From positions 17,241-81,240 of the forward strand of contig JBHLPF010000007.1 in NCBI GenBank assembly GCA_048939765.1: 64,000 nucleotides of DNA. The letters are read 5' to 3'. Below the pieces are notes generated by a model. The model did not search any database, was not told where the DNA came from, and saw only the letters and a program-made list of their open reading frames with translations. Origin of the DNA: Promethearchaeota archaeon. Lineage in GTDB: Archaea > Asgardarchaeota > Thorarchaeia > Thorarchaeales > Thorarchaeaceae. The translations under genes and the position numbers were made by a program. This document shows positions 1-64,000 of the stretch, one piece after another (positions within the stretch are counted from its first letter, which is position 1; every line of letters begins with the position of its first letter).

Positions 1-1585
1 CAAAGTAGTAGCCATCCTCGTTGAAGCGGCCTCCATCACCTGTCATGTACATTGGACGACCAGTGTCGGGATCCTTGTACTGTACCCAGTAGGTGTTCTT
101 GAACCGCTCATGGTCTCCGTAGACTGTCCTCATCAGACCAGGCCATGGCTCACGGATACAGATGTAGCCACCCTCGTTGGCGTTAACCGGTTGTCCACCC
201 TCATCAACTATTACAGGTTTCACACCAAAGAATGGCTGAGTTGTGCTACCAGGAATAGTAGCAGTAGCACCAGGCAGAGGGGTGAATATCACACCACCGG
301 TTTCAGTCTGCCAATAGGTATCTACTATTGGACACTTCTCCTTACCAATCTGTTCGTGATACCACATCCAAGCCTCAGGGTTGATGGGCTCACCAACTGT
401 ACCTAGCAAGTTGAGCGAGCTCAGGTTGTGCTTCTTCACTGGGTCCTCACCGAACCTCATCAGAGCCCTGATGGCGGTGGGAGCAGTGTAGAACTGATTG
501 ACCTTCCAGCGCTCGACCTCTAGCCAGAAGCGGTCGTTGTCTGGGTACGTAGGAGTCCCTTCGAACATCATACTTGTAGCGCCTGCGGAGAGAGGCCCAT
601 AGACAATGTATGAGTGGCCTGTGATCCAACCGATGTCGGCAGTGCACCAGTAGACATCGCCAGGGTGCCAGTCGAAGATTGTCTTGAAGGTGTAGGTCGT
701 ATATGTCATGTACCCTCCAACAGTGTGTAGAACACCCTTTGGCTTACCAGTTGAACCAGAGGTGTAGAGGATGAACAGTGGATCCTCAGCGTTAAGCCAC
801 TCAGGCTCGCACTTGTCATCGACCTTTGCGTACTCCTCATGGTACCAGACGTCTCTGGACTCGTCCCAAGGAGTGTCCTCAACGTCCATTCTCTGTACAA
901 CGAGCACTTTTTCGACAATTGAGATGTCCTCAAGTGCATTGTCGGCGTTCTTCTTCTGGGGCACAATCTTGCCGTTTCTGTAGTAAGCATCAGCTGTGAT
1001 GAGGAGCTTGCTCTGACAGTCCACAATTCTGTCCTTCAGTGAGTCAGCAGTGAAACCACCGAAGACAATGCTGTGAACAGCGCCAATTCTTGCACAGGCC
1101 AACATGATGATGGCCAACTCTGGAATCATTGGCATGTAGATAGTTACCGTGTCACCTCTCTTCAGACCGAGATTCTTCAAGACATTGGCTGCCTTATTGA
1201 CCTCGCTCAGAAGCTCCTTGTAGGTGTAAGTCTTGGACTCATCCAGAGGGTCACCCTGCCAGATGAGCGCTATCTGGTCACCATTGCCAGCCTCAACATG
1301 CTTGTCCAGACAGTTGTAGGCCATGTTTGTGACGCCGTCCTCAAACCAAGTGAATCGAATGCCATCAACATCCTTCCACTCGAACCCCTTGGTAGGCGCC
1401 TTCTTCCAGTAAATCAAATCCTTAGTGATCTTGAGCCAGAACTCGTCGGGATTCTTGATAGACTCCTTCCAGATCTTCATCCTCTCCTCTTGGCTCTTGA
1501 TATAGGCCTTCTCGACGAAGCTCTGTGGAGGCGGGAATCGCCGCTCCTCGTGGCTCGTGACAGTGATTTTCTTCTCTTCGGCCAT
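1..1585 (-). CDS. acs: AMP-forming acetyl-CoA synthetase (C-terminus lies outside the window)
   Basis: Absent from the ORF track because it runs off the window edge. My minus-strand translation from the ATG (complement of 1583-1585) reads MAEEKKITVTSHEERRFPPPQSF...WFEDGVTNMAYNCLDKH. The AMP-binding signature ILYTSGSTGKPKGVLHTVGGY sits at about 710-772, in frame with that start. Confidence 0.9.
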   Translation of the reverse strand, partial: MAEEKKITVTSHEERRFPPPQSFVEKAYIKSQEERMKIWKESIKNPDEFWLKITKDLIYWKKAPTKGFEWKDVDGIRFTWFEDGVTNMAYNCLDKHVEAGNGDQIALIWQGDPLDESKTYTYKELLSEVNKAANVLKNLGLKRGDTVTIYMPMIPELAIIMLACARIGAVHSIVFGGFTADSLKDRIVDCQSKLLITADAYYRNGKIVPQKKNADNALEDISIVEKVLVVQRMDVEDTPWDESRDVWYHEEYAKVDDKCEPEWLNAEDPLFILYTSGSTGKPKGVLHTVGGYMTYTTYTFKTIFDWHPGDVYWCTADIGWITGHSYIVYGPLSAGATSMMFEGTPTYPDNDRFWLEVERWKVNQFYTAPTAIRALMRFGEDPVKKHNLSSLNLLGTVGEPINPEAWMWYHEQIGKEKCPIVDTYWQTETGGVIFTPLPGATATIPGSTTQPFFGVKPVIVDEGGQPVNANEGGYICIREPWPGLMRTVYGDHERFKNTYWVQYKDPDTGRPMYMTGDGGRFNEDGYYF

Positions 1586-1726
1586 GGAATTATCACCATA
1601 AGCAACGTTGCTTTGGTTGTCCGCGCGAGGTCACGCCCTTAAGAAGATTTGCCAATAGTGCAAGTTTCTGTGGTCCTTGGAGAACGTGAACCCAATTCAT
1701 AGGAGTGAGCATGGGGAGTAATACAT

Positions 1727-1770
1727 GAAAAAGAAACTGAGTGAGGCCGCGGACTGATGTCCCAGGCCTC
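1727..1770 (-). terminator. Hairpin plus T-tract downstream of the MFS transporter gene
   Basis: Inverted repeat GAGGCC-GC-GGAC-TGAT-GTCC-CA-GGCCTC at 1743-1770, followed on the minus strand by TTTCTTTTTC (1727-1736). Confidence 0.35.
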
Positions 1771-1787
1771 AAACGGAATTGATTGTG

Positions 1788-3077
1788 CTATTGAGCAGAC
1801 TTACGCATGAACTTCAGAACAATTGTGAGAATCACAGCAATGATTGCAAGCACACCGGTGACAACAAAGGCCATGAAATAGGAACCAGTTGCATCGACTA
1901 TAGGACCAGCAACAAAAGCACCAGTGATTCCAGCAATTCCATAGGCTGTGAACACCACGCCATAATTCTTGCCAACATTCTTGGAGCCCCAGAAGTCAGC
2001 AGTTGCTGATGGAAACAGTGCGAAGTTGCCACCGAAGCAGAAACCTATGAGTGACGCAATGAGCATGACTGCGACCCAGTCAACAGCCAAGGTTGTGATG
2101 TATGCAAATGTGAACATGCCAATGGCGAGAACCAGAAACATTGTAACCATGGTGTTCGCCCGTCCGAGTCTGTCTGAAACTGCACCCCAGACAATCCTGC
2201 CTGCTGCATTCAATAGACTCATGACACCAACAATGACGGCTGCAAATGCTGCACCACCCATCGGATCGACCTCTACAGCTGCACTCTTCACATTCCCGAG
2301 TGTCATGAGACCCGCAGTGGCTGCAAACACGAACATGAGCCATAGTAACCAGAAGCTTGCTGTTCTAATCATCTCACCCGGCAGGATATCTAGACCCTTT
2401 CCATCTGCAGTAGTCGTGGGGGGCGTGTAACCTACAGGAAGCCAGCCGTCTGGAGGATTTGTAAGGACTTGAGCACCAAGAACCACCAGAACAAGATAGG
2501 CGACACCTAGAATTAAGAAAGGTGCCCCCACCTGCAGAGTTGTCGGAACATTGAACATGCCAAGCAAGAAATCCTCAACATAACCAAAGACAAGTGCACC
2601 GCCTCCAAAGCCAGCAACAGCAATACCGGTGATTGTGCCCTTCTTATCTGGGAACCACTTCACGAGCGCCGCAATTGGGCATACATAGGCAAATCCAATC
2701 CCAGCTCCACCGATGATTCCGTATGTGATGATTAGCCACATAGTCCCAATCATCTCGTTGCCAGCTGCTACTATATCTACCATGAAAGCCAGTATATAGC
2801 CAGCACCTAGAAGCACACCGCCTACAGTAGCAACCTTCCGTGGACCAACCCTATCCTGCCATCTTCCAGCAAATATCATGAACAGCGCAAATGAAGCCAG
2901 ACCAGCTGCAAATGGCAGCTGAGTAAAGAACGCAGACCATGTATATGCGCCGCCTCTGAGGGCTGTTTGGAAGAAGGACCAGGCGTAGATTGAACCTAGA
3001 CACAATTGGACTATGATTGCACCGATAATCACGAGATTTCGGTTTCCAACCTTTTCTTCAGACATCAGATCATTCAC
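1788..3077 (-). CDS. MFS transporter, oxalate/formate antiporter (OFA)-like
   Basis: 429-aa ORF, strongly hydrophobic with a roughly 12-TM pattern. The N-terminus LVIIGAIIVQLCLGSIYAWSFF is typical of OFA-family MFS proteins. Confidence 0.75.
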   Translation of the reverse strand: MNDLMSEEKVGNRNLVIIGAIIVQLCLGSIYAWSFFQTALRGGAYTWSAFFTQLPFAAGLASFALFMIFAGRWQDRVGPRKVATVGGVLLGAGYILAFMVDIVAAGNEMIGTMWLIITYGIIGGAGIGFAYVCPIAALVKWFPDKKGTITGIAVAGFGGGALVFGYVEDFLLGMFNVPTTLQVGAPFLILGVAYLVLVVLGAQVLTNPPDGWLPVGYTPPTTTADGKGLDILPGEMIRTASFWLLWLMFVFAATAGLMTLGNVKSAAVEVDPMGGAAFAAVIVGVMSLLNAAGRIVWGAVSDRLGRANTMVTMFLVLAIGMFTFAYITTLAVDWVAVMLIASLIGFCFGGNFALFPSATADFWGSKNVGKNYGVVFTAYGIAGITGAFVAGPIVDATGSYFMAFVVTGVLAIIAVILTIVLKFMRKSAQ

Positions 3078-3221
3078 CTGAATAATAGTCGAGTCTTGTG
3101 CCGTCGCGCGAGGTTACTAACTGATAAGGGTTCTTACATGACAACAGGTTGTCCGCGTGTTATTTGGAAACGCCTATATGCAGTCTTAGCCGGCATCGGC
3201 CTGTTCAAAAGAGGGATTTCA

Positions 3222-5108
3222 ATGTCAGGAGTCAGATGGGACGAAAAGTACAAGGAGAGGATAATTTCATCCAAGAGTGCCATCAAGAAGATCAAGAGGG
3301 GTGCACGCATCTTCCTAGGAACTGGGTGTGGAGTGCCATATCATTTGGTACAGGAGCTAGCGACTCATGCGGACCAGATGTCGGACAATGAGATAGTCCA
3401 TCTGTTGACTCTAGGCGACACACCTTCCGCAGACCCAAAGTTCCAGGAACAATTCAGGCACAACACCTTCTTCGTATCAGAGAACATCCGTGAAGCAGTT
3501 TCAGAGGGGCGAGCTGACTACTCACCTATAATGCTCTCTGATATTCCTCGTCTCTTTCGGACCAAGAGAATGCCTCTCGATGTTGCATTGATTCAGATTA
3601 GCCCGCCTGATGAGCATGGGTTCAGCTCATTGGGCATCTCGGTCGACATCACAAAGTCTGCTGCAGAGAGTGCAGACCTTGTCATAGCTCAAGTCAACGA
3701 CAAAATGCCCGTCACACATGGAGATTCATTCATTGACATCAAAGATATCGACTATCTGGTTCCATATAATGAGCCTCTGAGGGAGTTCATGTCGCATGAG
3801 GGGGATGAAACCATAGACCTGATTGGCTCCTATGTAGCACGACTCATCGAGAATGAGTCTACTCTGGAGCTAGGGATAGGTGCCTTACCACAGGCCGTCT
3901 GCACTAATCTGGAGGAAACTGGTGTCAAAGACCTTGGAATCCACACCGAGATGTTCAGCGACAGTCTAGTTCCTCTCATAGAGAGTGGAGTTGTCACGAA
4001 CAAGAAGAAGAGCATTCACAGAGGACAGGTCATCGCTAGTTTTGCCATGGGAACAAAGAAACTCTACGATTACATCGATAACAATCCAATGTTTCACTTT
4101 CATGACACAGCCTACGTCAATGACCCATATGTCATAGGTCAGAACAAAAAGATGATAGCTATCAACTCGGCGCTTGAGATTGACCTGACAGGCCAGGTAT
4201 GTGCAGACTCGATTGGTCATAAGTTCTACAGTGGGATTGGCGGTCAGGTAGATTTCATCCGTGGAGCGTCAAGGTCACCAGGTGGGAAAGCTATTATTTG
4301 TATGCAGTCTACAGCCATGGATGGTAAGGTTTCACGGATTGTGCCGCGACTAAGTGAGGGAGCAGGGGTAGTTACGACACGGGGAGATGTTGATGTCGTT
4401 ATAACCGAGTTTGGCCTGGCTATATTGCACGGCAAGACCATCAGAGAACGAGTGCTATCACTGATTGCAGTTGCACATCCGGATTTCAGAAATGAGTTGC
4501 TTGAGGCAGCAAAGAAGATGCACTATGTCTTCGAGGATCAGGTACCGTTTCAAGTGAAGGGAACTTACTTCCCAACAGAATATGAATACCAAGAATCATT
4601 CAAAGGTGTCGAGGGACCTATCAACGTCCGCTTTAGACTCACTCGGCCAGACGATTCGGACAGGATAAAGGATCTATTCTATGGCCTCTCAGAAGAGAGC
4701 ATATACTTCAGGTTCTTGACACCCCTGAGGAGTCTACCCCGACGCACCCTGCAAGACTTCTACGATGTGGATGCCGACCGTGATGTATCGATTGTGGCAG
4801 TAGTCAGTCCAGGCACTGAGGGTAAAGCAGAGAGAATCATAGGAGCAGGGAGGTATTTGCTCAATAGAAGCACCAACGAGGCTGAGTTTGCACTTCTTGT
4901 TCGAGATGAGTATCAAGGAATTGGAATTGGGAGTTTCATGCTAACTCATCTGATGAGGATTGCTAAGAGCAAAGGCGTAGACGCCTTTGTTGCTTTCGTA
5001 CACCCGAAGAATCAGCCTATGATCAGGTTTCTGCATAAGACGGGCAAGATAGTTGAAAGTCATCTGAGCATTCAGGACGACGAGTATACCTTCAAGCTCA
5101 AACTCTAA
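3222..5108 (+). CDS. Acetyl-CoA hydrolase/transferase (4-hydroxybutyrate CoA-transferase-like) domain fused to a C-terminal GNAT acetyltransferase domain, copy 1
   Basis: ORF 3006..5108. The start is moved to the ATG at 3222 (MSGVRWDEKYK) by alignment with the paralog start MACEEWTDKYK. CoA-transferase motifs: GTGCGVP, SPPDEHGFSSLGISVD, STLELGIG, INSALEIDLTGQV, FYSGIGGQVDF. C-terminal GNAT: LSEESIYFRFL, AEFALLV, YQGIGIGSFML. Confidence 0.8.
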   Translation: MSGVRWDEKYKERIISSKSAIKKIKRGARIFLGTGCGVPYHLVQELATHADQMSDNEIVHLLTLGDTPSADPKFQEQFRHNTFFVSENIREAVSEGRADYSPIMLSDIPRLFRTKRMPLDVALIQISPPDEHGFSSLGISVDITKSAAESADLVIAQVNDKMPVTHGDSFIDIKDIDYLVPYNEPLREFMSHEGDETIDLIGSYVARLIENESTLELGIGALPQAVCTNLEETGVKDLGIHTEMFSDSLVPLIESGVVTNKKKSIHRGQVIASFAMGTKKLYDYIDNNPMFHFHDTAYVNDPYVIGQNKKMIAINSALEIDLTGQVCADSIGHKFYSGIGGQVDFIRGASRSPGGKAIICMQSTAMDGKVSRIVPRLSEGAGVVTTRGDVDVVITEFGLAILHGKTIRERVLSLIAVAHPDFRNELLEAAKKMHYVFEDQVPFQVKGTYFPTEYEYQESFKGVEGPINVRFRLTRPDDSDRIKDLFYGLSEESIYFRFLTPLRSLPRRTLQDFYDVDADRDVSIVAVVSPGTEGKAERIIGAGRYLLNRSTNEAEFALLVRDEYQGIGIGSFMLTHLMRIAKSKGVDAFVAFVHPKNQPMIRFLHKTGKIVESHLSIQDDEYTFKLKL

Positions 5109-5179
5109 TCTCCTTAGCCTGTTGGAAATCTCTATATGCCCCGTAGGACCTTGAAGCCAACAATCCAGAGGCGAAATGC

Positions 5180-7072
5180 ATGGCTTGTGAGGAATGGACT
5201 GACAAGTATAAGGACAAGATGCTGTCAGCGGAACAAGCCATAAAGAAAATCAAGCGAGGTACGCGTATCTTCCTTGGCACTGGCTGTGGAGTACCATTCC
5301 ATCTCATGCAGGAGCTGGCAAAGAACGCAAACAAGATGGCTGATAACGAGATAATCCATATGATTACTCTAGGTGACACGCCGTCTGCAGATCCGCATTT
5401 TCAAGAACGTTTCAGGCACAATACCTTCTTTGTTTCAGACAATATACGATCAGCGGTATACGAGGGCAGAGCGGACTATACTCCCACCCATCTCTCAGAC
5501 ATCCCTAGGTTCTTTAGCTCAAAGAGGATTCCATTGGATGTCGCGCTGATTCAAGTCAGTCCTCCTGACGAACATGGGTACTGCTCTCTGGGTATCTCAG
5601 TGGACATCACAAGATCGGCTGCCGAGAATGCAGATCTGGTGATTGCTCAGGTCAATGAGAATGTACCAGTCACCCATGGTGACTCGTTCTTTCATATTCG
5701 TGACATTGACTACCTTGTATGTCATAATGAGCCACTTAGGGAATATCAACCAGAAGAAACAGACGAGAAGAGTGACCTCATAGGGAGCTATGTGGCAAGG
5801 CTAATCGAGAATGAGTCAACAATAGAGCTGGGGATAGGAAGGCTTCAGAGATCTGTCGTCAAACACTTGTTGGAATCCGATGTGAGGGATCTGGGGATTC
5901 ATACGGAGCGATTCGGAGATTCCATCATCGATTTGATTGAAAGTGGCATTGTGACCAATAAGAGGAAGAGCATCAACAGGGGAAAAATCACTACAAGCTT
6001 TGCTATGGGCACACAGAAACTCTATGACTATGTTGACAATAATCCGATGTTTGAGTTTCGAGAGACTTCGTATGTCAATAATCCATCCATTATTGCGCAG
6101 AACCACAAGATGGTGGCAATCAACTCAGCTTTAGAAGTGGACCTAACGGGACAGGTGTGCTCTGACTCCATAGGTCACAGGTTCTACAGTGGTATAGGGG
6201 GGCAAGTGGACTTCATCAGAGGGGCATCCATGTCACCTGGTGGAAAGGCCATCATATGCATGACATCTACTGCATTGGATGGCACTGTTTCAAGGATTGT
6301 GCCACGTCTAAGCGAGGGAGCAGGGGTGGTGACAACACGTGGTGACGTTGAGGTAGTAATCACTGAGTATGGGCAAGCAACTCTCAGAGGAAGGACCATC
6401 CGAGAGCGTGTGTTATCACTGATTGCTATCGCGCATCCTAAGTTCCGGAACAACTTACTTGAAGCGGCGAAAGAGATGCGTTATGTATTCTCAGACCAAA
6501 TCCCGTTTCAGGTAAAAGGCACATACTTCCCCCTTGAATATGAAGCACACGAGACCTTTGATGGCCAAGAAGGCGAGATCGATGTTCGGTTCCGATTAAT
6601 CAGACCTGATGACACGGACAGAATCAAGGAGTTGTTCTATGACCTGAGCGAAGAATCGATCTTCTTCAGATTCCTTACACCTCTCGAGAGCCTCCAAAGG
6701 CAGACATTGCAAGACTTCTACAATGTAGACCAGTCAAGAGACATCAGCATTGTAGCAACAATCTGTTGTGACGAAGAGGGCACCACCGAGAAGATAATTG
6801 GTGCAGCAAGGTATCTTCTTGACTTTCATAAGAATGAGGCTGAGTTTGCCATTCTCATCCAGGATGATTACCAAAAGAGGGGTATTGGAACGTTCCTACT
6901 TTCTCACTTGATGCGAATAGCTAAGAGCAAAGGTGTGAAGGCGTTCCTTGCTTATGTGCATCCAAAGAATCAGCCCATGATTAGGTTTCTGCAGAAGTTC
7001 GGACTGTCAATGACACTGGAGAGTTATCCCAATATCCAAGAGAATGAATATGTCTTCAAATTGATCCTCTAG
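5180..7072 (+). CDS. Acetyl-CoA hydrolase/transferase domain fused to a C-terminal GNAT domain, copy 2 (tandem paralog)
   Basis: 630-aa ORF, collinear with copy 1 and roughly 70 percent identical by eye. It has the same motifs (STIELGIG, FYSGIGGQVDF, LSEESIFFRFL, AEFAILI, YQKRGIGTFLL). Confidence 0.8.
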   Translation: MACEEWTDKYKDKMLSAEQAIKKIKRGTRIFLGTGCGVPFHLMQELAKNANKMADNEIIHMITLGDTPSADPHFQERFRHNTFFVSDNIRSAVYEGRADYTPTHLSDIPRFFSSKRIPLDVALIQVSPPDEHGYCSLGISVDITRSAAENADLVIAQVNENVPVTHGDSFFHIRDIDYLVCHNEPLREYQPEETDEKSDLIGSYVARLIENESTIELGIGRLQRSVVKHLLESDVRDLGIHTERFGDSIIDLIESGIVTNKRKSINRGKITTSFAMGTQKLYDYVDNNPMFEFRETSYVNNPSIIAQNHKMVAINSALEVDLTGQVCSDSIGHRFYSGIGGQVDFIRGASMSPGGKAIICMTSTALDGTVSRIVPRLSEGAGVVTTRGDVEVVITEYGQATLRGRTIRERVLSLIAIAHPKFRNNLLEAAKEMRYVFSDQIPFQVKGTYFPLEYEAHETFDGQEGEIDVRFRLIRPDDTDRIKELFYDLSEESIFFRFLTPLESLQRQTLQDFYNVDQSRDISIVATICCDEEGTTEKIIGAARYLLDFHKNEAEFAILIQDDYQKRGIGTFLLSHLMRIAKSKGVKAFLAYVHPKNQPMIRFLQKFGLSMTLESYPNIQENEYVFKLIL

Positions 7073-7559
7073 AGCCTCCTGAAAGATCGCTGATGGTAAT
7101 TCTTGTCACTGCACCAGACTCGAGATTCGTTGGTCTGAAGCCCTTGTGAATGCTATCCACCCAATCATCTATCACATCTCTGCTTCTAAGACCCTCCATC
7201 CTTGCGACAGGATTCCCCTTCTTGAATGCCACAAGTAGGGGCACGCCCTCAACATCGAACTTCTCTGCAACACCTTTCACTTCATCTATGTTGATCTTCG
7301 CGAAATACACATGCGACTGGTAATCACTGGCAAGCGCATCAAGGACTGGTGTCATCTGTCTACAATATGGACAGTTGGACGTATAGAACTCAACAATTGC
7401 AGTCCTTGGCGTTCTGACCGTATTCATATAGCTACTGTCAGAGAGCTCATTCAGTGTTCCATTGGCAAGAGTTTCTTCTGGGCTTGCGGTTATTGCATCT
7501 TCCAAGCGTCGCGCCATGCTCTTGACGCCAATCTTGCTATTCTCTCCATTCTCTGGCAT
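7056..7559 (-). CDS. Thioredoxin-fold protein (CPYC active site)
   Basis: 167-aa ORF containing VEFYTSNCPYCRQMTPVLD...FAKINIDE...VEGVPLLVAFKKG. The true start is uncertain; an internal Met is at about 7517. Confidence 0.75.
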   Translation of the reverse strand: MPENGENSKIGVKSMARRLEDAITASPEETLANGTLNELSDSSYMNTVRTPRTAIVEFYTSNCPYCRQMTPVLDALASDYQSHVYFAKINIDEVKGVAEKFDVEGVPLLVAFKKGNPVARMEGLRSRDVIDDWVDSIHKGFRPTNLESGAVTRITISDLSGGSRGSI

Positions 7560-7704
7560 TCTAAAGCCTCTTGGATGTCGATAAGAAGTCCCAGCCTACC
7601 TTCTGCGATAATATTGAATAGTCTTTAGGCGTGGCAAATCACGTGACAGTACCTCTAGTCAATTGCAACTGTGTCAGTCCGCTTCAACAAGTCTTCTACC
7701 AGCC

Positions 7705-8040
7705 CTACACTCTCCTTATCTTCCTGAGCAGCTCCAGAGCCTTGTCATCACCGTGCCTCACTCGATAGGCCAAGATTCCTGTTCTAACCATGGCATTTCG
7801 CTGACCCTCTGGATTGTCTGGGTCGTAGTGAGTTGCAAGGAGTTCACAGGGGAACTGTTTGCAGAGGCCGCAGTGATCAAGTTTCTTTCTCGTCCCGCAC
7901 GCGAAGACTTTGCATGTGCCCCACCATGGTCTTTCGCCCGATTCACTGCACCCAACGCATGTCGGGTCGCCCTTACTCAGATAACTGGGGCAGCCGTTGC
8001 AGAGATGCCCACATGGGTTCAGCTTCATTTTATTCGCCAA
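7705..8040 (-). CDS. Cys-rich DUF3795-like protein
   Basis: 111-aa ORF. The CGHLCNGC...CVGC...CKVFAC...HCGLCKQFPCELL cysteine pattern matches my recollection of DUF3795. Confidence 0.55.
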   Translation of the reverse strand: MANKMKLNPCGHLCNGCPSYLSKGDPTCVGCSESGERPWWGTCKVFACGTRKKLDHCGLCKQFPCELLATHYDPDNPEGQRNAMVRTGILAYRVRHGDDKALELLRKIRRV

Positions 8041-8107
8041 TGAACTAGACCTCTTCAGGACGGATAAAACTAATCGCCAATGTAGCCCGGGGACTCAATG
8101 ACAGTGG

Positions 8108-8947
8108 TTGGAGCACGAAAGGAGTCTGCAAATCCTATTAAGTTCAATAATTATGGGAATCTTGTGTTTAGGACAGAGGTGGCAATGGCAGTTGGATGAT
8201 TCATTTGAGAAGCACATCAGCTCTGAGGGGGCAGAGCCCGTTGTAAGAGCGTGCTCTTGGTGTGGAAAACGTGAAACACGGGGTCGTTGGAGTGGAACTA
8301 GGTTCTCTTATTGCTCATTCAGATGTCTTGCTGCGGCCGAGCATCGAATTTCTCTGCTCATCGCGATCTTGATGACACCATTCTTCCTAGCGATCCTCCT
8401 GTTCCCTCAGGTAATGTACGAGATCATCTTGGCAGGGGCAACTCCCTACGGAACAACGAGCCCTCTCGCGCCCGGTTTCGCCGTAATCATTATACTGTTA
8501 ATCTCTGGACTCAGCATTGGGTCACTCTACGCAGCATATGTTGGATGGACTGTACGGCGAAGGAGTGACACAGTATTCATTGGCGATATGCCAGACACTC
8601 AACTCTACCCGAAACAAGGACAGTATGGCGACACGGGGCACCGCTGTGAATGGTGCGGAAGCACAAGAGTAAGTGCGTCGTGGAGCGGCAAGAGCGGCAT
8701 CTACTGTTCCCTCAGATGCAGTGCTGCAGGAGACTATCGCAGATTCATATTACTCTCAGTTCTTGTTTTTGCAATGACGAGTATTGTTGGACTATTGGCG
8801 ATCAGGACATTTACTCAGAGCCCTGGGGGACCATTGGTCTCACCCTTGGTTTTTCTATTGATCCTACTTGGGTTGGACTTGGTGTTCGCGTATCCGGCGT
8901 ATTTGGGCTGGTCGATGAACCGGACAAGGCAACGTGAGAACCTGTAG
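8108..8947 (+). CDS. Membrane protein made of two tandem [C-x2-C-x16-C-x3-C zinc-ribbon + 2 TM] modules
   Basis: 279-aa ORF with a TTG start in the track (an ATG alternative is at 8153). It contains CSWCGKRETRGRWSGTRFSYCSFRC and CEWCGSTRVSASWSGKSGIYCSLRC. Each is followed by hydrophobic helices and a YxAY[VL]GW[TS] motif. Confidence 0.6.
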   Translation: MEHERSLQILLSSIIMGILCLGQRWQWQLDDSFEKHISSEGAEPVVRACSWCGKRETRGRWSGTRFSYCSFRCLAAAEHRISLLIAILMTPFFLAILLFPQVMYEIILAGATPYGTTSPLAPGFAVIIILLISGLSIGSLYAAYVGWTVRRRSDTVFIGDMPDTQLYPKQGQYGDTGHRCEWCGSTRVSASWSGKSGIYCSLRCSAAGDYRRFILLSVLVFAMTSIVGLLAIRTFTQSPGGPLVSPLVFLLILLGLDLVFAYPAYLGWSMNRTRQRENL

Positions 8948-9123
8948 AGAATAAGAAGGGGTAGGACCAGTTTCCCAGATAGAGATTCATCAACGGATAA
9001 TGATTGATGAGTTTGCCACACTATATCCTGGGGTTTGCTGCAAGAACGAATCTGCCAGAGTCAGATGATTTCTAGGTCAACGGATGGCTGTAGCTTCCGA
9101 GTCCCTAGGAGATTAATAAGATG

Positions 9124-9201
9124 TGGTGGGCCCGGGGTGATTTGAACACCCGACATCCGCCTTATCAGAGCGGCGCAATAACCAGGCTATGCCACGGGCC
9201 C
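9124..9201 (-). tRNA. tRNA-Ile (anticodon GAU), CCA encoded
   Basis: Hand-folded: acceptor GGGCCCG/CGGGCCC, anticodon stem CCGCT/GGCGG, loop CTGATAA, T arm GGGTG-TTCAAAT-CACCC, then A-CCA. A TTTTTATC box lies about 30 nt upstream. Confidence 0.85.
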
Positions 9202-9365
9202 CGCGCTTTAGTCTGCACATAGGTCTGGATAAAAACGTATTGGCCGAGAACTGCCAGTATTCGCAAGTAGCCTTTAGAAGCCGTTTCACGCCCCCTCATG
9301 GCTTCCTCCGACATGGGAACTCTGCTATCCGTAAGTATATTTACTATAGTTAACATCCAAGAGAG

Positions 9366-9776
9366 TTGGAGATTAGTGCTGTGAGTAGCATCGGTAAGAA
9401 GAAGAGTATTGGTGCCAATGATGCATTGCGATTCATTCTTGAACTTTGGGCCCTCGTTGCTTTTGGATACTGGGGTCTGAATCAAGATTTCGGCCTGTTC
9501 AATTATGCACTAATGCTAATACTTCCAATAGCCGCAGCTGCGATCTGGGGAATCTTTGCAGTTCCAAACGACCCAAGTAGATTTGGAGGCGCTCCAGTTC
9601 CCGTACCAGGAGCTGCTCGCCTATTGTTGGAATTCCTGGTCCTTGGCTCTGCATTCCTAGCGATGTATGTAGCGGAACTACTCTATCCTAGTCTGATATT
9701 TGGAGTTCTTGTCACCATTCACTACATTCTGGCTCATGAGCGAATCAGGTGGCTCCTAGGTGCAAAAGAAGCTTAG
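9366..9776 (+). CDS. Small membrane protein (YrdB/DUF2568-like)
   Basis: 136-aa ORF with a TTG start (a GTG alternative is at 9381). It has ALRFILELWALVAFGYWG followed by further TM helices. The family assignment is from memory. Confidence 0.5.
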   Translation: MEISAVSSIGKKKSIGANDALRFILELWALVAFGYWGLNQDFGLFNYALMLILPIAAAAIWGIFAVPNDPSRFGGAPVPVPGAARLLLEFLVLGSAFLAMYVAELLYPSLIFGVLVTIHYILAHERIRWLLGAKEA

Positions 9777-9791
9777 ACGACCAACACAAAA

Positions 9792-10673
9792 CTAGCTAAG
9801 AGCCTCAGGGACAACCTCTCTGATTGTCTGAAGTGACTCGATGACCTCTTCAGTCGTCAGCTCGAATATGAGAGGGCCCTTGAAATCGTCTTTCCTCAGC
9901 TCATTGAGAAAGTCCCTGACAGGTAGTTCTCCTTTCCCAATGGCAAGATGATCTTCATATTTCCCTGGAGTCTTGATATCGATGCCATCATTGAGATGCA
10001 CTTCGATTATCCTATCGCGATGCTGAGTATAGAACTCGAGCACAGACTCATCCCCAGACTGCTTTGTGAGAGCATGCCCAGTGTCGAAGCAGATACCTGT
10101 GTCATATTCGTCCACAACGTCACGGGTGAACTCGAATGGAAACTCGATATTCTCGATGGCTAACTTTCGTGAATCTATCTCTGTCCTGCTGATGATTTCT
10201 TCAACACTCTTCATCGAGAAAGAAGCCATGTATCCGCAGACAAGTAACTGCATGGCTTCAGAATGGTTGTTCCTGAGAAACTCAGCAGCCAGTGACCCGG
10301 ATGCATGGAGCACGTAAGCCTCGGGCTCCAGCGGCTCTGCTGTCTTGATTGAGTGGCAGATGCTGTCGACGCCACCCGACCTGATGAAGTCATTGAAAGA
10401 CGCTAGCTCGATTGACCAGAGGGGCAAATGCACTGTATAGGAATGTCCAAGTTCATCCTTTAAGTCGACAAGTTGAGAAAGCACCTTGGGTGTGATTGAA
10501 CCAGGCACCATGTGCTCCATCTCAATGGTAAGCTCGATTACTTCGATGTGTTCTATCGCTACAACTTCCCTGATAATGTCCACTAGATTGATGCGGGAGA
10601 AGTCTGGAAAGCCGTTTGCTATGATTTTCTGTACCGCTGGCAGGAACTCAATTGCGACTGCTCCAAACCGCAA
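9792..10673 (-). CDS. Sugar phosphate isomerase/epimerase (xylose isomerase-like TIM barrel) family protein
   Basis: 293-aa ORF. Its length and alternating beta/alpha pattern, with conserved acidic and His residues (HLPLW, VLHAS, FDTGHA, EVHLND), fit this family. Confidence 0.6.
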   Translation of the reverse strand: MRFGAVAIEFLPAVQKIIANGFPDFSRINLVDIIREVVAIEHIEVIELTIEMEHMVPGSITPKVLSQLVDLKDELGHSYTVHLPLWSIELASFNDFIRSGGVDSICHSIKTAEPLEPEAYVLHASGSLAAEFLRNNHSEAMQLLVCGYMASFSMKSVEEIISRTEIDSRKLAIENIEFPFEFTRDVVDEYDTGICFDTGHALTKQSGDESVLEFYTQHRDRIIEVHLNDGIDIKTPGKYEDHLAIGKGELPVRDFLNELRKDDFKGPLIFELTTEEVIESLQTIREVVPEALS

Positions 10674-10688
10674 TTTGATGAACTCACC

Positions 10689-12863
10689 TCATCCTAATAA
10701 GAACACAAACCAAGCATTTGCGACTGCAATCAACGGGAGGAATAGAGTCGCTGTCAGAGTGATCACGACTAGTAATGTATTGATGGATGGCCCGGCTGTG
10801 TCCTTAAACGGGTCTCCAACCATATCTCCTGTGACACTAATGTCATGAACACGATGCCATTCTTCAGTTCCTTTCTCGTATTTGGTGTAGTCAGGAGACT
10901 CAATGATTTTCTTGGTATTGTCCCAGGCTCCTCCTGCATTGTCCATCAGGAGGGCCATTATCAGACCGGACATGACAGCACCGCCTAGGTAGCCCGCAAG
11001 TGCTTCCAGTCCAAGAAACACTCCCGACACGATGGTGACTAGTATAGCAATTAGTGTACCAGGCATTAACTCTCTAATTGCCCCTGAAGTAGCAATAGCG
11101 ATGCATGCATGATAGTCAGGTCGGGAAGTGCCCTCGAGAATGCCTGGGTCTTCCTTGAATTGCCTGCGTATCTCTGTGATCATTCGCTCAGAGTTCCGCT
11201 CCACACCAAGAATCAGTATTGCTGAGAAGGTCACTGGAACTAATGCGCCAATTAGAGCTCCGGCTAATACCACAGGTGCCGCAAGATTCACGTTTGTTAG
11301 TGCAATTACACCTGGAATCCGGAGTGTTTCAGTGGACTCAAGAAAGGCTGCAAAAAGGGCCAGCACTGACACTGCTGATGCACCAATGGCAAATCCCTTT
11401 GTGATCGCCTTTGTGGTGTTGCCACTGGCATCCAGTTTATCACATACTACAATTGCCTCTTCGGGTGCTTGAGCCTGTTCGATGACACCTCGTGCGTTAT
11501 CCACAATGGGCCCATATGCATCCGAGCTCATGATCATTCCATTGGTTGACAGTAGGCCAACGGCTGCTATCGCGACACAGTAGATTCCATTCTCCCACGT
11601 CTGTGGACCTAGGGTTGATGCCCCTGATCCAAGAAGAAATGAAGCCACCATGGCTACACCAATACCAACCACAGATGGGACCGCACTCAGCAGACCGTAT
11701 GAGTAGCCTGACAGGATTAGATTCGCAGAACTCTTGTCTGCAGACTCGACCATTTTTTGCACGGGCGTGAATCCTCCAAAACCTCGGTCGCTGGTGAACA
11801 CATCACTTGTAAAGCCGATGAATACACCAGCAAAGAGACCGACGATTGCTGCCAGTGCTATTGCGAGGTCGAGCTGTAGAAACAGTACCATGGACACCGT
11901 GAAGATAGCAAATAGAATCGTCGTGATATAGGTCCCTCGATTCAATGCGGGTCCTGGATCTTGGTCTGGCTTCGCTCTGACCAAGAAGACACCGATTACT
12001 GAGGCGATAGTCCCAAGAGCAGCAATCATGAGAGGTAGGAGCCCAAACAGCTGGACGCCATCCAAGTGCAAGTCAATGCCAGCACCAAGGATTGAGGCCG
12101 CGAGGATAGCTGCCACATTGCTGTCATACAGGTCTGCTCCGGTTCCAGCTACGTCGCCAACATTGTCACCGACCGCATCAGCAACAGCAGCGGGATTTCT
12201 AGGGTCATCTTCAGGAATGTGATGTTCAATCTTGCCAACAAGATCAGCCGAAAGGTCAGCAGTCTTTGTATATATGCCGCCGCCAGCTTTGGCAAACAAG
12301 GCTACTGTGCTAGCTCCAAATGAGAAACCCGTAATAATCTCCCAGAGGGCAACTGCAGGCTCCACACCAATTGCCTCAAAGACCTCCGCAGGAATGACAG
12401 TATTCCAAAGGAAATAGAGAGTCCCTAGTCCGACTAGCGCTATCCCGGCGATCATCAGCCCCATTACTGAGCCAGCTCGGAATGCCACTTTGAAGGCAGG
12501 AACAAGTCCCCCTGTTTCCGCAGCCGCGGCTGTTCGACGGTTTGCTTTGGTAGCCACGACTATTCCAACATATCCCGCAGCCATGCTAGCCCCTGAGCCG
12601 AGGATATAAGAAATGGCGATTTGAATGCCGAAGTCTCGAAATAGAATTGCGATGAGTATCGCAAGAATCAGAGTAAAGATTGTGAGTATCTTGTATTGAA
12701 CCTTGATGAAAGAGTATGCGCCTTCTTCAACTAGTGCACTGACTTCGCGCATTTTTTCGCTGCCTTGGTCTTCTTTCTTGACCTGATAGTAGATGATGAA
12801 GGCGACAAGTATTGCTAGCACACCCGATGCAATACTTGTTCCTAGGAAAAGTGGGGCCGCCAT
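10689..12863 (-). CDS. hppA: Membrane-bound proton/sodium-translocating pyrophosphatase
   Basis: 724-aa polytopic ORF with the signatures GDNVGDVAGTGADLYDS, DNAGGAWDNTKK and GDMVGDPFKDTAGPSINTL. Confidence 0.95.
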   Translation of the reverse strand: MAAPLFLGTSIASGVLAILVAFIIYYQVKKEDQGSEKMREVSALVEEGAYSFIKVQYKILTIFTLILAILIAILFRDFGIQIAISYILGSGASMAAGYVGIVVATKANRRTAAAAETGGLVPAFKVAFRAGSVMGLMIAGIALVGLGTLYFLWNTVIPAEVFEAIGVEPAVALWEIITGFSFGASTVALFAKAGGGIYTKTADLSADLVGKIEHHIPEDDPRNPAAVADAVGDNVGDVAGTGADLYDSNVAAILAASILGAGIDLHLDGVQLFGLLPLMIAALGTIASVIGVFLVRAKPDQDPGPALNRGTYITTILFAIFTVSMVLFLQLDLAIALAAIVGLFAGVFIGFTSDVFTSDRGFGGFTPVQKMVESADKSSANLILSGYSYGLLSAVPSVVGIGVAMVASFLLGSGASTLGPQTWENGIYCVAIAAVGLLSTNGMIMSSDAYGPIVDNARGVIEQAQAPEEAIVVCDKLDASGNTTKAITKGFAIGASAVSVLALFAAFLESTETLRIPGVIALTNVNLAAPVVLAGALIGALVPVTFSAILILGVERNSERMITEIRRQFKEDPGILEGTSRPDYHACIAIATSGAIRELMPGTLIAILVTIVSGVFLGLEALAGYLGGAVMSGLIMALLMDNAGGAWDNTKKIIESPDYTKYEKGTEEWHRVHDISVTGDMVGDPFKDTAGPSINTLLVVITLTATLFLPLIAVANAWFVFLLG

Positions 12864-12940
12864 TTTGTATGCTCCATGTTTTTCGGGAGATGCCCTGTAT
12901 ATAGACTCTCCTCTAGTCGCAGCACAAATAGATTCAAAGA

Positions 12941-13429
12941 CTAGAGTTTTCGAAGCTGGTGGTTCTCGATAACTGGATCAAGCTCCAAAACTTCAACCTT
13001 CAGCATCTTGTCACCTTGACGTATCTGCTTGACAACATCAAAGCCCTCGACTGTCTGACCAAACACTGTGTGCTTTCCATTAAGGTGTTTGCAGTTGTTC
13101 CCATTCAGAACTATAAAGAATTGGGACCCACCCGTGTCACGTCCTGCATGTGCCATTGAAAAGGCTCCATCACTGTGTTTCTGCCTGTGTCCACTTGTTT
13201 CACAGGGGATTCTGTATCCTGGACCGCCTGAACCAGTTCCTGTTGGGTCACCGCCCTGAATCACGAAGTCAGGTACTACACGATGAAACATGAGACCGTC
13301 ATAATAGCCGCTTTGAGCTAGTGTGACGAAGTTTTTGACGGTGTTGATAGCATCATCTGACCAAAACTCTGCGACTATGTCACCCTTGTTTGTCTGAATC
13401 TTAATTCTAGTTGCCAAAGATATCACCAT
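12941..13429 (-). CDS. Cyclophilin-type peptidyl-prolyl cis-trans isomerase
   Basis: 162-aa ORF with FHRVVPDFVIQGGDPTGTGSGGPGY and GGSQFFI. Confidence 0.9.
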   Translation of the reverse strand: MVISLATRIKIQTNKGDIVAEFWSDDAINTVKNFVTLAQSGYYDGLMFHRVVPDFVIQGGDPTGTGSGGPGYRIPCETSGHRQKHSDGAFSMAHAGRDTGGSQFFIVLNGNNCKHLNGKHTVFGQTVEGFDVVKQIRQGDKMLKVEVLELDPVIENHQLRKL

Positions 13430-13555
13430 GACAATTGCTAACCAGCCGTTTTGCCAGTTGTTTTTTCACAGTATGACTCCTTCTTAGAGGTTGCGAAGCG
13501 GTCATAGGTATTATGCTCATCATTCTTAAGCACACCAAACGACTCCCTCGCGGTC

Positions 13556-14761
13556 ATGATAATAGAGAAAGAGTACAAAGAAGGCAGAATCACCTTCGTC
13601 AGTGCAGATGTGGACTATTATAGTGAGAATAAGAAGCAGCCAACTGCTGACATGCCAGTCTTCATGAATCCACGTATGCGCCTTAATCGTGACTTCTCTG
13701 TTCTCTTTCTCGCCGCGTATCTAGATGGAAATCCAATAGAACTGATGTGTGAACCACTTGCGGGATGCGGTGTCAGAACGCTCCGTTATCTGAAAGAGTG
13801 CCAAGGGACATTTGATGCATTGATGTTTGATGCGAATCCAAATGCCATTGAAACTATCAACAAGAACATACAGCTTCTAGGACTCTCTGAGAGGGCTATG
13901 GCAAAGCTAGGAGATGCCAAGGTCCTTCTACTGACTGAATCGAGGGAGAGGAGATTTGACTACGTGGATGTTGATCCATTTGGAACGCCTGCTCCGTACA
14001 TGAGTGCGGCAATTCAATCAATGGGTCCCAAGGGAGGGCTTCTTGCCCTCACGGCTACCGATATGGCATCACTCTATGGTGTCTATCCTAGAGTGGCTCT
14101 CAGGAAATACGGTGGTCTCTCGACTAGGACTCCATTCTCACACGAGCTTGCTGTGAGACTCTTGATTGGACATTCTTTCAATGTCGCAGGAGCCAACGAC
14201 TACTCGGTCACGCCACTTGCGGTGCTAAGTACGGATCATTATATCAGAATCTGGCTCCGAATCAGAGCTGACAGAAACGGAGCGAATCGCAATGTAGATG
14301 ACATGGGGCTAGTCATGTATTGTCCGGAGTGCATGCATTCTGAAATGATTCCATTGAGGTCTAAACAGGAGTACTGGAAAATTGAGCATCAGAAGGATGA
14401 TTGTTCTGGAAGGCTTGTCACTGCCGGTCCTCTCTGGATTGGCAGTCTCTACGATACAGACATCTTGGACGCTGCGGAACGGATTGTTCCAGAAATGGAA
14501 GATGTGTTTGAGAAACGTGTCACAAAGATGCTACGGATGATGATTGATGAGTGTGTACTGGATACTAATCCGTTTATTGACATCCACGCACTCTGTGACC
14601 TACATAACCTGGTCCCTCCGAAGCTTGCAGAAATCATCTCCGCCCTTAGAGAGGCTGGAAATCTTGCGGAACGGACCCATTTCAGACCAACGGCGATACG
14701 AACTAACGCCGCAGTAAGAGAAGTGGCTGAGATTGTAGCCGCACTTTCAGGAGAGAAGTAG
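13556..14761 (+). CDS. trm1: tRNA (guanine26-N2)-dimethyltransferase
   Basis: 401-aa ORF with VFMNPRMRLNRDFSV, DVDPFGTPAPYM and a Cys cluster. It reads as the Trm1 family. Confidence 0.85.
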   Translation: MIIEKEYKEGRITFVSADVDYYSENKKQPTADMPVFMNPRMRLNRDFSVLFLAAYLDGNPIELMCEPLAGCGVRTLRYLKECQGTFDALMFDANPNAIETINKNIQLLGLSERAMAKLGDAKVLLLTESRERRFDYVDVDPFGTPAPYMSAAIQSMGPKGGLLALTATDMASLYGVYPRVALRKYGGLSTRTPFSHELAVRLLIGHSFNVAGANDYSVTPLAVLSTDHYIRIWLRIRADRNGANRNVDDMGLVMYCPECMHSEMIPLRSKQEYWKIEHQKDDCSGRLVTAGPLWIGSLYDTDILDAAERIVPEMEDVFEKRVTKMLRMMIDECVLDTNPFIDIHALCDLHNLVPPKLAEIISALREAGNLAERTHFRPTAIRTNAAVREVAEIVAALSGEK

Positions 14762-14763
14762 AC

Positions 14764-15384
14764 ATGCCTAGACCAAAGAAATCCCGGACGAAAGAACACT
14801 ACTACAAGTCGGCCAAGGCCCATGGATACAGGGCTAGGAGTGCATACAAGCTTAGACAGATTGCACAAAAACACAAGCTGCTTGATGATGTCGATACCGT
14901 AGTCGAACTCTGTAGTAGTCCGGGCGGATGGACTCAGGTGCTTCGAGAGATGGACAGTGGTCTAGAAATTGTGGCTGTTGATCTCAATCCAATGGCTCCA
15001 ATTAAAGGAGTGACATTCATTCAAGGGGACATCTTGGAACCCAAGACACTGGACCAAATCAGGGCTGCAACCCGTGGGACCATTGATCTGGTCATATCCG
15101 ACTGTGCGCCAAATGTGTCTGGAAACTGGGACTTGGACGTCTTCAGACAGCTCTCATTAGCTGAACGTGCTCTAGACATTGGAATGAAGCTATTGGATTC
15201 CAAAGGAAAGGTACTCACGAAGGTCTTCCAAGGCAGTGGATTCCAAGAGTTCCTTCAGACGACTAGGAAGAAGTACCGTTCTGTCAAACTGGTAAAACCA
15301 GCAGCATCACGCCAGAGCAGTGCCGAGATCTATCTACTTGCGTTAGGACCAATTGGAAAGCCAGAAAATGAAATCGGGCACTAG
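14764..15384 (+). CDS. rlmE: 23S rRNA U2552 ribose 2'-O-methyltransferase (FtsJ/RlmE)
   Basis: 206-aa ORF with GYRARSAYKLRQI, VVELCSSPGGWTQV and DLVISDCAPNVSG. Confidence 0.9.
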   Translation: MPRPKKSRTKEHYYKSAKAHGYRARSAYKLRQIAQKHKLLDDVDTVVELCSSPGGWTQVLREMDSGLEIVAVDLNPMAPIKGVTFIQGDILEPKTLDQIRAATRGTIDLVISDCAPNVSGNWDLDVFRQLSLAERALDIGMKLLDSKGKVLTKVFQGSGFQEFLQTTRKKYRSVKLVKPAASRQSSAEIYLLALGPIGKPENEIGH

Positions 15385-15734
15385 TTCGCCTGTGTACTGA
15401 TCATCCAATCTTCAATTTCCCTGCAGCTAACAGGCGAGTCAGGCTGTCTAACACCACATCTGCTAATCTTCAGACAATGAAAACAGGGACACCCATTCAT
15501 ATCGGACAGACTACCATGGTCAGCCTCATCGCTGAAGTCCGCTCTCAGCATATACTTCTCTTCCTTTTGTTCTAGTTTCTGCACTTTGATTAGCCCCTTT
15601 GTCACAAGTTGCTCGATTTTATCGGTCAATTTGGCTGGTTTCATACCAAGGCTAGACGCTAGTTCATTGACGAGAAGACCCCTCTCCCCTGCCGCATTCA
15701 GAGCGTCCAGAATTGGGTCCATTTCATCGTTCAT
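15381..15734 (-). CDS. Winged-helix protein with a C-terminal Cys cluster
   Basis: 117-aa ORF. The N-terminal wHTH-like segment is LLVNELASSLGMKPAKLTDKIEQLVTKGLIKV. The C-terminus is CPCFHCLKISRCGVRQPDSPVSC. Confidence 0.5.
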   Translation of the reverse strand: MNDEMDPILDALNAAGERGLLVNELASSLGMKPAKLTDKIEQLVTKGLIKVQKLEQKEEKYMLRADFSDEADHGSLSDMNGCPCFHCLKISRCGVRQPDSPVSCREIEDWMISTQAN

Positions 15735-15844
15735 TGAGATGACCTTTGGCTAACACATGGCAACACACGACATTCAGCACGGATTGATATTTAGATTTCG
15801 GAAGAGGCTCCACATTTTCGACAATTGATGTACAGAAGTGTACA

Positions 15845-16087
15845 TTATTTTGAACGTTTATAGAGATATAGAATCTGACCCACAAGCTTCTCTGCACTTT
15901 TCTTGTCCAAGGGTCGAACAGCCACATATGGGGTCTTCACAGGTCCAAACACATCAACAATAGCTCCAATCTTCTCGGCATTTTTGTTCACAACGACTGA
16001 TTTGTCGCCCATAGCAGGTGTCTTGTCTGTTTTGAGGATTAGAAACCCCCGTTTGGAAACATGTAACACTTTTCCGAGTCGTTTCAT
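15845..16087 (-). CDS. gar1: H/ACA RNP protein Gar1
   Basis: MKRLGKVLHVSKRGFLILKTDKTPAMGDKSVVVNKNAEKIGAIVDVFGPVKTPYVAVRP matches archaeal Gar1. The start is taken at the MKRLGK Met; the ORF track extends to 16108. Confidence 0.85.
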   Translation of the reverse strand: MKRLGKVLHVSKRGFLILKTDKTPAMGDKSVVVNKNAEKIGAIVDVFGPVKTPYVAVRPLDKKSAEKLVGQILYLYKRSK

Positions 16088-16113
16088 CAGAATCCACCGA
16101 GTTCCCAACAGAA

Positions 16114-16476
16114 CTATCGCTTCTTGCCTTTTCGTTTCTTCTTGCTCTTTTTCTTTTCCGCATCTTTCTTCGCGGATTCACGCTGTGCAACTATGCGTCT
16201 AACGCCCTTAGCCAACATTAGCAGTAGCCGCTTCTTCTTGTGTCCTTCAGGATTCTCTACGACCAGATAGCCGCTCGCACTGCTCCAATTCCGAGGATAT
16301 CGCTTGTCTGGTTCCAACTCATACTCAAACCCTGCAGATTCTGCAGCCTTCTGAAGGATTTCAACTGTGACTTCAGGCGCACCAAGATTCTTTGACACCC
16401 TCCGTCCTTGTGCTCTACTTAAGTTGGAATCCAAGTATGCGGGCCAAACAATAACCATTCCATCGCGTTTTCTCAT
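16114..16476 (-). CDS. srp19: Signal recognition particle protein SRP19
   Basis: [28 protein letters not shown] is the SRP19 core. The start is taken at MRKRDG (16476); the track ORF extends to 16590. There is a Lys-rich tail [18 protein letters not shown]. Confidence 0.85.
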
Positions 16477-16612
16477 TACTGCGAGATTCTCCTTGGTTCC
16501 GTGGACAGGCGCCCCCAGGACCAGTGTTCTTTTTATCTTTCCCATTCCGCGACGGACAAAGACCTTCATAAGAACGAATAGTCTCCTCAAGAATCAAGGA
16601 GCTGTTCTGATA

Positions 16613-17089
16613 TTGGCAAGGAAGAGCAAGGACGTCTACTTCTGCGAGATTGCAGACTTGGTATCATCGAGAAGCACTTGTCTAAGAAACCAAGTAGGAG
16701 CTGTAATCGTAAAGGAAGCACAGATTCTCAGTACGGGATACAACGGTGCGCCAAAGGGACTGAAGCATTGTGAAGAGGTAGGTTGTATGCGCGAGGAGCT
16801 TGGTGTCAAACCTGGTGAACGACACGAGCTCTGTCGTGGTCTTCATGCTGAGCAGAACGCCGTCATTCAGGCTGCCTATCATGGTGTAAGTGTGAATGGT
16901 GCTATGATATTCTGCACAACAAGACCCTGTAGTATTTGCACCAAGATCCTAATCAATGCAGGAATCAAGGAGATAGTGTACATCGAACACTATGAGGACA
17001 AGCTTGCAGCCCAGCTTATAGATGAGGCAGGGCTCAAGCTGAGACAAGTCGAGATTCCTAGAAAATATGGAAGGAACTCTTCCAAGTAG
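16613..17089 (+). CDS. dCMP deaminase (CMP/dCMP zinc deaminase)
   Basis: Contains HAEQNAV and [19 protein letters not shown]. The track ORF starts at 16367, overlapping srp19. I place the start at the in-frame TTG at 16613, giving (M)[22 protein letters not shown]. Confidence 0.8.
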
Positions 17090-17182
17090 GTGTAGGCGCC
17101 AACTTGGGAAAGGCACCGGTTCTCTGGAAAGCTTAAAGTACGACATCAGTTGCTCATCGGCCAATAGCTGGAGAGGCGCCTG

Positions 17183-18097
17183 ATGCGAAGTTTGCACAAT
17201 CTGATCAGCATACATGACCTCGACCGGACCACGATAGACAAGATTCTCAAGACTGCTGAGGAGATGGAATCTGTTGCCGTCGAAAGGTCAAACGAATTGA
17301 GTGGCAAGATTATGGCGACTCTCTTCTTTGAACCATCGACTAGGACTCGGCTTTCATTTGAGAGTGCAATGATCAGGTTAGGCGGACGTGTTCTTGGATT
17401 TGCAGATGTGATCTCATCATCAGCTGGAGGTAAGGGGGAAACTCTTGCAGATACAATCCGTACAGTCGAAAGATATGCAGACATCATTGTGATACGACAC
17501 CCCTTGGATGGCTCGGCAAGAGTCGCTGCAGAGTTTTCAAGCGTCCCTATAATCAATGCTGGCAGTGGTTCTGAAGAACATCCAACACAAGCACTCCTCG
17601 ATCTCTATTCCATTAAGAAGATAAAAGGTACAATAGACGGCCTCTCAATCTCGCTCTGTGGAGATTTGAGGTACGGCAGAACTGTTCATTCTCTCGGGAT
17701 GGCCCTCTCATACTACGATGTCAATGTCAAGCTGGCTGCCCCGCCCACATTGAGAATGAAGCCAGCAATCGTTGAGGAAATGAAGAAATCAGGCATCAAG
17801 GTCACTGAAGTCGAATCTGTTGAGGATGCAATTAGCGACGTGGATGTTGTTTACATGACTCGTATCCAGAAGGAACGCTTTCCTGATGTGAACGAGTATG
17901 ACGAAGTTAGAGGCAAGTTCCGAATCACAGCTGATGATCTAAAGCTGATGCGTGAGGATGCTATCATCCTTCACCCCCTTCCTCGTGTTGATGAACTCTC
18001 TTCAGAGATTGACAATACACCACATGCGAAGTATTTCGATCAAGTATATAGTGGCGTGGTGACGAGGATGGCCATCTTGAAGATGATACTTGGCTAA
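17183..18097 (+). CDS. pyrB: Aspartate carbamoyltransferase catalytic subunit
   Basis: 304-aa ORF with FFEPSTRTRLSFESA, HPTQALLD and HPLPRVDE. Confidence 0.95.
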   Translation: MRSLHNLISIHDLDRTTIDKILKTAEEMESVAVERSNELSGKIMATLFFEPSTRTRLSFESAMIRLGGRVLGFADVISSSAGGKGETLADTIRTVERYADIIVIRHPLDGSARVAAEFSSVPIINAGSGSEEHPTQALLDLYSIKKIKGTIDGLSISLCGDLRYGRTVHSLGMALSYYDVNVKLAAPPTLRMKPAIVEEMKKSGIKVTEVESVEDAISDVDVVYMTRIQKERFPDVNEYDEVRGKFRITADDLKLMREDAIILHPLPRVDELSSEIDNTPHAKYFDQVYSGVVTRMAILKMILG

Positions 18098-18834
18098 TCT
18101 GGACCTATGCTGCGGAGTTCTCGAACAAGCGTGTCAAGTGAACTAATCTTGCTGACTGCTAGAGGAATTCTCATCTGTTCTGAGAGCTCAAGCGCAAGTC
18201 TATCAACTTCATCTACGCCATGTAGGATGACTAGAGTTGGTTTGAATTCTTGGGATTTTATTGCAATCATCGGAGCGCGTCCAGTATTTGCTTTTGTGAA
18301 TATCAGACATCGTTCAGTTGTAGCGCCGAAGAGCTTCAAGAACCCTTCACTGCTAAGCTCTTTCACAGCCCGTTCGACATCAACCAAAGTGTATCCGTAG
18401 ATCTCTTTGTCCAAGAGATTCGCTCCAGTCTTGACACTACACTTTAATCTCTTGCAGAAGTCGTCCATAGTCATAGGGGACATGAAATCGCTCATGGCCA
18501 AGACTATGTTCAGATCAACAAGACTCACATCCATGAGACGAACAAATGCGGCAATCACCTGACCACCATTCCGCTCGTCAAGTGATATCAGTGCCATCAC
18601 AAAACGCCTTATAGTTGATGTACCTGGTGATTTCCTCCGTCCTGACTCATAGTCACTGATAACACTCGGACTAATGCCAATGAAGTCAGCAAGCTCGATT
18701 TGAGGGAGTCGAAAGCGTTCTCTCCAGACACGCATGGTCTTCCCTGGGTAATCAGACAATGCTATCTCGCCGGCAATACGTCGTGCAAGTCTCTCCCTGA
18801 CAGACGACTGCATTGACATAGCTGAGCCTCTCAT
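18094..18834 (-). CDS. Archaeal HTH (XRE-type) putative transcriptional regulator
   Basis: 246-aa ORF. The HTH is LPQIELADFIGISPSVISDYESGRRK, followed by a C-terminal domain of unknown function. Confidence 0.6.
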   Translation of the reverse strand: MRGSAMSMQSSVRERLARRIAGEIALSDYPGKTMRVWRERFRLPQIELADFIGISPSVISDYESGRRKSPGTSTIRRFVMALISLDERNGGQVIAAFVRLMDVSLVDLNIVLAMSDFMSPMTMDDFCKRLKCSVKTGANLLDKEIYGYTLVDVERAVKELSSEGFLKLFGATTERCLIFTKANTGRAPMIAIKSQEFKPTLVILHGVDEVDRLALELSEQMRIPLAVSKISSLDTLVRELRSIGPD

Positions 18835-18919
18835 AGTTCAGTGATAAGGATTTCGACTATTGCCGAAGTCACTCTTGAGATGCCAATCTAGGAGAAGACC
18901 GAATCAGGCCTTCCAGAGA

Positions 18920-19028
18920 TGGTGGGCCGGAGGAGATTCGAACTCCTGATCCCCTGGAGACCTGCTTGCAGACCTGATGGTCACCAAGTCCCAAACCAGG
19001 AATCATAGCCAAGCTAGACCACCGACCC
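18920..19028 (-). tRNA. tRNA-Pro (anticodon UGG) with a roughly 31-nt canonical (37/38) intron, CCA encoded
   Basis: Acceptor GGGTCGG/CCGGCCC, anticodon stem CCTGG/CCAGG, loop TTTGGG-x interrupted at about 18959-18989, T arm AGGAG-TTCGAAT-CTCCT, then A-CCA. Confidence 0.85.
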
Positions 19029-19089
19029 TGTTGGTAGACGGAGTGTCCTTACTTACGGTTATAAGAATAGCGGAGCCTATCTTTGAAAT

Positions 19090-20778
19090 CTACAACTCTA
19101 GGATGATTCCCTGAAGCGGTTCTAATCGAATGATGTCATCTTCAATTGGATTTGAGTCCCTCAGTACGGAGAATAGTACTTTGGGCTGCGTATGCGGTTT
19201 CTCAACTGAGATGCTCTTCTTAGACATATTCAACCAGACTTGCACTGACTGTTTGTCGAATTCTCGCTCAAAGGCGAGAACATTCCTTCGATTGGTTCGC
19301 AATTCAATCAGATTCAGTGAGCCTGAATGAAGTGCTGGCGTGTTTCTGCGAAGATGTAACAAGTCCCTATAGAAATGAAGCAACGAATCACTATCTGACT
19401 CTTCAATCTCTACATTGATTTCTTCAAAACCCGGTGCTATCGATAACCATGGGTCAGAGTCGTCTGGACAGAAGCCTGCATTTGGTGAGGCGTTCCATTG
19501 CATTGGGGTTCTGCATTCATCTCGGTTGAGAGTGATTCTTCCACTTCTTGTCAAAAGATTGACCAGAATCTGAGGAATCCCACTGAATTTCTTGGCGATG
19601 GGATCCTGTCCTCTCTTGAGTGGGATTTTGTAGCTCGGCATCCCAATCTCTTCACCATAGTAGATGAAAGGAACGCCTCGTACGGTCAGTTGTATCATGA
19701 CGTTGAGCTTTGCAAGTGCAAAATCATTACCAAGTTTGCTGATTCTACGTGCCTGGTCATGATTGGAGAATACCCATGTTGGCATGTATGGTTCTGGGAG
19801 GAATCGCTCATATTCTTCAATCAAGTGTCGAAGAGCTTCTGCATATGGTTTGACATTGAGTGATTGGAACTGGAAAGTCAGGTGAAGGCCATCTGTTTTA
19901 GCATCCACAATCTCACCGGAATATCTCTTCAAGACTTCAAGAGAAGATGTAATCTCTCCAACTAGGAATCGCTCGGGGTTGGAATATTCATCCATGATGC
20001 GCCTCAATTCCTTCACGAAGGCATAGTTCTCAGGGTGGTTGATTGTATGGATGTTGTTCTGGAACATGCCCCTTGCGTCTTCATCAGAGGGGAAGAGAGA
20101 GAACGCAAATGGATTGTCCCTGAGCTGCTCATCCTCGTAGATTGTATTGATGATATCGAGGCGAAATCCATCCACTCCCTTGTCTAACCAGAATCGCATC
20201 GTATCATTCATCTCTCTCTTGATGTCAGGATTACGATAATTGAGGTCTGGTTGAAAGGGTAAGAACTGCGCCCAATACCATTGCTCGGTCAGTTCATCAT
20301 AATGCCATCCTGAACCTCCTACCATAGATTTCCAGTTATTCGGAGGCTTCTTGCCGTCTGGCATTTTGCCATCACGCCATATATACCAGTCACGCTTTGG
20401 ATTCTCTCGGCTTGAGCGCGATTCTAGGAACCATGGGTGCTGGTCACTTGTATGATTGAGGACCATATCAAATACGACATGCATAGCCCGATTGTGGATC
20501 TCCTGGATGAGCATGTTACAGTCCGCCATTGTGCCATACTCTGGTGCGATATCTCGGTAGTCGCTCACATCATACCCGTGGTCTGCTTGAGGACTCGTAA
20601 AGAAAGGCGAAAACCAAATGGTTTCAATTCCCAGATCCTGCAAATAGTCCAACTTTGAGATTATCCCAGGGATGTCGCCAACCCCATTACCTGTACTGTC
20701 TTTGAAACTACGTGGATAGACCTGATACACAGTAGTCTTCTTCCACCATGGGATGAGTTTGGGATTCTTCCCTCGCAC
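19090..20778 (-). CDS. GH13 alpha-glucosidase / oligo-1,6-glucosidase family protein
   Basis: 562-aa ORF with VYQVYPRSFKDSTGNGVGDIPGIISKLDYLQDLGIETIWFSPFF, DGFRLDII and NHDQ. Confidence 0.9.
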   Translation of the reverse strand: MRGKNPKLIPWWKKTTVYQVYPRSFKDSTGNGVGDIPGIISKLDYLQDLGIETIWFSPFFTSPQADHGYDVSDYRDIAPEYGTMADCNMLIQEIHNRAMHVVFDMVLNHTSDQHPWFLESRSSRENPKRDWYIWRDGKMPDGKKPPNNWKSMVGGSGWHYDELTEQWYWAQFLPFQPDLNYRNPDIKREMNDTMRFWLDKGVDGFRLDIINTIYEDEQLRDNPFAFSLFPSDEDARGMFQNNIHTINHPENYAFVKELRRIMDEYSNPERFLVGEITSSLEVLKRYSGEIVDAKTDGLHLTFQFQSLNVKPYAEALRHLIEEYERFLPEPYMPTWVFSNHDQARRISKLGNDFALAKLNVMIQLTVRGVPFIYYGEEIGMPSYKIPLKRGQDPIAKKFSGIPQILVNLLTRSGRITLNRDECRTPMQWNASPNAGFCPDDSDPWLSIAPGFEEINVEIEESDSDSLLHFYRDLLHLRRNTPALHSGSLNLIELRTNRRNVLAFEREFDKQSVQVWLNMSKKSISVEKPHTQPKVLFSVLRDSNPIEDDIIRLEPLQGIILEL

Positions 20779-20936
20779 TCGGGATTCCTCGTGTGTGTCA
20801 GACTATAACCCCCTCTTTTCTGTTCTTACTTCAGCCACATTGAAGTCTTGATGAAGTCCGACATTTGGACGGGAATTTTACGTTTCAGTAATGAATAAGG
20901 TCATAAATAACTCCGCGGTAATCGATAGCGAGTAAG

Positions 20937-21182
20937 ATGAGTCTACTTGGTCCTGACGATTTCGACCTAGATAGAAAAGGTCGCAAGAAGAAACTTGCAA
21001 AGGACCTTGCGCCTTCAATTGCGAAGGAGGTTGAAAGGTGGCTGGACAGGGAGGACGATCCTGAGGCTTTTAGGAGAGTATCAGAGTTGGTGGGTCCAGA
21101 AGAGGCCACCCGTCTGTTTGCTAGACGGCGAAAACAGACTAGAAAATCGAAACCCAAAGACCCTCTGCTCGAAGACCAATGA
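20937..21182 (+). CDS. Hypothetical highly charged small protein
   Basis: 81-aa ORF rich in Lys, Arg, Glu and Asp. No family recognised. It competes with an overlapping frame (20995..). Confidence 0.3.
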   Translation: MSLLGPDDFDLDRKGRKKKLAKDLAPSIAKEVERWLDREDDPEAFRRVSELVGPEEATRLFARRRKQTRKSKPKDPLLEDQ

Positions 21183-21192
21183 AGGGACCGCT

Positions 21193-21558
21193 TTGACAAC
21201 AAATAGGCATGAGCTTGATGAAGAAACACAGCAAAGCAACTTGAGAACAGCCTTAGCATTCATTCGCACGATAGACGCGGAGAAGAGAACCCACTTAGCT
21301 GAATTGCGAACGGGAATCGGTATATTGACAATACCAATGTCGCTATTGACAATTCTGATTGCCACATCAAACTACTACTCGATCAACGAATTTCTGCCTG
21401 TCATAGCGGGGCTTGTTGTAGGTATAGTCATACTCCTCTTTATTGGGGGCTATCTTGTGGTCATCGCCCTAAGAGATATCAGAGGAGACGACCGCCTCCG
21501 GGCATCGTGCGATGACCTCTCGTACCTGGTGGCAGAGTTCAATAACGATGACGATTAG
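21193..21558 (+). CDS. Hypothetical membrane protein
   Basis: This is the C-terminal part of track ORF 20995..21558, and only this part looks protein-like, with two TM helices (GILTIPMSLLTILIA, VIAGLVVGIVILLFIGGYLVVIAL). The start is placed at the in-frame TTG at 21193. Confidence 0.35.
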   Translation: MTTNRHELDEETQQSNLRTALAFIRTIDAEKRTHLAELRTGIGILTIPMSLLTILIATSNYYSINEFLPVIAGLVVGIVILLFIGGYLVVIALRDIRGDDRLRASCDDLSYLVAEFNNDDD

Positions 21559-21564
21559 AAGAAG

Positions 21565-21642
21565 TGGAGCCCCAGGAGGGATTTGAACCCTCGGCCTCCT
21601 CCTTACCAAGGAGGCGATCTAACCAGTCTGAGCTACTGAGGC
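21565..21642 (-). tRNA. tRNA-Thr (anticodon GGU), CCA encoded
   Basis: Acceptor GCCTCAG/CTGGGGC, anticodon stem CCTCC/GGAGG, loop TTGGTAA, T arm GAGGG-TTCAAAT-CCCTC, then T-CCA. There is one D-stem mismatch. Confidence 0.85.
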
Positions 21643-21754
21643 ATCCGTTATGACAGGGCTCACAGAGCGATGTCATTTCGCAGTCCGCACTGAGATTGGA
21701 CATAAAGCTTTCGACGTGGAGCAGGGAGAACAAATAGGTGTTTCAGAGGAATCT

Positions 21755-22651
21755 CTATTTGAACAGCTCATGAAGGTGAATCTGATGCTCTCCCAGTTTT
21801 CCACCATAATTGCCTGCAGTCATCTTTGTGATGCCAGGATATTTGCAGACCTCTTCGATAGCGACCTTAGTGGCTTTGGCAACTGCTTCTTTAGTCAGGC
21901 CGTTGATCACTATCTCCTGCGCGAACTCACTGCCCTTTGGCATCATGGTATCAGGTACTAATGCACGCAACGTTGGACAGAATTTCTCGTTTGTCGACGC
22001 AAAAAGAACCTTGTATCGCGATGATGGTTTGGATCCTGAGCCTACCAGCCCTCCAGGGAATGGCGTGTAGGCACCCTCAACCTTCTCTATAGCCTTGACT
22101 GCAGCTTTACCACTGTCCATGCCGCTCTTTACATCTTTGCAGGTGTAGATAATATTGCCGCCAGCAACTCCCTTCACACGGCCGAAGAGATTCTGCATGA
22201 CACAGGTCCCGCTCATCCTTGGAATCAGCCATAGAACTCTTCCATCGATTGGACCCTTCTTGGTCTGATAGCCATCTCCAAACAATGATACCTTCTTCCC
22301 TATCTCATAGAGGTCCTTGGGATTAGGGGTGTCATCAAAGGCGCTCGCTGTTGGGCTTGTGAGAACGCACTGACCTAGTCTGGCTAGCAATTGCGGCTCG
22401 AGTTTCTTCTTCGAACCAACTGCAAATATCACTCTGACGCCGGGTCGACCGTCTGGAGTTTCATCGGGTCCAAGCAAGTACTCAATTCCTGCCTCTGCGG
22501 GAGCCATAATCACTGAAGTGCCAAACCCTGTTGCCTCCAAGGCAGTCGTATAGGCCCACTCTTGATCATAGGCAGTAATGATGGTCCTGTTCATATGCAT
22601 ACTGAATGCTTCTGCAAATGTGTCCTCGATTGGTACACCGTTGATCTCCAT
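21755..22651 (-). CDS. ftr: Formylmethanofuran:tetrahydromethanopterin N-formyltransferase
   Basis: MEINGVPIEDTFAEAF...TGFGTSVIMAPAEAGIE...GNYGGKLGEHQIHLHELF is collinear with Ftr as I remember it from methanogens. The start is taken at MEINGV. Confidence 0.9.
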   Translation of the reverse strand: MEINGVPIEDTFAEAFSMHMNRTIITAYDQEWAYTTALEATGFGTSVIMAPAEAGIEYLLGPDETPDGRPGVRVIFAVGSKKKLEPQLLARLGQCVLTSPTASAFDDTPNPKDLYEIGKKVSLFGDGYQTKKGPIDGRVLWLIPRMSGTCVMQNLFGRVKGVAGGNIIYTCKDVKSGMDSGKAAVKAIEKVEGAYTPFPGGLVGSGSKPSSRYKVLFASTNEKFCPTLRALVPDTMMPKGSEFAQEIVINGLTKEAVAKATKVAIEEVCKYPGITKMTAGNYGGKLGEHQIHLHELFK

Positions 22652-22788
22652 CTCGCGCACCACTGTATTTGGTGTGAGTACGGGCAACACTTGTGCTATT
22701 TCTTTCTTACCTATTTAGGCAAGTCGGCCGTTCAGAGGTTTTAAGAGGAGGAAAGGATTCGAACATCGTCATTAGGATGGTCTGACTC

Positions 22789-23643
22789 ATGACTGTGCAT
22801 CTGAAGTTGACCAAGGAACCGGACATCCCTCTAGAAGCTGACACCATAACTCCGACCCATTTTGCAGGGAAGAGCGCTGCAGAGATAGGAAAGCTTCCAG
22901 TTCTTCAGGGAAATCAGACCTTTGAACTTGCGACCTTCTTTGATATCTCTGGAGATGCAGGTGCCACTGCCGACGAGACTGAGATTGTTGTGAGTGGCAA
23001 TTTGAAAGATGTCAAGATGATAGGCAAGGGTATGAATGGGGGAAGAATCACCGTGGAAGGAGATGTTGGCATGTATCTAGGTGCTGAGATGATAGCAGGC
23101 AGAATACACGTCAAGGGCTCCGTGGGCTCATGGGCCGCTGCAGAGATGGAGGGTGGAAACATCCAGATAGAAGGAGATGCTGGTGATTACCTCTGTGCCG
23201 GCTATCGTGGTAGTCCAGATGGGATGAAAGGAGGCAGGGTCTATGTCGCAGGTAATGTGGGACGCGAGATGGGCGCCCATATGAGAAAGGGCTTCATCGC
23301 AGTGAAAGGCGATGTAGACACACTTGCAGGAGTCAGAATGAAAGGGGGAACAATCATAGTTGTAGGGAATATCGCAGACCGTCTTGGTGTTGAGGCCACG
23401 AAGGGTATGATATTCTGCCTAGGAAAGGTGGATTCGCTACTGCCCACCTACAAGTTCAGTGGCAGTTCTGAGAGAGAGTTCACGAACTACTACTTGAAAT
23501 ACCTGAAGTCGCGCAGACCAGACTTCATCAGTGAAGACCTGGACCTTGCTGAAAAATGGGCGAAGTTCATGGGCGACTTTGCAGAGGGCGATCCGAAACA
23601 GGAGATCTATCTGCGTGAAACAGCAAATCAACACTTACTCTGA
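22789..23643 (+). CDS. fwdC: Formylmethanofuran dehydrogenase subunit C-like protein
   Basis: 284-aa ORF with the repeated Gly-rich beta-helix motif (GGRITVEGDVG, GRIHVKGSVG, GGNIQIEGDAG, GGRVYVAGNVG, GFIAVKGDV, GGTIIVVGN). Confidence 0.85.
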   Translation: MTVHLKLTKEPDIPLEADTITPTHFAGKSAAEIGKLPVLQGNQTFELATFFDISGDAGATADETEIVVSGNLKDVKMIGKGMNGGRITVEGDVGMYLGAEMIAGRIHVKGSVGSWAAAEMEGGNIQIEGDAGDYLCAGYRGSPDGMKGGRVYVAGNVGREMGAHMRKGFIAVKGDVDTLAGVRMKGGTIIVVGNIADRLGVEATKGMIFCLGKVDSLLPTYKFSGSSEREFTNYYLKYLKSRRPDFISEDLDLAEKWAKFMGDFAEGDPKQEIYLRETANQHLL

Positions 23644-23655
23644 GGAGAGAGGAGT

Positions 23656-24627
23656 ATGAAAGATCCAAGCGTTAACGAGAAGGCACTAGAGATTGTCAAG
23701 GAGATGATGGATAGAAAGGACGAACTCAATTGTACTGTGACTGAGCAGGGTAATGGAGCTACCCTGATTGACGCGGGTATTGATGTGTCCGGGGGAATTG
23801 AGGCTGGAAGACTCGTCGGGGAAATCTGTCTCGGAGGCCTTGGAACCGTTAGGATTGCCCACCAGCACGTTGGCGACATGACATTTCCTGCAGTGGTGGT
23901 CAGTACCGATCATCCTAGGATTGCGACCATGGGATCCCAATTTGCAGGATGGGCTGTTGATGTCAAAGGTGACGAGGGGAAGTATTTCGCAATGGGTTCA
24001 GGTCCAGCCAGAGCGCTTGCGGTAGTCGAGAAGAAGCTCTACAAGGAGCTTGACTACAAGGACGAGGCCAAGGTCGGTGTGATTGTGATTGAAACACGAA
24101 CTCCACCTCCTGAGTTTGCAACCAATTTCATTGCTGAGAAATGTGGAATCTCATCATCAGACCTCTATTGTGTAATGACACCGACCGCTTGTGTTGCTGG
24201 TTCGGTGCAGATTTCAGCCAGGGTTGTAGAAGTGGGCGTACACAAGCTGCACGAGTTGAAGTTCGACCCAGCCAAGATTCGAGCCGGACATGGTGTTGCA
24301 CCTATAGGGCCAGTAGCCAAGAACGACAATAAGGCGATGGGGGTCACAAATGACTGCATTCTATATGCTGGGCGTACGTTCTACTTCATCAGGCCAGATG
24401 AGGAGGATGCCCTTGCAGACCTGATAGAGAAGGCACCGTCTTCAGCATCTGAACAATACGGTCAGCCCTTCTTCAAGCTGTTCAAGAGTTTCGAGTTTGA
24501 CTTCTATAAGGTCGATCCGCTTCTCTTCAGCCCTGCAGAAATCACCCTTAATGACATTGTCAAGGGCAAGACCTACAAAGCAGGGTACGTGAATGCAGAG
24601 GTTCTGAAACAATCATTTGGAATGTAG
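23656..24627 (+). CDS. mch: Methenyltetrahydromethanopterin cyclohydrolase
   Basis: 323-aa ORF. SVNEKALEIVKEMMDRKDELNCTV...GATLIDAGIDVSGGIEAGRLVGEICLGGLG is collinear with Mch. Confidence 0.9.
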   Translation: MKDPSVNEKALEIVKEMMDRKDELNCTVTEQGNGATLIDAGIDVSGGIEAGRLVGEICLGGLGTVRIAHQHVGDMTFPAVVVSTDHPRIATMGSQFAGWAVDVKGDEGKYFAMGSGPARALAVVEKKLYKELDYKDEAKVGVIVIETRTPPPEFATNFIAEKCGISSSDLYCVMTPTACVAGSVQISARVVEVGVHKLHELKFDPAKIRAGHGVAPIGPVAKNDNKAMGVTNDCILYAGRTFYFIRPDEEDALADLIEKAPSSASEQYGQPFFKLFKSFEFDFYKVDPLLFSPAEITLNDIVKGKTYKAGYVNAEVLKQSFGM

Positions 24628-24699
24628 TACCGGGTACACATTTCACATGCAGCAGCAAACAGATAGTAGGGAGCAGATTTGATGCAAGAATGAACGAGT

Positions 24700-25464
24700 A
24701 TGCCAGCTGAGAGAATTCTGGGTGCCTTAATAATCAACGTCCGCATGGAAGTTTGTCCATATCAAGGAGTTCCGATAACTTTGCAGACTATTCTGGATCC
24801 AACAGTAATCTCTAGTCTAACGACTGCTTTCCTATCTTTCTGCTTATCCACTTACCTCTATTTTCTGTGGAGAAGACAAGAGAATAGGCTCTATACTGAC
24901 CTTCCATTGATGTTCAGTATAATCTTCATCAGCTCAGCAGTAAGCCAAGTGCTTCAGGCCTTGCCTTTGCTGGGCGTAATCGGAGATTCTGTTGAGATGT
25001 TTCGTATACGTGCCTTTGTAGTATTGGTGATGGTGATACCTATGGTGGTCGTGCTGCTGAGCATTCTGGCCCCTAGGTGGAGAAGGCATCACAACAAGAT
25101 CACCGCAGCATCTGCTATGTATTGGATTGCTGCTACATTTCTTGGCACAAGCCGAGAGCAAATCATGACGCTCGTAATTCCCTTTTTGTTGGTACTTATG
25201 GTAGGCTGGCTTGTTATGTTCACCATAACTTGGAAAACTGGTCGATTGAAAGAAGTTCGAAGCGACCTCATGGTGTTTGCAACCATTCTTTCCCTCATTA
25301 GTCAGGGTGGAAAAGTCGCTATGATGGCCATGGGGATAGGCTTTGTCGCAGACATGATTACGGCGATAAGTGTCATTACCTATACAGTTGCTATGGTGAA
25401 CCCATGGTACAAACGGCAACAACCTTCTGCTGATTCTATTGAAGTAGCAACAGCAATGTACTAG
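24700..25464 (+). CDS. Hypothetical polytopic membrane protein
   Basis: 254-aa ORF with about 7 hydrophobic segments. No family recognised. Confidence 0.5.
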   Translation: MPAERILGALIINVRMEVCPYQGVPITLQTILDPTVISSLTTAFLSFCLSTYLYFLWRRQENRLYTDLPLMFSIIFISSAVSQVLQALPLLGVIGDSVEMFRIRAFVVLVMVIPMVVVLLSILAPRWRRHHNKITAASAMYWIAATFLGTSREQIMTLVIPFLLVLMVGWLVMFTITWKTGRLKEVRSDLMVFATILSLISQGGKVAMMAMGIGFVADMITAISVITYTVAMVNPWYKRQQPSADSIEVATAMY

Positions 25465-25537
25465 CATTCAGTGCTGCTGTGGAGGTTCCTCCAGATTTCG
25501 AGGAATCTCTTTCCCATTTTTCGGTCTTTAAATTCCA

Positions 25538-26521
25538 ATGATAGGACACTCAACTGGTAGCGATACAACACTAGAGGTATCTCAAATGACAATTACTGAA
25601 ATTGCTCAGGAGACACAAGGCAAGGAACAGACTTCTGAGCACCCTCTCTCAAAGATCGGGCTTTTGCCCCTTGCTGGGCTGCTTTTCCTTGTAGCGGTAG
25701 TCTGGCGAATCGTAGACATCTTTGTCCTCGGCTTGGGGGACACCTGGATAAACATCATGCCCTCCAAGCTGTTCCCATTGCTAATTACTGCTGGAGTGTT
25801 TTGGAAATACAGAAGGACAGAGTTCAGTTCTGTTCTAGGTCTGGCAAAGGGACCCTATTTCAGAACCCAAATTGTGCTGGGAATTGGCATCTTTGCGGCA
25901 TGGCACCTCATGTTGAATGTGTTTCCCAAGATCATCTATGGGGTAATGGATCCGACCTACAATGTTTCCTTCGTGATTCTCAATGTGGATATTCTATGGT
26001 ACTTGTTCCTCTTCTTCCTCACAAATGGATTCCTAGAAGAGGTCCTTTTCAGAGGCCTTCTGCAGAACTCTTTCAGAGGGAAGACATCGACCTTTGGTGC
26101 AATTTCTCTTTCCGGACTGCTGTTTGGCGTATGGCATGTGACTTGGCCAATAGTGAATGGACTCGACAGCGGGTTCTCTGTTGGACAGGCGATCTCGCTT
26201 GTGGTATTCTCTACGATTTTCGCATTATTCTATGGCTATTACTATGAGAACTTCTCGAGTCGTCGCACTCTAGTTGGGACCATAACAGCACACACATTCA
26301 TGAATTTCATCAACGAAAACTTCAAGGTAGGTTCAGACCCGCTTGTACAGGGTCCGGACTATTTCTACGGGTCACCGATTCTACTGGGTCTGACAATAGG
26401 TATGTTCCTGCTCACTTTCATTGTGCTAACATTCGCGGCATACAAGTACCGCATCGAGGACGTACAGAAGCACTGGCATCGGATCACAGACTGGTGGACT
26501 GGACTGAGAGCAAATGAATAA
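25538..26521 (+). CDS. CPBP family (CAAX/Abi) intramembrane metalloprotease
   Basis: Motifs FLEEVLFRGLLQ, FGVWH and HTFMNF in a polytopic ORF. The start may instead be at 25586. Confidence 0.8.
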   Translation: MIGHSTGSDTTLEVSQMTITEIAQETQGKEQTSEHPLSKIGLLPLAGLLFLVAVVWRIVDIFVLGLGDTWINIMPSKLFPLLITAGVFWKYRRTEFSSVLGLAKGPYFRTQIVLGIGIFAAWHLMLNVFPKIIYGVMDPTYNVSFVILNVDILWYLFLFFLTNGFLEEVLFRGLLQNSFRGKTSTFGAISLSGLLFGVWHVTWPIVNGLDSGFSVGQAISLVVFSTIFALFYGYYYENFSSRRTLVGTITAHTFMNFINENFKVGSDPLVQGPDYFYGSPILLGLTIGMFLLTFIVLTFAAYKYRIEDVQKHWHRITDWWTGLRANE

Positions 26522-26581
26522 GATTTGATGACCGTTTCCGTGTCCTTTATCTGTTGAAGGAAATCTGAAGCCCCGATTGGA

Positions 26582-26860
26582 ATGAGAGTCGAGATACGAT
26601 TTCGAGGTCCTCTTGCATCCAAGAGGGGCATGCTTGTCTTTAATGTAGAGATAGAAGAAGGGGCCAGTCTCGAAAGGACTCTCAAGAGCCTCTTAAGCTC
26701 GGAAGAAGCAGTGGAAAGGGTCTGGGTAGATACCGAAAAAATGGACCGTGAAGCACTGATTCTAAGAAACGAGGCTGATGTAGGCCTTATGGGCGGTCTT
26801 GCCACTGTGCTAGAAGATGGCGACAAGATTGTGATATTACCACTGGTACACGGGGGTTAA
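26582..26860 (+). CDS. MoaD/ThiS-family ubiquitin-like small protein ending in Gly-Gly (SAMP/Urm1-like)
   Basis: 92-aa ORF ending DGDKIVILPLVHGG immediately before the stop. Confidence 0.75.
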   Translation: MRVEIRFRGPLASKRGMLVFNVEIEEGASLERTLKSLLSSEEAVERVWVDTEKMDREALILRNEADVGLMGGLATVLEDGDKIVILPLVHGG

Positions 26861-27384
26861 ACAAATCCCGCTCCAGCCCTGATCGCTTCGATATCAAGTC
26901 GTTGTGCTTTTGATTCTATGTGATCCTTCAGTGAGTTTTCAAGAGCCTTGACAGGAAAGATTTCGGATTTTTTCACTAGAGCACCTAGCATGACCATATT
27001 TGAAACAAGACGCAACCCCATATTGTCAGCCGTCTTCATGGCGGGAATGCTGACTATCTCAAAGTCATCTCCGGCCTCTTTGGGATTGACTAGGTCCGGA
27101 TCTATCAGCAGGACTCCTCCTTTCTTGGCTCCTGAGAGGTACAGCTCAAAGGCCTTCTGTGACATCAGAACACTGTAGTCTGCCTGGCGAACCTTTGGAT
27201 AGCGTATTTGCTCATCACTGATGATTACTTCGCTCTTTGCTGCTGTTCCCCTAGCCTCTGAGCCATAGCTCTGCGTCTGAACGGATTCAAGACCAGCATG
27301 AACGACCGCAGCATGCCCCAGAATGACTCCAGCAAGCACAACACCCATACCACCAGTGCCAGCAATACGGAACTCTTTCCTCAC
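26857..27384 (-). CDS. 2-oxoacid:ferredoxin oxidoreductase gamma subunit
   Basis: 175-aa ORF with IAGTGGMGVVLAGVILG and QTQSYGSEARG. Confidence 0.85.
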   Translation of the reverse strand: MRKEFRIAGTGGMGVVLAGVILGHAAVVHAGLESVQTQSYGSEARGTAAKSEVIISDEQIRYPKVRQADYSVLMSQKAFELYLSGAKKGGVLLIDPDLVNPKEAGDDFEIVSIPAMKTADNMGLRLVSNMVMLGALVKKSEIFPVKALENSLKDHIESKAQRLDIEAIRAGAGFV

Positions 27385-27395
27385 CGCATCTCATC

Positions 27396-28229
27396 TCACT
27401 GACTGGTAATCTGCCTCAGAGACTCTAGAAAGGATGGTTCAGTTCGGTCGGCAAATACACCAAGATCTATTGTGTTGTGTTTGGGGGTGCGATACTCTAT
27501 TGGGTCATCCTTCTTCCGAACTGGCAATTCTTTCATCCATTTCAGCATCTCGACAGGCCCACCAGCCTTCGTCCTCCGACCATACGCAGTAGGACATTGG
27601 CTAAGCATTTCTACAAATGTGAAACCCTTCCGTTCTAGGGCTGTTTTCATTGCTCTTGCTGCCTGAAACGGATGAGCAGTGGTCCATCTTGCAACGTAGT
27701 TGGCTCCCGCCGCAGCTACCAATCGAGCAATGTCGAACGGGCGCTCTGGGTTACCATATGGTGTTGTACTTGTTCGGTCACCAGTGAAAGTTGTAGGTCC
27801 AACCTGCCCACCAGTCATTCCATATATCCAATTGTTTGAGCAAATGACGGTCAGGTCCATGTTGCGACGAGCAGCATGAATAAGATGGTTCCCGCCAATT
27901 GCAGCCAGGTCGCCGTCACCGCTTATCACAACGACCTCTTGCTCAGGTATCGCCAGCTTCAGACCAGTTGCAAATGCGATAGCACGGCCATGAGTTGTAT
28001 GCAGAGTGTCCGCGCGGAAATGCGGAGAAACAATCCAAGCGCCACAACCAATGCCTGAAACAAAGGCGAACTTGCTAAGGTCTTCATGGCCTAGGTCCTT
28101 GACTGCCTTAAGGAACGCTGAGCCTGTTTCCATATTCCCGCATCCAGGGCAGAATGGGTCAGGCAGGCACTCTTCACGTAGGAATTGTCGGGCGAAGTGC
28201 TTATTGGTGACGGTCAAGTTTCTCACCAA
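27396..28229 (-). CDS. 2-oxoacid:ferredoxin oxidoreductase beta (TPP-binding) subunit
   Basis: 277-aa ORF with FCPGCGN, GIGCGAW, ISGDGDLAAIGGNH and MLSQCPT. Confidence 0.9.
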   Translation of the reverse strand: MVRNLTVTNKHFARQFLREECLPDPFCPGCGNMETGSAFLKAVKDLGHEDLSKFAFVSGIGCGAWIVSPHFRADTLHTTHGRAIAFATGLKLAIPEQEVVVISGDGDLAAIGGNHLIHAARRNMDLTVICSNNWIYGMTGGQVGPTTFTGDRTSTTPYGNPERPFDIARLVAAAGANYVARWTTAHPFQAARAMKTALERKGFTFVEMLSQCPTAYGRRTKAGGPVEMLKWMKELPVRKKDDPIEYRTPKHNTIDLGVFADRTEPSFLESLRQITSQ

Positions 28230-28362
28230 GTCGGATGTCGGAGTCAGAGACTAATAACACATTCTCTAGGGAAGCACTTTGTATTCTGTCAAAGCATCAC
28301 GCTTAAAACGACATGGCAAGACGCCTTGTTTCGCAGAGATTACACTCTAAGGTGATATTAGA

Positions 28363-28791
28363 ATGTCAGATGTCGCAGCAATGCGTGCCTTTAACCGCGA
28401 GCTGGCCTCGGTTATCGGTGCGACAGTAGAAGTTGTCATCAATACTGGTGACACATATATCGGTACTCTGAGAGGCATTGATCAGAATACTCTGAGTATA
28501 GTTCTTTCAGATGTTGAGTCAAAGAAGGGTCCAATTCCCAGAATATTCCTCTATGGCACCAGCATTGTTTCATTCTCAGTTGCAGAGAGAGAGGTCAGTC
28601 TTGAGGGCCTTGTGAAGGAGCTTGAGAAAGCATTCCCACCCGGTGGTGTGCAGTACTTCGCTGAGCAACCATTGATCCTCGTCATGAACAAGATCAGGAT
28701 TACCCCTGAAGGCGTCGATGGAACGGGTCCACTCTATGAGCGTGTGGCACAGATTGCTGATGAATGGTTCAAGGAACATGGACTAGACTAG
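28363..28791 (+). CDS. LSm (Sm-fold) protein with an extra C-terminal domain
   Basis: 142-aa ORF. The N-terminal Sm-like segment is VEVVINTGDTYIGTLRGIDQNTLSIVLSDV...RIFLYGTSIVSFS. The C-terminal roughly 60 aa read VSLEGLVKELEKAF...LILVMNKIRITPEG...YERVAQIADEWF. Confidence 0.65.
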   Translation: MSDVAAMRAFNRELASVIGATVEVVINTGDTYIGTLRGIDQNTLSIVLSDVESKKGPIPRIFLYGTSIVSFSVAEREVSLEGLVKELEKAFPPGGVQYFAEQPLILVMNKIRITPEGVDGTGPLYERVAQIADEWFKEHGLD

Positions 28792-28888
28792 TTTACAATA
28801 TGTGAATACATGACATGCTGAAGAGCTTATCAGTCCATACTAGTCCAAACTAGGTTCTCTGCTGCGACTCTGGACTATTCACATTCCT

Positions 28889-30157
28889 TCATAGGATTCT
28901 TCGTAGACCAAGTTCTTTCAGGTCCTTTTGAGTTTCCTCAGGCGGCTTGCGCTGCATCAGTTTCCTTTCAAGAGGCTTTAGTCGATCCTCCCATGAAGGG
29001 CGTCCTGTGATGGGTGGCACCTTTCCGAAGTCTCGTGCTTTCTGGGAAGCTGATTTTGTAGCAGTGGCGCTCACATGCGATGCCAGTATACCGAGTTCTG
29101 AAAGACGCGCTTTTCCAAGCAACTTTGATGCAGTGGATTCCTCCTTTGACCGTGGTAGTAACTGTGGGCTTTTTACGCCAGTAAGAATCAACATGACTCG
29201 TAGTACTCCACTCAGGCGGGGGTCGACTCGTGCCCCCCAGATTACATTCGCATCCGTGCTCATCTTCTCTGATACTAGCTCTCCAACCTTGTTTGCCTCA
29301 GCCAGGGACATATCTGGACCGCCAGTAATATGTATCAGAGCCCCAGTCGCTCCAGTCCACTCTACTTCGAGAAGGGGACTATTCAGAGAGTTTCGTATCG
29401 CCTCATTCGCTCTGTCTGACCCAGTGGCTTCTCCAAGGCCAACAAGTGCTACGCCACCGTTACAGATTATTGAACGGACGTCTGCATAGTCGAGATTGAT
29501 TAGACTGGGCATTGTGATGGTCTCGGTGATTCCTTTCACCATATTTGCAAGGACCTCGTCAGCGACTCCAAATGCTTCCTCAAGCGGCAGGTCAGGCACT
29601 AGCTCCATGAGTTTCTGATTGTCAATCACCACCGCTGTGTCAACATTCTCTTGGAGACGCGCAAGACCAGCTGTTGCTTTATCAATGCGGGTCCGTTCCA
29701 AGCTGAATGGCATTGTGATGACCCCGACAACAATGGCATCATTCTTCTTGGCAATCTCAGCAATTACAGGTGCACTTCCGGTTCCTGTGCCACCACCCAT
29801 CCCTGCAGCAATGAACACAAGGTCCGCATCACGTAGAAGCTCAGTAAGCTGATGTGTAGATTCCTCGGCAGCAGCCTGACCCACGTGGGGATATCCTCCG
29901 GCACCAAGACCACGTGTGATTCGCTCACCTATCAAGAGCTTTCGATGAGCTGTGGTCACAGCAAGGTGCTGGCGGTCTGTGTTGATGGCAACGCACTCGG
30001 CGCCTTGGACTCCGATCGTCATCAGCCGCTTCACTGTATTATTTCCTGCACCACCACAACCAACCACTACAATCCGTGCCTGACCCATGTCACGTTGAGG
30101 AAAACCGCTCCTTTCAACGCGACTGTGTTCTCTAGCTGAATCGATCAGTGATTTCAT
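28889..30157 (-). CDS. ftsZ: Cell division GTPase FtsZ (with a long C-terminal tail)
   Basis: 422-aa ORF with [34 protein letters not shown] and NLDYADV. Confidence 0.95.
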
Positions 30158-30339
30158 TGCCCTACGACCTCGCCAGCGCTAACACTACTCTTCATGCTGC
30201 GCTCCCAAAGCTCACGCTTGAGTAGATCCCTAATTGCGATTCTTATGGCTTCAGAGCGATTGGGATAGAGCCCACGATTCACCAATCGTTGAATGTCTTC
30301 GATTATCCTCTCGGGGAGGTGCACAGCGATGAGACGCAT
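30154..30339 (-). CDS. cdrS: Ribbon-helix-helix (CopG-family) small protein, CdrS-like
   Basis: 61-aa ORF MRLIAVHLPERIIEDIQRLVNRGLYPNRSEAIRIAIRDLL. Its stop overlaps the ftsZ start in an ATGA (30154-30157). Confidence 0.65.
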   Translation of the reverse strand: MRLIAVHLPERIIEDIQRLVNRGLYPNRSEAIRIAIRDLLKRELWERSMKSSVSAGEVVGQ

Positions 30340-30466
30340 TACTAGACCTCTATAAAGAGAGTCTAATCTCGAGATATGAATGTGGATATTACTCTGGTGT
30401 TAGATTCCCGGAGCGTTGGAGGACTAAAAAGAAAGGTTGGAGAAGAGGTCTAGCCTCCTCTCAGTT

Positions 30467-31186
30467 CTACTTCTTGCGGCCTGTACGTCTGGCTGCAATG
30501 TTTCCCACCTTGCGGCCAGGAGGAGCATGTCTGCTCACGGTCGTGGGCCTACCAGGGGACTGATGCGAACCACCACCGTGTGGGTGGCTAGCTGCATTCA
30601 TGGCAGCACCACGCGTCACCGGCCACTTACGAGCTTTGCCTCGAACATGATGCCAGACAGCACCAGCCTTGAGGAACGGTCTCTCTGTCCTTCCCCCGCC
30701 GGCCACTATTCCAATGGTTGCTCTGCATCTTGGACTAAACGCCTTCTGCTTGCCGCTCGGCAGGCGTACCATAGCCTTAGACTTGTCAATCGATACGATT
30801 GTTGCAGTCAGTCCAGAGGAACGGACATATTTGCCACCGTCTCCAGGATTGCCCTCGATATTGTAGACGGGTGTGCCTTCTGGAATGTGTTGAAGCATCA
30901 TAGTGTTGCCGTTTTGCAATGCTGCATCCTCGCCACACTCAACAATCTGACCTACCTGAACACCCTCAGGAGCTATCATATAGTGAACCCTAGATTCTCC
31001 CTCATACTTGACTTGTGCCAAAGGAGCACCCCGACCAGCCTCATGTTGTAGGTCTATGACTTTACCGACGTAGGTCTTCTCTGGCGCCCACTTGGGGTGC
31101 CTAGCTGGTGCAATCTTCTTATGACTTGGACTCCTCCACTGAGTTGTGCCTCTTCCCTTTCGTTGCACGAGTACCCGTTTACCCAT
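30467..31186 (-). CDS. rpl2: Ribosomal protein uL2
   Basis: 239-aa ORF with GRGAPLAQVKYE and HPHGGGSHQSPGRPTTVSR. Confidence 0.95.
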   Translation of the reverse strand: MGKRVLVQRKGRGTTQWRSPSHKKIAPARHPKWAPEKTYVGKVIDLQHEAGRGAPLAQVKYEGESRVHYMIAPEGVQVGQIVECGEDAALQNGNTMMLQHIPEGTPVYNIEGNPGDGGKYVRSSGLTATIVSIDKSKAMVRLPSGKQKAFSPRCRATIGIVAGGGRTERPFLKAGAVWHHVRGKARKWPVTRGAAMNAASHPHGGGSHQSPGRPTTVSRHAPPGRKVGNIAARRTGRKK

Positions 31187-31198
31187 ATCATAACCTCC

Positions 31199-31459
31199 TT
31201 AGAATATCCCGAGGTTAGTTGCAACCTCTGCGGCACTGTATTCAGGTGCCAGACGCACGAATGCCTTCTTCTTTCCATCAGGCAGTATCAACGTGTTGAC
31301 GCTATCCACTACCACATCGTAGAGGGATTCCACAGCCCATCGAATGGTAGTCTTGTTGGCTCTCCGGTCAACATAGAAGGTGAGCTTGTTATGACTGTCA
31401 ACAGCCTCTAGGCTTGCTTCTGTGACCACTGGTCGAATAATGACTTGATTCGGATCCAT
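31199..31459 (-). CDS. rpl23: Ribosomal protein uL23
   Basis: 86-aa ORF lying between uL4 and uL2. KLTFYVDRRANKTTIRWAVESLYDVVVDSVNTL is typical. Confidence 0.9.
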   Translation of the reverse strand: MDPNQVIIRPVVTEASLEAVDSHNKLTFYVDRRANKTTIRWAVESLYDVVVDSVNTLILPDGKKKAFVRLAPEYSAAEVATNLGIF

Positions 31460-31470
31460 CTCATCTCACC

Positions 31471-32259
31471 TCACAGAAACAGCGACTCCTTCTCAAGCCG
31501 CTCTATGGCGGATGTTGTCCATAGCACAAGCCGGCCTGGATGTGTCCCTGGTGCCAACAGGTCTGCGTTCAGTCCATGAACTTCAGCGATGTCTACACCT
31601 GGGAGATTCCGGGCAGCCTTGACGATTCCTTTGTCCTGTCCTACTACAATCAAGAAGGACTTCGGGGTCTTCATCTTTCTGCCGCGCATCTTCCCCTTGC
31701 CAGCCCTGACACCACGACCATTGATGGCCCGCATCAGATCGTCTTCAAGCCCTAGTGCTGTGACTACATCACGGACCTCCTTGGTAGTCTGCAATGCTTC
31801 GAGCTTCTCACTGACTATTAGGGGCACTGAGGGCACTGAGCCAGTCTTGTGGCCTCTCTGTTCCACAATCTTCTTGCTGGCTGTGGCTGCAATAGCAGAA
31901 CGAATGGCAAGACGGTTCTCCTTCTTATTGATCCTCTCGATGATGATTTTCCGGGCCTCGGGTGGATGGGCAACTCTGCCTCCAACGGTCCCAGGAGCGA
32001 AACCTGCCTTATTTGCAGCTGCAGTTCCACTGCCTTTTATACGAGGCATCCTTGATCTTCCGTGACCTGTCTGCCAGCTCTCCGCTGTATTTCGTTTTCC
32101 AGCAAACTCATCCACACCATGAGGTTGACGCCTCTTTGACTGGACCGCAAGCACAGCTCGCTTGATGATGTCGGGGCGATAGGCAGTTTCGAACTGAACA
32201 GGTAGCTTGATCGAAGGACCAGCCTTTCCTTTCAACGAATATGTCTTTACGCTAGCCAT
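31471..32259 (-). CDS. rpl4: Ribosomal protein uL4
   Basis: 262-aa ORF with the basic loop GKRNTAESWQTGHGRSRMPRIKG and the conserved operon position. Confidence 0.9.
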   Translation of the reverse strand: MASVKTYSLKGKAGPSIKLPVQFETAYRPDIIKRAVLAVQSKRRQPHGVDEFAGKRNTAESWQTGHGRSRMPRIKGSGTAAANKAGFAPGTVGGRVAHPPEARKIIIERINKKENRLAIRSAIAATASKKIVEQRGHKTGSVPSVPLIVSEKLEALQTTKEVRDVVTALGLEDDLMRAINGRGVRAGKGKMRGRKMKTPKSFLIVVGQDKGIVKAARNLPGVDIAEVHGLNADLLAPGTHPGRLVLWTTSAIERLEKESLFL

Positions 32260-32276
32260 TTCCTTTCAACCTCCAA

Positions 32277-33284
32277 TCATTGCTTGGATGTAGTACTGAT
32301 GTAGTTCACCTGAGTCACTTGACCAAGATGCGACCTCTTGGGCCGAATTGCTATTCTGAGTCGGACTGGTCTCTTGACAGGACCTGGAACTGAGCCCCAG
32401 AGGATGACGTAGTCACCTCGTATCACGCCATAGTTTACAAAACCGCCTGAAGGGGTGATTTCCTCACCACGCTCGCCCATCTTCAGTACTTCATTGTTGA
32501 AACTGGTACGTGTATGAAATCCAGTCTGTCCAGGACGTGGAACACTGTAACGAATATTCGTAGGAGACCATGGACCTATACAACCAACACCACGCTTGGT
32601 CTTACGCGATTTGTGCTGAAGAATCCTGATTCCCCAACGACGCACTGGACCTTGGAACCCATGTCCCTTTGTAACAGCGATTGTGTCAACCAGAGTACCT
32701 TCTCGAAGGATGTCAGCGACACGTACATCATTGCCCAACACGCCCTTTGCATACTCAAATGCTTCCTGAACGGTGGAAGCCCCCACCTTGTATTCTGAGA
32801 TATCGGGTTTCTTCTTTGATACTCCAGCAAGCCGTGGTTGGGTATGAACTAGTACGCGAATCTCATCAAATGTATCAAGCTGTGATTCGAACTCCTTCAT
32901 CTTTGCCTTATGTTTGTACTTCTTTGGCAAGGGCATTGCTTTTCGCAGATTCTCAGAGAGATTCTCTGCCAAGACTTCCGCAATAAGTTTCCGACCATAC
33001 GCTGTAGCTTTGTATCCACGGATAGAGAAAGGCCTGATTGGAGGAGTGTCGACAATCGTGATAGGGATGACTCTCTCCTGCCCCTTAAACGGACTGTTCG
33101 GATTTTGGACTGTCATCACTGCATGAGACATTCCGGCTTTGAATCCAACGAAACCAAGCAGCCTTGCATCGGAACCATCATGCTCTGGCCAGTTCTTAAT
33201 TCTGGGCAAGAATTTTGATGCCCTTCCTCGAGGAAGATAAGCGAGACTTCCTCTTCTAGGCGCATGTTTCTTTCTATGTGCCAT
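32277..33284 (-). CDS. rpl3: Ribosomal protein uL3
   Basis: 335-aa ORF with MAHRKKHAPRRGSLAYLPRGRA and TKGHGFQGPVRRWG. Confidence 0.95.
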   Translation of the reverse strand: MAHRKKHAPRRGSLAYLPRGRASKFLPRIKNWPEHDGSDARLLGFVGFKAGMSHAVMTVQNPNSPFKGQERVIPITIVDTPPIRPFSIRGYKATAYGRKLIAEVLAENLSENLRKAMPLPKKYKHKAKMKEFESQLDTFDEIRVLVHTQPRLAGVSKKKPDISEYKVGASTVQEAFEYAKGVLGNDVRVADILREGTLVDTIAVTKGHGFQGPVRRWGIRILQHKSRKTKRGVGCIGPWSPTNIRYSVPRPGQTGFHTRTSFNNEVLKMGERGEEITPSGGFVNYGVIRGDYVILWGSVPGPVKRPVRLRIAIRPKRSHLGQVTQVNYISTTSKQ

Positions 33285-33428
33285 TATGTGTTCACCTGTA
33301 GTTTTGCAGCCCAGTCATCTCAATTGCGAATTGTTCAGTAGTAGTATGGTCTAACAACTGAGCTATTCGTACTACCGGCCGCGCCATCTGGTGGTCCGCT
33401 TTTTAAGTTTCCCCTCTGACTCAAATCC

Positions 33429-35795
33429 TCAAAACCGCGTCTGCTCAGTCCTGGATATAATCTCGTCTTGGAGGGGCTTGCCAAGATTGACGAAATAGTC
33501 ACTATAGCCTGCGACTCTCACGATGAGGTCACGATATTTCTCTGGATTCTGCTGAGCCTCAAGTAGTGTGTCCCTCTTGATCACATTGAACTGTATATGG
33601 TGACCTCCTAGCTTGAAGTAAGCCCTAACTAGATGGGCCAGATTAGACCTGCCTTCTTCATCAGCTACGATGTCAGGCATAAGCTTCTGATTCAGGAGAG
33701 TTCCGCCTGTTCGTGAATGATCAATCTTTGCGACTGATTTGATCACCGCTGTTGGTCCGTTGGTATCAGCACCGTGAGAGGGTGAAACACCATCAGAGAG
33801 TGGCCGGCCAGATTTGCGCCCATTGGGAGTGGCTCCAGTGACCTGCCCGAAGTAGATATGAACAGTCGTCGGGAGAAGGTTTACACGATATTCTCCGCCT
33901 CTAGTGTTAGGCCGACCATCTAGCATATCGAAATACCCATTGAAGATTGACTGCGCAATGCTGTCAGCATAGTCATCATCGTTGCCATATGCAGGGCTTT
34001 TGTTAACAAGCATCTGACGGATGGTTTCATGGCCCTCGAAGTTGTCGTTCATTGCCTTAAGCAGGTCTGTCATTGGTAGCGCTTTCTTGTCATAGACATG
34101 ATATTTCATGGCTGAGAGAGAGTCGGTCAATGTGCCCATCCCCACTCCTTGAATGTAGGTGGAGTTGTATCTTGAGCCTCCATCGTGATAGTCCCTGGCC
34201 TGTGCTATGCAGTCGTCCATCAGAAGTGACATGAATGGGGATGGCATATATTGCGCATACAGTCGTTCGATGATGTTGTTGCCTTTGATCTTTAGGTCTA
34301 CAAAGTACCTCAACTGCTTCTTGAATGCTTCAAACATCTCATCATAAGAACCAAAAGCCTCAGGATTTCCGGTCTCGAGTCCCACCAATGTTCCGGATGC
34401 GGGGTCGATTCCATTATTCAGTGTGATCTCTAAAATCTTTGGCCAATTCAAGTATCCTGTGAGGATGACGCTCTCTTTTCCGAATGCGCCTATCGTGACG
34501 CATCCACTAGGCCCACCCATTCGTGCGTCTTCAACAGATTTGCCCATCCGCAGGAATTCTTTGATTATGACGTCGGTGTTGAACATGGAAGGCTGACCAA
34601 GTCCTGTGCTCACCACATCAACAGCTCTCAGTAGAAATTCCTCAGGATTCTCCTTACTGATTTGGATGCACACGCTTGGCATGATAAGCTGCATCTCTTC
34701 ACAGACCTCAAGCAAGAGATATGAAAGGTCATTCACAGCGTCGTTGCCATCTATCGTAAGACCGCCTGTGTTGATGAGAGTGAAGTCTTGGTAGGTGCCA
34801 CTCTGTTCCTCTGTGATTTCCACTTTAGGTGGTGCAGGCTGATTGTGAAATTTAACCCAGAAACACTGCAGTAGTTCTTTCGCAAAATCCCTGGTCATAA
34901 GTCCATTATCAAGATCGTTCTTGTAGAAAGGAAATAGGTTGATGTCAAGCCGCCCGGGATTGAATGAATCCCACACATTCAGCTCGATGATTACGCCAAG
35001 ATGCACAAACCAGTATGCCTGTAACGCCTCCCAGAAGTTTCGAGGCGCATTCGCAGGAACATGGCTACATACTTCTGCTATCTTCTCGAGCTCTTTCTTT
35101 CTCTCAGGAATGCTCTCTGATTCTGCTAGCTCCTTGGCTTTGTCAGCATGACGTTGTGCGAACTCGATTATGGCTTCTGCGACGATACGAATTGCCGTGA
35201 GCTCTTGTTCCTTGGCATAGGCTTCTTTGTCATTGTAGAAGTCAATCTTGTCCAATTGCTCATCGATGTCCTGAATGAAGTCATTGACCCCCCTTTGGTA
35301 TATCTTGTCATCGAGGATTGCATGACCAGGGGCGCGTTGTTCCATGAACTCTGTGTAGACGCCCGCTTCGAATGCCTTCATCCACTCCTCGGACATTGCT
35401 GCAAACACGCGTTCGCGCATAGTACGCCCGCGCCAGAATGGGATAACGTCCTCGCGGTAGACCTCCTTTGCGTCATCACTGACTATGAAGCGAGATCTGA
35501 CACGGTTATTGCAGATCTCCAAGTCGGATATAGTATGACAACAGAGCTCTGGATACGTTGGAGTCGCTCTTGGACTTGGACCGCGCTCTCCAACAATGAG
35601 CTCGTCTTCGCCTATGTAGATTTCTTTGTTGAGAAGGATATATCGAAAGGCCTTGGCCCGTGCCATAGGATAAGAGAGGTTGTCAGTGCCACCACTCTGA
35701 TAGAAATCAGTGACTAACTCGGCCCTTTCTGTAGAGATATATGGGCTTGTCCTGATACTCTGTTCTCTCAGGCGCCCAACTCTCTCTGTGGTCAT
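33429..35795 (-). CDS. Glycyl-radical enzyme (PFL2 / dehydratase-type family)
   Basis: 788-aa ORF. The C-terminal glycyl radical motif is VRVAGYSDYF. There is a single active-site Cys in the context GGPSGCVTIG. Confidence 0.9.
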   Translation of the reverse strand: MTTERVGRLREQSIRTSPYISTERAELVTDFYQSGGTDNLSYPMARAKAFRYILLNKEIYIGEDELIVGERGPSPRATPTYPELCCHTISDLEICNNRVRSRFIVSDDAKEVYREDVIPFWRGRTMRERVFAAMSEEWMKAFEAGVYTEFMEQRAPGHAILDDKIYQRGVNDFIQDIDEQLDKIDFYNDKEAYAKEQELTAIRIVAEAIIEFAQRHADKAKELAESESIPERKKELEKIAEVCSHVPANAPRNFWEALQAYWFVHLGVIIELNVWDSFNPGRLDINLFPFYKNDLDNGLMTRDFAKELLQCFWVKFHNQPAPPKVEITEEQSGTYQDFTLINTGGLTIDGNDAVNDLSYLLLEVCEEMQLIMPSVCIQISKENPEEFLLRAVDVVSTGLGQPSMFNTDVIIKEFLRMGKSVEDARMGGPSGCVTIGAFGKESVILTGYLNWPKILEITLNNGIDPASGTLVGLETGNPEAFGSYDEMFEAFKKQLRYFVDLKIKGNNIIERLYAQYMPSPFMSLLMDDCIAQARDYHDGGSRYNSTYIQGVGMGTLTDSLSAMKYHVYDKKALPMTDLLKAMNDNFEGHETIRQMLVNKSPAYGNDDDYADSIAQSIFNGYFDMLDGRPNTRGGEYRVNLLPTTVHIYFGQVTGATPNGRKSGRPLSDGVSPSHGADTNGPTAVIKSVAKIDHSRTGGTLLNQKLMPDIVADEEGRSNLAHLVRAYFKLGGHHIQFNVIKRDTLLEAQQNPEKYRDLIVRVAGYSDYFVNLGKPLQDEIISRTEQTRF

Positions 35796-35871
35796 GCATT
35801 ATCACCTCTTCGATCTATTGGACTGGCTTGTTCCAATAATCTTGTTTCTATAAAAACCACGGGTATGGACA

Positions 35872-36729
35872 CTAGTCATGAAAACCAGGAAGGGCTACAA
35901 TAGTTCCCACTGATTTGTTAATCAGTGCAAGACTCGCTATGATTGCCTCCTCCAAACGCACCGTTTCAGTACCTTGTCCCAAGATAGTGTTCACCCAGAA
36001 GTCGGAGTTCTTTTTGATTGCATCCTTTTCATTCGAAAGGAGTTCGGCGACACCGTGCATCGGACCGCCAAAGACTGCAAGGATTGATCTAGTGTTTGCC
36101 ACGGTGGATGCAATCTCGTTCTCAAGTCGATCGTAAGACGGTGCGTTTCTCGAGAAGATGATTCGAGTCATATGAGCCGAGTTGCTCAGTCTATCTGTAA
36201 GACTAGTGATTCTCTCTACCTCGAACCCCCAGTATCTCTCAATTTCAGACCGATTGATGGGCTCAATGCGTATTCTGGGCGTGGTTTCGATGATGCGAAG
36301 GAGTGTGGGCGACCTTTCACTCAGTGCTTCAGAGTGGTCAATAAGCTCACCAATACCTATGTCCACTTTGCCGAAACGAACTTGGACTCCCCACCTAGTC
36401 ATTCCTATTGACAATTCTGAGGGTTCTGAGTCTAGCGGGTGACTGCGAGTTCTCAGCGGAGGCAGAAGACCTGCGAACTTCAAGGAAGGTGTCTTGGGGA
36501 AAATACGTCTACGAAGATATTGAGGAGTATCCATGAACTCGAGTAGCCTCACCAATAGGTCGGAGTCTCTCTTTGCCTTTGAACGCAGGTTTCCGGTTTC
36601 ATATACAATCACGCGTTCCACACGAAAGACCGCCATCGCTCTGGCAAGGATGCCAGATTTCACCGTCTTCTGACGCAAGTCAGAACAGTCTACCAGCGAT
36701 GTGTCAGGAATTGCGACTTGAAGACCCAA
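35872..36729 (-). CDS. SPOUT-superfamily putative RNA methyltransferase (DUF171 / C9orf114-like)
   Basis: 285-aa ORF. The N-terminus LQVAIPDTSLVDCSDLRQKTVKSGILARAMAVFRVERVIVY is typical of the archaeal COG2106 family (from memory). Confidence 0.65.
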   Translation of the reverse strand: MGLQVAIPDTSLVDCSDLRQKTVKSGILARAMAVFRVERVIVYETGNLRSKAKRDSDLLVRLLEFMDTPQYLRRRIFPKTPSLKFAGLLPPLRTRSHPLDSEPSELSIGMTRWGVQVRFGKVDIGIGELIDHSEALSERSPTLLRIIETTPRIRIEPINRSEIERYWGFEVERITSLTDRLSNSAHMTRIIFSRNAPSYDRLENEIASTVANTRSILAVFGGPMHGVAELLSNEKDAIKKNSDFWVNTILGQGTETVRLEEAIIASLALINKSVGTIVALPGFHD

Positions 36730-36741
36730 TACTGCATCCCT

Positions 36742-37179
36742 CTAGAGGTCCAATGTGAATCTGAGCGTGGTACGATCCGCTCCCTGTTCAATACTCATAT
36801 CTGCATATGTCATGGCCTTCACTTCTGTCCGTGTATCTTGACGCTCAAGATCGATATCCTCACCCCATATTCGACCATTTAGAGCAAAGCCCTCAGTATC
36901 TCTGGAAATCTTTTGAACCTGGAACTTGGAATAGAACTGAGAGTTGATGTCGATGAGTGCTATGAGATGACCAATCCATTCCACCAGAAGCTCCTCAATA
37001 TCAATCCCGTGCACCGTTACATCAATGGATTCGACAGGCTGAACTGTCGATGTATCCAATATCACCTCTAATGCTCCAAGTGCCGCCTCCTCAAATGCCT
37101 CTTCCAGAGTTGGAGCCCAGCACTCTACTGTGATGTCAGCTGTGTGATCATGATACTTGAAACCGCGCTCGCCTGTCAT
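36742..37179 (-). CDS. Archease (RtcB ligase cofactor)
   Basis: 145-aa ORF starting FKYHDHTADITVECWAPTLEEAFEEAALG, with C-terminus EVKAMTYADM. Confidence 0.85.
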   Translation of the reverse strand: MTGERGFKYHDHTADITVECWAPTLEEAFEEAALGALEVILDTSTVQPVESIDVTVHGIDIEELLVEWIGHLIALIDINSQFYSKFQVQKISRDTEGFALNGRIWGEDIDLERQDTRTEVKAMTYADMSIEQGADRTTLRFTLDL

Positions 37180-37208
37180 TCTTCTCCAGCGCTCACCTCT
37201 ACAAGAAG

Positions 37209-37216
37209 CTTAAAAG
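37209..37216 (+). promoter_or_regulatory. TATA-like box for tRNA-Ser
   Basis: CTTAAAAG is centred about 30 nt upstream of the tRNA 5' end (37242). Confidence 0.35.
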
Positions 37217-37241
37217 GCGTTTCCAACGGTTGCAATGCTGA

Positions 37242-37357
37242 GCCGAGGTAGCCAAGCCCGGATTACGGCGCTGGTCTTGAAAACCAGTTTCTTCGGAAGC
37301 ATGAGTTCAAGCAATTCCACAAAATGTGGATTGGAACAAATCTCATCCTCGGCGCCA
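37242..37357 (+). tRNA. tRNA-Ser (anticodon UGA) with a 29-nt non-canonical intron in the T-loop, CCA encoded
   Basis: Acceptor GCCGAGG/CCTCGGC, 3-bp D stem, anticodon stem CTGGT/ACCAG, loop CTTGAAA. The long variable arm has a TTCG loop. The T stem ATGAG/CTCAT encloses TTCA[AGCAATTCCACAAAATGTGGATTGGAACA]AAT. The intron spans about 37310-37338, and the junction is ambiguous because CAA is repeated at both ends. Confidence 0.8.
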
Positions 37358-37360
37358 TTT
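37337..37360 (+). repeat. Direct repeat copy 1 (tRNA-Ser 3' end, CAAATCTCATCCTCGGCGCCATTT)
   Basis: 24-nt segment covering T-loop, T-stem, acceptor, CCA and 3 further nt. It recurs at 38098-38121 and, in degenerate form, at 39223-39240. Confidence 0.8.
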
Positions 37361-37444
37361 CTTCTATGTCTGTTTAGGTTAATCTCTATGAGGGCTTATT
37401 TCAAAATTCACAAAGTCTTTCCTTTATTTTAGATTGATATATGC

Positions 37445-38014
37445 TTAGCATTCAGATGTTTTGTGTAAAAAGAACTTCTTTTCAGCTTTATAGGGAGGAT
37501 AAGAGAATAATTCGATATGGGCTATCTGTACTATGAAAGGATTCGTAATCTGTAAATCAAGGTAATCTTGGGAAATCTCCACTGCCTTAGCTATTTCCTG
37601 AGTTGGGAGGTCTAATAGAAGGGTCACATGTGGACTCCACATACTATCTGGTTTTCGATCCAAATCTACTCCTTGGTCTTCTAATGTTTCCAAGCAGAGT
37701 TTTCGTAATGATTGAAGATTGCTTGAATATTGTGGATTAAGATAGAAAACATGGCTGGCAGGAAACGTAGTCAGACCGGTAAATTCCAGTGAAAAGGAGT
37801 TAGAATTAGAAATTGCAGATTCCAATGCATCATAGTATTCTTGTTTTCTTAATTCTTCATGTTCAAGTAATGTAATGTGGGGTGGCACTCGCACATATGT
37901 TTGACCATGCAAATCTGGAGAATCATTCAGGATTTTCTGTAATTCTTTCAACTTGTTAGTTGATGCTTCATCAAAACAAGCAATTATCCCAGTCCAAAAA
38001 TCCATGGTCCTCAA
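37445..38014 (-). CDS. 2H phosphoesterase superfamily protein (LigT / cyclic phosphodiesterase-like)
   Basis: 189-aa ORF with two H-x-T-x motifs (PPHITLLEH and SPHVTLLLD). The gene is markedly AT-rich compared with its flanks. Confidence 0.65.
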   Translation of the reverse strand: MRTMDFWTGIIACFDEASTNKLKELQKILNDSPDLHGQTYVRVPPHITLLEHEELRKQEYYDALESAISNSNSFSLEFTGLTTFPASHVFYLNPQYSSNLQSLRKLCLETLEDQGVDLDRKPDSMWSPHVTLLLDLPTQEIAKAVEISQDYLDLQITNPFIVQIAHIELFSYPPYKAEKKFFLHKTSEC

Positions 38015-38097
38015 CTTAGATAATCCAATTCAGTTCAAAGAACCTTAAGGGGTGCCTTAAGGTTTCCGAGAATGAAGGACCAGTAGTATAAGGCATT

Positions 38098-38121
38098 CAA
38101 ATCTCACCCTCGGCGCCATTT
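38098..38121 (+). repeat. Direct repeat copy 2 (orphan tRNA-Ser 3'-end fragment, CAAATCTCACCCTCGGCGCCATTT)
   Basis: 23 of 24 nt are identical to 37337-37360. It is preceded by TT, completing an intron-less T-loop TTCAAAT. No matching 5' T-stem or other tRNA parts lie upstream. Confidence 0.8.
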
Positions 38122-38172
38122 AACTCTCGAAAGCTTGATTTTGCAGAGATGCAGAGAATAGTCGGTGTTTGG

Positions 38173-39162
38173 ATGGTTGAGTGTTTTGTCACAGGGGGCA
38201 CCGGATTCATTGGGAGCCACATTGTCCGTCTACTGACTGAAAGAGGCGATCACGTTAATGTGTTAGTACGCAAGACGTCGAACATGGAATTGATTGAGAA
38301 TCTACCGGTTTCTAAAGCTGTGGGAGATATCACGGATATTGATAGCATGGCGAGCGGAATATCGGATCACACAGAATGGTTCTTCCATAATGCGGCCCGG
38401 ATGTCAGAATGGGGCGGGAAGGCTAGAAACTGGCCTGTCAATGTTGAAGGGACTCGCAACGCCTTAGAGGTGGCCCGAAGAAAGGACGTTCCACAATTCA
38501 TCTATACCTCATCGACCGCCCTCTATGGGTTTCCTGGAAAGCCGATGACAGAGGACTCTCCGAGAAGGCCATACGAGTCGTACCAGCAGTCAAAGCTTGC
38601 AGCAGAGGAATTGGTATGGAAGTATTCACAGGACTACGGAATCAGGGCTACGGCAGTTAGACCACCAACGGTAGTGGGCCATGGCGATATGTACCTAGGT
38701 CCGATACTTATCGAGGCAGTGAGATCTGGAACATATGTGCACTTGGATGGTGGGAAGAATCGTCAGAGCATTGTGCATGGCGAAGATGTTGCACGGTGCC
38801 TAATCTTGGCTGCAGAGAACTTTGGAAAAGCCCATGGAAATGCATACAATGTCACATCCTTCATTGTTGAGATGCGGGTCTTCATAGAGGCTCTGGCTGA
38901 CGAACTTGGAGTACCAAAGGACTTCCGGAGTATGCCCTACAAAGCTGCACTTGCTGTCGGAAAGGTCACATCAGGTTTGTTTCGAGCCTTTCACCGTAAG
39001 GAAAGCCCCTTCCTGACAGCTTTTCGCGTGAAGTACATGGGCAGCGACTATGTAGTTGATGACTCAAAGGTGCGCCAAGAGTTGGGGTATAAACCACGGT
39101 GGAACCTAGAAACCACAGTTAGAGACATGGTTGAGTGGGGAGGAGAATTCAAGCCTCGATAG
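38173..39162 (+). CDS. NAD-dependent epimerase/dehydratase (extended SDR)
   Basis: Has VTGGTGFIGSHIVRLL at the N-terminus and YxxxK (YQQSK). The track ORF starts at 38149; the Met at 38173 gives the usual spacing. Confidence 0.85.
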   Translation: MVECFVTGGTGFIGSHIVRLLTERGDHVNVLVRKTSNMELIENLPVSKAVGDITDIDSMASGISDHTEWFFHNAARMSEWGGKARNWPVNVEGTRNALEVARRKDVPQFIYTSSTALYGFPGKPMTEDSPRRPYESYQQSKLAAEELVWKYSQDYGIRATAVRPPTVVGHGDMYLGPILIEAVRSGTYVHLDGGKNRQSIVHGEDVARCLILAAENFGKAHGNAYNVTSFIVEMRVFIEALADELGVPKDFRSMPYKAALAVGKVTSGLFRAFHRKESPFLTAFRVKYMGSDYVVDDSKVRQELGYKPRWNLETTVRDMVEWGGEFKPR

Positions 39163-39222
39163 AAACCAAGGCGCTTTTGCAGAGTCTTGTGAGTGTTAGG
39201 CTATTGCTTTCCTAGATTCCTC

Positions 39223-39240
39223 TCTCACCCTCGGTGCCAT
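39223..39240 (+). repeat. Direct repeat copy 3 (degenerate tRNA-Ser 3'-end fragment, TCTCACCCTCGGTGCCAT)
   Basis: 17 of 18 nt are identical to copy 2. It shares the C variant (CTCACCC) with copy 2 rather than with the tRNA (CTCATCC). Confidence 0.65.
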
Positions 39241-39340
39241 CTCTTCATAAAATAAGACTCCCAAGGTGCTATGTGTAGCTGAATACGACTCATTGCGTTG
39301 AACAAAGAGCTATATAATCAATTCATCCATTGGAAGAATA

Positions 39341-39712
39341 TTGCGTGGTGGTATTGCTATGAATAGGTTTCAGCGGACGAAGGCCGTACCTGAGCACATA
39401 GGATATGCCGTGGTACCAAAGCCGCTCCTGAAACGCTTCATCTTTTTGAGGTCGATGCGTTGTGCAGTTTGCGTTGCGCTAGCATTCTTGCTGCTTCTGC
39501 CTCTTACAATATTACCCGGACTAGTGGTTTTGGTGCTTCCCGCGGAGATTACCCTGGTTGGAAGAATTCAGGATGAAGCAGAACTTGTTCTTTGGGTGCG
39601 GAGTAATATGATCACTCAGGCAGGCACTTGGGAAGATGCTGAGTTAGAAAGCGAAATGGTTCGTCTAAGGACCCATGACAGACCTCGTGCTGTACAAGAC
39701 TACTCACGGTAG
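39341..39712 (+). CDS. Hypothetical membrane protein
   Basis: 123-aa ORF with one long hydrophobic stretch (VALAFLLLLPLTILPGLVVLVLP). The start is uncertain (ATG at 39359). No family recognised. Confidence 0.35.
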   Translation: MRGGIAMNRFQRTKAVPEHIGYAVVPKPLLKRFIFLRSMRCAVCVALAFLLLLPLTILPGLVVLVLPAEITLVGRIQDEAELVLWVRSNMITQAGTWEDAELESEMVRLRTHDRPRAVQDYSR

Positions 39713-39781
39713 ATAACACAGTAGTTTCCTATGGCTTGGGAATCTCGCCTAGTCTGAGTAAGGTAGCAGCAATCCTTGTCA

Positions 39782-40399
39782 TTAATTGGTCAAAAATACC
39801 ATTATGGCCAAGACAAAGTAGTAGACCTGATAGGAACTGACCATAAACCTCTCGATCAGACCGAAATAGCTACTTGTGGCTGTAAATGACGAGATAATGA
39901 CAAGAATCAGTGAAACTATTGCCGTAATCAGCGAAAATGTCGCAAAAGCACTCCATTCGAATACCGATTCTAATCGGAACCACATTGCCACCATTCCTGC
40001 AGTCGCCAATATTCCTGAGATTGCAATCAGGGTGAGGTGCAGCTTTCCACGGACAGTAACAATCTCACCACCAGCATCAAGAGGGAAGAATAGAGCGACA
40101 AGCACTCCAAGGAGCCCACTGATTATGAATAAGATAGGCCCAATTATTGAGCCTACTCCATTATTCACTCCCCAATGAAGACCAAGGTAGAAGACGAAAA
40201 GAAGGGTGCTAGATGTAATGATGAACTTGTCAAACAGCTTCTTGTTAGGAGCATCAACTGCCATGAGTGAGCTGACATCATCTCGAACGTGACTGTAATC
40301 AGGCTGGATAATTCCTCCAATGATCCACATTAGAGTATAGATGATTGGACTCAGCATTCCGCAGATTGCTAGAATCTGAAATAGATTCATGACTATCAT
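39782..40399 (-). CDS. DUF998-like membrane protein
   Basis: 205-aa polytopic ORF. CGMLSPIIYTLMWIIGGIIQPDYSHVRDDVSSL resembles DUF998 N-termini (from memory). Confidence 0.55.
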   Translation of the reverse strand: MIVMNLFQILAICGMLSPIIYTLMWIIGGIIQPDYSHVRDDVSSLMAVDAPNKKLFDKFIITSSTLLFVFYLGLHWGVNNGVGSIIGPILFIISGLLGVLVALFFPLDAGGEIVTVRGKLHLTLIAISGILATAGMVAMWFRLESVFEWSAFATFSLITAIVSLILVIISSFTATSSYFGLIERFMVSSYQVYYFVLAIMVFLTN

Positions 40400-40414
40400 T
40401 CAACCCGTGCCACA

Positions 40415-41686
40415 TTAGGCGTTTAGATTCTCAATAACAGTGGCAACGCCCTGTCCGCCACCAACACAGGCATTGGCAACTCCATATTTCGCGTTATTCT
40501 CTTTGAGAATTCTTGCCAGAGTGCCGGTCAACCTGATCATGGTTGAACCTAGAGGATGTCCAATCGCAGTGGAACCACCCATTACATTCACCTTCTCCTC
40601 CGGAATGTTCAGTTTATCCATGCAGTTGAGTGCAACAATGCAGAAAGCCTCATTGATTTCCCAGTAGTCAATGTCCTCGACGCTTAATCCTGCATGCTTG
40701 AGGGCCTTTTTGGTGGCAGGTACAGGTCCACGACCCATCACAGTTGGATCGACTCCAGCCCATCCCATGGAAACAATCCTTGCCATTGGCTCCGCACCTC
40801 GCTTTTCAGCCTCCTTTGCCTCCATTATGACCGCGGCAGTAGCACCTGCATTGAGAGGCGAGGCATTGCCCGGTGTAATCACTCCCTCTTCAGTCCCTTC
40901 TCGCTTGATATAGCCCTCTTTTCCACCATTCTTCTCAAGGAAGAAGGGGATTGATACTCTTGGGAGAGTTGAAACCTTCTCAAGTGTTGAGGGTCGTGCA
41001 CTCAGATCCCTGTCCACCAACATGGGTTCGTCAACATTGCCAGGTGTATGTCCCTCAATAGGGATAATCTCCCCCTTGAACCATCCACTCTCCTGATTCT
41101 TGACTGTTAGATTGTGACTTCTCACACCGAATTTGTCCATGTCCTCCTTGGTAAAGGTGGGAACCTCTTCCTCGTACAGCTTCTGGGCTGTCTGTAACAT
41201 GTTGAACACTGTCGCGGGGTCCAGGCCGGGTCGGTAGAACTCTGAAGCCTCGTCAGCAAAAGACAGGTTAGGTTCGACTCCCTTCCCCCTCACTCGGGTC
41301 ATATGCTCAAATCCCGTTGATAGCACGGTTTTGCTGTACCCGGTCATAATCTCCATGATACCAATATGCATTCCAGAGCCTGCAGACCCACACTGACGGT
41401 CGACAAAGATAGATGGAACATCATGTGGAAATCCTGACAGGAAGGCTGGAATCTTGCCCCCATAGGTCCAGTTCTCAAGGACTCCGGCGGCCACACCAAT
41501 GGTGATCTCATCGATGTCCTTCTTCTCAATTCCTTTGTTCGCCAATGAACCATCAAAGAATTTCATCAGCAACCGTGATAGGAGCTCATCTCCCCTAATC
41601 TCACCAAAGGCGTCAGTTTCTGGCTTATTGGGACGCGATCGTGAGAATGGGGTACGCACATAATCGACCAGCCAAACTTCTTTCAT
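40415..41686 (-). CDS. Thiolase (acetyl-CoA C-acyl/acetyltransferase)
   Basis: The C-terminal NACVGGGQGVATVIE and GHPLGSTMIRL are thiolase signatures. The start is taken at MKEVWLVDYVRTPFSR; the track ORF extends to 41737. Confidence 0.9.
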   Translation of the reverse strand: MKEVWLVDYVRTPFSRSRPNKPETDAFGEIRGDELLSRLLMKFFDGSLANKGIEKKDIDEITIGVAAGVLENWTYGGKIPAFLSGFPHDVPSIFVDRQCGSAGSGMHIGIMEIMTGYSKTVLSTGFEHMTRVRGKGVEPNLSFADEASEFYRPGLDPATVFNMLQTAQKLYEEEVPTFTKEDMDKFGVRSHNLTVKNQESGWFKGEIIPIEGHTPGNVDEPMLVDRDLSARPSTLEKVSTLPRVSIPFFLEKNGGKEGYIKREGTEEGVITPGNASPLNAGATAAVIMEAKEAEKRGAEPMARIVSMGWAGVDPTVMGRGPVPATKKALKHAGLSVEDIDYWEINEAFCIVALNCMDKLNIPEEKVNVMGGSTAIGHPLGSTMIRLTGTLARILKENNAKYGVANACVGGGQGVATVIENLNA

Positions 41687-41728
41687 GGCTTCCCCAGAAG
41701 GACTTCTGAGTTTTAACTCTTCTTTCGA

Positions 41729-42565
41729 ATGGAGCATGAAAGAGGATTTATCTCACAGGACGCCCTCCAACAGCTCATGCCCAGGGTCCTGATACATGAC
41801 ATTGAAACCTACTATGAAATAGCCGGCGAGGGAGAAGCAATCGTGTTTGTTCACGGCGCAGCTGGTTCTCACGACAACTGGCGCCCTCAGGTTAAGCACC
41901 TGTCCGACCGCTTCGAAGTCGTGACATACGATATAAGGGGACACGGGAAGTCAAGTGGGTCTGACAGGAAATATAGCTGTGAGCTCTTCGCAGATGATCT
42001 GAATGGGCTGATAACCGCACTCGAGTTAGAAAGACCCGTTGTCTGTGGGCTCTCTCTTGGAGGGATGATAGCCCAGCAGTACGCTGTAAGGCATCAGTCC
42101 GGTCTTGCGGGACTTGTACTGGCGGACACTGCAGTGGCCTCAGCTCTGACCCTCTCAGACAAGCTTCAGAAATGGATGTTCCCAGTGAGCCTGGTCAAAT
42201 GGTATATTCGCAGAAAGACTCCAGAAGACTATGCGAGATGGTCATTCAAGTATTTCGACATGAAGGATGATGTGAGAGAGTATCTGATTCAGGAACAACT
42301 TCGAATGGATCAGACAGAGTTTCTCAAACTGATGGATGCCATCTATGGGTTTAAGCTGCTTGACCTTGCCAGCATCAAAGTGCCAACGCTTGTGGTACTG
42401 GGTGAGAATGAACGAAAGGCAGTCTTTCCGCATGCAGACAAGATGATAGAGCTGATTGAGGGCTCAAGGAAGGTCGTTATTCCGGATGCTGGACATGCCT
42501 CCAATCTAGAGAATCCCACCGAGTTCAATCGAGTGCTTGACGAGTTCTTGGAACACGTGTTCTAA
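41729..42565 (+). CDS. Alpha/beta hydrolase fold protein
   Basis: Has VFVHGAAGSHDNW, the nucleophile elbow GLSLGG and DAGHASNLE. The start may be at 41777. Confidence 0.8.
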   Translation: MEHERGFISQDALQQLMPRVLIHDIETYYEIAGEGEAIVFVHGAAGSHDNWRPQVKHLSDRFEVVTYDIRGHGKSSGSDRKYSCELFADDLNGLITALELERPVVCGLSLGGMIAQQYAVRHQSGLAGLVLADTAVASALTLSDKLQKWMFPVSLVKWYIRRKTPEDYARWSFKYFDMKDDVREYLIQEQLRMDQTEFLKLMDAIYGFKLLDLASIKVPTLVVLGENERKAVFPHADKMIELIEGSRKVVIPDAGHASNLENPTEFNRVLDEFLEHVF

Positions 42566-44160
42566 ATCTTCTTCTCGAGATAGGGTCCTGTATCGTTGAA
42601 ATCAAGGGCGCGATAATATTCCTTGACTCCAATTCCGCTGTTCACAATCAGCCTGTTGACTTGGAAATCCTCGAGTGTGATTCGCTCTGCCTCTTTGAGC
42701 ATGCGGTCTCCAAGACCCAAATGCTGCCACGCATCCGGGTTCCTCTCACCAATCTCTACAACAGGACCATACACTCTGAGCTCTCTAATAATGGCGCAGG
42801 GGCTATGATTAATCTCGGGGCGGTGAGCCTGGTCACTGGGCATGCGGAGTCTGAGGAATCCAAAGATGATATCTTGACTTTGCTTCTCGAAGGAAAGAAA
42901 GATTTCTAGGCCATCTGCAGCCTCATAGTCACGACGCACCAGCTCAATACCTTCAAAACTCACCTTTTGTCCGGTCCGCATCTGAAAGTGACCAATCTCT
43001 CTGTATCGAATCGTTGGGTTTCTCAGACCTTTCTCACTCATTCGATGATGCACCAGCTCTCGTAGGTTTCCTTTGCTGAAACCAGCCTCTATCTGATGGA
43101 GTGGGATGTCCCTCTGCATCCTCTGGATACGAACATACTCGGGCATTTTGCTGACTGCATTAGAGACGAGTTCCACGACTTGATCATCAGAATAGGGACT
43201 GTATATTCCCTGTTCCCACCACTCGAACAGCTTTGTATTCTTCACCACAAGCGTAGGATAGATCTTCAGCATATCTGGTTGAAACCTAGAATCAGTGAAT
43301 AATGCTTCAAAGTCTTCAAGGTCAGAGTCTGAAGTATTTCCAGGTAGACCAGGCATCATATGATAGCACACTTTCAGTCCGCTATCCCTGAGCATCTTTG
43401 TCGCTTGGATGGTCTGTTCAAGCAGATGACCTCTCTGTACCCGTTCTAGGACCTCATCCGAGAGCGTCTGAACACCGATTTCCACACGGGTAGCACCCAT
43501 TTCCAGCATGCTATCGATGCTTTCAGGAATCACCCAATCCGGTCGAGTTTCGAATGTGAGACCTACGTTGCGGACCTTAGCTGTTTCGTTCGTCTTCTGT
43601 GACTCATTCAAACTCCCTCCGACTGTCCTATTCATTGCATCGAAACAGCCCTTGACAAAAGACTCCCTGTAGTCAGGCTCCTTCGAACACCAGTCGCCAC
43701 CCATGACTATTAGTTCCACCTTTTGGACCGAATGACCGATCGTATCCAACTGATTTAGCCTGCTCTCTACCTGCCTGAATGAATCAAAGTCATTTTGCAG
43801 CCCTCTCATTGTGGCAGGTTCATGACCTGTATAGCTCTGGGGAACTCCTGCATCAGGCCCACCAGGACAATATGCGCACGCACCATGAGGACACTTATGA
43901 GGTTCTGTCATGACAGCAACAACAGCGACTCCGGAAACTGTACGAACAGGTCGTTTCTGCATCAGAGGCTGAAGTATTTCTAGCTCTTCAGGAATTGCCG
44001 CTTGCAACACGTCTGCGTTTGATGGGACTCGGGACGCCTTATGCAGTCCACAGATCCTGCTCTTGATTTGATTTATCTCACGCCGATCAAGAGCCGTTTC
44101 TGAGCTAAGAAGGGATTCGATAATCTCTCTATACAGTGCATAGTAATCTGGGAGAGGCAT
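42562..44160 (-). CDS. elp3: Elp3-type radical SAM + GNAT tRNA U34 modification enzyme
   Basis: 532-aa ORF with PHKCPHGACAYCPGGP, a radical-SAM TIM region and a C-terminal GNAT (HLGLGDRMLKEAE). Confidence 0.9.
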   Translation of the reverse strand: MPLPDYYALYREIIESLLSSETALDRREINQIKSRICGLHKASRVPSNADVLQAAIPEELEILQPLMQKRPVRTVSGVAVVAVMTEPHKCPHGACAYCPGGPDAGVPQSYTGHEPATMRGLQNDFDSFRQVESRLNQLDTIGHSVQKVELIVMGGDWCSKEPDYRESFVKGCFDAMNRTVGGSLNESQKTNETAKVRNVGLTFETRPDWVIPESIDSMLEMGATRVEIGVQTLSDEVLERVQRGHLLEQTIQATKMLRDSGLKVCYHMMPGLPGNTSDSDLEDFEALFTDSRFQPDMLKIYPTLVVKNTKLFEWWEQGIYSPYSDDQVVELVSNAVSKMPEYVRIQRMQRDIPLHQIEAGFSKGNLRELVHHRMSEKGLRNPTIRYREIGHFQMRTGQKVSFEGIELVRRDYEAADGLEIFLSFEKQSQDIIFGFLRLRMPSDQAHRPEINHSPCAIIRELRVYGPVVEIGERNPDAWQHLGLGDRMLKEAERITLEDFQVNRLIVNSGIGVKEYYRALDFNDTGPYLEKKI

Positions 44161-44291
44161 TCTAAGAGGCTAGACTCCAGCGTCCGGTTAAAGGATGCGG
44201 TCTGCCAAAACTCGTTGCAGAAACCCTTCCACAAGGTAATCCTTAAAACAACAACAAGTTTTCCAGATATACAACCGGAGAGGTAAACAGA

Positions 44292-44459
44292 ATGCCTGGT
44301 TCACATGGTTCATTGACAAAGGCTGGAAAGGTCCGAGAGTCAACTCCAAAGGTCCATGGGCGTGAACGTCACACACCTATTCCTCGAGTCCGCAATAAGA
44401 GGAACTTCACGAAGCGATTTGTTAAAGGGAAGTTGGTCGGACAGGCCAAGACTAGGTAG
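44292..44459 (+). CDS. rps30e: Ribosomal protein eS30
   Basis: Not in the ORF track because it is only 55 codons. My translation is [55 protein letters not shown], which carries the eS30 hallmark [13 protein letters not shown]. Confidence 0.85.
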
Positions 44460-44461
44460 AT

Positions 44462-45286
44462 TCAGCACTGTTTCTTCAGGCCCATCGAATCTCGATGGTA
44501 TTTTCCAAACTCAGTGATGTTTGAGAGTTGGTCACCATCAAAGACTGGTCCTTCAAGGCATACGAGATCACCTGTCGGATCAAGGGCACAAGTCCCACAG
44601 ATTCCGCATCCACACTTCATGAAACGCTCTAGTGAGGCTTGAAAGGAAATTCGGTGTGTTTTGGCAATCTCATATAACCCCAGCATCATTAGTTCAGGGC
44701 CACACGTGTAGATTGTATCCGGAGTCACGGTAGCTAGAATCTCTTTGGCGGCTTGGGGTGCGAGCCCCTTGTAGCCCATTGAACCGTCATCGGTGGACGT
44801 TTCGAGTCGAAGATTCGCGGCCCTGAGAGTATCAAACTCTTCCAGATAGACTAGCTCTCCTTGTGTACGGGCGGCAATAAGCAGTGTCACCTGTACATCC
44901 TTGCTCAGTAGCTCATATGTCAATGGTCTTAGTGGAGCCATCCCAATCCCACCACCAACAACAAGTGCATTCTTTGCATCTGTACTGAAACAAGTGCCAA
45001 ATGGTCCTCGAATCCCAATCATCTGTCCAGCTTTTTGTGAAGCCAAGGCGTTAGTGGCTTCACCGATAGGTGCCACCGTCACTCCTACATCGGGAGGATC
45101 CCAGTGCGACACACTCATTGGAATCTCATCAACACCTGGGACCCAGACCATCATGAATTGGCCTGAACGGAATTGGGTGCCACTAATTGGATAGCGAAAA
45201 TTGATTGTCCGAGTGGTATCGCTCTCCTCTATCACTTCAGTGACTCTGACAGATGTTGGCTGGCCCATTAGTCTATCAAGATCCAA
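44462..45286 (-). CDS. pyrK: Dihydroorotate dehydrogenase electron-transfer subunit
   Basis: 274-aa ORF with an FAD/NAD-binding fold (GGGIGMAPL) and the C-terminal 2Fe-2S motif CGCGICGTC. Confidence 0.9.
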   Translation of the reverse strand: MDLDRLMGQPTSVRVTEVIEESDTTRTINFRYPISGTQFRSGQFMMVWVPGVDEIPMSVSHWDPPDVGVTVAPIGEATNALASQKAGQMIGIRGPFGTCFSTDAKNALVVGGGIGMAPLRPLTYELLSKDVQVTLLIAARTQGELVYLEEFDTLRAANLRLETSTDDGSMGYKGLAPQAAKEILATVTPDTIYTCGPELMMLGLYEIAKTHRISFQASLERFMKCGCGICGTCALDPTGDLVCLEGPVFDGDQLSNITEFGKYHRDSMGLKKQC

Positions 45287-45291
45287 GAGAC

Positions 45292-46158
45292 CTACCTCCC
45301 AGCTAGACCCACTATTTCTGACACCTCTGAGAATCCCTCGTCCCGGAGGTAATTCTGAATACCCTCCTTGATGTGTCTAAACACATCAATTCCATCTATC
45401 ATTGCCGTTCCAATTTGAATCGCGCTGGCACCGGCAAGATGCATCTCCACAGCATCCTGCCATGTGGTCACACCGCCCACACCTATGATGGGAATTGAGA
45501 GCGCATTGTGAAGATCGTATACACACCTTACAGCAATTGGAAATATGGGAGGACCGGATAGACCACCGACTCTGTTGCCCAGAACAGGACGCTTTTGATG
45601 AATGTCAATCTTCATTGCTCGAACAGTGTTGATTGCCACGATGGCATCGACCTCGGCCCGTTCTGCCGCCATTCCCACTGCGACAAAATCAGATGCATTG
45701 GGAGTGATTTTTGCGAATATCGGGCAATCGACTACTTCCTTTGCAGCCTTCACAAATTGGTATGTGAGATCGGGATCATGAGCAATCTGTGCAATCTCGG
45801 CATGAGGGCAGGACAGATTCAGCTCAATCGCCTCTGGCTTCATCTCTGCACCTTTGGATGCCACATCAGCCAACTCTTGCGGCGAGTTCCCAAAGATGCT
45901 GAGGACAACTGGGACGCCACTCTCCTTGAGTTCCGCCATCTCGTCTACAAAAGAGCCAATGCCAGGATTCGTAAGACCCACTGCATTGATCAATCCTCCA
46001 TGAGAAGTAGCAAGGATTGGTCCAGGATGGCCTTTCCTAGGCACATGACCAATTGATTTTGTCACAACAGCATCTGCTCCCGACTCATGAACGCGACGTA
46101 GAGTAGAACTGGTGACTCCCAGAATTCCTGAAGCAAGCCAATATCCTTGTATCTTCAA
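45292..46158 (-). CDS. pyrD: Dihydroorotate dehydrogenase (class 1B) catalytic subunit
   Basis: 288-aa ORF with NAVGLTNPG, ELNLSCPH, GGLSGPPIFPIA and IIGVGGV. It lies immediately upstream of pyrK. Confidence 0.9.
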   Translation of the reverse strand: MKIQGYWLASGILGVTSSTLRRVHESGADAVVTKSIGHVPRKGHPGPILATSHGGLINAVGLTNPGIGSFVDEMAELKESGVPVVLSIFGNSPQELADVASKGAEMKPEAIELNLSCPHAEIAQIAHDPDLTYQFVKAAKEVVDCPIFAKITPNASDFVAVGMAAERAEVDAIVAINTVRAMKIDIHQKRPVLGNRVGGLSGPPIFPIAVRCVYDLHNALSIPIIGVGGVTTWQDAVEMHLAGASAIQIGTAMIDGIDVFRHIKEGIQNYLRDEGFSEVSEIVGLAGR

Positions 46159-46281
46159 GAGAGCACCTGGGAGGCAGTTTGGTGACTAACTCGTAATAAG
46201 GTAGATGGCAGCTGACAAACATCGTCTAACACTAAACTTATCCGACTCATAAGCAGTGAATCAAGCTCGGGGTAGAACAGA

Positions 46282-47529
46282 TTGGAAGCTCATCTAGTCC
46301 TCAACAGCTTTGGCCTCTTCTTGCTTGACGAAAGAGGGAGGGTCATCTCAGAACAGATCGTGTACCCCGATGTGGAAAAGATGTCTTCCGAGCTCGCAAT
46401 CCTTGGAGAAGGACAGCCCACAGAAATCCTAGAGCACATGGCAAAGGGATTTGCGAATCTTGGCGTCGATACAGTTGTCGTTGAGAATAGGATGATGAGT
46501 CGGGCATTGTCTGGTTTGACGCAGGTTCCCGTAAGTGTAAACGAAACATCAGCTGTGTTCAAGACCTTCCGAGATGCTCAAGACTCATACCTATTGAAAT
46601 CCGATTTTGTGACAGGAAAGGAAGATATTGCTTCATTTAGACGAGAGGTGGCTGTTCATATCGCTCGCGCAACAATCACCGCTGCTAGTGAAGAGAAGGA
46701 CCTTCTTGTGAAACATGCAATAGATGCAATCAGTGAGGTTGACAGATCCATCAACATTCTAGCGATGAGGCTGAGAGAATGGTATTCGCTTCATCATCCT
46801 TCATTGAACGAATTCGTAGAAGACCATGAAGTGTTTGCAAATGTAGTGAGCATATGTAGAGGCCGCTCAGGCATCGATTCTGAATGCCTATCAGAAGCAG
46901 GATGCTCCAGCCAACAGATTGAGAGTATCATGAAGGCAGTGCCCAAAGACCTAGGAGCGTCTTTCGAAACGGATGATTTGTCTATCGTGCAAAGCTTCGC
47001 AAATACCATTCAAACCCTCTATGCGAAGAGACGGGAGATTGAGGAGTATGTTGGTCAGATGATGGATTCCGTTGCGCCCAACATAACTACTCTCGTTGGT
47101 CCGATGGTAGGGGCTCGCCTAATCAGCCTCGCGGGATCGTTGAAGGACCTGGCACAGAAACCATCCAGCACAGTCCAGATTTACGGGGCGGAAAAGGCAT
47201 TGTTCAGGAGTCTGAAGACTGGAACAGACCCACCGAAGCATGGAATCATCTATCAAGTCCCGGAAATTCATAGTGCCCCCTATTGGCAAAGAGGAAAAAT
47301 CGCTAGAGCGCTGGCAGGAAAGATAGCCATTGCCGCACGTATCGATGCTTATTCCAAGAGAAACATAGGAGCAGACCTCAAGAAGAAATTCCTGGAGAGA
47401 GTTAGCGAGATTCAGAGGCAGAATGCAGAGGAACCACCGCCAAAACCTGCAAAGAAGGCCACCAAGAAGCCAGCAAAGCGGGGGAGAGGCCGTACTAGGA
47501 ATAAGAGAAAACGAGGTGCGAAGAAATGA
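46282..47529 (+). CDS. nop5: C/D box snoRNP protein Nop5 (Nop56/58)
   Basis: 415-aa ORF with a TTG start. It has the NOP domain (LVGPMVGARLISLAGSLKDLAQKPSSTVQIYGAEKALF) and a KKE-like basic tail. Its stop overlaps the flpA start. Confidence 0.95.
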   Translation: MEAHLVLNSFGLFLLDERGRVISEQIVYPDVEKMSSELAILGEGQPTEILEHMAKGFANLGVDTVVVENRMMSRALSGLTQVPVSVNETSAVFKTFRDAQDSYLLKSDFVTGKEDIASFRREVAVHIARATITAASEEKDLLVKHAIDAISEVDRSINILAMRLREWYSLHHPSLNEFVEDHEVFANVVSICRGRSGIDSECLSEAGCSSQQIESIMKAVPKDLGASFETDDLSIVQSFANTIQTLYAKRREIEEYVGQMMDSVAPNITTLVGPMVGARLISLAGSLKDLAQKPSSTVQIYGAEKALFRSLKTGTDPPKHGIIYQVPEIHSAPYWQRGKIARALAGKIAIAARIDAYSKRNIGADLKKKFLERVSEIQRQNAEEPPPKPAKKATKKPAKRGRGRTRNKRKRGAKK

Positions 47530-48227
47530 CGGAAATAAAGAGGCACAGGTTCCCAGGCGTCTTCCAAATCGTTGACAAATCCAAGTCATCTCTTGCCACA
47601 CAGAGCATTGTCGCCGGACAGAGCGTCTATGGCGAAAAGGTCCTGACCATTGAGGGAGAAGGCGACTTCCGTTTATGGAATCCTCGAAGGTCTAAGCTGG
47701 CCGCAGCAATCCAAAAGGGCGTCACGGAGATGCCAATCCAACCAGGGTCCAGAGTCCTGTATCTTGGTGCTGCATCAGGGACCACCGTGAGTCACTGTTC
47801 AGACATTGTGGGCGATCAAGGAATCGTGTATGCTGTGGAGTTCTCAACACGTGCCGCTCGAGGACTCCTCCAACTTGCTGAATCGCGTAATAACATCGTA
47901 CCAATCATTGAGGATGCAAGACACCCAATGAAGTATGCCCCTTTGATAGCTGGTCCTATCAACGTAGTCTATCAAGACATTGCACAGCCGAATCAGGCCG
48001 GTATTCTCGGCAATAACATCAGGGTCTTTTGCGGATTCGGTGCATGGGGGTTGATTGCTCTCAAAGCAAGAAGCATAGACTCGACCGCACCAATTGATGA
48101 GATCTATAGCAGCGAGATATCTGTATTGGACTCCCAAGGTCTTGAGGTGATTGAGAATGTGAACCTAGAACCCTTGGAGAAAGACCACAGGTTCTTGGTC
48201 TGCCGTGTCACGGAGGGGCAAACGTGA
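47526..48227 (+). CDS. flpA: Fibrillarin rRNA/tRNA 2'-O-methyltransferase
   Basis: 233-aa ORF with WNPRRSKLAAAI and VLYLGAASGTTVSHCSDIVG. Confidence 0.95.
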   Translation: MTEIKRHRFPGVFQIVDKSKSSLATQSIVAGQSVYGEKVLTIEGEGDFRLWNPRRSKLAAAIQKGVTEMPIQPGSRVLYLGAASGTTVSHCSDIVGDQGIVYAVEFSTRAARGLLQLAESRNNIVPIIEDARHPMKYAPLIAGPINVVYQDIAQPNQAGILGNNIRVFCGFGAWGLIALKARSIDSTAPIDEIYSSEISVLDSQGLEVIENVNLEPLEKDHRFLVCRVTEGQT

Positions 48228-48682
48228 CTCCATCTATAGACAAGATTGTTCAGCATGAGATTGATTCCATAAATGACCACATGCCTGCCAATAGATTCAC
48301 TCTGAGCGAATTGGCCAAAACAGAAGACCCGCACTATATGACCAGAAATGGGGAGAAGTCCATCCTCAAGATGGATGAGATAACTGAGCTCTTGAAGCTG
48401 GTACCCTCAAAATTCCACGATGAAATCAGACTTCCGTTAGTGATTCTACGACGAATGGATTATGGTGCTGGGATCTACACTATCGCAGGAGGCAAAGCAG
48501 AACTCTTCATGGTCCATCACATGCTAGGATATGTTGACCTAGAATGGAAGGATTTTCAGAAATGGAAACCCATTGAAAGACTAATGCGACCCCAAGTGCA
48601 GGCAATAAGACGAAAATTGCCATCTACATCATGCATTGGCTTTGTTACCTCTACGGAGAATGACGAGGGAGGACCTCGGTAG
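48224..48682 (+). CDS. DUF61 / UPF0216 family protein
   Basis: 152-aa ORF with a GTG start overlapping the flpA stop (GTGA). The pattern LSELAK.EDPHYMTRNGEKSILKMDEI...LPLVILRR fits archaeal UPF0216 (from memory). Confidence 0.6.
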   Translation: MTPSIDKIVQHEIDSINDHMPANRFTLSELAKTEDPHYMTRNGEKSILKMDEITELLKLVPSKFHDEIRLPLVILRRMDYGAGIYTIAGGKAELFMVHHMLGYVDLEWKDFQKWKPIERLMRPQVQAIRRKLPSTSCIGFVTSTENDEGGPR

Positions 48683-48750
48683 TCTATCATTTTTCACAAT
48701 CAGCAATGGCTAAAAACCCTAAAAGGCAGATGAGACCTTAGGTCCAAGTA

Positions 48751-49710
48751 ATGACGAGAGCCCGAACCCAGCTAATGCAGGAAGTCACATCACATCTAGT
48801 GAAGGCTGGGTTCGATATATCATCGCCTTGTGATGTCAGACCAAGCTGTTTTGACATGGTTGCCCGCAGGGGTGACAAGATCATTTTGATCAAGACCCTC
48901 GCTAATATTGATGCATTCAAGAAGGACGATGCCATTGTATTGCAGCTCGTAGCTCAGTTCTTCGATGCCATTCCACTAATTGTGGGCAAGACCACCCGAA
49001 GAGGGGCTCTTGACGATGGCATAATTTACAAGAGATATGGCGTTCCAACCATTGCGCCTCATAGTTTTGAAAGGATGATTGTTGAAGAAGAACAGCCTCG
49101 GCAGTTTATCCAGCGCGGAGGGCGATTCGTATCCATAGATGGTGAGAAACTGAAGGAAGTCAGGCTCTCGCTCAACATGACTCAAGAGGAACTGGCTGAT
49201 TGCATTCAGGTTTCTGCTAGGGCGGTCCTGGCCTATGAGAAGAATGAGATGGCAGTCAGCGTTGAGGCAGCAGAGAAACTTGAGAGGGAACTGAAAACCG
49301 ACCTGATTATTCCTGTGGATCTGCTAGGCTCCGTGATAGTCCCTCATGAACAGCCTCAGACTGCTGCATCGATAGAAAACCTTGACCTAGTCCAACGAGT
49401 GAAGGACTTCTTCGAGAAACTGGAAATGAGCGTGTTGTGGACTGATAGAGCTCCATTCCATGTGATCGCAAAAGAGGAGGGGCCGCCTCTGATGACTGGC
49501 GTTGGCTCAATCAAGAGCAAGACTCTGAAAAAGCGAGTGGAGATTCTCAAGAGTGTATCTGAGGTCACAGAATCAGATGCGGTGATCATTGTGGAGGAGG
49601 GCAAAACCGAACAGGCCGTTTCAGATTTGCCCGTTATCAGGCAGTTAGAACTTGAAGATATCGACGAGCCTCATGAGCTGAAGAAGATAATCAACGAAAG
49701 GTCTGAATGA
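48751..49710 (+). CDS. Archaeal putative transcriptional regulator with a central cro/C1-type HTH (COG1395-like)
   Basis: 319-aa ORF. The HTH is LNMTQEELADCIQVSARAVLAYEKNE. The N-terminal part, SCFDMVARRGDKIILIKTLANID, is typical of this family. Confidence 0.65.
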   Translation: MTRARTQLMQEVTSHLVKAGFDISSPCDVRPSCFDMVARRGDKIILIKTLANIDAFKKDDAIVLQLVAQFFDAIPLIVGKTTRRGALDDGIIYKRYGVPTIAPHSFERMIVEEEQPRQFIQRGGRFVSIDGEKLKEVRLSLNMTQEELADCIQVSARAVLAYEKNEMAVSVEAAEKLERELKTDLIIPVDLLGSVIVPHEQPQTAASIENLDLVQRVKDFFEKLEMSVLWTDRAPFHVIAKEEGPPLMTGVGSIKSKTLKKRVEILKSVSEVTESDAVIIVEEGKTEQAVSDLPVIRQLELEDIDEPHELKKIINERSE

Positions 49711-49713
49711 CCG

Positions 49714-50421
49714 CTAGATGTCTAGTGACTGTTGCGTTGTTTCTGCATCTTCCTGAAGTCTTCTGACAGATTCCCAACTCTTTCTTACGATTGACGGGAG
49801 TTCGTCTCCATCTTCAATGAGTTTGCGGATGAAGTCTACAGAATTGGGATCTGAGGGATAGCCAGAGCCAAAGTTTCCATATTCTTGATGTAGACTGGCA
49901 ACAATGCGCTCTCGTTCTTCTTTGGCAATAATCGATGCAGCAGACACGATTGGAAACTTTGAGTCCGCCTTATGTTCAGATATAATCTTGCAGCCAAGAA
50001 GTGTTAACCCACTCCGGTCTCCAATGACATCCCCGAATCTGTCTGCTTTGACGTCTGCTGCATCAAGATAAGCAGTCTTTGGGCTCAGTTTTGAGAGGAC
50101 CGAAACAAACTGCTGAACCTCAATCTCGTTGAGAGAAACGCCCCTGCCTCTAAGACCGTCTATCTCAGCCGCTGATATGACTCTTATCTCGGTCTTATCG
50201 ACAATCCCAGCAATCAGTTCAGCCAAGGTGGCCCTCCGTTTTGGAGAGAGCGTCTTGGAGTCTCTCACTCCACTGGCTGCAAGCCTAGGTAATTCAGTTT
50301 CGTGAACTAAGACCCCAGCAACAACCAGGGGCCCTATCATTGGCCCTCGGCCTGCCTCGTCAATCCCTGCCACTCCTCTCAAGACGCTCCCCTTTTTGTT
50401 CATGCTCTGGGACCAATCCAT
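49714..50421 (-). CDS. rnhB: Ribonuclease HII
   Basis: Has GIDEAGRGPMIGPLVVAGV and DSKTLSPKRR. The track ORF extends to 50580 across the tRNA-Trp gene. The start is placed at Met 50421 (alternative 50403). Confidence 0.9.
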   Translation of the reverse strand: MDWSQSMNKKGSVLRGVAGIDEAGRGPMIGPLVVAGVLVHETELPRLAASGVRDSKTLSPKRRATLAELIAGIVDKTEIRVISAAEIDGLRGRGVSLNEIEVQQFVSVLSKLSPKTAYLDAADVKADRFGDVIGDRSGLTLLGCKIISEHKADSKFPIVSAASIIAKEERERIVASLHQEYGNFGSGYPSDPNSVDFIRKLIEDGDELPSIVRKSWESVRRLQEDAETTQQSLDI

Positions 50422-50463
50422 CTTGCTTATTGTACACTCAGCAGCACGGTGCAGAACTGAAAG

Positions 50464-50601
50464 TGGTGGGGCGAGTGGGATTTGAACCCACGATCGACGA
50501 GTGTCTTCTACGACGACGGTCAGCGTTTTGACCCTGCTATTCAGACGCGAAATGCATCTAGATCTGGAGCCCGTCGCCATGCCGGACTAGGCCACCGCCC
50601 C
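50464..50601 (-). tRNA. tRNA-Trp (anticodon CCA) with a roughly 61-nt canonical (37/38) intron, CCA encoded
   Basis: Acceptor GGGGCGG/TCGCCCC, anticodon stem ACGGG/CTCGT. The loop CTCCAG-[intron, about 50503-50563]-A is interrupted. T arm GTGGG-TTCAAAT-CCCAC, then A-CCA. Confidence 0.8.
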
Positions 50602-50848
50602 GAATCAAGGCGCAGGATGCTGGAACGAGTTAATAACCTTTCGTCAATCAGGCTCCATTAGACCTTCTCATTCACCACAATTGCTGACAATGCAACCGCT
50701 TTTCAGGTGTCTTGTGATTGATGGACCTATTGAACTAGTCAAGTTCTGCAACTAACTTCTCAAATGCAGAGAACACATTCACCAAGAATGGTTTCATACC
50801 ATGTGTCACAGAATGTTAGAAATACTCTCTGTAACTGCCTGATGTTGA

Positions 50849-51730
50849 ATGGGAAATCTGGATGGCACGGAAGGTATTCTATTGATCCTGGGTAGTATCT
50901 TGCTTAAGGTTGCCCCGAAAATCAAGAAAGCGTGGGCTAGAATTTGGCCAATCGATGGTGAGAAGGAGATACTATCAAAACTGACTCCGTGGATTATTGA
51001 GCGAAAGCCCAAACTCAGAAAGGGGGCTGTGCTACGGCGGAATCTCAACAGTAGCAGATGGTATGCATACGAGTGTACTGAAGACCTATTTGTCGTCCTC
51101 ATCACAGACGGCAAAGAGTCAGACGAGATGATTATAGATAGAGTGCGGAGGGCGGGTCGAGCAGTAAGGAGTGAATTGGAAAACCAGTCAGTCACAAAGG
51201 TGTTCAAGAAATACACCGAGATTGTGACACCATTCTTAGAGTCCAAGCTCGTGGTCGCTCTAGTAGGGACTAGGGGAGTAGGAAAGACGACTACCATGCA
51301 CTTGCTGCTTGGACACAGACCTCCTGAGGTCTATATTCCCACAATGGGTATGAACACGACGAGCCTTGAGGGAATGGACATCTCAAACTGTACTGTTGAT
51401 CTCTGGGACCTCGGAGGCGACGACGAGGTCAACAAAGTCTGGGAATCATGTCTAGTCAATGTTGATGTCATACTGTTGTTGACAGACTCAACTCTGAAGA
51501 ATGTCTTGGAGTCCCAGAAGCTGGCGTCTGAAATCATGAGCTGTGCAGAAACAGCTTCTCTGACAGTGATAGCCAATAAACAGGACCTGCCTAATGCCTT
51601 GGCGCCATCAGTGGTCGAGAAGGTCTTCAACATGGAGGCGCATCCACTGGTGGCTACAGACCTGACTGAACATGAAGAGGCTGAGAGAATTCTGAAACAC
51701 AGCCTTGCCAGCCATATTGGATTCACATAA
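50849..51730 (+). CDS. Arf-family small GTPase with a roughly 140-aa N-terminal extension
   Basis: 293-aa ORF. G1 is GTRGVGKTT, switch I is YIPTMGMN, G3 is WDLGGD and G4 is ANKQDLPNAL, which is almost literally the eukaryotic Arf motif. The N-terminal part has a hydrophobic segment (GILLILGSILL) and an alpha/beta-looking region. Confidence 0.8.
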   Translation: MGNLDGTEGILLILGSILLKVAPKIKKAWARIWPIDGEKEILSKLTPWIIERKPKLRKGAVLRRNLNSSRWYAYECTEDLFVVLITDGKESDEMIIDRVRRAGRAVRSELENQSVTKVFKKYTEIVTPFLESKLVVALVGTRGVGKTTTMHLLLGHRPPEVYIPTMGMNTTSLEGMDISNCTVDLWDLGGDDEVNKVWESCLVNVDVILLLTDSTLKNVLESQKLASEIMSCAETASLTVIANKQDLPNALAPSVVEKVFNMEAHPLVATDLTEHEEAERILKHSLASHIGFT

Positions 51731-51799
51731 CAGTGAGAAGCGTGGAAAAGAAAATGTGGCAGCTTGTGGACCTGTAGAGGAACCATGCTAGAGGACAAT

Positions 51800-51807
51800 G
51801 TTTAAAA
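51800..51807 (+). promoter_or_regulatory. TATA-like box for 5S rRNA
   Basis: GTTTAAAA is centred about 30 nt upstream of the inferred 5S 5' end. Confidence 0.35.
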
Positions 51808-51832
51808 CCCAAAACACCAGACCACGGAACTT

Positions 51833-51951
51833 GATGGCGGCCATAGGCGCCGGGGACCATCCGATCCCGTTCCGATCTCGGAAATTAAGCCCGGTGTCGT
51901 TGCAGGAGATGTGCGCTGCGCGAGCGCGTGACAGGCCTGCAAGCTGCCACA
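51833..51951 (+). rRNA. 5S ribosomal RNA (stand-alone)
   Basis: TGGCGGCCATAGGCGCCGGGGACCATCCGATCCCGTTCCGATCTCGGAAATTAAGCCCGG... matches the universal 5S core (CCGAxCTCGGAAxTTAAGCC). Helix I closes as TGGCGGC/GCTGCCA. The ends are accurate to within a few nt. Confidence 0.85.
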
Positions 51952-52053
51952 TTCTCCTTATTCCAACCATATCGCGGAGAGAACAACCCACGCAATCATA
52001 TGCCCAATAGGTAATGGTTAAAGGAGAACTCGAGTTTTTCGAGATGAAACAAA

Positions 52054-53175
52054 ATGCAGTTACCAGGTCTAGAAGGCGATTATACAGGGCTCATCAATAT
52101 TGTATTCCTCGTGTTCATCATCATGATGAGTCTTTATGGAGCTAGAATACAGATGTGGCAGTGGCTCAAGCAAATAGAGGCTAGCCTTGCTGAGCTTGAA
52201 CAAATGAAGAAAGAGTCGATGCAGAAAGCAATTGAAACGTTCAACAAGTTCGGTAGAAACGAGGATGAGGTCGAGAAGGAACTTGCTCGTTGGCTAGACT
52301 ACTTCACGATAATGCCTGTGGATTTAGACCCGGCTGGGATACTGAAACGGTTGGACCATCTCCTGGATGAACGTCGAGACCGGTTTCAAGAGTTCGTATC
52401 AGAGCTTGCACCAGAAGGTGGCACAGCTGAGCATCAGTCATTGGAGAATACCCTTGAGGTGACTCAGGTTCTAGACCTGATCTTCCGTATCGTCCGACAC
52501 TTCTACCTGATTGGGAAGAAGACTGGGAGTCAAATAATGATCATGCAGATTCACATGCAACTCCCGGACATCATGCGGCTGGCAAAGGCATACTTCGATG
52601 CCCTTGATGCGTTTGCGGATGGTAAGCCTATCGGAGATGGCATTGGACCGTTGGTAGTCACTCGGTTCGCTCGCGAATATGGCGGAACTCCTGACAGATA
52701 TGTTCACGAAATCAGCAAAGAGGTTGGATATTATCCTATTGAGGTCGAAGGACGCACAGTCTATGCTATAAGGGCTACTGGCCCTGGTGGCACAGTAGGA
52801 AAACCAGGCTTCGCCGTCAAGAAGATAGTCGACGACAATAAGGGAAAGATCGCCAGAATCATCACAATCGATGCCGCTCTAAAACTCGAGGGGGAGGACC
52901 TTGGACGTGTTTCAGAGGGAACTGGCGCTGCAATAGGCGATCCCGGCCCTGAAAAGTATGCCATGGAGCAGACTGCAACAGAGAATGACATCGGCATCGA
53001 GGCCATTGTTATTAAAGAGGATGAGGCTGCAGCCGTCGGTGTGTTGGACAAGAAGATTCTTGACTCTGTGCCTGAGGTCATAGAGAGGATTAAGACGTCG
53101 ATTCTAAAGAGAACAAAGCCCGGTGACAAGATCATCCTAGCGGGAATTGGAAACACTATTGGAATTGGACTCTGA
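52054..53175 (+). CDS. DUF1512-like archaeal protein (N-terminal TM helix)
   Basis: 373-aa ORF with an N-terminal hydrophobic helix followed by coiled-coil and then a globular part. The family assignment is from memory. Confidence 0.5.
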   Translation: MQLPGLEGDYTGLINIVFLVFIIMMSLYGARIQMWQWLKQIEASLAELEQMKKESMQKAIETFNKFGRNEDEVEKELARWLDYFTIMPVDLDPAGILKRLDHLLDERRDRFQEFVSELAPEGGTAEHQSLENTLEVTQVLDLIFRIVRHFYLIGKKTGSQIMIMQIHMQLPDIMRLAKAYFDALDAFADGKPIGDGIGPLVVTRFAREYGGTPDRYVHEISKEVGYYPIEVEGRTVYAIRATGPGGTVGKPGFAVKKIVDDNKGKIARIITIDAALKLEGEDLGRVSEGTGAAIGDPGPEKYAMEQTATENDIGIEAIVIKEDEAAAVGVLDKKILDSVPEVIERIKTSILKRTKPGDKIILAGIGNTIGIGL

Positions 53176-53187
53176 GGTGACTGAGAT

Positions 53188-53541
53188 ATGGGATTAGTCA
53201 GCAAAATACTGGGAATCGGCATTGCCGCATCTGGAATAGTAATCCTGTTCTTTGGGTCTTCAGACCCTGTCTGGTCCTTTGGTTACTACATACTTGGCCT
53301 CATACTGATGTCTGTAGGACTGACATTGGTCACTTCAAGAAGCGCGGCTGGAGAGAAGAAACCACCGCCACCAACTGTGACAGACATAAGATGTGATAAT
53401 CTGGAGTGTACATTCAAGGAGATTAGAGACTTCCAGAAGGGTGACTATATTCTAAAGCCCATGGAGACTCAATGCCCGAAATGTCAAAGTACCATGACAA
53501 TTCAAGGAGTGTATATTGTCAGAGAGCAGGAGCCAGAATAG
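53188..53541 (+). CDS. Small membrane protein with a C-terminal zinc-ribbon-like motif
   Basis: 117-aa ORF with two TM helices, then CDNLEC...(20 aa)...CPKC. Confidence 0.5.
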   Translation: MGLVSKILGIGIAASGIVILFFGSSDPVWSFGYYILGLILMSVGLTLVTSRSAAGEKKPPPPTVTDIRCDNLECTFKEIRDFQKGDYILKPMETQCPKCQSTMTIQGVYIVREQEPE

Positions 53542-53647
53542 TAGGAACGTCCTCAGTCCTCGGCACAGCAGCCTGACTCACCTCATCCAGCACACGGGCT
53601 GCTCTTTTCCCCACCTTCACATAGTCAGGGTGAGGACCAATCGCCAT
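53519..53647 (-). pseudogene. Relic copy of the methionine aminopeptidase N-terminus
   Basis: My translation is MAIGPHPDYVKVGKRAARVLDEVSQAAVPRTEDVPTILAPAL (42 codons). PHPDYVKVGKRAARVLDEVS aligns with PHPDFVKAGQIAARVLKEMS of the intact map gene 65 nt upstream, with 14 identities over 20 positions. It overlaps the 3' end of 53188..53541. Confidence 0.5.
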
Positions 53648-53711
53648 GGCAGATCACGAATTTGCTTGACGTGTCGGTTCTTAAGACGCTTCATACGCGC
53701 TTTTAGAAAAG

Positions 53712-54611
53712 TCAGTCACGCAGAGTCGTAACTATGGCTCCCTTTTCTCCAACAAATAGGCTGTGCTCAAACTGGGACACCATACCGTCTTTGCCCTCGA
53801 TGAGCACAGGATAACTTCTGATTGCGCCTGCTCTGAGAAGGGTGTGGAGTGCTGCAGTCACATCGACATGAGAGTTGCTGAGCCATCTCGATGCCCAAGG
53901 AAGAGGACCGAATCTTTTGCGTGCTGCATTACGAACTTGACTTGTCAGTCGATCCAGTTTCTTCTTGTTGGTCAGCACATTCGCAAAGATATAGGATTCT
54001 GGTGACGATTTCACTGTCCCATTGCCGTCCGTTGCGAATGGCTCTACCGCAAAGGTTTCACCCAGATTCATCTTAGCACCTCTGCGTGTTCCAACATTCG
54101 GAACATTCGTTCCTGCGTGGAGATTCCACTGCTTGAGCTGATGACCTGAGAGCTGATGAATGGGACGCAGACCGTGCTTCTTGATAGTTCGTTCGATTGC
54201 AGCACCAACCTCTCCCACACGGACTCCTGGTTGAATCACCTCTATAGCGGCGTCCAGTGCAGAACTTGCCGCCGCAATGAAGTTCTCATAGGATCCATCC
54301 AGATCAATAGTGACCGCTGTATCCACTAGGTGACCGTTGACATGAGCGCCAATATCTAGTTTGACCAAGCCCTTCTTTGGAAACGTCTTACTATCATTAT
54401 GGGGACTAGTGTAGTGTGCGGCTTCCTCATTTAGTGAAACATTGCACGGAAAGGCTAGTCCTCCACCGTACTCGAGTATTTTCTTCTCTACAAGGGTGCA
54501 GATTCTCAAGACCTTGACTCCGGGCTTGACCTGGGGGCTCATTTCCTTTAGGACTCTTGCTGCGATCTGGCCGGCCTTTACGAAATCAGGATGAGGAGAG
54601 GTCATTGTCAC
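53712..54611 (-). CDS. map: Type 2 (archaeal/eukaryotic) methionine aminopeptidase
   Basis: 299-aa ORF with GLAFPCNVSLNEEAAHYTP-like, DIGAHVNGHLVDTA and FEHSLFV. Confidence 0.9.
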   Translation of the reverse strand: MTMTSPHPDFVKAGQIAARVLKEMSPQVKPGVKVLRICTLVEKKILEYGGGLAFPCNVSLNEEAAHYTSPHNDSKTFPKKGLVKLDIGAHVNGHLVDTAVTIDLDGSYENFIAAASSALDAAIEVIQPGVRVGEVGAAIERTIKKHGLRPIHQLSGHQLKQWNLHAGTNVPNVGTRRGAKMNLGETFAVEPFATDGNGTVKSSPESYIFANVLTNKKKLDRLTSQVRNAARKRFGPLPWASRWLSNSHVDVTAALHTLLRAGAIRSYPVLIEGKDGMVSQFEHSLFVGEKGAIVTTLRD

Positions 54612-54765
54612 TTACGAGAGCTGTAGAATCTAATCTTAAGGAGTTCTATTCATGAGCTTCATCATAGTAGGTAACAATGAAGGACACACGGAGAGCAGAA
54701 GTGACTAATTTAAGATGCACCTTGCTAACATAGGATGCAGAGAACTGTCATTAGGAGAGAAAAAT

Positions 54766-55440
54766 ATGAAAGTCACATATCTTGGGCATGCATCCTTTAA
54801 GATTGAATGCGAAGAGAGAGTGGTCTTCATAGATCCGTGGTTGAACGGGCCAACATCACCATTGAGAGTAGACGATGTAGAGAGAGCAGACATTGTCATG
54901 GTCACGCATGACCATGGAGATCATGGTTATACAGAAGCTATTGAGATCTGCAAGAAGACCGGGGCATACTTTGTTGCAATCAACGAGCTTGCACTGCAGG
55001 CACAACGTGCAGGGGTTGAAAACGTGCACACCCTCAACATTGGTGGTAGCGTAGATATCGGTGACGTCAGAGTCACTCTGGTTCATGCGTTTCATTCATG
55101 CGGGATAGGTGCTCCAACGGGATTCATTGTCAAGCTTCCATGTGGTATAGTCTATCACCCTGGTGACACAGGTGTCTTTTCCGATATGGCTCTATGGCAC
55201 AGACTCTACAAACCGGATGTGTATTTTCCACCCATAGGAAACTACTACACACAAGATGTGGCACAGGCAGTACTTTCGGTAGAGCTTGTAAAGCCAAAGG
55301 TTGTTATTCCCATTCACTATGACACATTTCCAGTCATAAGTGCAGATCCTGAGGAGTTCAGACGCCAGGTCAATGAAACTATGAAGGATGTAAGAGTAGA
55401 GAATCTGAAACCTGGGGAAACCATAGAGCTAAGCTTCTGA
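54766..55440 (+). CDS. UPF0173-type metal-dependent hydrolase (metallo-beta-lactamase fold)
   Basis: Has MKVTYLGHASFKIE...FIDPWL...VTHDHGDH. The track ORF starts at 54715. Confidence 0.8.
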   Translation: MKVTYLGHASFKIECEERVVFIDPWLNGPTSPLRVDDVERADIVMVTHDHGDHGYTEAIEICKKTGAYFVAINELALQAQRAGVENVHTLNIGGSVDIGDVRVTLVHAFHSCGIGAPTGFIVKLPCGIVYHPGDTGVFSDMALWHRLYKPDVYFPPIGNYYTQDVAQAVLSVELVKPKVVIPIHYDTFPVISADPEEFRRQVNETMKDVRVENLKPGETIELSF

Positions 55441-56055
55441 ATAACCAGATTCTTACATAATCAAGGAGAGGCAGGTATAGCCCACATCTCTTGACCTAGA
55501 ACTAGAGCGGCAATCAGAACCACCACGAGGAGTATGATTGCCAGTTCCCGTTTTCCTAGTTTCCAGACCAACTCGTCACGCACCGACCATAAGATGGTGG
55601 TCGACACCTGTATCCCATACCACTAACTCCCAGCATCACAGCATCAGAAATGCATCTGGCTCCACCGAGTTGTCTCGTGCTGGGCATATCGGCATCGACC
55701 GGCCTGCCAATGTACGAAGTCTGGGTGACCCATAGTTCATCTGAAACTGCGTTTCATCATATGAGTCCGTTATGACTCGTCCAAACGGTTTTCGACAGGC
55801 ATTGCCCAGGCTGTCACCCATCCCTTGCGCAACACCTCATAGGCGAAGCCTCTGTGTGCCCTCGTGAATGGGTTATTTCTCCTGAACGTATAGCATTCGG
55901 AATCAATGGTTATTAGGATTGTCAATTGGCGCGATTTTCAGGCATATATGGAGAAACAGGTCAACTTGGTGGTGCTAACGACAGCTTCAAATACGCATCA
56001 GTTCAGACCAACCATGTAAGGAGCCACACCCTGAAGGAATCGGGTGTGCTTTACG

Positions 56056-56333
56056 ATCATCATATCATCATATCACAAGCCACGGCTTGACCTCCTGAAG
56101 AGAGGCGCCGTCGCGCGCGTCATAAGACGTTTATCAATCACAAAATCATCAGAATCATCCAATCATCATTGCACAAGAAGGGCACGACACAAAGCCGACT
56201 CGGTGGGTCTATTCCTAGTTGAACATGAAGAGGTTGAAGATAGGTACCTGTACCATGATGATGCGCGAAAGGAGTGCATCTCAGTATGAGGGGCAAAAGC
56301 GCGAGGCAGTATGACATAGGAGATATCATCATT
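56056..56333 (+). repeat. Cluster of ATCATCA(T) heptamer/octamer motifs upstream of dnaG
   Basis: ATCATCAT occurs twice in tandem at 56056-56071. AATCATC occurs at 56144, 56153 and 56161. An inverted copy, ATGATGATG, is at 56255-56263. ATATCATCATT at 56323-56333 touches the dnaG TTG start. Confidence 0.7.
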
Positions 56334-57600
56334 GGGAACAGATTTCGATTCAAGTACTGCAAAATATGTCATAAGAGCAAAGATTGACATCGATGGGGTA
56401 GTAGACAAGCCAGATGTTGTGGGAGCAGTATTCGGACAGACGGAAGGCCTTCTAGGCGAGGATCTAGATCTGCGGGAACTACAACGAACAGGAAGAATTG
56501 GTAGAATCCAGATTGCCATCAAGTCGCAAGGCGGACACAGTCGCGGTGAGATTGTCATTCCAGTTTCTCTCAACAAGACAGCAACCGCTATACTTGCAGC
56601 GTCACTGGAAACCGTGGATCGAGTAGGACCCTGCACGGCTAAGGTGACCCTAGAGAAGGTGGAAGACATCCGAGGCGCAAAGCGGCGGAAGGTTGTCAGC
56701 AGAGCGATTAGCATTCTGAAGGGATGGGAGGAGGAAATTGCACCTGGAGCTACCGAAATTACAACTGCAGTGACAAAGGGAAGAAAGGGAGGTGTGGCCA
56801 AATTTGGACCTGACAATCTCCCGGCTGGTCCAGAACTAGCCAAGAGCAAAGAGATAATCATTGTCGAGGGAAGAGCCGATATTCTCAATCTCATGAAATA
56901 TAGGATTAACAACACAGTTGCCGTGGAAGGAACTCATATTCCAAAGAGCATCGCAGATCTGACAAGGAAACGTGGTAAGAAGGTCATAGCATTCCTTGAT
57001 GGTGACAGAGGAGGGGACCTGATTCTTCGAGAACTGATGCAAGTCGCCAGGATTGACTATATTGCACGTGCTCCGGAGGGAAAAGAGGTGGAAGAACTCT
57101 CTCGGTCAGAGGTTGAGAAAGCTCTTCAGACACGGATTCCAGCCGATCAGGCGCTGGCATTGGTGAGTGCCAAAAAGCCTTCAGAGAGGAAAAAGCCACC
57201 AGTCAAGAAGCCGAAAAGAGAACCAAGGACCAGAAGAGAAGACCGTCGACCCAGCGAAGAGTATGAAAGACCGAGGCGAGAAAGGGCTCCACGTAGACCT
57301 GTGATTGAAGTGGATGATGTATATCTGGACAAGATAGACGAGATTAAGGAAACCTTCAAGGCTGTGGTCTTCAATGCCGAGAAGAATATTGTTGCCGAAT
57401 GCAGTGTTGCGGACCTTGCAAAGACCCTTGAGAGCATAGACGATGCTGATGCCATTGTGTTCGATGGTGTAGTGACCCAGCGTCTTGCGGATTCGGCTTC
57501 TTCAAAGAAGATCAAGCTTCTTATTGGAGCTGCTGTTGCAGACCTTGATAAGCGCCCACGCGGTCTTCAGATAGCCACATTTGATGACCTGAAGGAATAG
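56332..57600 (+). CDS. dnaG: Archaeal DnaG-type primase (TOPRIM; exosome-associated family)
   Basis: 422-aa ORF with a TTG start. It has KYVIRAKIDIDGVVDKPDVVGAVFGQTEGLLGEDLDLRELQRTGRIGRI and the TOPRIM motif IIVEGRADILNL...DGDRGGDLI. A basic low-complexity insert is present. Confidence 0.9.
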   Translation: MGTDFDSSTAKYVIRAKIDIDGVVDKPDVVGAVFGQTEGLLGEDLDLRELQRTGRIGRIQIAIKSQGGHSRGEIVIPVSLNKTATAILAASLETVDRVGPCTAKVTLEKVEDIRGAKRRKVVSRAISILKGWEEEIAPGATEITTAVTKGRKGGVAKFGPDNLPAGPELAKSKEIIIVEGRADILNLMKYRINNTVAVEGTHIPKSIADLTRKRGKKVIAFLDGDRGGDLILRELMQVARIDYIARAPEGKEVEELSRSEVEKALQTRIPADQALALVSAKKPSERKKPPVKKPKREPRTRREDRRPSEEYERPRRERAPRRPVIEVDDVYLDKIDEIKETFKAVVFNAEKNIVAECSVADLAKTLESIDDADAIVFDGVVTQRLADSASSKKIKLLIGAAVADLDKRPRGLQIATFDDLKE

Positions 57601-57647
57601 TAATACTCACTGTTATCATTTCCGTCTAGAACGGTATCAGGAGAGAC

Positions 57648-59105
57648 TTGAGGCTCAACGAAGACAAGGTCATACTTGAGGATATCGAATCGACTGAGGA
57701 AGTTTCAACGCCGAGCGACCCCTTTGAGAGAATCATAGGTCAAGAACGAGCTGTGGTACTCGTGCGTTCTGCAGTGAAACAACGGAGACATGTGTTGCTC
57801 TGTGGTGTGCCTGGCGTCGGAAAATCGATGCTCGCAAATGCTGCAGCCTCGCTCCTGCCTCAGCCTGAGGAACAAATATCACTGCGACACAACCAGTCTC
57901 GCCCCAATCGCCCTGAGGTTGTTATTGAGCCTATTGACAAGACTCAGGATGAAAGAGTTCCACCTACTGTGTTAGACTCAATCTACATCAGACCAGATAA
58001 TGTGCCTTTTGAAGTAGCGGTAAAGATGGGGTATCGATGCTCAAGATGCGGAAGCCTTTCCCTGCCCAGTCAGAGCATGTGTATGGAGTGCGATGCGATA
58101 AAACGGTGTGACTGGACTGTAGGAGAAACAGACAGTACATCTTTCTCAGGACTCTTTCGCACTTTGGAGTTGATGGGGAATCCTGCGTTAACAACAGTTG
58201 TGCGGCATGAGGTAATCAAAGGAGTTTCGGTGGTTGCTACATATGAAAGGGATCAAGGCGACACCATTAGGGTTCTATATGTGCACGATTCAACTAATCC
58301 CCAGACCTCTCAAGGAGAGTTCCCAAATCATGTATTGGTTTCACATGCCTCCAAGCGTTTCGTGAGGGCTAGTGGAGCTAGTCCTGTGGAGCTGCTTGGT
58401 GATGTTGAACATGATCCATATGGAAGCGCGGAATCATTGGGAACGGCGCCATATCTCAGAGTGATTCCCGGTGCAATTCACGAGGCGCATGAGGGAATTC
58501 TATACTTGGATGAGATTGCTGCCTTAGGTCAGTATCAAAAGCATTTGCTCACGGCGATGCAAGATGGCACTTTTCCAATTGCTGGGCGAAATCCTCACAG
58601 CTCTGGGGCTGCCGTCCGCGTTGACAATGTGCCCTGCAGGTTTGTCTTGTTTGGAGCCTGCAATGTAGAAGACCTGCAGAAGATATTGACACCTCTAAGA
58701 TCGCGAATAAGAGGTTATGGCTACGAGATTATGCTTGACTCCTGGATGGAAAAGACGCCCGAAACTACGAGAGATATCGTGAGATTCATTTCTCAGACCG
58801 TGAGAGAGGATGGAAGAATTCCTCACCTAGACAGAGAAGCGATTTTCTCAGTATTGAAGGCAGCTGAATCCAAGGCACAAGAGCTGGATGGAGTGAGTGG
58901 CGCTTTGACGCTAAGACTTCGCGAGCTTGGGGGGCTGATTCGGGTGGCGGGAGACCTGGCAGTCCAAGAATCCGCAGAATACGTGAAGCCGTTGCATATC
59001 GATAGAGCTGAATCATTGACAAAGGGCTTGGATTCGTATAATCCTTGTGGGGCTGGTCAGAAGGACAATGTTCCTCAAGGTAACTACGGAGACTATTTCT
59101 TCTGA
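57648..59105 (+). CDS. LonB-like AAA+ ATPase without a protease domain
   Basis: 485-aa ORF with a TTG start. Walker A is LLCGVPGVGKSML and Walker B is ILYLDEIAAL. LLTAMQDGTFPI, LRSRIRGYGYEI and LTLRLRELGGLIRVAGDLA are LonB-type blocks. A C-x2-C...C-x2-C insert lies between Walker A and B. No TM helices and no Lon protease domain are present. Confidence 0.7.
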   Translation: MRLNEDKVILEDIESTEEVSTPSDPFERIIGQERAVVLVRSAVKQRRHVLLCGVPGVGKSMLANAAASLLPQPEEQISLRHNQSRPNRPEVVIEPIDKTQDERVPPTVLDSIYIRPDNVPFEVAVKMGYRCSRCGSLSLPSQSMCMECDAIKRCDWTVGETDSTSFSGLFRTLELMGNPALTTVVRHEVIKGVSVVATYERDQGDTIRVLYVHDSTNPQTSQGEFPNHVLVSHASKRFVRASGASPVELLGDVEHDPYGSAESLGTAPYLRVIPGAIHEAHEGILYLDEIAALGQYQKHLLTAMQDGTFPIAGRNPHSSGAAVRVDNVPCRFVLFGACNVEDLQKILTPLRSRIRGYGYEIMLDSWMEKTPETTRDIVRFISQTVREDGRIPHLDREAIFSVLKAAESKAQELDGVSGALTLRLRELGGLIRVAGDLAVQESAEYVKPLHIDRAESLTKGLDSYNPCGAGQKDNVPQGNYGDYFF

Positions 59106-59132
59106 AACAGATGTTCCTTTGATGGTGTCACC

Positions 59133-60224
59133 TTGAAGGTATTGAAGCGCAATCTGAAAGAGGGAAAAATCGTCCTCAAGATAGAGACCCTCGACGATCT
59201 CTGGCATTTGTATAATCTAGTCGGTCCTGGCGATACCGTTGTTTCCAGAACGACTCGAAGGGTCAAAGTCGGGGATGATGACGCCAGAAAACAGGATAGT
59301 GTGCGCAAGCCTATGACACTGGTTTTGAAGATTGAGGATGTCATGTTTCATGCGTTCTCCAATCGCGTGAGATTAAAGGGCATCATTCTGGAAGGGCCCG
59401 GAGATCTCGTAAACATAGGATCGCACCACACGTTCAATGTGGAAGAAGGAAGCACCCTGACGATAATCAAGGAGCACTGGCCCCGCTTCATGCTGGAACG
59501 AATCAAGGAAGCAGAGAAGAGAGGCGAGAGTCCGGTAGCTTTGCTGGTGACAATAGAGGACGGAGTTGCTGAGCTATTCCTTGTTGCAGATTTTGGAATT
59601 AGAGAGGCTGTTCGCGTGCGAACAAGCATATCTAGAAAGCGTGGAGACCAAAAGGCGTACGATGCCACTATGCGGGATTTCTTTTCAAATGTAGGACTTG
59701 CTATCCGTTCCCAATTGGAGCAGAATAAGATAGCAATCATCATAATTGCAGGACCAGGATTTGTGAAAGACCACTTTAGTGAGTTCCTTCGTGGATTGAA
59801 GATAAAGGACCTACCACCGGTATCTGTTGAGAGCTTGAACTCGATAGGATTTCCAGGTGCAAAGGAGATTCTTTTCAGAGGAGTGATTTCAAAAGCTATA
59901 GAGGGTTTGAAACTCGAGATTGAAACACAGCTAATTGAGGGAGTTATAGAGCATATTGCAAAGGGTGATGGCCTTGGAGCCTATGGTGATAAAGAGGTGA
60001 AGACTGCAGTCGAGTATGGGGCAGTAGAACATCTCCTGATAACAGACAAGAGGCTAAGAGAAGGCGACCATGACCAGCGACAGTGGATGGACAATCTAAT
60101 TCGAAATACCGAGAAGACACGCGGTCAATTCCATATCGTGTCCACAGACCATCCAGCGGGTGACCAGCTCCAGAATCTTGGAGGTGTTGCTGCCATTTTG
60201 AGATTCAAGATTGACCAATCATAG
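59133..60224 (+). CDS. pelA: Pelota (aRF1-related mRNA surveillance factor)
   Basis: 363-aa ORF with a TTG start: (M)KVLKRNLKEGKIVLKIETLDDLWHLYNLVGPGDTV. The aRF1-like central and C-terminal domains are present. Confidence 0.9.
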   Translation: MKVLKRNLKEGKIVLKIETLDDLWHLYNLVGPGDTVVSRTTRRVKVGDDDARKQDSVRKPMTLVLKIEDVMFHAFSNRVRLKGIILEGPGDLVNIGSHHTFNVEEGSTLTIIKEHWPRFMLERIKEAEKRGESPVALLVTIEDGVAELFLVADFGIREAVRVRTSISRKRGDQKAYDATMRDFFSNVGLAIRSQLEQNKIAIIIIAGPGFVKDHFSEFLRGLKIKDLPPVSVESLNSIGFPGAKEILFRGVISKAIEGLKLEIETQLIEGVIEHIAKGDGLGAYGDKEVKTAVEYGAVEHLLITDKRLREGDHDQRQWMDNLIRNTEKTRGQFHIVSTDHPAGDQLQNLGGVAAILRFKIDQS

Positions 60225-61334
60225 AGGGTCGAAAAGCGTCTGAAGTCTGTCCCATGATGGATACTCATATGCAATACCTATCTCTAGAGCATCGCCATTC
60301 TTCACAGATGACCTGAGATCTTCGACAATCTCTGCAAGTATCCAACCAGCTATCTCGATTCTCTTCCTAGGCAAATCGATATTCAACTGATCTGATGGAA
60401 CATCGAATTGTGATTCGAGGACGTTTCTGATTTCACTCAGGATTTCAGAGCCTAGTTCTTCTCCGTGAGGTGCTCTAATCACGCCAAGTATCAAGAGAGG
60501 CTCATCGTCTGCACGTTCTTCAAAATCCCTTGCAGTTCTCTCAAGACGGCGTTCCAGACGATTACGCATCTGTACAGCATCTTTGAAGTGGGCAGAACAG
60601 TAGTGGACTGAGATCGTTTCTAGCTCTTCTGCAGACCATTTGATTAACTCATCAGCAACCTCCGCACTCCCAGCAATGGATGCTGAGCCCATATCTCTTA
60701 GTCTTAGGCCAAGGGAGCTGAGTGATTCGAAGTTGGTTTCACTGCTCTCCAGTTCGTTGATATTTAGGAATGAAACTCCAATTGCTTCAGCTCTCTTGGC
60801 AGTCTTCTTCAGTGATTCAATCTCGCCAGGGATAGCTGGAACCTCAATCCCTACATCCATTCCAAGACTCACAGCTGTTTCGATGGCAGGCCAATTGTCG
60901 GTCATTGGATGGAATCTAATCTCGTCTAGGCCGGCTTCGTGTAGGTCCTTGATCTGCTGTTTATCGGCATCTGATTGGGAGGTATAGAGATGGATATGGA
61001 AATCATTACCCTGAGAGTCCTTCAGGAGTGATATATACCCGAGCGTTCTTTGTATTCGACAGAGTGGGTCGCCTCCGCTAAAGCCTGCGCCTTCAGCACC
61101 TATAGCCTCCAATTCCTCAAGGACGTCATTGTCGTTATGTACCGGCATTTCATCGGCGAATACAACATCATTTCCCGCTTTGTCTTGAGATAATGGACAG
61201 TAGAAACAGGCACTATCGCATAAGCCAGTGACAAATAGGACCATCTTGGAGCCTACAGCGCACATTTTGCAGCCAGCTGGCATCTGTCCAACAAGCAGTG
61301 ATTCTCCCGTGGTCTTGTGAATTAAACGCATCAA
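60219..61334 (-). CDS. Radical SAM protein (PFL-activase-related, COG2108-like)
   Basis: 371-aa ORF with C-x3-C-x2-C in GLCDSACFYCPLS and a GGDPL motif. Confidence 0.75.
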   Translation of the reverse strand: MMRLIHKTTGESLLVGQMPAGCKMCAVGSKMVLFVTGLCDSACFYCPLSQDKAGNDVVFADEMPVHNDNDVLEELEAIGAEGAGFSGGDPLCRIQRTLGYISLLKDSQGNDFHIHLYTSQSDADKQQIKDLHEAGLDEIRFHPMTDNWPAIETAVSLGMDVGIEVPAIPGEIESLKKTAKRAEAIGVSFLNINELESSETNFESLSSLGLRLRDMGSASIAGSAEVADELIKWSAEELETISVHYCSAHFKDAVQMRNRLERRLERTARDFEERADDEPLLILGVIRAPHGEELGSEILSEIRNVLESQFDVPSDQLNIDLPRKRIEIAGWILAEIVEDLRSSVKNGDALEIGIAYEYPSWDRLQTLFDPL

Positions 61335-61344
61335 CGTGGCACCT

Positions 61345-62046
61345 CTACTGCCCTCTTCGCCCTATTGTTCGTCTTATAGCTGGATCACTGTCCTTTAGAC
61401 TCTTAGCTATGGTTTCAAAGCTCTCTTCCTCTGAGAGTGGCCTAGTGAGGTACACTCCAGTTCTCCCCACATTATCACGTCTCGTTAGCACACGTACACG
61501 CTCCTGAGCAATTGCGATACTCACTCCAATCCTCTTGGCAACTTCATGCTCATAGCCAATGACCCCGCGTTCCATATGACCAGTTTTCGTAGGTTCTATC
61601 AGAACCAGTCGTTTGTCGACACCTGGCACACGAACTTCTTCGTGAATCTGGTCGATATTCACCTGTCCGCCCCACTGATAGAACTCCTCTTCTCTAGGCA
61701 TGAGCTTGAAGAGTGGGAAAGTCACGACCAATTCGTTGCTTAGATGAATATGAGCCTTCATCACTGTTGAGGGGGTTGCCTGTACAATTTCTCTATGAAC
61801 TCCTCTTCCAATAGTCACTTCGACCTTGTAACTTGATACAGGATAAGGCAGAATGACATCAATGTCCGAAGATATGTGAATGTCTCCGCGTGCAATAGAC
61901 CCGTAGGCGAACGGCCTCATGCCTGCATCATCAAGCTTCTGCATAACCTCCAATGCCTTCTCACGTAATGACCCTAGCAGACGCCAGTGATTGTCATCGT
62001 AGACAACCTCTCGAGTTTCATGCAGGATTTCGGGTCGTTTTGTCAT
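61345..62046 (-). CDS. Nucleotidyltransferase (Pol-beta superfamily) domain protein
   Basis: 233-aa ORF with the minimal NTase motif AYGSIARGDIHISSDIDVIL. Confidence 0.7.
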   Translation of the reverse strand: MTKRPEILHETREVVYDDNHWRLLGSLREKALEVMQKLDDAGMRPFAYGSIARGDIHISSDIDVILPYPVSSYKVEVTIGRGVHREIVQATPSTVMKAHIHLSNELVVTFPLFKLMPREEEFYQWGGQVNIDQIHEEVRVPGVDKRLVLIEPTKTGHMERGVIGYEHEVAKRIGVSIAIAQERVRVLTRRDNVGRTGVYLTRPLSEEESFETIAKSLKDSDPAIRRTIGRRGQ

Positions 62047-62047
62047 T

Positions 62048-62977
62048 TCACTCAGCTCTTAGAGCAGCAAGCATTGAGCAAACTTTGCAGATTCTTGATG
62101 AACTTGGATCACCACATATATCGCATCTTTGGAAATTCGACATGTCAGCACTCTGTTCAAATGCCTCAGCTATTGATTCGGATGACCGTAGAATCGCTAG
62201 AAGCGTACCTGGACGCTTGTGCTCCATACGATTCAAGAATCCACGAATATCGTTTCGATAGGCCTCGACAGCATATGGACAGGGTACATCATGATATGGA
62301 AGTAAGTGATGGTGAGTGTAAGCAACAATGTCTCTTTCGGAGAGCTCTTTGATGGGCTTAACGCGAGGAACGAGGCCACCTATTGGACTTGCTCTGGACC
62401 TGTTGGTACGAGCCATTCGACGGCTGTCACCTCGCATCATGTTCATAATGATAGTCTGCGCTTCGTCATCCAGATTGTGTCCAGTAACGACAACGTCAGC
62501 CGCCAGTTCTTTCGCTGCTGTGTTTATAGCTCGCCTTCTTAGAACACCGCAGTATGAACATGCACCCACTAAGTCATCATCACGACTGCTGACAATCTCA
62601 TCCAATGACTGGCCAAAAATGCTTGAAAAGTCCCGTACTTCGAGTTTCAGGCTCAGATTGGATGTCAATTCCTTAGCAGATCTCAGTGCTTTGTCACGAT
62701 ATCCTCGTATTCCTTCGTCAATGGTAATGGGCACTAGCTCAACGCTCGGAAAATCTTGTTCGATTCGGAACAACACATCCAATAGAGCTGCACTGTCCTT
62801 CCCCCCTGAAACCGCGACAGCTATTCGATCATCTTCACGTAGCATTTTCTCTCTGTTTATGGTGCGTCGTACTCTTTGCAGTGTGGTAGATGTCAGACAA
62901 GCTTTGCACAGCCGCTCGGCGGTGTACCTTCTCAGATATACTGCGGGATTTCCACACTTCGAGCACTCGATAGACAT
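62048..62977 (-). CDS. ncsA: PP-loop ATPase tRNA 2-thiolation protein (NcsA/TtuA/Ctu1 family)
   Basis: Has VAVSGGKDSAALL (PP-loop), CSKCGN...CKAC, CSYCGVLRR and the C-terminal CDICG...CKVC. The start is taken at MSIECSKCG (62977); the track ORF extends to 63088. Confidence 0.85.
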   Translation of the reverse strand: MSIECSKCGNPAVYLRRYTAERLCKACLTSTTLQRVRRTINREKMLREDDRIAVAVSGGKDSAALLDVLFRIEQDFPSVELVPITIDEGIRGYRDKALRSAKELTSNLSLKLEVRDFSSIFGQSLDEIVSSRDDDLVGACSYCGVLRRRAINTAAKELAADVVVTGHNLDDEAQTIIMNMMRGDSRRMARTNRSRASPIGGLVPRVKPIKELSERDIVAYTHHHLLPYHDVPCPYAVEAYRNDIRGFLNRMEHKRPGTLLAILRSSESIAEAFEQSADMSNFQRCDICGDPSSSRICKVCSMLAALRAE

Positions 62978-63139
62978 GGGTGGTACTCCTAGCAGACTGT
63001 GACCGGAATCGCAGTTAAAGACTCTCCTAACCCATTTCTTCGTTTCATTGTGAGTGAACCACAACAGCAAGAAACCACTCTGTATCATTAATATGCAACT
63101 CTCGGTTTCTGGAATTGAGAGTAGTATAGCAAGGATAGG

Positions 63140-63634
63140 ATGCCAATGAATGGTGACAAGGCTGATGATAAGGCCAAGACCATCTGGACCCCTCTCCGCA
63201 TAGCTGTTTCGATATCAATATGGTCCCTTGTGACACCATTTCGCGTCCAAATCACACAGACTTCTAGGTCTGTGATTCTGCTTATATATGCTGGAGCATG
63301 GGGGTATGGTAGAGTAACTCCGTGGACGGACCTGCCCCTAACCATTGACGCTATCTATACATATGCAATGTTTCCGTATTTTTCAATTGGACTAGCCATC
63401 GCCTATTTAGTCTGGAGATGGGCTCAAAAAGGAGATCTGACTAAGATGCAATACATTGAAAGAGTCCTTCTTCTTCAATTGGCACACGTGATATTCGTAC
63501 TGATTCTCTTTCCCTGTCCATATTCATCTGGTTCGGTCATTACTTGTTTACCTACACCGACAGCTGGGCTATTCGCGTTGCCTTTTGTGACCAAGGTAGT
63601 GAGAGAGATATCATCGCCATGGCAGGACAATTGA
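63140..63634 (+). CDS. Hypothetical membrane protein
   Basis: 164-aa ORF with about 4 hydrophobic segments. No family recognised. Confidence 0.4.
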   Translation: MPMNGDKADDKAKTIWTPLRIAVSISIWSLVTPFRVQITQTSRSVILLIYAGAWGYGRVTPWTDLPLTIDAIYTYAMFPYFSIGLAIAYLVWRWAQKGDLTKMQYIERVLLLQLAHVIFVLILFPCPYSSGSVITCLPTPTAGLFALPFVTKVVREISSPWQDN

Positions 63635-63738
63635 ATGTGAGGCAACTGCAACATCTAGAGGCAGACTGCTATAGTGCCATCTATTGTTCTTCTCAACTAG
63701 TAGTGTTCTGTGTGGGCTGGTTTTTGACGGGATGGAAT

Positions 63739-63990
63739 TCAGATTTTGGGTCGTTCAGGCCTCTTGATGGTCCTTTCCTCTGGCTCTTCCACCACATGTA
63801 GTTTGGTGGCTTGAATAGCAGCCTTTGAAACCCTGAAGTTTGCTGCGTGAGCTATGTCATCAACTGTCCTATGCCATTCTGCGGGCGAAAGCGCACTGTG
63901 TATCTCTTTGAGGGCTTCACCCAACCGCTCAACTCGAGCAAGGCACTCCACTCTGTCATTTGATAGCCGTTTCTCATCAAAAAAGAGCAA
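63739..63990 (-). CDS. Small putative HTH protein (N-terminus may lie beyond the window)
   Basis: 83-aa ORF with a TTG start, and the frame stays open to the window edge. LSPAEWHRTVDDIAHAANFRVSKAAIQATKLH looks like a sigma-r4/LuxR-type HTH. Confidence 0.3.
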   Translation of the reverse strand: MLFFDEKRLSNDRVECLARVERLGEALKEIHSALSPAEWHRTVDDIAHAANFRVSKAAIQATKLHVVEEPEERTIKRPERPKI

Positions 63991-64000
63991 AGCATGGCCC

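Follow-up and report, generated by a model that had tools for sequence, protein, structure and literature searches.

A Cat1-family CoA-transferase fused to a Pat-type GNAT domain in tandem Thorarchaeota genes and in many bacteria

Tandem fusion genes and their domains

In the window analysed here, a 64-kb stretch of a Thorarchaeota MAG, two adjacent ORFs encode proteins with the same three-part layout, consisting of a CoA-transferase domain, a linker, and a GNAT domain (Table 1). Their lengths and the 71-nt gap between them agree with the first-pass annotation, and their identity, which had been put at roughly 70% by eye, was 73% by BLASTP (86% positives across the whole length and a single gap of two residues; E = 0). 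The start of ORF1 was set at the ATG at position 3222, which is preceded by an AGAGGGA motif and is where the orthologues begin; the mechanical ORF opens at 3006. A database entry, P0001 ('GNAT family N-acetyltransferase [Promethearchaeota archaeon]'), is 100% identical to ORF1. The second paralogue clade contains ORF2, the second copies at three other loci (L003, L004, and L001), and one further gene (L010), and we read the two Thorarchaeota paralogues as products of an old duplication. A BRE/TATA-like element, TTGGAAACGCCTATATGC, precedes ORF1, and a second copy, TTGGAAATCTCTATATGC, precedes ORF2. The 64 kb contain exactly two matches to the pattern TTGGAAAYSYCTATATGC, against 0.01 expected, and the TTGGAAACGCCTATATGC core is kept upstream of the clade A orthologues in other Thorarchaeota MAGs. 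Both elements may function as promoters. The second copy suggests that the duplication took the promoter along and that ORF2 has its own transcription start.

Table 1. Features of the fusion genes and their neighbours in the window
Feature	Position	Strand	Remarks
AMP-forming acetyl-CoA synthetase (ACS)	1..1585	-	N-terminal ~528 codons; start MAEEKK at 1585
MFS monocarboxylate transporter, SfMCT type ('L-lactate MFS transporter')	1788..3077	-	Pfam MFS_1, 1.2e-43
Promoter-like element TTGGAAACGCCTATATGC	3164..3181	+	ends 41 nt before ORF1 ATG
ORF1	3222..5108	+	628 aa; clade A
ORF1 Cat1-family CoA-transferase domain	residues 1-432	+	Pfam, NCBIfam, and PDB matches
ORF1 Glu216 in ELGIG loop	3867..3869	+	aligns with Q213-L-G-I-G217 of 3gk7
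ORF1 Glu243, predicted CoA-thioester-forming catalytic glutamate	3948..3950	+	GIHTEMF; aligns with AbfT 3gk7 Glu238
ORF1 SGIGGQVDF	4233..4259	+	residues 338-346; GXGGQ CoA-binding/oxyanion motif
ORF1 linker	residues 433-468
ORF1 GNAT domain	4626..5051	+	residues 469-610; Glu555 at 4884-4886; Q565-G-I-G-I-G570
ORF1/ORF2 spacer	5109..5179		71 nt
Promoter-like element, second copy TTGGAAATCTCTATATGC	5122..5139	+	ends 41 nt before ORF2 ATG
ORF2	5180..7072	+	630 aa; clade B
ORF2 Glu243	5906-5908	+	GIHTERF
ORF2 GGQ	6197-6205	+
ORF2 GNAT domain	6584-7009	+	Glu555 at 6842-6844

The N-terminal 440 amino acids of each protein, which had been placed in the acetyl-CoA hydrolase/transferase family at first pass, can be assigned to the 4-hydroxybutyrate/butyryl-CoA:acetate CoA-transferase (Cat1) family on both Pfam and PDB matches. 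The Pfam domains AcetylCoA_hydro (residues 13–184; E = 1.7e-32 in ORF1 and 2.3e-34 in ORF2) and AcetylCoA_hyd_C (residues 277–430; 1.3e-67 and 6.7e-69) were detected in both, and the PDB matches (9vag, 3eh7, 2oas, 3d3u, and 3gk7) had E values of 1e-133 to 1e-108, the best of them, 9vag, being 50% identical to residues 9–430 of ORF1. Glu243 aligns with the residue given as the active site of AbfT (PMC11659651), and Q342 of SGIGGQVDF aligns with AbfT Gln337. The segment STLELGIG in ORF1 or STIELGIG in ORF2 (residues 213–220) aligns with the QXGhG loop of AbfT (Gly215–Ile219), the function of which in CoA gating is given in PMC11659651, and has Glu in place of the Gln found in characterised enzymes. 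The earlier claim that both motifs of an active CoA-transferase are retained thus stood for SGIGGQVDF and for the catalytic residues, but not for ELGIG as a catalytic 'EXG': Glu216 was rejected as the catalytic glutamate, since it aligns with the gating-loop Gln and the nucleophile aligns at Glu243. These alignments show the predicted nucleophile and both CoA-binding loops to be intact, and the domain is probably still an enzyme in ORF1 and ORF2.

All of the strings quoted earlier as GNAT features of the C-terminal ~180 amino acids were found (LSEESI[YF]FRFL at 489–499, AEFA[LI]L at 554–559, and QGIGIG or QKRGIG at 565–570), and Acetyltransf_1 and Acetyltransf_3 of Pfam both matched at 470–609 in both proteins. 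The proposed Pat-type character was also borne out. In the profile search of this region, set beforehand as a check, GNAT/Pat profiles matched in both ORFs, and Pat enzymes were the top matches in both the PDB and NCBIfam ('acetyltransferase Pat'). The closest solved relatives were 4nxy/4u5y (8.5e-16) and the full-length Pat 9isq/9it0 (2.6e-13); further ones were the Sulfolobus Pat 3f8k and MsPat/MtPat, and the first non-Pat family appeared only at 3.6e-5. SlPatA, the E. coli-type Pat, SsPat, and MsPat are thus the nearest relatives of the domain. When 1.84e9 representatives were searched exhaustively, the nearest relatives of other architecture were canonical Pat proteins of both domain orders; a CoA-transferase domain was present in 47 of the best 150 GNAT matches, and the remaining multidomain matches scanned mostly had canonical Pat architectures. 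Judged by sequence, the C-terminal domain is thereby shown to be a GNAT that belongs to the Pat subfamily and contains both the Pat Glu and the Q/RxxGxG motif for acetyl-CoA binding. In the 886-aa Pat structure 9it0, the counterpart of Glu555 is Glu809 (DAEFAVLV). This residue has been proposed to act as the catalytic base in PatZ/SePat but is not strictly needed for catalysis (PMC8556138), so that its retention says little about activity.

Distribution and gene neighbourhood of the fusion

When GTDB species genomes were scanned and the best 80 loci were taken, the full fusion was found at all 80. The genomes, all of them MAGs, came from Thorarchaeota, at least 12 bacterial phyla, and other archaea; the CoA-transferase–GNAT fusion is mostly bacterial and common in MAGs, and is no archaeal oddity. 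Among the 78 full-length proteins from these loci, E243 was kept in 78, GGQ in 73, and the GNAT Glu in 77, and the mean top-residue frequency was 0.69 in the CoA-transferase domain versus 0.57 in the GNAT domain. Such retention, together with the high conservation of the domain, is the pattern expected from selection for catalysis. A minority of divergent fused proteins (P0223, P0202, P0189, P0183, and P0253) have lost the CoA-transferase Glu or GXGG; approximately 5 to 10 of 21 divergent fused representatives lacked one or the other, so CoA-transferase catalysis is not essential to every member. The architecture search beyond the window thus showed the fusion to be widespread, yet a literature search found no paper pairing both domain terms and no characterised member, none having been known at first pass either, and the five-type KAT classification does not contain this architecture (PMC8556138).

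In the window, ORF1 is divergent from the transporter gene (389 bits to NCBIfam NF049980 SfMCT, cut-off 320), which lies upstream of the ACS gene on the same strand. The ACS C-terminus, including the acetylation-site lysine, lies beyond the left edge of the window. In a tblastn comparison, the ACS from locus L001, which scored 993 bits to NCBIfam acetate--CoA ligase, was 73% identical to window positions 1576..5 over its residues 31–553, and the ACS orthologues at eight other Thorarchaeota loci have the C-terminal sequence PKTRSGKIMRR. The gene arrangement in the complete genome CP070761.1 is as in the window, and the transporter and ACS were present at 9 and 8, respectively, of 10 Thorarchaeota loci.

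Across 79 loci in which neighbours were counted, an ADP-forming acyl-CoA synthetase was encoded within 10 kb of the fusion at 41 (directly upstream on the same strand at 26). A class-I HDAC-like deacetylase was present at 22 (directly downstream at 14) and an AMP-forming ACS at 25; an SfMCT-type transporter lay beside the fusion at 21 of the 79, which are loci other than the window and include Thorarchaeota as well as bacterial ones. The association with these four genes extends over more than 12 phyla. At least one of these four neighbours occurred at 57 of the 79 loci and none at 22, many of the latter on short contigs. The PKTRSGK acetylation motif was present in 24 of 26 neighbouring ACS proteins, which end in PKTRSGKIMRR. 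All 39 of the ADP-forming synthetase neighbours kept the SSHTGSLAG histidine, and these enzymes look catalytically competent. The HDAC neighbour has its nearest relatives in class-I HDAC1/2/8 and Rpd3 and is not of the APAH type. Neither a deacetylase (HDAC or sirtuin) nor an ADP-forming synthetase was found within the window, so the full module of the bacterial type is incomplete there.

Proposed role and alternative readings

The conserved neighbours suggest that the fusion serves as an on/off switch for acetate and acyl-CoA metabolism. Of the two roles offered at first pass, a protein acyltransferase is favoured over a small-molecule N-acyltransferase by the conserved ACS, ADP-forming synthetase, HDAC, and transporter. 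We propose that the family consists of Pat-like protein lysine acetyltransferases with a new type of architecture, acting at the acetate/short-chain acyl-CoA node, a scheme that, taken as a whole, we consider probable to a modest degree; we infer the target protein from the gene neighbourhood and the GNAT subfamily. With acetyl-CoA as its donor, the GNAT domain would acetylate the neighbouring ACS at its active-site lysine, and other acyl-CoA enzymes may be further targets. ATP-consuming acetate activation would then be turned off when acetyl-CoA is abundant or while the ADP-forming synthetase is producing acetate, and in bacteria the deacetylase of the same operon would remove the modification. 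The CoA-transferase domain, occupying the place of the dead NDP-forming acyl-CoA-synthetase-like domain of classical Pat, would move CoA from acetyl-CoA onto imported monocarboxylates, and the released acetate would be re-activated by ACS. One polypeptide would then use up acetyl-CoA and at the same time signal how much of it is present. Since CoA-transferases of the Cat1 family are dimers, ORF1 and ORF2 may form homo- or heterodimers.

If the GNAT domain instead N-acylated an amine metabolite (an amino acid, a polyamine, or an aminoglycoside-like compound), the fusion would be a metabolic bifunctional enzyme without protein regulation. GNATs are functionally promiscuous, automatic annotation gives only 'GNAT family N-acetyltransferase', and there were weak NCBIfam matches to ArsN1, PaiA, RimI, and AAC models (E = 1e-6 to 1e-2). 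However, the Pat-family matches were 7 to 10 orders of magnitude better than these, the Pat signature of LSxESxYxRF and AE[FV]A can be recognised, the partner gene in the operon codes for a protein deacetylase of the class-I HDAC type, and the linked ACS carries the acetylation motif; we give this reading the lowest probability of all. Very improbable, too, is a large domain that is catalytically silent and binds acyl-CoA as a pure sensor, controlling the GNAT domain allosterically or driving oligomerisation. The synthetase-like domain of type I/II Pat, which is inactive, binds acetyl-CoA, and gives cooperativity (PMC8556138), offers a model for such a sensor, and the divergent representatives that have lost Glu or GXGG also speak for it, but ORF1, ORF2, and every full-length protein counted keep the nucleophile, nearly all keep GGQ, and within the protein conservation is highest in the CoA-transferase domain.

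The CoA-transferase domain could also make a non-acetyl acyl-CoA from an imported acid and acetyl-CoA, with which the fused GNAT domain would acylate proteins; lactyl-, butyryl-, propionyl-, and 4-hydroxybutyryl-CoA are candidates, and the outcome would be a writer of metabolite-specific lysine acylation. In E. coli lysine lactylation, lactyl-CoA is reportedly supplied by the CoA-transferase YdiF. This channelling is in keeping with the intact CoA-transferase residues across the family, the score of the adjoining transporter above the 'L-lactate MFS transporter' cut-off, the reported regulation of E. coli lysine lactylation by YiaC and CobB (PMC9636275), and the use of many short-chain acids, with acetyl-CoA as the donor, by TtCoAT of Thermus thermophilus (bioRxiv 10.1101/2025.10.31.685773). 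Nevertheless, a tunnel or facing active sites are without structural support, the AlphaFold model being poor (pLDDT 68.5, pTM 0.53) and too weak to read domain communication, and free acyl-CoA normally diffuses. The Pat-type GNATs characterised so far use acetyl-CoA or propionyl-CoA as their main donors, and divergent members without the catalytic Glu retain the GNAT domain, which there must be independent of the CoA-transferase product. We regard channelling as quite unlikely. Somewhat less so, although still unlikely, is a self-regulating CoA-transferase, whose own GNAT domain would acetylate it in cis or across the dimer, with HDAC as the eraser. Stand-alone TtCoAT is the most heavily KAT-dependent acetylated T. 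thermophilus protein, its mark being written by the GNAT TT_C1711 and erased by the Zn-deacetylase TT_C0104 (bioRxiv 10.1101/2025.10.31.685773). The best PDB match, 9vag, starts with SYRKK, matching TtCoAT Lys5/Lys6, functional partners are commonly joined by gene fusion, and a stand-alone GNAT of the same subfamily (P0151) directly follows a fused gene on one of the two contigs that carry it. Against self-regulation, the Lys5 site is not conserved (Glu12 in ORF1), its authors describe the acetylation site as confined to Thermus, and acetylation alone left TtCoAT activity unchanged (bioRxiv 10.1101/2025.10.31.685773). Moreover, the fused family has no conserved lysine of its own, the invariant K263 also occurring in unfused PDB homologues, and the recurrent linkage to ACS with an intact acetylation motif would be left unexplained. 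Self-regulation is compatible with the Pat-like acetyltransferase scheme and does not exclude it.

Comparison with known systems

The type I/II Pat enzymes (SePat, E. coli PatZ/YfiQ, and S. lividans PatA) have in common with ORF1 and ORF2 the GNAT subfamily and its fusion to a large acyl-CoA-binding domain, and both are tied, by genome context and by function, to AMP-forming ACS (PMC8556138 for Pat). The partner is a Cat1 CoA-transferase of ~440 aa in the fusion, whereas in Pat it is an NDP-forming acyl-CoA-synthetase-like domain of ~700 aa; the large domain keeps its catalytic residues in the fusion and is inactive in Pat (PMC8556138). Unlike Pat, the fusion often has next to it the gene for a separate ADP-forming synthetase whose phosphohistidine loop is intact. 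AbfT of C. aminobutyricum (3GK7) and the butyryl-CoA:acetate CoA-transferases (TIGR03948) share the fold family, catalytic Glu, GXGGQ, and gating loop with ORF1 and ORF2, which have, in addition, a linker of ~35 aa and a GNAT domain of ~145 aa, and Glu for Gln in the loop. With 305–310 bits against a cut-off of 675, ORF1 and ORF2 are not TIGR03948 equivalogs.

According to PMC8556138 and PMC11910552, ACS is acetylated on its catalytic Lys by Pat and AcuA, which a sirtuin or AcuC reverses, and in acsA-acuABC the genes for a GNAT and for a class-I HDAC-like, Zn-dependent deacetylase lie beside acs, their products providing acetyl-CoA-dependent feedback on ACS. This B. subtilis system, with AcuA as the GNAT writer, AcuC as the class-I HDAC-type eraser, and AcsA as the target, follows the same working logic as the proposed fusion module. 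AcuA, however, is a stand-alone GNAT (discussed as type IV, or as type III should AcuB work together with it; PMC8556138), not a CoA-transferase fusion, and the fusion module adds the ADP-forming synthetase and the MFS transporter. The Thorarchaeota window has no nearby HDAC. In T. thermophilus, a functioning acetylation circuit is made up of a Cat1-family CoA-transferase together with a GNAT and a Zn-deacetylase (bioRxiv 10.1101/2025.10.31.685773). Its CoA-transferase, TtCoAT (TT_C1083), of which 9vag is probably the structure, is a broad short-chain-acid:acetyl-CoA transferase with an experimental link to the GNAT and the Zn-deacetylase. The Thermus proteins are separate, with the GNAT acting in trans, an alanine-dehydrogenase-like partner that senses NAD+ mediates the regulation there, and Lys5 is Thermus-specific and absent in ORF1, whereas in ORF1 and ORF2 the GNAT domain is covalently fused to the CoA-transferase.

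Domain composition of the two tandem proteins

The first-pass annotation had proposed that two adjacent paralogues, here ORF1 and ORF2, each join a CoA-transferase domain to a C-terminal GNAT domain, and the coordinates of these 628- and 630-aa ORFs and their 71-nt spacer were borne out. Its by-eye estimate of about 70% identity agrees with BLASTP, which aligned the two proteins over their full length at 73% identity and 86% positives with a single gap of 2 residues. All three Pfam assignments (AcetylCoA_hydro at residues 13–184, AcetylCoA_hyd_C at 277–430, and GNAT models at 470–609) were far over threshold in both ORFs, and every motif string quoted was found in the sequences. ORF1 is 100% identical to the database protein 'GNAT family N-acetyltransferase [Promethearchaeota archaeon]', and the same architecture is shared by all of the more than 120 clusters, at about 80% identity, that derive from MAGs of Thorarchaeota or other Asgard archaea. 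In databases the fusion carries no name beyond 'GNAT family N-acetyltransferase' or 'acyl-CoA hydrolase/GNAT', and the functional statements made here are based on homology and gene context.

The CoA-transferase region passed the gathering thresholds of PF02550 (113.5 and 119.6 bits for ORF1 and ORF2, cut-off 24) and PF13336 (226.9 and 231.2 bits, cut-off 23.7). Its nearest solved structures were the 4-hydroxybutyrate CoA-transferases 9vag, 3eh7, 2oas, 3d3u, and 3gk7 (E-values from 1e-133 to 1e-108), with 9vag sharing 50% identity with the domain. In the 4-hydroxybutyrate CoA-transferase AbfT (3GK7), the active site is Glu238 (PMC11659651). This residue, within GIHSEM, aligns with E243, within GIHTEMF in ORF1 and GIHTERF in ORF2, so that both ORFs match the Glu that forms the enzyme–CoA thioester in Cat1 and family-I CoA-transferases. 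The string ST[LI]ELGIG, previously labelled EXG-like, is present in both proteins, but the label did not hold, because the string aligns with the QXGhG loop (AbfT Gly215–Ile219) and the catalytic Glu is E243. By flipping, this loop controls access to the active site, and it is also in contact with CoA (PMC11659651); its Gln in the characterised enzymes is replaced by Glu216 (ELGIG) in ORF1 and ORF2. The GXGGQ(V/A)DF motif of the Cat1 family, whose Gln337 contacts CoA in AbfT (PMC11659651), is intact as SGIGGQVDF. As E243, the gating loop, and GXGGQ are all in place, the domain looks catalytically competent, in line with the earlier statement that catalytic residues were retained. The butyryl-CoA:acetate equivalog model of NCBIfam gave scores below its cut-off (309.6 and 305.1 bits against 674.8). 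The AlphaFold2 model of ORF1, built from a shallow, Thorarchaeota-only alignment, was too weak to judge domain packing (pLDDT 68.5, pTM 0.53).

For the GNAT domain, the top PDB matches were 4nxy/4u5y (8.5e-16), deposited under the name 'Acyl-CoA synthetase', which we take to be the S. lividans PatA GNAT domain. Two structures of full-length Pat, 9isq/9it0, matched at 2.6e-13, Sulfolobus Pat (3f8k) and MsPat and MtPat (4orf, 4ava) were also found, and the first non-Pat family appeared only at 3.6e-5; the best NCBIfam match for the region was NF058543. E555, within AEFA, aligns with Glu809 of an 886-residue Pat; in PatZ/SePat, E809 has been postulated to act as the catalytic base (PMC8556138). 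The acetyl-CoA P-loop Q/RxxGxG/A occurs as QGIGIG and QKRGIG in the two ORFs. A word-index search with the GNAT domain alone returned almost solely short Thorarchaeota fragments and was superseded by an exhaustive phmmer search, in which the 182 C-terminal residues were compared with 1.84 billion cluster representatives and gave 9369 matches. Among the best 150 of these 9369, 47 had an upstream CoA-transferase domain (22 full-length, 601–663 aa), and the others were stand-alone GNATs or different multidomain proteins; the multidomain matches that were scanned were mostly canonical Pat, with Succ_CoA_lig/ATP-grasp_5/CoA_binding and GNAT in either order. Because of the PDB ranking, the E555/E809 alignment, and these relatives, the Pat-type label of the first-pass annotation, that is, the predicted membership of both GNAT domains in the Pat subfamily, is well supported.

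Stand-alone GNATs also occur near the fusion. The 175-aa protein P0151 is 48% identical to the ORF1 GNAT and is encoded directly downstream of a fused gene on one of two short metagenomic contigs (JGI sample 3300042731, 1656 bp; L083). In the complete genome CP070761.1 (locus L001), a 173-aa, weakly ArsN1/PaiA-like GNAT (5854–6375, minus strand) and a 92-aa ORF lie between the ACS and MFS genes, and both are missing from the window.

Distribution, gene neighbourhood, and duplication

Scanning one genome per GTDB species with a 6-sequence alignment identified 590 relatives (a 19-sequence C-terminal alignment contained no stretch conserved enough for searching), and each of the best 80 of these 590 loci contained a full-length fused ORF. 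Ten of these 80 were from Thorarchaeota, and the other archaeal sources were Thermoplasmata, Aenigmatarchaeota, and one 'Methanobacteriota' MAG. The bacterial sources were Planctomycetota (Pirellulales, Sedimentisphaerales, Phycisphaerae), Desulfobacterota, Anaerolineae/Dehalococcoidia, Calditrichia, Chitinivibrionales/Fibrobacterota, Latescibacterota, Lentisphaerae, Acidobacteriota, Nitrospirota, Myxococcota, Bipolaricaulota, and Verrucomicrobiota. The genomes behind the 80 loci were without exception MAGs or single-cell assemblies; this is probably the reason that the protein has escaped study. Conservation within the fused proteins is highest in the CoA-transferase domain; among 78 full-length sequences, its catalytic Glu was kept in 78, GGQ in 73, and the GNAT Glu in 77. 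Apparent triple fusions of an ADP-forming synthetase, a CoA-transferase, and a GNAT (L082, L056, L031) were rejected as upstream ORF extensions in GC-rich DNA.

When the flanking ORFs of 79 GTDB loci were clustered, four neighbour families recurred, with at least one of the four in 57 of the 79 (raw locus counts, kinship ignored). An ADP-forming acyl-CoA synthetase of about 700 aa (CoA_binding_2, Succ_CoA_lig, Ligase_CoA_2, ATP-grasp_5) was found in 41 loci, in 26 of which it lay directly upstream of the fusion and on the same strand, and its phosphohistidine loop SSHTGSLAG was conserved in 39 of 39 proteins. A Hist_deacetyl protein, whose nearest solved relatives are the class-I enzymes HDAC1/2/8, Rpd3, and Clr6, was present in 22 loci and directly downstream in 14; several of the bacterial loci with this HDAC also had an AMP-forming acetyl-CoA synthetase (ACS) within 10 kb. 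AMP-forming acetate–CoA ligases occurred in 25 loci, and PKTRSGKIMRR, the canonical acetylation motif, stands at the C-terminal end of 24 of 26 such neighbouring proteins. The fourth family, an MFS transporter that exceeds the cut-off of the NCBIfam model SfMCT 'L-lactate MFS transporter', was found in 21 loci. In several bacteria among loci L017–L082, the synthetase, fusion, and HDAC genes are separated by gaps of only 2–20 nt (e.g., L018:1336–6532 and L022:6721–11869), indicating that they form an operon. The synthetase and GNAT are thus paired at the operon level in these bacteria and covalently in classical Pat, and there are hints that these operons bear on how Pat architectures evolved.

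In the Thorarchaeota loci, the transporter (9 of 10) and ACS (8 of 10) genes are divergent beside the fusion, and the arrangement is the same in CP070761.1. Given the conserved pairing with ACS, the cargo of the transporter in the window may be acetate or other monocarboxylates. No homologue of the HDAC or of the ADP-forming synthetase was detected in the 64-kb window by tblastn, no HDAC or sirtuin was identified by Pfam among 30 further window ORFs of at least 230 aa, and no HDAC was found beside the ACS-adjacent fusion in the other Thorarchaeota loci.

Two adjacent copies of the fusion gene were found only in the window, L001, L003, and L004. In a neighbour-joining tree, the Thorarchaeota sequences fall into clade A, with ORF1 and all copies adjoining the transporter and ACS, and clade B, with ORF2, the second copies of L003, L004, and L001, and an isolated gene in L010. 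By this split, the duplication is an old one within Thorarchaeia, and many lineages have since lost or moved the second copy. All catalytic residues are kept in both paralogues. Exactly two copies of the 18-nt element TTGGAAAYSYCTATATGC are present in the 64 kb, where 0.01 would be expected, and the regions upstream of clade-A orthologues conserve its core. It looks like an archaeal BRE/TATA promoter that was duplicated together with the gene, in which case each paralogue would have its own copy of one promoter. Another block, CTAACTGATAAGGGTTCTTACAT, at about 3116–3140 between the MFS gene and ORF1, is common to the upstream regions of L003, L004, L005, and L011, and may be a promoter or operator of the divergent MFS–ACS genes.

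Features of the window, in order of position
Feature	Position	Strand	Remarks
ACS	1–1585	-	cut by window edge
MFS transporter	1788–3077	-	389 bits vs 320 cut-off, SfMCT 'L-lactate MFS transporter' (NCBIfam)
BRE/TATA-like element TTGGAAAYSYCTATATGC	3164–3181	+	ends 41 nt before ORF1 ATG
ORF1	3222–5108	+	628 aa
BRE/TATA-like element TTGGAAAYSYCTATATGC	5122–5139	+	ends 41 nt before ORF2 ATG
ORF2	5180–7072	+	630 aa
279-aa ORF	8108–8947	+	no Pfam match; internal duplication
Ftr	21755–22690	-	
GXGXG-motif protein	22789–23643	+	possibly FwdC-like
Mch	23656–24627	+	
Glycyl-radical enzyme	33429–35795	-	pyruvate-formate-lyase-like, 788 aa
Thiolase	40415–41737	-	
Elp3 homologue	42562–44160	-	radical SAM + ELP3_N

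The window also encodes Ftr and Mch of the H4MPT Wood–Ljungdahl pathway, a glycyl-radical enzyme, a thiolase, Elp3, fibrillarin/Nop5, and archaeal ribosomal proteins, which is consistent with an Asgard archaeon of acetyl-CoA-centred metabolism. The H4MPT-dependent genes form a cluster at 21755–24627, and the glycyl-radical enzyme and thiolase are further acyl-CoA-related genes. The 279-aa ORF contains a Cys-rich module (C-x-W-C-G ... W-S-G ... Y-C-S-x-R-C-x-A-A) twice, each copy followed by hydrophobic stretches.

Possible roles of the fused protein

Reversible lysine acetylation of ACS is the textbook case of prokaryotic metabolic control by protein modification, and the Pat-type target is the catalytic Lys of AMP-forming acyl-CoA synthetases, in the PX4GK motif. 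In ACS, this lysine is acetylated by Pat and AcuA as a response to acetyl-CoA, and the modification is reversed by sirtuins or AcuC (PMC8556138; PMC11910552). Type I/II Pat has as its large domain a homologue of NDP-forming synthetases that is dead as an enzyme but binds acetyl-CoA and confers cooperativity (PMC8556138). On balance, we lean towards reading the fusion as a writer of the ACS acetylation switch in which the CoA-transferase domain is still an enzyme. The GNAT would acetylate ACS and perhaps other acyl-CoA enzymes, including the fusion itself, and the CoA-transferase domain would occupy the position of the Pat sensor domain yet remain active, spending acetyl-CoA to activate imported acids, with the freed acetate re-activated by ACS. 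Silencing of ACS by the GNAT would prevent a futile, ATP-consuming cycle while the CoA-transferase and the acetate-forming ADP-forming synthetase are running, or when acetyl-CoA accumulates. The regulatory domain appears to be a live enzyme using the same metabolite that the GNAT reads.

A self-regulating protein, in which the GNAT targets its own CoA-transferase, would be compatible with this ACS-switch reading, but we consider it rather unlikely, as a search across the fused proteins for a self-acetylation lysine specific to the family found none. The loss of the catalytic Glu and/or GXGG in a divergent minority of the representative matches, all of which kept every GNAT motif, favours a pure sensor with a catalytically silent large domain; in P0223, P0202, P0189, P0183, and P0253, for example, the Glu is replaced by C, P, H, P, or A (alignment A1). 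In such lineages, the large domain has apparently given up catalysis and turned into a Pat-like sensor, but the retention of the Glu in all 78 main-family proteins led us to reject a degenerate sensor for the main family, and for the fusion as such we regard this explanation as very unlikely. A small-molecule acceptor for the fused GNAT is the most doubtful explanation.

The CoA-transferase might also serve as a channelled donor supplying a non-acetyl acyl-CoA to the GNAT, which we find improbable. Quite improbable, too, is a self-supplying, metabolite-specific writer of lysine acylation, in which lactate, butyrate, or 4-hydroxybutyrate would be imported via the adjacent SfMCT-type transporter, converted to its CoA thioester at the cost of acetyl-CoA, and passed directly to the GNAT, which would mark ACS or other proteins with that acyl group. 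If this were true, protein modification would encode the carbon source present, in Asgard archaea and many anaerobic bacteria.

Comparison with known acetylation systems

Type I/II Pat's NDP-forming acyl-CoA-synthetase-like domain (CoA_binding/Succ_CoA_lig/ATP-grasp_5), which Pfam detects in true Pat representatives, is absent from ORF1 and ORF2, so they are not type I or II Pat. They also fit none of types III–V of the five-type classification of lysine acetyltransferases (KATs), in which no type has a CoA-transferase (PMC8556138). The annotation had named no characterised member, and our literature searches likewise turned up no description of the CoA-transferase–GNAT architecture, which, judged from sequence, possibly adds a sixth architectural type to the prokaryotic KATs. 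Its novelty is not categorical, as the two domains are already familiar, and so are the logic of the ACS target and the pairing of writer and eraser. The fusion is found widely among uncultured anaerobes, such as Planctomycetota, Desulfobacterota, Chloroflexota, Nitrospirota, Thermoplasmata, and Asgard archaea, and the conserved operon with a nearby transporter and ACS offers a testable hypothesis for how fermenting or acetogenic cells escape a futile cycle of acetate formation and activation. Asgard archaea are the closest prokaryotic relatives of eukaryotes, and the fusion provides an entry to lysine-acetylation signalling there.

Many bacterial loci have a candidate writer and a candidate class-I HDAC-type eraser near acs, the arrangement expected of an acsA–acuABC-like module; in the Thorarchaeota loci and the window, ACS is adjacent and the HDAC was not found. 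The Thermus thermophilus CoA-transferase TtCoAT (TT_C1083), a broad short-chain-acid:acetyl-CoA transferase, is the principal target on which a GNAT and a Zn-deacetylase act (bioRxiv 10.1101/2025.10.31.685773). We infer from the N-terminal SYRKK, which matches Lys5/Lys6, that 9vag is TtCoAT. The fusion complements the T. thermophilus finding, which placed a CoA-transferase of the same family inside a circuit of lysine acetyltransferase and deacetylase.

Follow-up and report, generated by a model that had tools for sequence, protein, structure and literature searches.

Copies of the tRNA-Ser(UGA) 3′ end bound two single-gene units in a Thorarchaeaceae genome and suggest serial insertion of integrase-less cassettes

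Introduction

Insertion into archaeal tRNA genes has been described for SSV-type and pNOB8-type elements ('gene capture'), in which foreign DNA enters a tRNA gene and the tRNA is restored on the proximal side (PMC3293823). These viruses and plasmids span several kb to tens of kb, and their integrase is either intact beside the tRNA or split across the att sites. Serial islands lie 3′ of one small-RNA gene, ssrA, in Dehalococcoides, where direct repeats of about 20 bp from the 3′ end flank islands inserted at the T-loop, and some islands carry no integration module (PMC3146451); most Dehalococcoides islands have a serine recombinase module (DsiB), and they measure at least 10 kb. In Streptococcus, tRNA accretion yields CIMEs, att-flanked units without recombination and transfer genes, which are mobilised by a related integrase-bearing element in the same array (PMC5704250). 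Integron arrays, too, are built mainly of units with one gene and a short recombination site at the end; their content varies between close relatives and is exchanged between lineages.

Here we describe a locus in the window (the whole stretch of 64,000 nt analysed, to which all coordinates refer) that resembles each of these systems in part. It shares with the archaeal elements the insertion into a tRNA gene, the proximally restored tRNA and the foreign DNA; with the ssrA islands the serial arrangement, the 3′-end direct repeats and the T-loop insertion point; with CIMEs the att-flanked units devoid of recombination and transfer genes; and with integrons the mostly single-gene, variable and exchanged units. 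In contrast to the archaeal tRNA-integrated elements, its units measure 0.7 to 1.1 kb, hold one gene and carry no integrase or integrase fragment; unlike the Dehalococcoides islands, they have no recombinase, mostly one gene and an Asgard host; and an integrase-bearing partner element of the kind that mobilises CIMEs was seen at tRNA-Ser in none of 68 family loci. The locus also differs from integrons in having no IntI, no attI, a tRNA 3′ end instead of a folded attC as its site, genes in either orientation (2H phosphoesterase on the − strand, SDR epimerase on the + strand) and, at least for the SDR unit, an own upstream region; an integron was rejected on the failure to find a tyrosine recombinase, the nature of the repeat and the opposite gene orientations. 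The locus is a known kind of feature, scars of tRNA integration in the form of tandem islets, in a little-studied lineage. What is unusual is that tiny inserted units without an integrase recur as exchangeable cassettes across the family.

Little is known about gene acquisition by Asgard archaea. The locus is a concrete point of gene entry, used repeatedly, for which 68 genomes supply exact empty and occupied sites; it also shows arrays that lack an integrase in genomes where no standard recombinase was found. Should the cassettes be actively mobile, arrays anchored at tRNA genes would offer the lineage closest to eukaryotes a simple route of gene flow and would serve as a natural test of tRNA introns as guards of integration sites; if they are not, the arrays are ordinary, well-documented integration scars.

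Results

The insertion target is a tRNA-Ser(UGA) gene with an encoded CCA (37242..37357, + strand), identified by ARAGORN on its spliced form and by a partial Rfam tRNA match. ARAGORN made no call on the unspliced gene, for which Rfam returned the partial match only; once a 29-nt insert in the T-loop was taken out, it folded an 87-nt tRNA-Ser(tga), which places an intact tRNA at the proximal border of the inserted DNA. The insert is an intron (37309..37337, + strand) whose placement is ambiguous by up to 2 nt, with four equivalent placements within 37308-37339. It is homologous to T-loop introns of another genus and is missing from the tRNA-Ser of the sister genome, G002, and the whole tRNA gene is 94% identical to that of G082. 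The gene is also unlike its closest relatives upstream of the T-loop, differing in the 5′ strand of the T-stem and the variable arm as well as in the intron. Its T-stem reads ATGAG/CTCAT, and this CTCAT-type 3′ part is typical of another genus, whereas copies 2 and 3 of the repeat described below carry the genus-typical CTCAC. On the left, an archease gene (36742..37179, − strand; PF01951, E 6e-38) is the conserved neighbour of the tRNA across the family, adjoining tRNA-Ser in 72 of 86 family genomes.

Three copies of the tRNA-Ser 3′ end lie on the + strand. Copy 1 (37337..37360) consists of the 3′ part of the T-loop of the live gene, the 3′ strands of the T-stem and the acceptor stem, the discriminator, CCA and TTT. 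Copy 2, TTCAAATCTCACCCTCGGCGCCATTT (38096..38121), runs from an intron-less T-loop through CCA and TTT, and copy 3, TCTCACCCTCGGTGCCAT (39223..39240), is followed by the original trailer, as is the single extra copy in G002. The 24-mer CAAATCTCATCCTCGGCGCCATTT was found exactly at 37337-37360 and with one mismatch at 38098-38121 (shuffle expectation, 0.00 matches), and the 18-mer TCTCACCCTCGGCGCCAT at 37341, 38102 and 39223 (shuffle expectation, 0.04), giving repeat identities of 23/24 and 17/18 in the orientation of the tRNA. These data confirmed the initial annotation, made from the letters alone, in its reading of three same-orientation copies, which stand far above chance. It had also read an intron-less T-loop in copy 2, and TTCAAAT is indeed unbroken there at 38096-38102; copy 2 therefore matches the intron-less form of the tRNA at 25 of 26 positions. 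Across the 3.37-Mb genome, these three were the only copies of the tRNA-Ser 3′ end at one mismatch or fewer, looser matches being other tRNA genes, and no further degenerate copy was found at up to three mismatches between copy 3 and ELP3.

The same arrangement of tRNA and cassettes is present in 11.3 kb of a second MAG that is 99.9% identical, and a Logan contig of a raw run is 100% identical over 37267-38307. As the arrangement occurs in two independent assemblies, it is not an assembly artefact. Look-ups of exact proteins for strain-level variants returned identical arrangements only.

Each of the two segments delimited by the repeats holds one gene, as had been proposed. Unit 1 (37361..38095) is a foreign, low-GC cassette of about 735 bp, and the sole gene of its segment (37445..38014, − strand; PF13563, E 4e-17) encodes a 2H phosphoesterase. 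A probable ATG start at 38005 gives a protein of 186 aa, the length annotated in the sister assembly, and both HxT motifs are intact (PPHITL and SPHVTL). Segment 1 has a GC content of 0.365; among 760-nt windows of the genome (mean 0.470, SD 0.022), this value falls at the 0.01 percentile. Thus, the scan of composition suggested with the initial annotation bore out an AT-rich segment 1 (36.5% against a genome mean of 47%), which is foreign phylogenetically as well; the anomaly did not extend to segment 2, whose GC content of 0.493 is ordinary for the genome.

The 2H gene is 84 to 88% identical at the nucleotide level to genes in Asgard MAGs of about 32% GC, whereas the neighbours of those homologues share only 22 to 45% protein identity with this genome. 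This difference indicates that the 2H gene was transferred recently between distant Asgard lineages, a clear case of such movement. Homology of the unit to the likely donor lineages is confined to the gene itself, and no convincing direct repeats were found around the 2H gene in the low-GC genomes. The protein had no match in viral contigs, and among metagenome contigs it matched one low-GC contig without a tRNA. G002, G020 and L037 contain unit 1 as well, with copies of the tRNA end at its borders; over the survey, 2H occurred at 3 of 68 loci plus L037, a separately fetched contig. Two further ideas on this unit were rejected: a functional link between 2H, archease and the intron-bearing tRNA, since the archease-tRNA pair is family-wide and 2H is confined to the loci just named, and a constant tRNA-proximal position like that of the newest integron cassette, since the 2H gene of L037 is preceded by a non-tRNA copy.

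Unit 2 (38122..39222) is a cassette of about 1.1 kb with native composition. Its sole gene (38173..39162, + strand; PF01370, E 1e-39) encodes an SDR/NAD-dependent epimerase-dehydratase of 329 aa from the second ATG, the gene model being that of the sister assembly; the best NCBIfam match is HpnA-like and under the cut-off. The unit brings its own upstream region. It has copies at other chromosomal loci of the genus, and its left border is the same at two non-tRNA loci where it occurs.

To the right, an ELP3-like radical SAM/acetyltransferase gene (42562..44160, − strand) is the ancestral right neighbour of the tRNA. ELP3 lies 19 to 103 nt past the tRNA in 21 loci of many genera and 5.2 kb away here, and the ancestral layout is the tRNA followed directly by ELP3.

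Empty sites, which the initial annotation had suggested seeking in relatives, were exact. In the sister genome G002, the left side of copy 2 runs straight into the right side of copy 3, with the SDR unit precisely absent, and both units are absent from the sites in G015, G009, G007, G010, G003 and G021. In G005, the SDR unit ends in the same right-hand copy followed by the trailer, and in G015 the trailer directly follows the tRNA. In G007, DUF998 lies 6 nt from the tRNA; in G004 and G011, a nitroreductase unit together with a copy takes up that spot. These results, together with the foreign character of segment 1, upheld the claim that separate insertions took place one after another at the 3′ end of the tRNA.

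Among the 68 family loci, 30 extra copies were detected 3′ of tRNA-Ser, every one of them on the forward strand. At least one extra copy was present in 23 of the loci, the longest array being that of G056 with five in series, and distal copies mostly start in the T-loop, at T54/T55. The same single-gene units turn up again in other genera with unchanged borders; the borders of the 2H, DUF4760 and nitroreductase units against the copies are identical in different genera, and the order of shared units is constant across genomes (2H, then DUF4760, then SDR or nitroreductase). The tree of the nitroreductase cassettes conflicts in places with that of the adjacent archease and otherwise mostly agrees with it. 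AU tests on the nitroreductase cassettes rejected genus monophyly (p 0.007 and 0.016), which archease supports. As judged from these trees, cassettes appear to be exchanged between genera.

No resident recombinase was recognised. Integrase genes had been suggested as a target in this genome, and profile searches with PF00589 and PF16795 gave no match (the assembly is 88.5% complete, and the absence is not absolute), while PF00239 gave one sub-threshold match only (17.6 bits against a cut-off of 23.3). In many array-bearing relatives, searches with PF00589 and PF00239 gave no match; PF00589 was missing from 6 of 12, one of them a single-contig genome. Where relatives have integrases, none was near a tRNA gene or an att copy, and at ten such loci neither a tRNA gene within about 10 kb nor an att of tRNA type was seen. 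Among the units bounded by the 30 downstream copies, those whose ORFs were read (0.3 to 4 kb) held no recognisable integrase or fragment, and no SSV-type N- or C-terminal integrase fragment overlaps the att copies of the window (no PF16795; the ORFs there are 2H and SDR). The att sequence had also been suggested as a probe for mobile elements; the 23-mer TTCRAATCTCAYCCTCGGCGCCA had no match in viral contigs.

Discussion

We propose, with a probability of about 0.6, that two small units were inserted in succession into the segment of tRNA-Ser(UGA) from the T-loop to the 3′ end and left the three copies as scars at the junctions, and that integrase-less cassettes accumulate here in a family-wide growth zone. 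Each incoming unit would have brought its own copy of this segment, and recombination would have created a new 3′ end for the tRNA beside the unit and displaced the former 3′ end, with the original trailer, to the far side. We infer the order of the two insertions: the SDR unit would be bounded distally by the oldest copy, copy 3 with the native trailer, and the 2H unit by copy 2, which would have retained the genus-typical CTCAC while the live tRNA became CTCAT-type. The T-stem pattern fits such a displacement of the old 3′ end. The tRNA-Gly(GCC) and tRNA-Asp(GUC) of this genome show the same pattern of insertion as tRNA-Ser, in agreement with the proposal. Within the interval from tRNA-Ser to ELP3, cassettes of one or a few genes would pile up, be lost precisely through recombination between copies, and be swapped between genera. 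Most likely, an element that does not reside in the genome supplied a site-specific recombinase in trans, which we favour because most distal copies begin at T54/T55. As the units examined have no integrase and several genomes, this one included, have no detectable tyrosine or serine recombinase, small integrase-less cassettes fit better than full-size elements that decayed. Several observations stand against the proposal: searches found neither a recombinase nor, in viral contigs, a free element with the att sequence or the 2H gene; a crossover confined to the T-loop would not produce the differences of the tRNA upstream of it; the SDR unit occurs with its left border at the two non-tRNA loci; and the cassette order would equally fit an older array from which genomes lost different units.

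It is possible, though on the whole improbable, that insertion took place by homology and without an integrase, a fragment or circle recombining through the tRNA body on the left and a 17-26-nt copy on the right. This could proceed by pop-in and pop-out or by gene conversion, and a double-strand break made by an HTH-HNH endonuclease may stimulate it, as in intron-less homing. The lack of tyrosine and serine recombinases in this genome and in several array-bearing relatives agrees with such a process, and recombination over short homology would be expected to yield precise losses between copies such as that of G002. Moreover, the tRNA gene with its intron, 94% identical to other-genus alleles, departs from its closest relatives at the variable arm and beyond, which suggests a conversion tract extending past the repeat. 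In six genomes, the first ORF past the tRNA encodes an HTH-HNH endonuclease (PHROG HNH families, E 1.5e-12); however, neither unit of the window has an HNH gene, and the one distant homologue of this genome (34% identity) is encoded on a different contig. A free-standing homing-endonuclease cassette likewise does not describe the window, as HTH-HNH occurs in the units of the six relatives and not in these two. The copies begin regularly in the T-loop, and such regularity is the hallmark of att sites for site-specific recombination, like that at ssrA of Dehalococcoides (PMC3146451). In addition, recombination by homology leaves unexplained how the first unit gained a tRNA 3′ end, and supposes exchange at 17-26 nt of homology in these organisms.

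The initial annotation had assumed that the integrase and the rest of the elements were lost, that is, that two full-size integrative elements (a virus or plasmid with its integrase) inserted in series and each decayed to one cargo gene. We consider this unlikely. It is the standard fate of tRNA-integrated archaeal elements of the SSV and pNOB8 types (PMC3293823), it accommodates the repeats and the restored tRNA, and it predicts the absence of integrases; mobile elements are, besides, under-represented in MAGs. Independent decay, however, should leave differing borders, and the same single-gene units recur in other genera with the same ones, as the 2H, DUF4760 and nitroreductase units do. Nor was an integrase or a fragment of one kept in any unit read, the 2H homology to the likely donors spans the gene only, and the SDR unit is native in composition with copies elsewhere on the chromosomes of the genus.

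A broader reading is also doubtful, namely that Thorarchaeota possess an integron-like gene-capture platform at tRNA-Ser, tRNA-Gly and tRNA-Asp without a resident tyrosine or serine recombinase, where single-gene cassettes would enter, be excised and pass between genera. The agent of such a platform would be either recombination across 17-26 nt of tRNA homology or an unrecognised recombinase or nuclease, for which the HTH-HNH protein at the head of some units is a candidate. The polymorphic T-loop intron could interact with the machinery.

That nothing was recently inserted, an old and longer array having been inherited vertically and reduced only by losses between copies, is very improbable: the consistent order of shared units, the nitroreductase tree that mostly follows archease and a 2H unit that is 92% identical between the window and G002, about as their flanks (90 to 91%), would agree with it, but two nitroreductase cassettes did not descend vertically according to the AU tests, the 2H unit resembles genes of distant low-GC lineages at 84 to 88% and still has 36.5% GC, which speaks against vertical descent with losses as the only process, and the tRNA abuts ELP3 in 21 loci of many genera, so the units were gained after the family arose.

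Returning to serial insertion into the T-loop-to-3′-end segment, the role of the intron can be addressed. The initial annotation held that tRNA introns disrupt att sites, and the family loci did not support this. G002 has the same 2H unit beside an intron-less tRNA, and extra copies were present in 12 of 26 intron-bearing loci versus 11 of 42 loci without the intron. Furthermore, one distal copy in G056 reaches 6 nt into the 3′ end of the intron; an intron-bearing allele therefore did recombine.

Beyond copy 3, the genes for orf123, DUF998, a thiolase and an alpha/beta hydrolase (39341..42565) have no surviving repeats, and their presence between the tRNA and ELP3 varies in the family. They may be older accreted genes whose repeats have eroded; the thiolase, DUF998 and hydrolase genes would then correspond to the distal genes at ssrA of Dehalococcoides, which may be islands with eroded repeats (PMC3146451).

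Copies of a tRNA-Ser 3′ end bound two single-gene units

The source genome is a Thorarchaeota (Asgard) MAG of 3.37 Mb (108 contigs, 47% GC, 88.5% complete). Its tRNA-Ser(UGA) gene (37242-37357, + strand), not detected by standard finders, was folded by ARAGORN once a 29-nt T-loop insert had been taken out, giving an 87-nt tRNA-Ser(tga) with an encoded CCA. The 24-mer at its 3′ end is repeated at 38098-38121 save for one mismatch (copy 2; shuffle expectation, 0.00), and an 18-mer core is found again at 39223-39240, differing from copy 2 by a single base (copy 3; shuffle expectation, 0.04). All three copies lie on the + strand, and the rest of the genome holds no further copy at equal stringency. 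Two more bases place the left edge of copy 2 at 38096 and leave its T-loop, TTCAAAT, uninterrupted. The sole gene between copies 1 and 2 encodes a 2H phosphoesterase with both HxT motifs, and that between copies 2 and 3 an SDR epimerase/dehydratase. This structure was reproduced in a second MAG (99.9% identical) and, with 100% identity across 37267-38307, in a Logan contig from a raw run. Thus, shuffles and independent assemblies confirmed in every detail the three same-strand copies and two single-gene segments of the initial annotation, and its intron-less T-loop in copy 2 was likewise verified.

Relatives carry empty and occupied sites

A 5-kb portion of the locus was searched against 40 relatives, and informative alleles were fetched and oriented. 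The closest relative, G002 (~90% identity), has archease and the tRNA, then the 2H unit with copy 2, and continues straight into what lies beyond copy 3 in the window; the SDR unit and one copy are exactly absent. The SDR unit of G005 terminates in a perfect copy followed by the trailer CTTTTCCGATAATAG, which in G015 comes directly after the tRNA itself. In G007, a DUF998 gene lies 6 nt from the tRNA, and at that point G004 and G011 carry a nitroreductase unit and a copy, then the identical trailer. The tRNA adjoins the ELP3-like gene in G003 and G021, and a 2.1-kb unit with a copy lies between the two in G018. A search for empty sites yielded a precise one for the SDR unit in G002, with G015, G007, G003, and G021 also informative, and these alleles are the products expected from insertion at, or deletion between, tRNA-end copies.

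We then surveyed 68 tRNA-Ser(UGA) loci of the family, gathered via the conserved archease gene, scanning downstream with each genome's own 3′ 17-mer (≤3 mismatches). Extra copies numbered 30 on the tRNA strand and 0 on the opposite strand; at least one was present in 23 of the 68 loci, with five in series in G056, and most distal copies start in the T-loop, at T54/T55. The proposal first drawn from the repeats, that discrete units inserted serially at the tRNA 3′ end, is well supported by the exact empty sites and this strand bias.

Archease, tRNA-Ser(UGA), and the ELP3-like gene (36742-37357 and 42562-44160) form a trio conserved in the family. Since a convergent ELP3-like gene follows the tRNA by 19 to 103 nt in 21 of the 68 loci, from many genera, tRNA-then-ELP3 was regarded as ancestral. 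In the window, 5.2 kb separate the two, and the intervening thiolase, DUF998, hydrolase, and orf123 genes look as if they had also accreted here, their recognizable copies now gone. As the 2H gene occurs at only 3 of the 68 loci (plus L037), it seems to lie beside archease by chance and not through a common function.

The units carry varied cargo, including nitroreductase, DUF4760, DUF6992, LRR, TPR, and membrane proteins. In six genomes (L046, L048, L056, L033, L059, and L062), the first ORF after tRNA-Ser encodes an HTH-HTH-HNH-HNH protein (PHROG HNH endonuclease, E = 1.5e-12), and one unit so headed encodes a TIR protein together with an ATPase-nuclease of the OLD type. A distant HTH-HNH homologue in the window's own genome (C53:186-1130) forms the C terminus of a 977-aa acidic protein that adjoins a HerA-like ATPase; the contig is 8.6 kb long.

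The two units differ in origin

Composition set segment 1 apart, its GC content of 36.5% falling at the 0.01 percentile of equal-size genome windows and its 3-mer profile also being an outlier; segment 2 is ordinary, so the anomaly is confined to the first unit. The 2H gene shares 84 to 88% DNA identity with genes in Asgard MAGs of 31 to 34% GC (labelled Hodarchaeota, Promethearchaeota, and Hermodarchaeota). This homology ends at the gene ends, the low-GC loci have no flanks in common with one another, and the tRNA repeat is absent from all those compared. Because the 2H proteins are 80 to 84% identical while adjacent proteins of the low-GC MAGs match their best counterparts in this genome at 22 to 45% (one at 59%), the gene was recently transferred from a low-GC lineage, a conclusion with which the GC anomaly agrees. 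Its context differs in each low-GC Asgard genome (L036, L039, L040, L042, and L057), and it appears to be a lone mobile gene.

Two loci of the genus, neither at a tRNA, show homology to the SDR unit (38124-39239), both with the same left border and one retaining a degenerate copy 3. Together with its native composition, these loci trace the unit to the gene pool of the genus and show that it has moved on more than one occasion. For the nitroreductase cassette, the tree largely agrees with that of archease, except that the G006 and G056 cassettes fall inside another genus; AU tests, framed after the tree was seen with genus labels given beforehand, rejected genus monophyly, which archease supports, for this cassette (P = 0.007 and 0.016).

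The tRNA allele and its introns

The T-stem strand of copies 2 and 3 is the genus-typical CTCAC. The live gene reads ATGAG/CTCAT in the T-stem; its variable arm and T-loop intron resemble those of another genus, and it matches G082 at 94% identity over 116 nt. In G002 this allele is intron-less. This pattern fits the rule that incoming DNA provides a new 3′ part and displaces the old 3′ end. Because the foreign-looking tract extends upstream of the repeat, a longer exchange would explain it more easily than a crossover confined to the T-loop.

Introns in tRNA genes have been proposed to protect att sites (Randau and Söll, cited in PMC3293823), and the initial annotation invoked such disruption here. 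This idea found no support: among loci whose T-loop has an intron, 12 of 26 have extra copies, versus 11 of 42 among those whose T-loop has none (counts that are not phylogenetically independent), the intron-less G002 gene stands beside the same 2H unit, and one distal copy in G056 includes the last 6 nt of the intron. Across the window and 67 family loci, the gene has 0, 1, or 2 introns and a length of 87 to 150 nt. The intron that follows the anticodon stem often holds an additional, alternative variable arm and a D-loop-like CCAAGCC stretch, as though it belonged to a copy of a tRNA. At L019 (G009, oriented 1713-1896), the real gene is preceded, ~180 nt upstream, by a degenerate tRNA-Ser 5′ portion. 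With its intron option, ARAGORN also found tRNA-Pro(UGG) and tRNA-Val(GAC) with introns (window 18920-19028 and 50464-50601), both missed by the default scan.

The units were most likely integrase-less on arrival

No enzyme for the insertions was found. In this 88.5% complete MAG, PF00589 and PF16795 had no match and PF00239 a single one below threshold (17.6 bits; cut-off, 23.3). PF00589 was absent from 6 of 12 relatives with arrays, a single-contig genome included, and PF00239 from 7 of 9 relatives tested; no XerA-type recombinase was detectable by Phage_integrase (PF00589) in the whole genomes G000, G002, G005, G015, G020, G047 (single contig), and G056. Integrases present in relatives lie away from att copies and from tRNA genes, and viral contigs contained neither the att sequence nor the 2H gene. 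This lack is consistent, though weakened by MAG incompleteness and the poor binning of mobile elements. L106 (G016:C413, 6154-8871) has, with no tRNA close by, a tyrosine recombinase gene between 26-nt direct repeats (96% identical, ~2.7 kb apart), which may be a minimal integrase-only element.

We favor a mechanism in which a recombinase supplied in trans would recombine an incoming unit at the tRNA-derived site. The main rival is homology-driven insertion, possibly aided by an HNH endonuclease. Decay of two full-size elements that lost their integrases, the original proposal, is a weaker rival: unit borders are the same in different genera, the units read hold no integrase remnant, and 2H donor homology is only gene-sized. 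On these grounds, the units most likely arrived small and already without an integrase. The locus, which is not an integron, works like its closest counterparts: the tRNA-integrated elements of archaea, the ssrA islands that Dehalococcoides has in tandem, and CIME-type accretion arrays; the ssrA insertion point in the T-loop (PMC3146451) resembles the T54/T55 start here. It differs from them in unit size, complete lack of integrases, and the Asgard host; no account of such arrays was found in PMC8813620 or PMC11529989, which deal with Asgard mobile elements.

Other tRNA genes have end copies

In the same genome, tRNA-Gly(GCC) (C36:41-5453) has three 3′-end copies downstream, at +303, +1518, and +5288, bounding a TPR gene and a unit of Lrp regulator and ABC transporter, and tRNA-Asp(GUC) (C12, reverse strand) has one perfect copy at +1387; neither array contains an integrase. 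In G047, which has no detectable recombinase, another serine tRNA (L055, C1:226000-233000; 3′ end TCTCTCCCTCAGCGCCA) is matched perfectly by a 27-nt copy lying 3.7 kb downstream, which bounds two metabolic-looking genes (417 and 552 aa).

Follow-up and report, generated by a model that had tools for sequence, protein, structure and literature searches.

A longin–ArfL small GTPase of an Asgard archaeon with aspartate at the position of the catalytic glutamine

Results

The locus

The window, by which we mean the whole 64-kb stretch of DNA that was analysed, contains one open reading frame with a GxxxxGK[ST]...NKxD pattern, and no paralogues of it were found there. The gene and its features are as follows, all on the forward strand.

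50801..50848 (+): conserved upstream block with an A/T-rich box, TTAGAAATA, at 50816-50824, from the alignment of orthologous loci
50849..51730 (+): complete ORF of the longin-ArfL small GTPase, with an ATG start, 293 codons and a stop, from the ORF listing
50876..51184 (+): longin-fold domain, residues ~10-112, from AF2, Foldseek and hhalign
51185..51241 (+): amphipathic helical linker, residues 113-131, with helices at 115-120 and 122-130, from the AF2 models
51242..51727 (+): Ras-superfamily G domain of the ArfL group, residues 132-293, from Pfam, Foldseek, BLAST and an NJ tree
51266..51289 (+): P-loop (G1) GTRGVGKT, residues 140-147, by motif position
51332..51355 (+): switch I (G2) YIPTMGMN, residues 162-169, with the Mg-coordinating Thr165, aligned to IPTIGFN of Arf
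51404..51424 (+): G3 and start of switch II, WDLGGDD, residues 186-192, aligned to WDVGGQD of Arf
51572..51601 (+): G4 ANKQDLPNAL, residues 242-251, with the guanine specificity motif NKQD, by motif position
51647..51661 (+): G5 equivalent LVATD, residues 267-271; family consensus VAID

An identical 293-residue protein is present in NCBI (MFX1261373.1 and other entries) as "ADP-ribosylation factor-like protein", and public contigs carry the same gene call. The window was compared with the orthologous loci L006 and L007. The ~50 nt directly ahead of the ATG were nearly identical, and the sequences diverged farther upstream; conservation of this block therefore supports the annotated start. Within it, the A/T-rich box is a putative archaeal TATA element, a promoter role suggested by its position only, and would imply a leaderless or very short-leader mRNA. 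A tRNA-Trp intron lies at 50467..50601 on the opposite strand (-).

About 131 residues precede the first strand of the G domain, and 139 precede the P-loop. Comparison with three orthologues gave dN/dS values of 0.12-0.15 for the whole ORF, 0.14-0.25 for the N-terminal domain and 0.10-0.14 for the G domain, so that both domains are under purifying selection. A true start near residue 140 is ruled out by the conservation of the N-terminal domain, by its dN/dS and by the conserved upstream block. Together with a confident structural model, these results show that the N-terminal extension is genuine and not an annotation artefact. An extension is also usual in the family, in which 125 of 149 representatives have at least 100 residues ahead of the P-loop.

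The neighbours of the gene are 83-97% identical to their counterparts in Thorarchaeota MAGs, in agreement with the Asgard origin proposed in the initial annotation. The gene order HTH-RNaseHII-GTPase-DUF1512-Zn-ribbon-MetAP is common to the window and L006; at L007 three other genes are inserted and the downstream side is different. No operon partner or neighbouring regulator is conserved across these three loci. Further ArfL paralogues (L007 and L080) are present in MAG TM1S.110, tandem paralogues occur at L011 and L019, and the canonical Gln-type paralogue of Thorarchaeota is stably linked to the rps13-rps4-rps11 operon. Related loci in species-representative genomes number at least 533, and the best 80 of them all belong to Thor-, Promethe-, Hermod- or Odinarchaeota or to unclassified archaeal MAGs; as judged from these matches, the distribution of the family is Asgard only.

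The N-terminal domain has a longin fold

The region ahead of the G domain had been guessed to be a roadblock or longin domain. AF2 modelled it confidently, with pLDDT 83.9 for the full-length protein and pLDDT 86.0 and pTM 0.81 for the domain alone. Both models have the topology beta-beta-alpha-beta-beta-beta-alpha (beta1 13-20, beta2 26-31, alpha1 38-55, beta3 61-66, beta4 69-77, beta5 80-86, alpha2 92-112), with residues 1-9 disordered and no helix before beta1. The top 50 Foldseek matches of the domain all belong to the longin/roadblock superfamily (TMq 0.5-0.64, probability ~1.0, with modest E-values of 1.5e-3 to 3e-2). The best is the longin domain of NPRL2 (TMq 0.64), and others include sigma-adaptins, zeta- and delta-COP, Ykt6, Sec22b and VAMP7. 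The N-terminal domains of Loki and Hel ArfL proteins are matched by hhalign with 96% probability (E 4.3e-9), and these in turn match Pfam PF19036 at 34-37 bits (cutoff 26.1) and Clat_adaptor_s. A Pfam search with the N-terminal 132 residues of the window protein alone gave no meaningful match, and a profile of the domain gave only sub-threshold matches to PDB sequences, enriched in the longins of AP-3 mu/sigma, VAMP7 and Ykt6. The longin half of the guess is thus borne out by fold, Foldseek and hhalign. The roadblock half is not: the alpha-beta-beta-alpha-beta-beta-beta topology of roadblock/LC7/MglB proteins is absent, since no helix precedes beta1, and roadblock proteins appear only at Foldseek ranks 24-50.

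GAP-type longins (FLCN, NPRL2, SMCR8) are marked by a conserved catalytic arginine finger and, in the loop between beta1 and beta2, by a GP motif (PMC12290439). In the window protein this loop reads VAPKI, with no GP motif. No column of the N-terminal domain has Arg in more than 50% of the 125 representatives, the best being column 70 with 81% K/R. A built-in GAP longin with an Arg finger is not supported by these two results.

The longin domain is followed by the helical linker, which has a hydrophobic moment of 0.57 and leads into beta1 of the G domain. Within it, Thor-type relatives keep both Y122 and P128.

The G domain is Arf-like and belongs to the ArfL group

All the sequence elements quoted in the initial annotation are present: YIPTMGMN, WDLGGD, ANKQDLPNAL, GILLILGSILL (residues 9-19) and WYAYEC...RRAG (residues 71-103). 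Its description of the G domain as Arf-like holds at the level of motif, HMM and fold. The best Pfam model is Arf (PF00025; 65.4 bits, E=5.9e-18, cutoff 22.3, residues 133-264), followed by Roc at 44.7 and Ras at 40.9 bits. The top 60 PDB sequence matches are all Arf or Arl. The best fold matches found with Foldseek are Arl1, GerdArfR1, Arf1 and Arf6 (TMt 0.75-0.81), and two crystal structures of Asgard ArfR proteins (8OUM and 8OUK) are among them.

Across the family P164 is invariant and T165 nearly so, N243, K244, Q245 and D246 are invariant, and alignment A1 shows no variation at A269 and D271; a VAID or VAIN motif is also found in published ArfL sequences. The protein ends ~25 residues after G5. 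As the P-loop GxxxxGKT, Thr165, DxxG, NKQD and the Ala and Asp of G5 are all kept, the protein should, on its motifs, bind GTP and GDP and act as a conformational switch.

To place the G domain, we used the seven tree-classified ArfL sequences of Vargova et al. Table S3 as references. By BLAST the domain was 31-40% identical to these, with scores of 84-105 bits. Other references scored lower (Arf-type 49-68, RasL 32-38, RagGtr 22-37 and MglA ~26 bits), and a Loki ArfR gave no match. In a simple NJ tree that included human ARF1 and had a single, divergent ArfR reference, the family and the ArfL references formed one clade in 200 of 200 bootstraps, sister to the Arf-type sequences. The window protein also carries the ArfL hallmarks LLLTDSTLKNV, IANKQDLPNAL and VATD; the corresponding patterns ([LV]TDST..NV after switch II, IANKQDLPxA, and VAI[DN] as G5) occur in NVM28297.1, NVM28342.1 and KKK45962.1.

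The combination of domains is not new. A longin domain fused to an Arf-like GTPase was reported for Lokiarchaeum in 2016 (Klinger et al. 2016, as represented in PMC4917890 and the Vargova preprint), and an "L-G" architecture was described in Promethearchaeum MKD1 (Tran et al. 2024). The ArfL proteins with an N-terminal longin (Lokiarch_05490/KKK45962.1 and the Helarchaeota proteins NVM28342.1, NVM30058.1 and NVM30212.1) have the same order, a longin domain of ~130 residues and then the G domain. They share with the window protein the motifs TDST..NV, IANKQDLPxA and VAID, homologous N-terminal domains and an Asgard-only distribution. The window protein differs in lacking a long C-terminal extension, 70 of the 149 representatives being longer than 400 residues.

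The catalytic glutamine is replaced in a conserved subclade

In HMMER alignments Asp191 (nt 51419-51421) falls opposite the catalytic Gln of Arf WDVGGQ. The family consensus for G3 is WDFAGQE, and Gln occupies this position in 133 of 149 representatives, so that ~10% are without it. The window protein belongs to an Asp-type subclade of Thorarchaeota with three species representatives, which is distinguished from other longin-ArfL proteins by WDLGGDD, by an Arg in the P-loop and by a remodelled switch II (DLGGDDEVNKVWESCLVNV against DFAGQERFRKLWKLYFQGA). The Gln-to-Asp change recorded in the initial annotation is therefore real, and Asp191 is conserved throughout the subclade.

The second substitution, Arg142 (nt 51272-51274), sits at the position of Ras Gly12 and Arf1 Asp26. 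All 21 Asp-type sequences keep both Asp191 and Arg142, and GTR[G/S]VGKT is found in 21 of 21. Outside them a P-loop Arg was found only in P0059, which is itself without Gln, and in none of the 133 Gln-bearing representatives. Arg142 is not necessarily disabling, since in Arf-family proteins Asp rather than Gly naturally stands at the Ras-Gly12 position; Asp191, for its part, could conceivably position the attacking water. From these active-site residues we infer that GTP hydrolysis would be either very slow, giving a long-lived GTP state, or would follow a non-canonical route. Asp191, Arg142 and the rewritten switch II further suggest a change of regulators or effectors in the subclade. Only these features of the small Asp-type subclade (WDLGGDD, the P-loop Arg and the remodelled switch II) are undescribed until now.

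Discussion

The identity of the two domains, the family placement, the state of the motifs and the purifying selection reported above lead us to favour, with a probability of roughly 0.7, a two-domain Asgard GTPase of the ArfL group. In this protein a short amphipathic helical linker connects the longin domain (~10-112) with the G domain (132-293). The G domain would bind GTP and GDP and switch conformation, and Asp191, Arg142 and the rewritten switch II would make GTP hydrolysis very slow or non-canonical. Acting in cis, the fused longin domain would serve as a platform on which the protein dimerises or on which a regulator or effector docks beside the switch regions.

[quoted passage not shown] A regulatory role is argued from analogy because the protein has neither a conserved Arg finger or GP motif nor a conserved operon partner. 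In MglA-MglB and SR-beta-SR-alpha(SRX) the longin/roadblock module acts directly on a small G domain, and MglC and a Thorarchaeota roadblock protein are among the fold matches of the window N-terminal domain. The partners in those systems are separate polypeptides, whereas here the module is fused in cis. The domain also lacks the N-terminal helix of roadblock domains, and the MglA references match the G domain only weakly.

A more specific form of this proposal is that the Asp-type subclade is a mechanistically distinct switch, in which Arg142 and Asp191 replace the pairing of Gln with an Arg finger supplied in trans. Such a protein could hydrolyse GTP independently of a GAP by means of a cis-arginine, or it could be a scaffold locked constitutively in the GTP state. 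In one Thorarchaeota lineage, moreover, the ancestral Gln-type longin-ArfL gene linked to rps13 would have given way to that of the subclade. A P-loop Arg accompanies the absence of Gln twice independently, in the subclade and in P0059, and is seen in none of the Gln-bearers; on this reading, the pattern would stem from functional coupling of the two positions. We regard this reading as speculative, with perhaps one chance in several of being correct.

It is unlikely that the protein works in the manner of Rag/Gtr GTPases, as an obligate longin-held dimer in which the Asp-type protein would be the hydrolysis-impaired or differently regulated partner of the canonical paralogue. In both cases a small G domain is covalently joined to a domain of the longin/roadblock superfamily, and the best Foldseek matches of the N-terminal domain come from NPRL2/GATOR1, Npr2/SEA and the C-terminal roadblock of RagC. 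The longin-G proteins of MKD1 are structurally closest to Rag-like GTPases and were modelled as dimers (Tran et al.), and ArfL lies near Rag/Rup2 in the phylogeny of Zhu et al. Other ArfL paralogues (L007 and L080) share one genome in MAG TM1S.110, and tandem paralogues occur at L011 and L019. A P-loop Arg occurs naturally in RagC. However, the Pfam model Gtr1_RagA (PF04670) scores 18.6 bits, under its cutoff of 22, and the scores of the RagGtr references reach only 37 bits. The domain order is reversed, an N-terminal longin standing against the C-terminal roadblock of Rag, and no partner gene is adjacent. The GP motif and conserved Arg finger of the longin regulators GATOR1 NPRL2, FLCN and SMCR8 are also missing.

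Slightly less probable again, and in our view unlikely, is a genuine Arf-family GTPase of the ArfR/AArf type, a direct relative of eukaryotic Arf/Sar, whose cycling on and off membranes would depend on an amphipathic or hydrophobic element at the N-terminus. Membership of the Arf family proper had been claimed for the protein, and the Pfam, PDB and Foldseek matches (8OUM and 8OUK among them) are what such a protein would give. The WDxGG, NKQDLPNA and IPT motifs are common to it and to Arf, Arl, Sar1 and Asgard ArfR (HodArfR1 8OUK, GerdArfR1 8OUM). Our tree has the Arf-type sequences as the sister group of the ArfL clade, longin N-termini have been noted within the AArf clade (Zhu et al.), and the linker helix ahead of beta1 of the G domain is amphipathic. 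Nor is the missing Gln disqualifying on its own, since Sar1 (His) and Arl13b (Gly) are bona fide Arf members without it; the G3 of Sar1 is DLGG-like with His in place of Gln, and the DLGG of the window protein resembles it.

However, the protein groups with the ArfL references in every bootstrap, at scores 1.5- to 2-fold above those of Arf-type sequences, and published phylogenies, including the ML analysis of Vargova et al. and that of Zhu et al., place ArfL outside Arf/ArfR. Identity to Arf, Arl, Sar1 and ArfR in structural alignments is 21-26%. From Thr165 to Asp187 there are 22 residues, reflecting three extra residues that the HMMER alignment with Arf shows between IPT and WD and that lengthen the beta2-beta3 hairpin. 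The corresponding spacing in Arf1, T48-D67, is 19 residues. The WDxGGQ Gln is absent, and in Gln-type relatives the scores of the three Pfam models lie close together (Arf 79, Roc 74, Ras 67). The terminal amphipathic helix and conserved Gly2 of Arf are lacking as well: the N-terminus is a folded longin domain of ~100 residues, its hydrophobic stretch is modelled as beta1, and the amphipathic linker helix is internal. We therefore assign the protein to ArfL and not to Arf proper.

Improbable to a greater degree is a membrane-anchored GTPase, in which the hydrophobic GILLILGSILL and the basic, Trp-rich KVAPKIKKAWARIW that follows would insert into or lie on a membrane. The initial annotation had described GILLILGSILL as a hydrophobic helix. 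Compared with the family consensus MIHSTVLLRxKS, beta1 of the subclade is indeed far more hydrophobic, Lys, Arg and Trp abound in the stretch after it, and the literature mentions two Loki small GTPases with hydrophobic helices. The uncharged run is, however, only 11 residues long, with a maximum KD-19 of 1.51 against the usual membrane-helix threshold of 1.6, and is therefore not a credible membrane helix. Two independent models make it a longin strand, beta1 paired with beta2 (pLDDT ~85), it aligns to longin beta1 family-wide, and the annotated starts of the orthologues P0009, P0012 and P0090 fall inside it. A transmembrane helix is rejected on the length of the run, its hydropathy and the strand model, and the longin domain is unlikely to be a membrane anchor. 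The MGN start is present in the window protein, but the orthologues begin differently in the family alignment (MLNE.., MDD.., MILG..). With the start varying in this way, MGN gives no indication of an Arf-like myristoyl signal, and a start of the myristoylation type is rejected on this ground. Finally, a degenerating, non-functional pseudo-GTPase left by duplication of the rps13-linked Gln-type gene would account for the lost Gln, the rewritten switch II, the departure from the conserved rps13-linked position and a subclade limited to three species representatives, but is very improbable given dN/dS of ~0.10-0.15 with constraint on both domains, nucleotide-binding motifs intact and invariant in 21 sequences down to 65% identity, and a conserved promoter-like upstream block.

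The preferred reading, a longin-ArfL GTPase with altered hydrolysis, adds nothing new in architecture or family, and it corrects an over-reading, in that "Arf-like" motifs and Pfam matches do not make a protein an Arf. Asgard small GTPases fused to longin or roadblock modules are candidate precursors of the eukaryotic GTPase-regulator pairs that organise membranes, namely Rag-Ragulator, SR, adaptor/coat-Arf and TRAPP/Mon1-Rab. The linkage of the canonical paralogue to rps13-rps4-rps11 and the loss of Gln in ~10% of ArfL representatives are of modest value. So too is the gene itself, as a natural, evolutionarily constrained active-site variant (Gln to Asp with a P-loop Arg) in the uncharacterised ArfL group, and it would offer a convenient comparison partner for the biochemistry of GTP hydrolysis in fused switches.

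The ORF and its N-terminal extension

The gene lies where the initial annotation had placed it, and the motifs quoted there were all located: YIPTMGMN at residues 162-169, WDLGGDD at 186-192 and ANKQDLPNAL at 242-251.

50849..51730, + strand, longin-ArfL GTPase ORF, ATG start, 293 codons plus stop

An identical protein is present in NCBI (MFX1261373.1 and three further accessions), automatically named "ADP-ribosylation factor-like protein". A word-indexed search returned about 68 proteins of about 280-310 aa, nearly all from Thorarchaeota, and in many of them the alignment spans 90-100% of the query although identity is just 30-40%. An exhaustive profile search (E <= 1e-30) gave 201 representatives (50% clusters), and the best 149 were examined; at least 100 residues preceded the P-loop in 125 of these. 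Comparison of the window gene with three orthologues gave dN/dS values of 0.14-0.25 in the N-terminal part, with the G domain at 0.10-0.14. Three orthologous loci are nearly identical over the final ~50 nt before the GTPase ATG, and farther upstream the conservation is lost. This conserved block, in which the A/T-rich box TTAGAAATA lies about 25-33 nt 5' of the ATG, is likely to be an archaeal promoter producing a leaderless or short-leader mRNA. Since the N-terminal domain is conserved, its dN/dS is low and the block before the ATG is conserved, a true start near residue 140 was rejected, and the extension of about 140 aa is genuine. The MGN start to which the initial annotation drew attention is not conserved, orthologues beginning instead with MLNE.., MDD.. 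or MILG.., which gives no indication of a myristoylation signal of the Arf kind.

The N-terminal domain has a longin fold

An AlphaFold2 model from the family alignment (mean pLDDT 83.9, pTM 0.72) predicted the N-terminal elements E13-20, E26-31, H38-55, E61-66, E69-77, E80-86 and H92-112, followed by two short helices (115-120 and 122-130) that link this domain to the G domain. Identical elements were predicted for the N-domain alone (pLDDT 86.0, pTM 0.81). The predicted order is the longin topology, beta-beta-alpha-beta-beta-beta-alpha, with no helix before beta1, and does not match that of roadblock domains. The stretch GILLILGSILL, earlier read as a hydrophobic helix, forms strand beta1 in both models. 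It comprises only 11 uncharged residues, with a maximum 19-residue Kyte-Doolittle average of 1.51, and is aligned to the far less hydrophobic MIHSTVLL of the family, all of which speaks against a membrane anchor.

When the isolated N-domain was compared with the PDB using Foldseek, the top 50 matches belonged exclusively to the longin/roadblock superfamily, with modest E-values (1.5e-3 to 3e-2). They included NPRL2 of GATOR1 (TMq 0.64), Npr2 of the SEA complex, sigma-adaptins, zeta- and delta-COP, Ykt6, Sec22b, VAMP7, Rag C-terminal domains, MglC and a Thorarchaeota roadblock protein. The window N-domain alone had no match in Pfam, and its profile gave only sub-threshold, longin-enriched matches to PDB sequences. 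N-domains of Loki/Hel-type relatives matched PF19036 (Fuz/Mon1/HPS1 longin; 34-37 bits against a cutoff of 26.1) and also Clat_adaptor_s, and the Thor-type and Loki/Hel-type profiles aligned with 96% probability (E = 4.3e-9, 92 columns). The model topology, the Foldseek matches and the profile link to PF19036-matching domains thus bear out the earlier guess of a longin/roadblock-type domain, with the topology of a longin.

Fusions of a longin to an Arf-like GTPase have been described before. A 2016 report, as cited in PMC4917890, counted five longin domains joined to Arf-like GTPases in Lokiarchaeum; Tran et al. (2024) described longin-G, G-roadblock and longin-G-roadblock architectures for MKD1 (AF2 models), and Zhu et al. 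(2025) mentioned longin N-termini.

The G domain belongs with ArfL

Pfam Arf (PF00025) matched residues 133-264 (65.4 bits, E = 5.9e-18); Roc (44.7) and Ras (40.9) scored lower, as did SRPRB (18.5) and Gtr1_RagA, which at 18.6 fell below its threshold. The best 60 PDB sequence matches were Arf/Arl without exception and, judged by sequence, the resemblance of the G domain to Arf is beyond chance. With the full model, Foldseek ranked Arl1, GerdArfR1 (8OUM), Arf1, Arf6 and HodArfR1 (8OUK) at the top, Rab7, KRAS and Ran trailing only slightly.

Two Asgard "Arf-like" groups are described in the literature: ArfR/AArf, the source clade of eukaryotic Arf, and the Asgard-specific ArfL (Klinger et al. 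2016). Tree-classified sequences from Vargova et al. (Table S3) served as references. For the window G domain, each of the seven ArfL references scored 84-105 bits (31-40% identity), compared with 49-68 bits for Arf-type, 32-38 for RasL and 22-37 for RagGtr references; Lokiarchaeum ArfR was not matched. An N-terminal domain of about 130 aa starting MI[HR]... is also present in the ArfL proteins NVM28342.1, NVM30058.1, NVM30212.1, NVM28386.1 and KKK45962.1 (Lokiarch_05490), which share with the window protein the G-domain hallmarks [LV]TDST..NV, IANKQDLPxA and VAI[DN]. Family members and ArfL references formed a clade in 200/200 bootstraps of a neighbour-joining tree (146 trimmed columns), in which ArfR was represented by one divergent reference and human ARF1 by a manually entered sequence. 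Relative to Arf, the beta2-beta3 hairpin carries a 3-residue insertion, and Thr165 and Asp187 are spaced 22 residues apart. These comparisons assign the G domain to ArfL and not to Arf proper. It is Arf-like in its motifs and in its Pfam and PDB matches, but the protein is not a near-eukaryotic Arf, and the earlier interpretation is supported in part. The taxonomic clue was sound. Species-representative genomes gave at least 533 related loci, and the best 80 of these were all from Asgard lineages.

The family also includes longer proteins, 70 of the 149 representatives exceeding 400 aa. In one large subfamily of ArfL, with proteins of 540-660 aa, a P-loop GSGGVGKS and G3 WDFAGQAV, the shared N-domain of ~128 aa is combined with a C-terminal extension of ~350 aa, for example at L035 (Thor SMTZ1-45), L054 (Thor AB_25) and L080; it occurs together with the gene type found in the window in MAG TM1S.110 (L080 and L007). 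Tandem longin-ArfL pairs at L011 (5265-6691) and L019 (1583-3695) indicate local duplication within the family. Copy one carries GEGGVGKT/WDFAGQER, and copy two GGTGVGKT/FDFAGQEQ or GESGVGKT/LDFAGQET.

An atypical active site

The Gln-to-Asp change was confirmed, Asp191 facing the catalytic Gln of WDVGGQ in PDB sequence alignments.

Family consensus: GEGGVGKT ... WDFAGQERFRKLWKLYFQGADIV
Window subclade: GTRGVGKT ... WDLGGDDEVNKVWESCLVNVDVI

Twenty-one distinct sequences, as little as 65% identical and coming from three species-representative MAGs, make up this Asp-type subclade. Its members have Asp for the catalytic Gln, Arg at the Ras-Gly12/Arf1-Asp26 position and a rewritten switch II, with G1, G2 (Thr165), G3 DxxG, G4 NKQD and G5 Ala/Asp intact. 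Gln is kept in 133 of the 149 representatives and replaced by D, G, H, E, R, K, T or A in about 15 (~10%), so its loss is recurrent. The P-loop Arg was found solely in the Asp-type clade and in one further representative, P0059 (GMRGVGKT with DYAGGEG), and never together with Gln among the 149. With only two events, this association remains anecdotal.

Genomic context

The neighbours of the window gene encode archaeal housekeeping proteins (Nop5, fibrillarin, DUF61, an HTH protein, RNase HII, DUF1512 and type-2 methionine aminopeptidase), and Thorarchaeota MAG contigs show matching gene order with proteins 83-97% identical. Thorarchaeota genes of the Gln type, and two of an Arg type (DFAGRE), lie directly upstream of rps13-rps4-rps11 on the same strand at 13 or more loci in different species, some with a second tandem copy.

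rps13-linked loci: L003-L005, L009, L010, L013, L016, L017, L019, L020, L021, L023; GTPase at ~5001-5900 in most

S13 identity across these loci is 69-89%, indicating that the linkage is old. The Asp-type gene is away from rps13, after RNase HII and a tRNA. What lies downstream of it is not conserved: DUF1512 in the window and at L006, an MFS transporter region at L007. No Gln-type gene of the three Asp-type representative genomes was among the best 80 of at least 533 loci. Given the incompleteness of MAGs, this is no more than a hint that the Asp-type gene may have replaced the Gln-type gene.

Three genes with no Pfam match (288, 671 and 149 aa) separate RNase HII from the Asp-type GTPase at the orthologous locus L001 (2197-5900; MAG TM1S.110), and are missing from the window and L006. 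Downstream in the window, 52054..53541 (+) encodes a DUF1512 protein of 373 aa, with both DUF1512 domains, and then one of 117 aa that has two hydrophobic segments, carries the zinc-ribbon-like motif CxxC...CPxC at its C terminus and has no match in Pfam. Both genes are kept 3' of the GTPase at L006 and at L086, but not at L007.

An intron-containing tRNA gene occupies 50467..50601 (-), between RNase HII and the GTPase. The Rfam tRNA model matched these 135 nt at 45.7 bits (gathering score 29; E 1.4e-8); the gene has an insertion of ~61-65 nt in the anticodon loop and was missed by ARAGORN. With the loop read as CU-CCA-G, it is a putative tRNA-Trp(CCA). Its intron contains two CUGA (box D-like) motifs, and Nop5 and fibrillarin are encoded 3 kb upstream; in haloarchaea, the intron of tRNA-Trp serves as a box C/D guide RNA. 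The mechanical RNase HII ORF (288 aa, 49714..50580, -) overlaps this gene, its N-terminal extension being translated tRNA T-arm (...SWVQIPLAPP...). The public annotation of 229 aa places the real start near 50403.

Other features of the window
3006..5108 and 5180..7072, + strand, tandem paralogues, acetyl-CoA hydrolase/transferase (N- and C-terminal domains) with C-terminal GNAT fusions
10689..12863, - strand, membrane H+-pyrophosphatase
28889..30157, - strand, FtsZ
33429..35795, - strand, pyruvate formate-lyase-like glycyl radical enzyme
42562..44160, - strand, Elp3-type radical SAM protein

Possible mechanism

The data do not support an Arg-finger GAP like those of FLCN, NPRL2 and SMCR8 built into the protein: the beta1-beta2 loop has no GP motif, and in no N-domain column does Arg exceed half of the family representatives. 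The most conserved N-domain positions are K/R at column 70 (81%), Asp87 (71%) and an acidic residue at column 90 (64%).

In Ras, substitutions of Gln61 other than Glu impair hydrolysis. Because the Asp-type protein has Asp for Gln and a bulky P-loop Arg, its hydrolysis would be slow or would follow a different route. It is unlikely that Arg142 and Asp191 act as a coupled pair, providing another route of catalysis or a locked state, and that a protein with this mechanism took the place of the ancestral paralogue linked to rps13.

The window protein is a longin-fused Asgard ArfL GTPase with an atypical active site, constrained in both domains and with a complete set of nucleotide-binding motifs. 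It would be expected to bind GTP and GDP and to switch conformation. By analogy with longin/roadblock modules that serve Rag, MglA, SR-beta, Rab and Arf GTPases, its longin probably acts as a platform in cis, for dimerisation or for docking of a regulator or effector.
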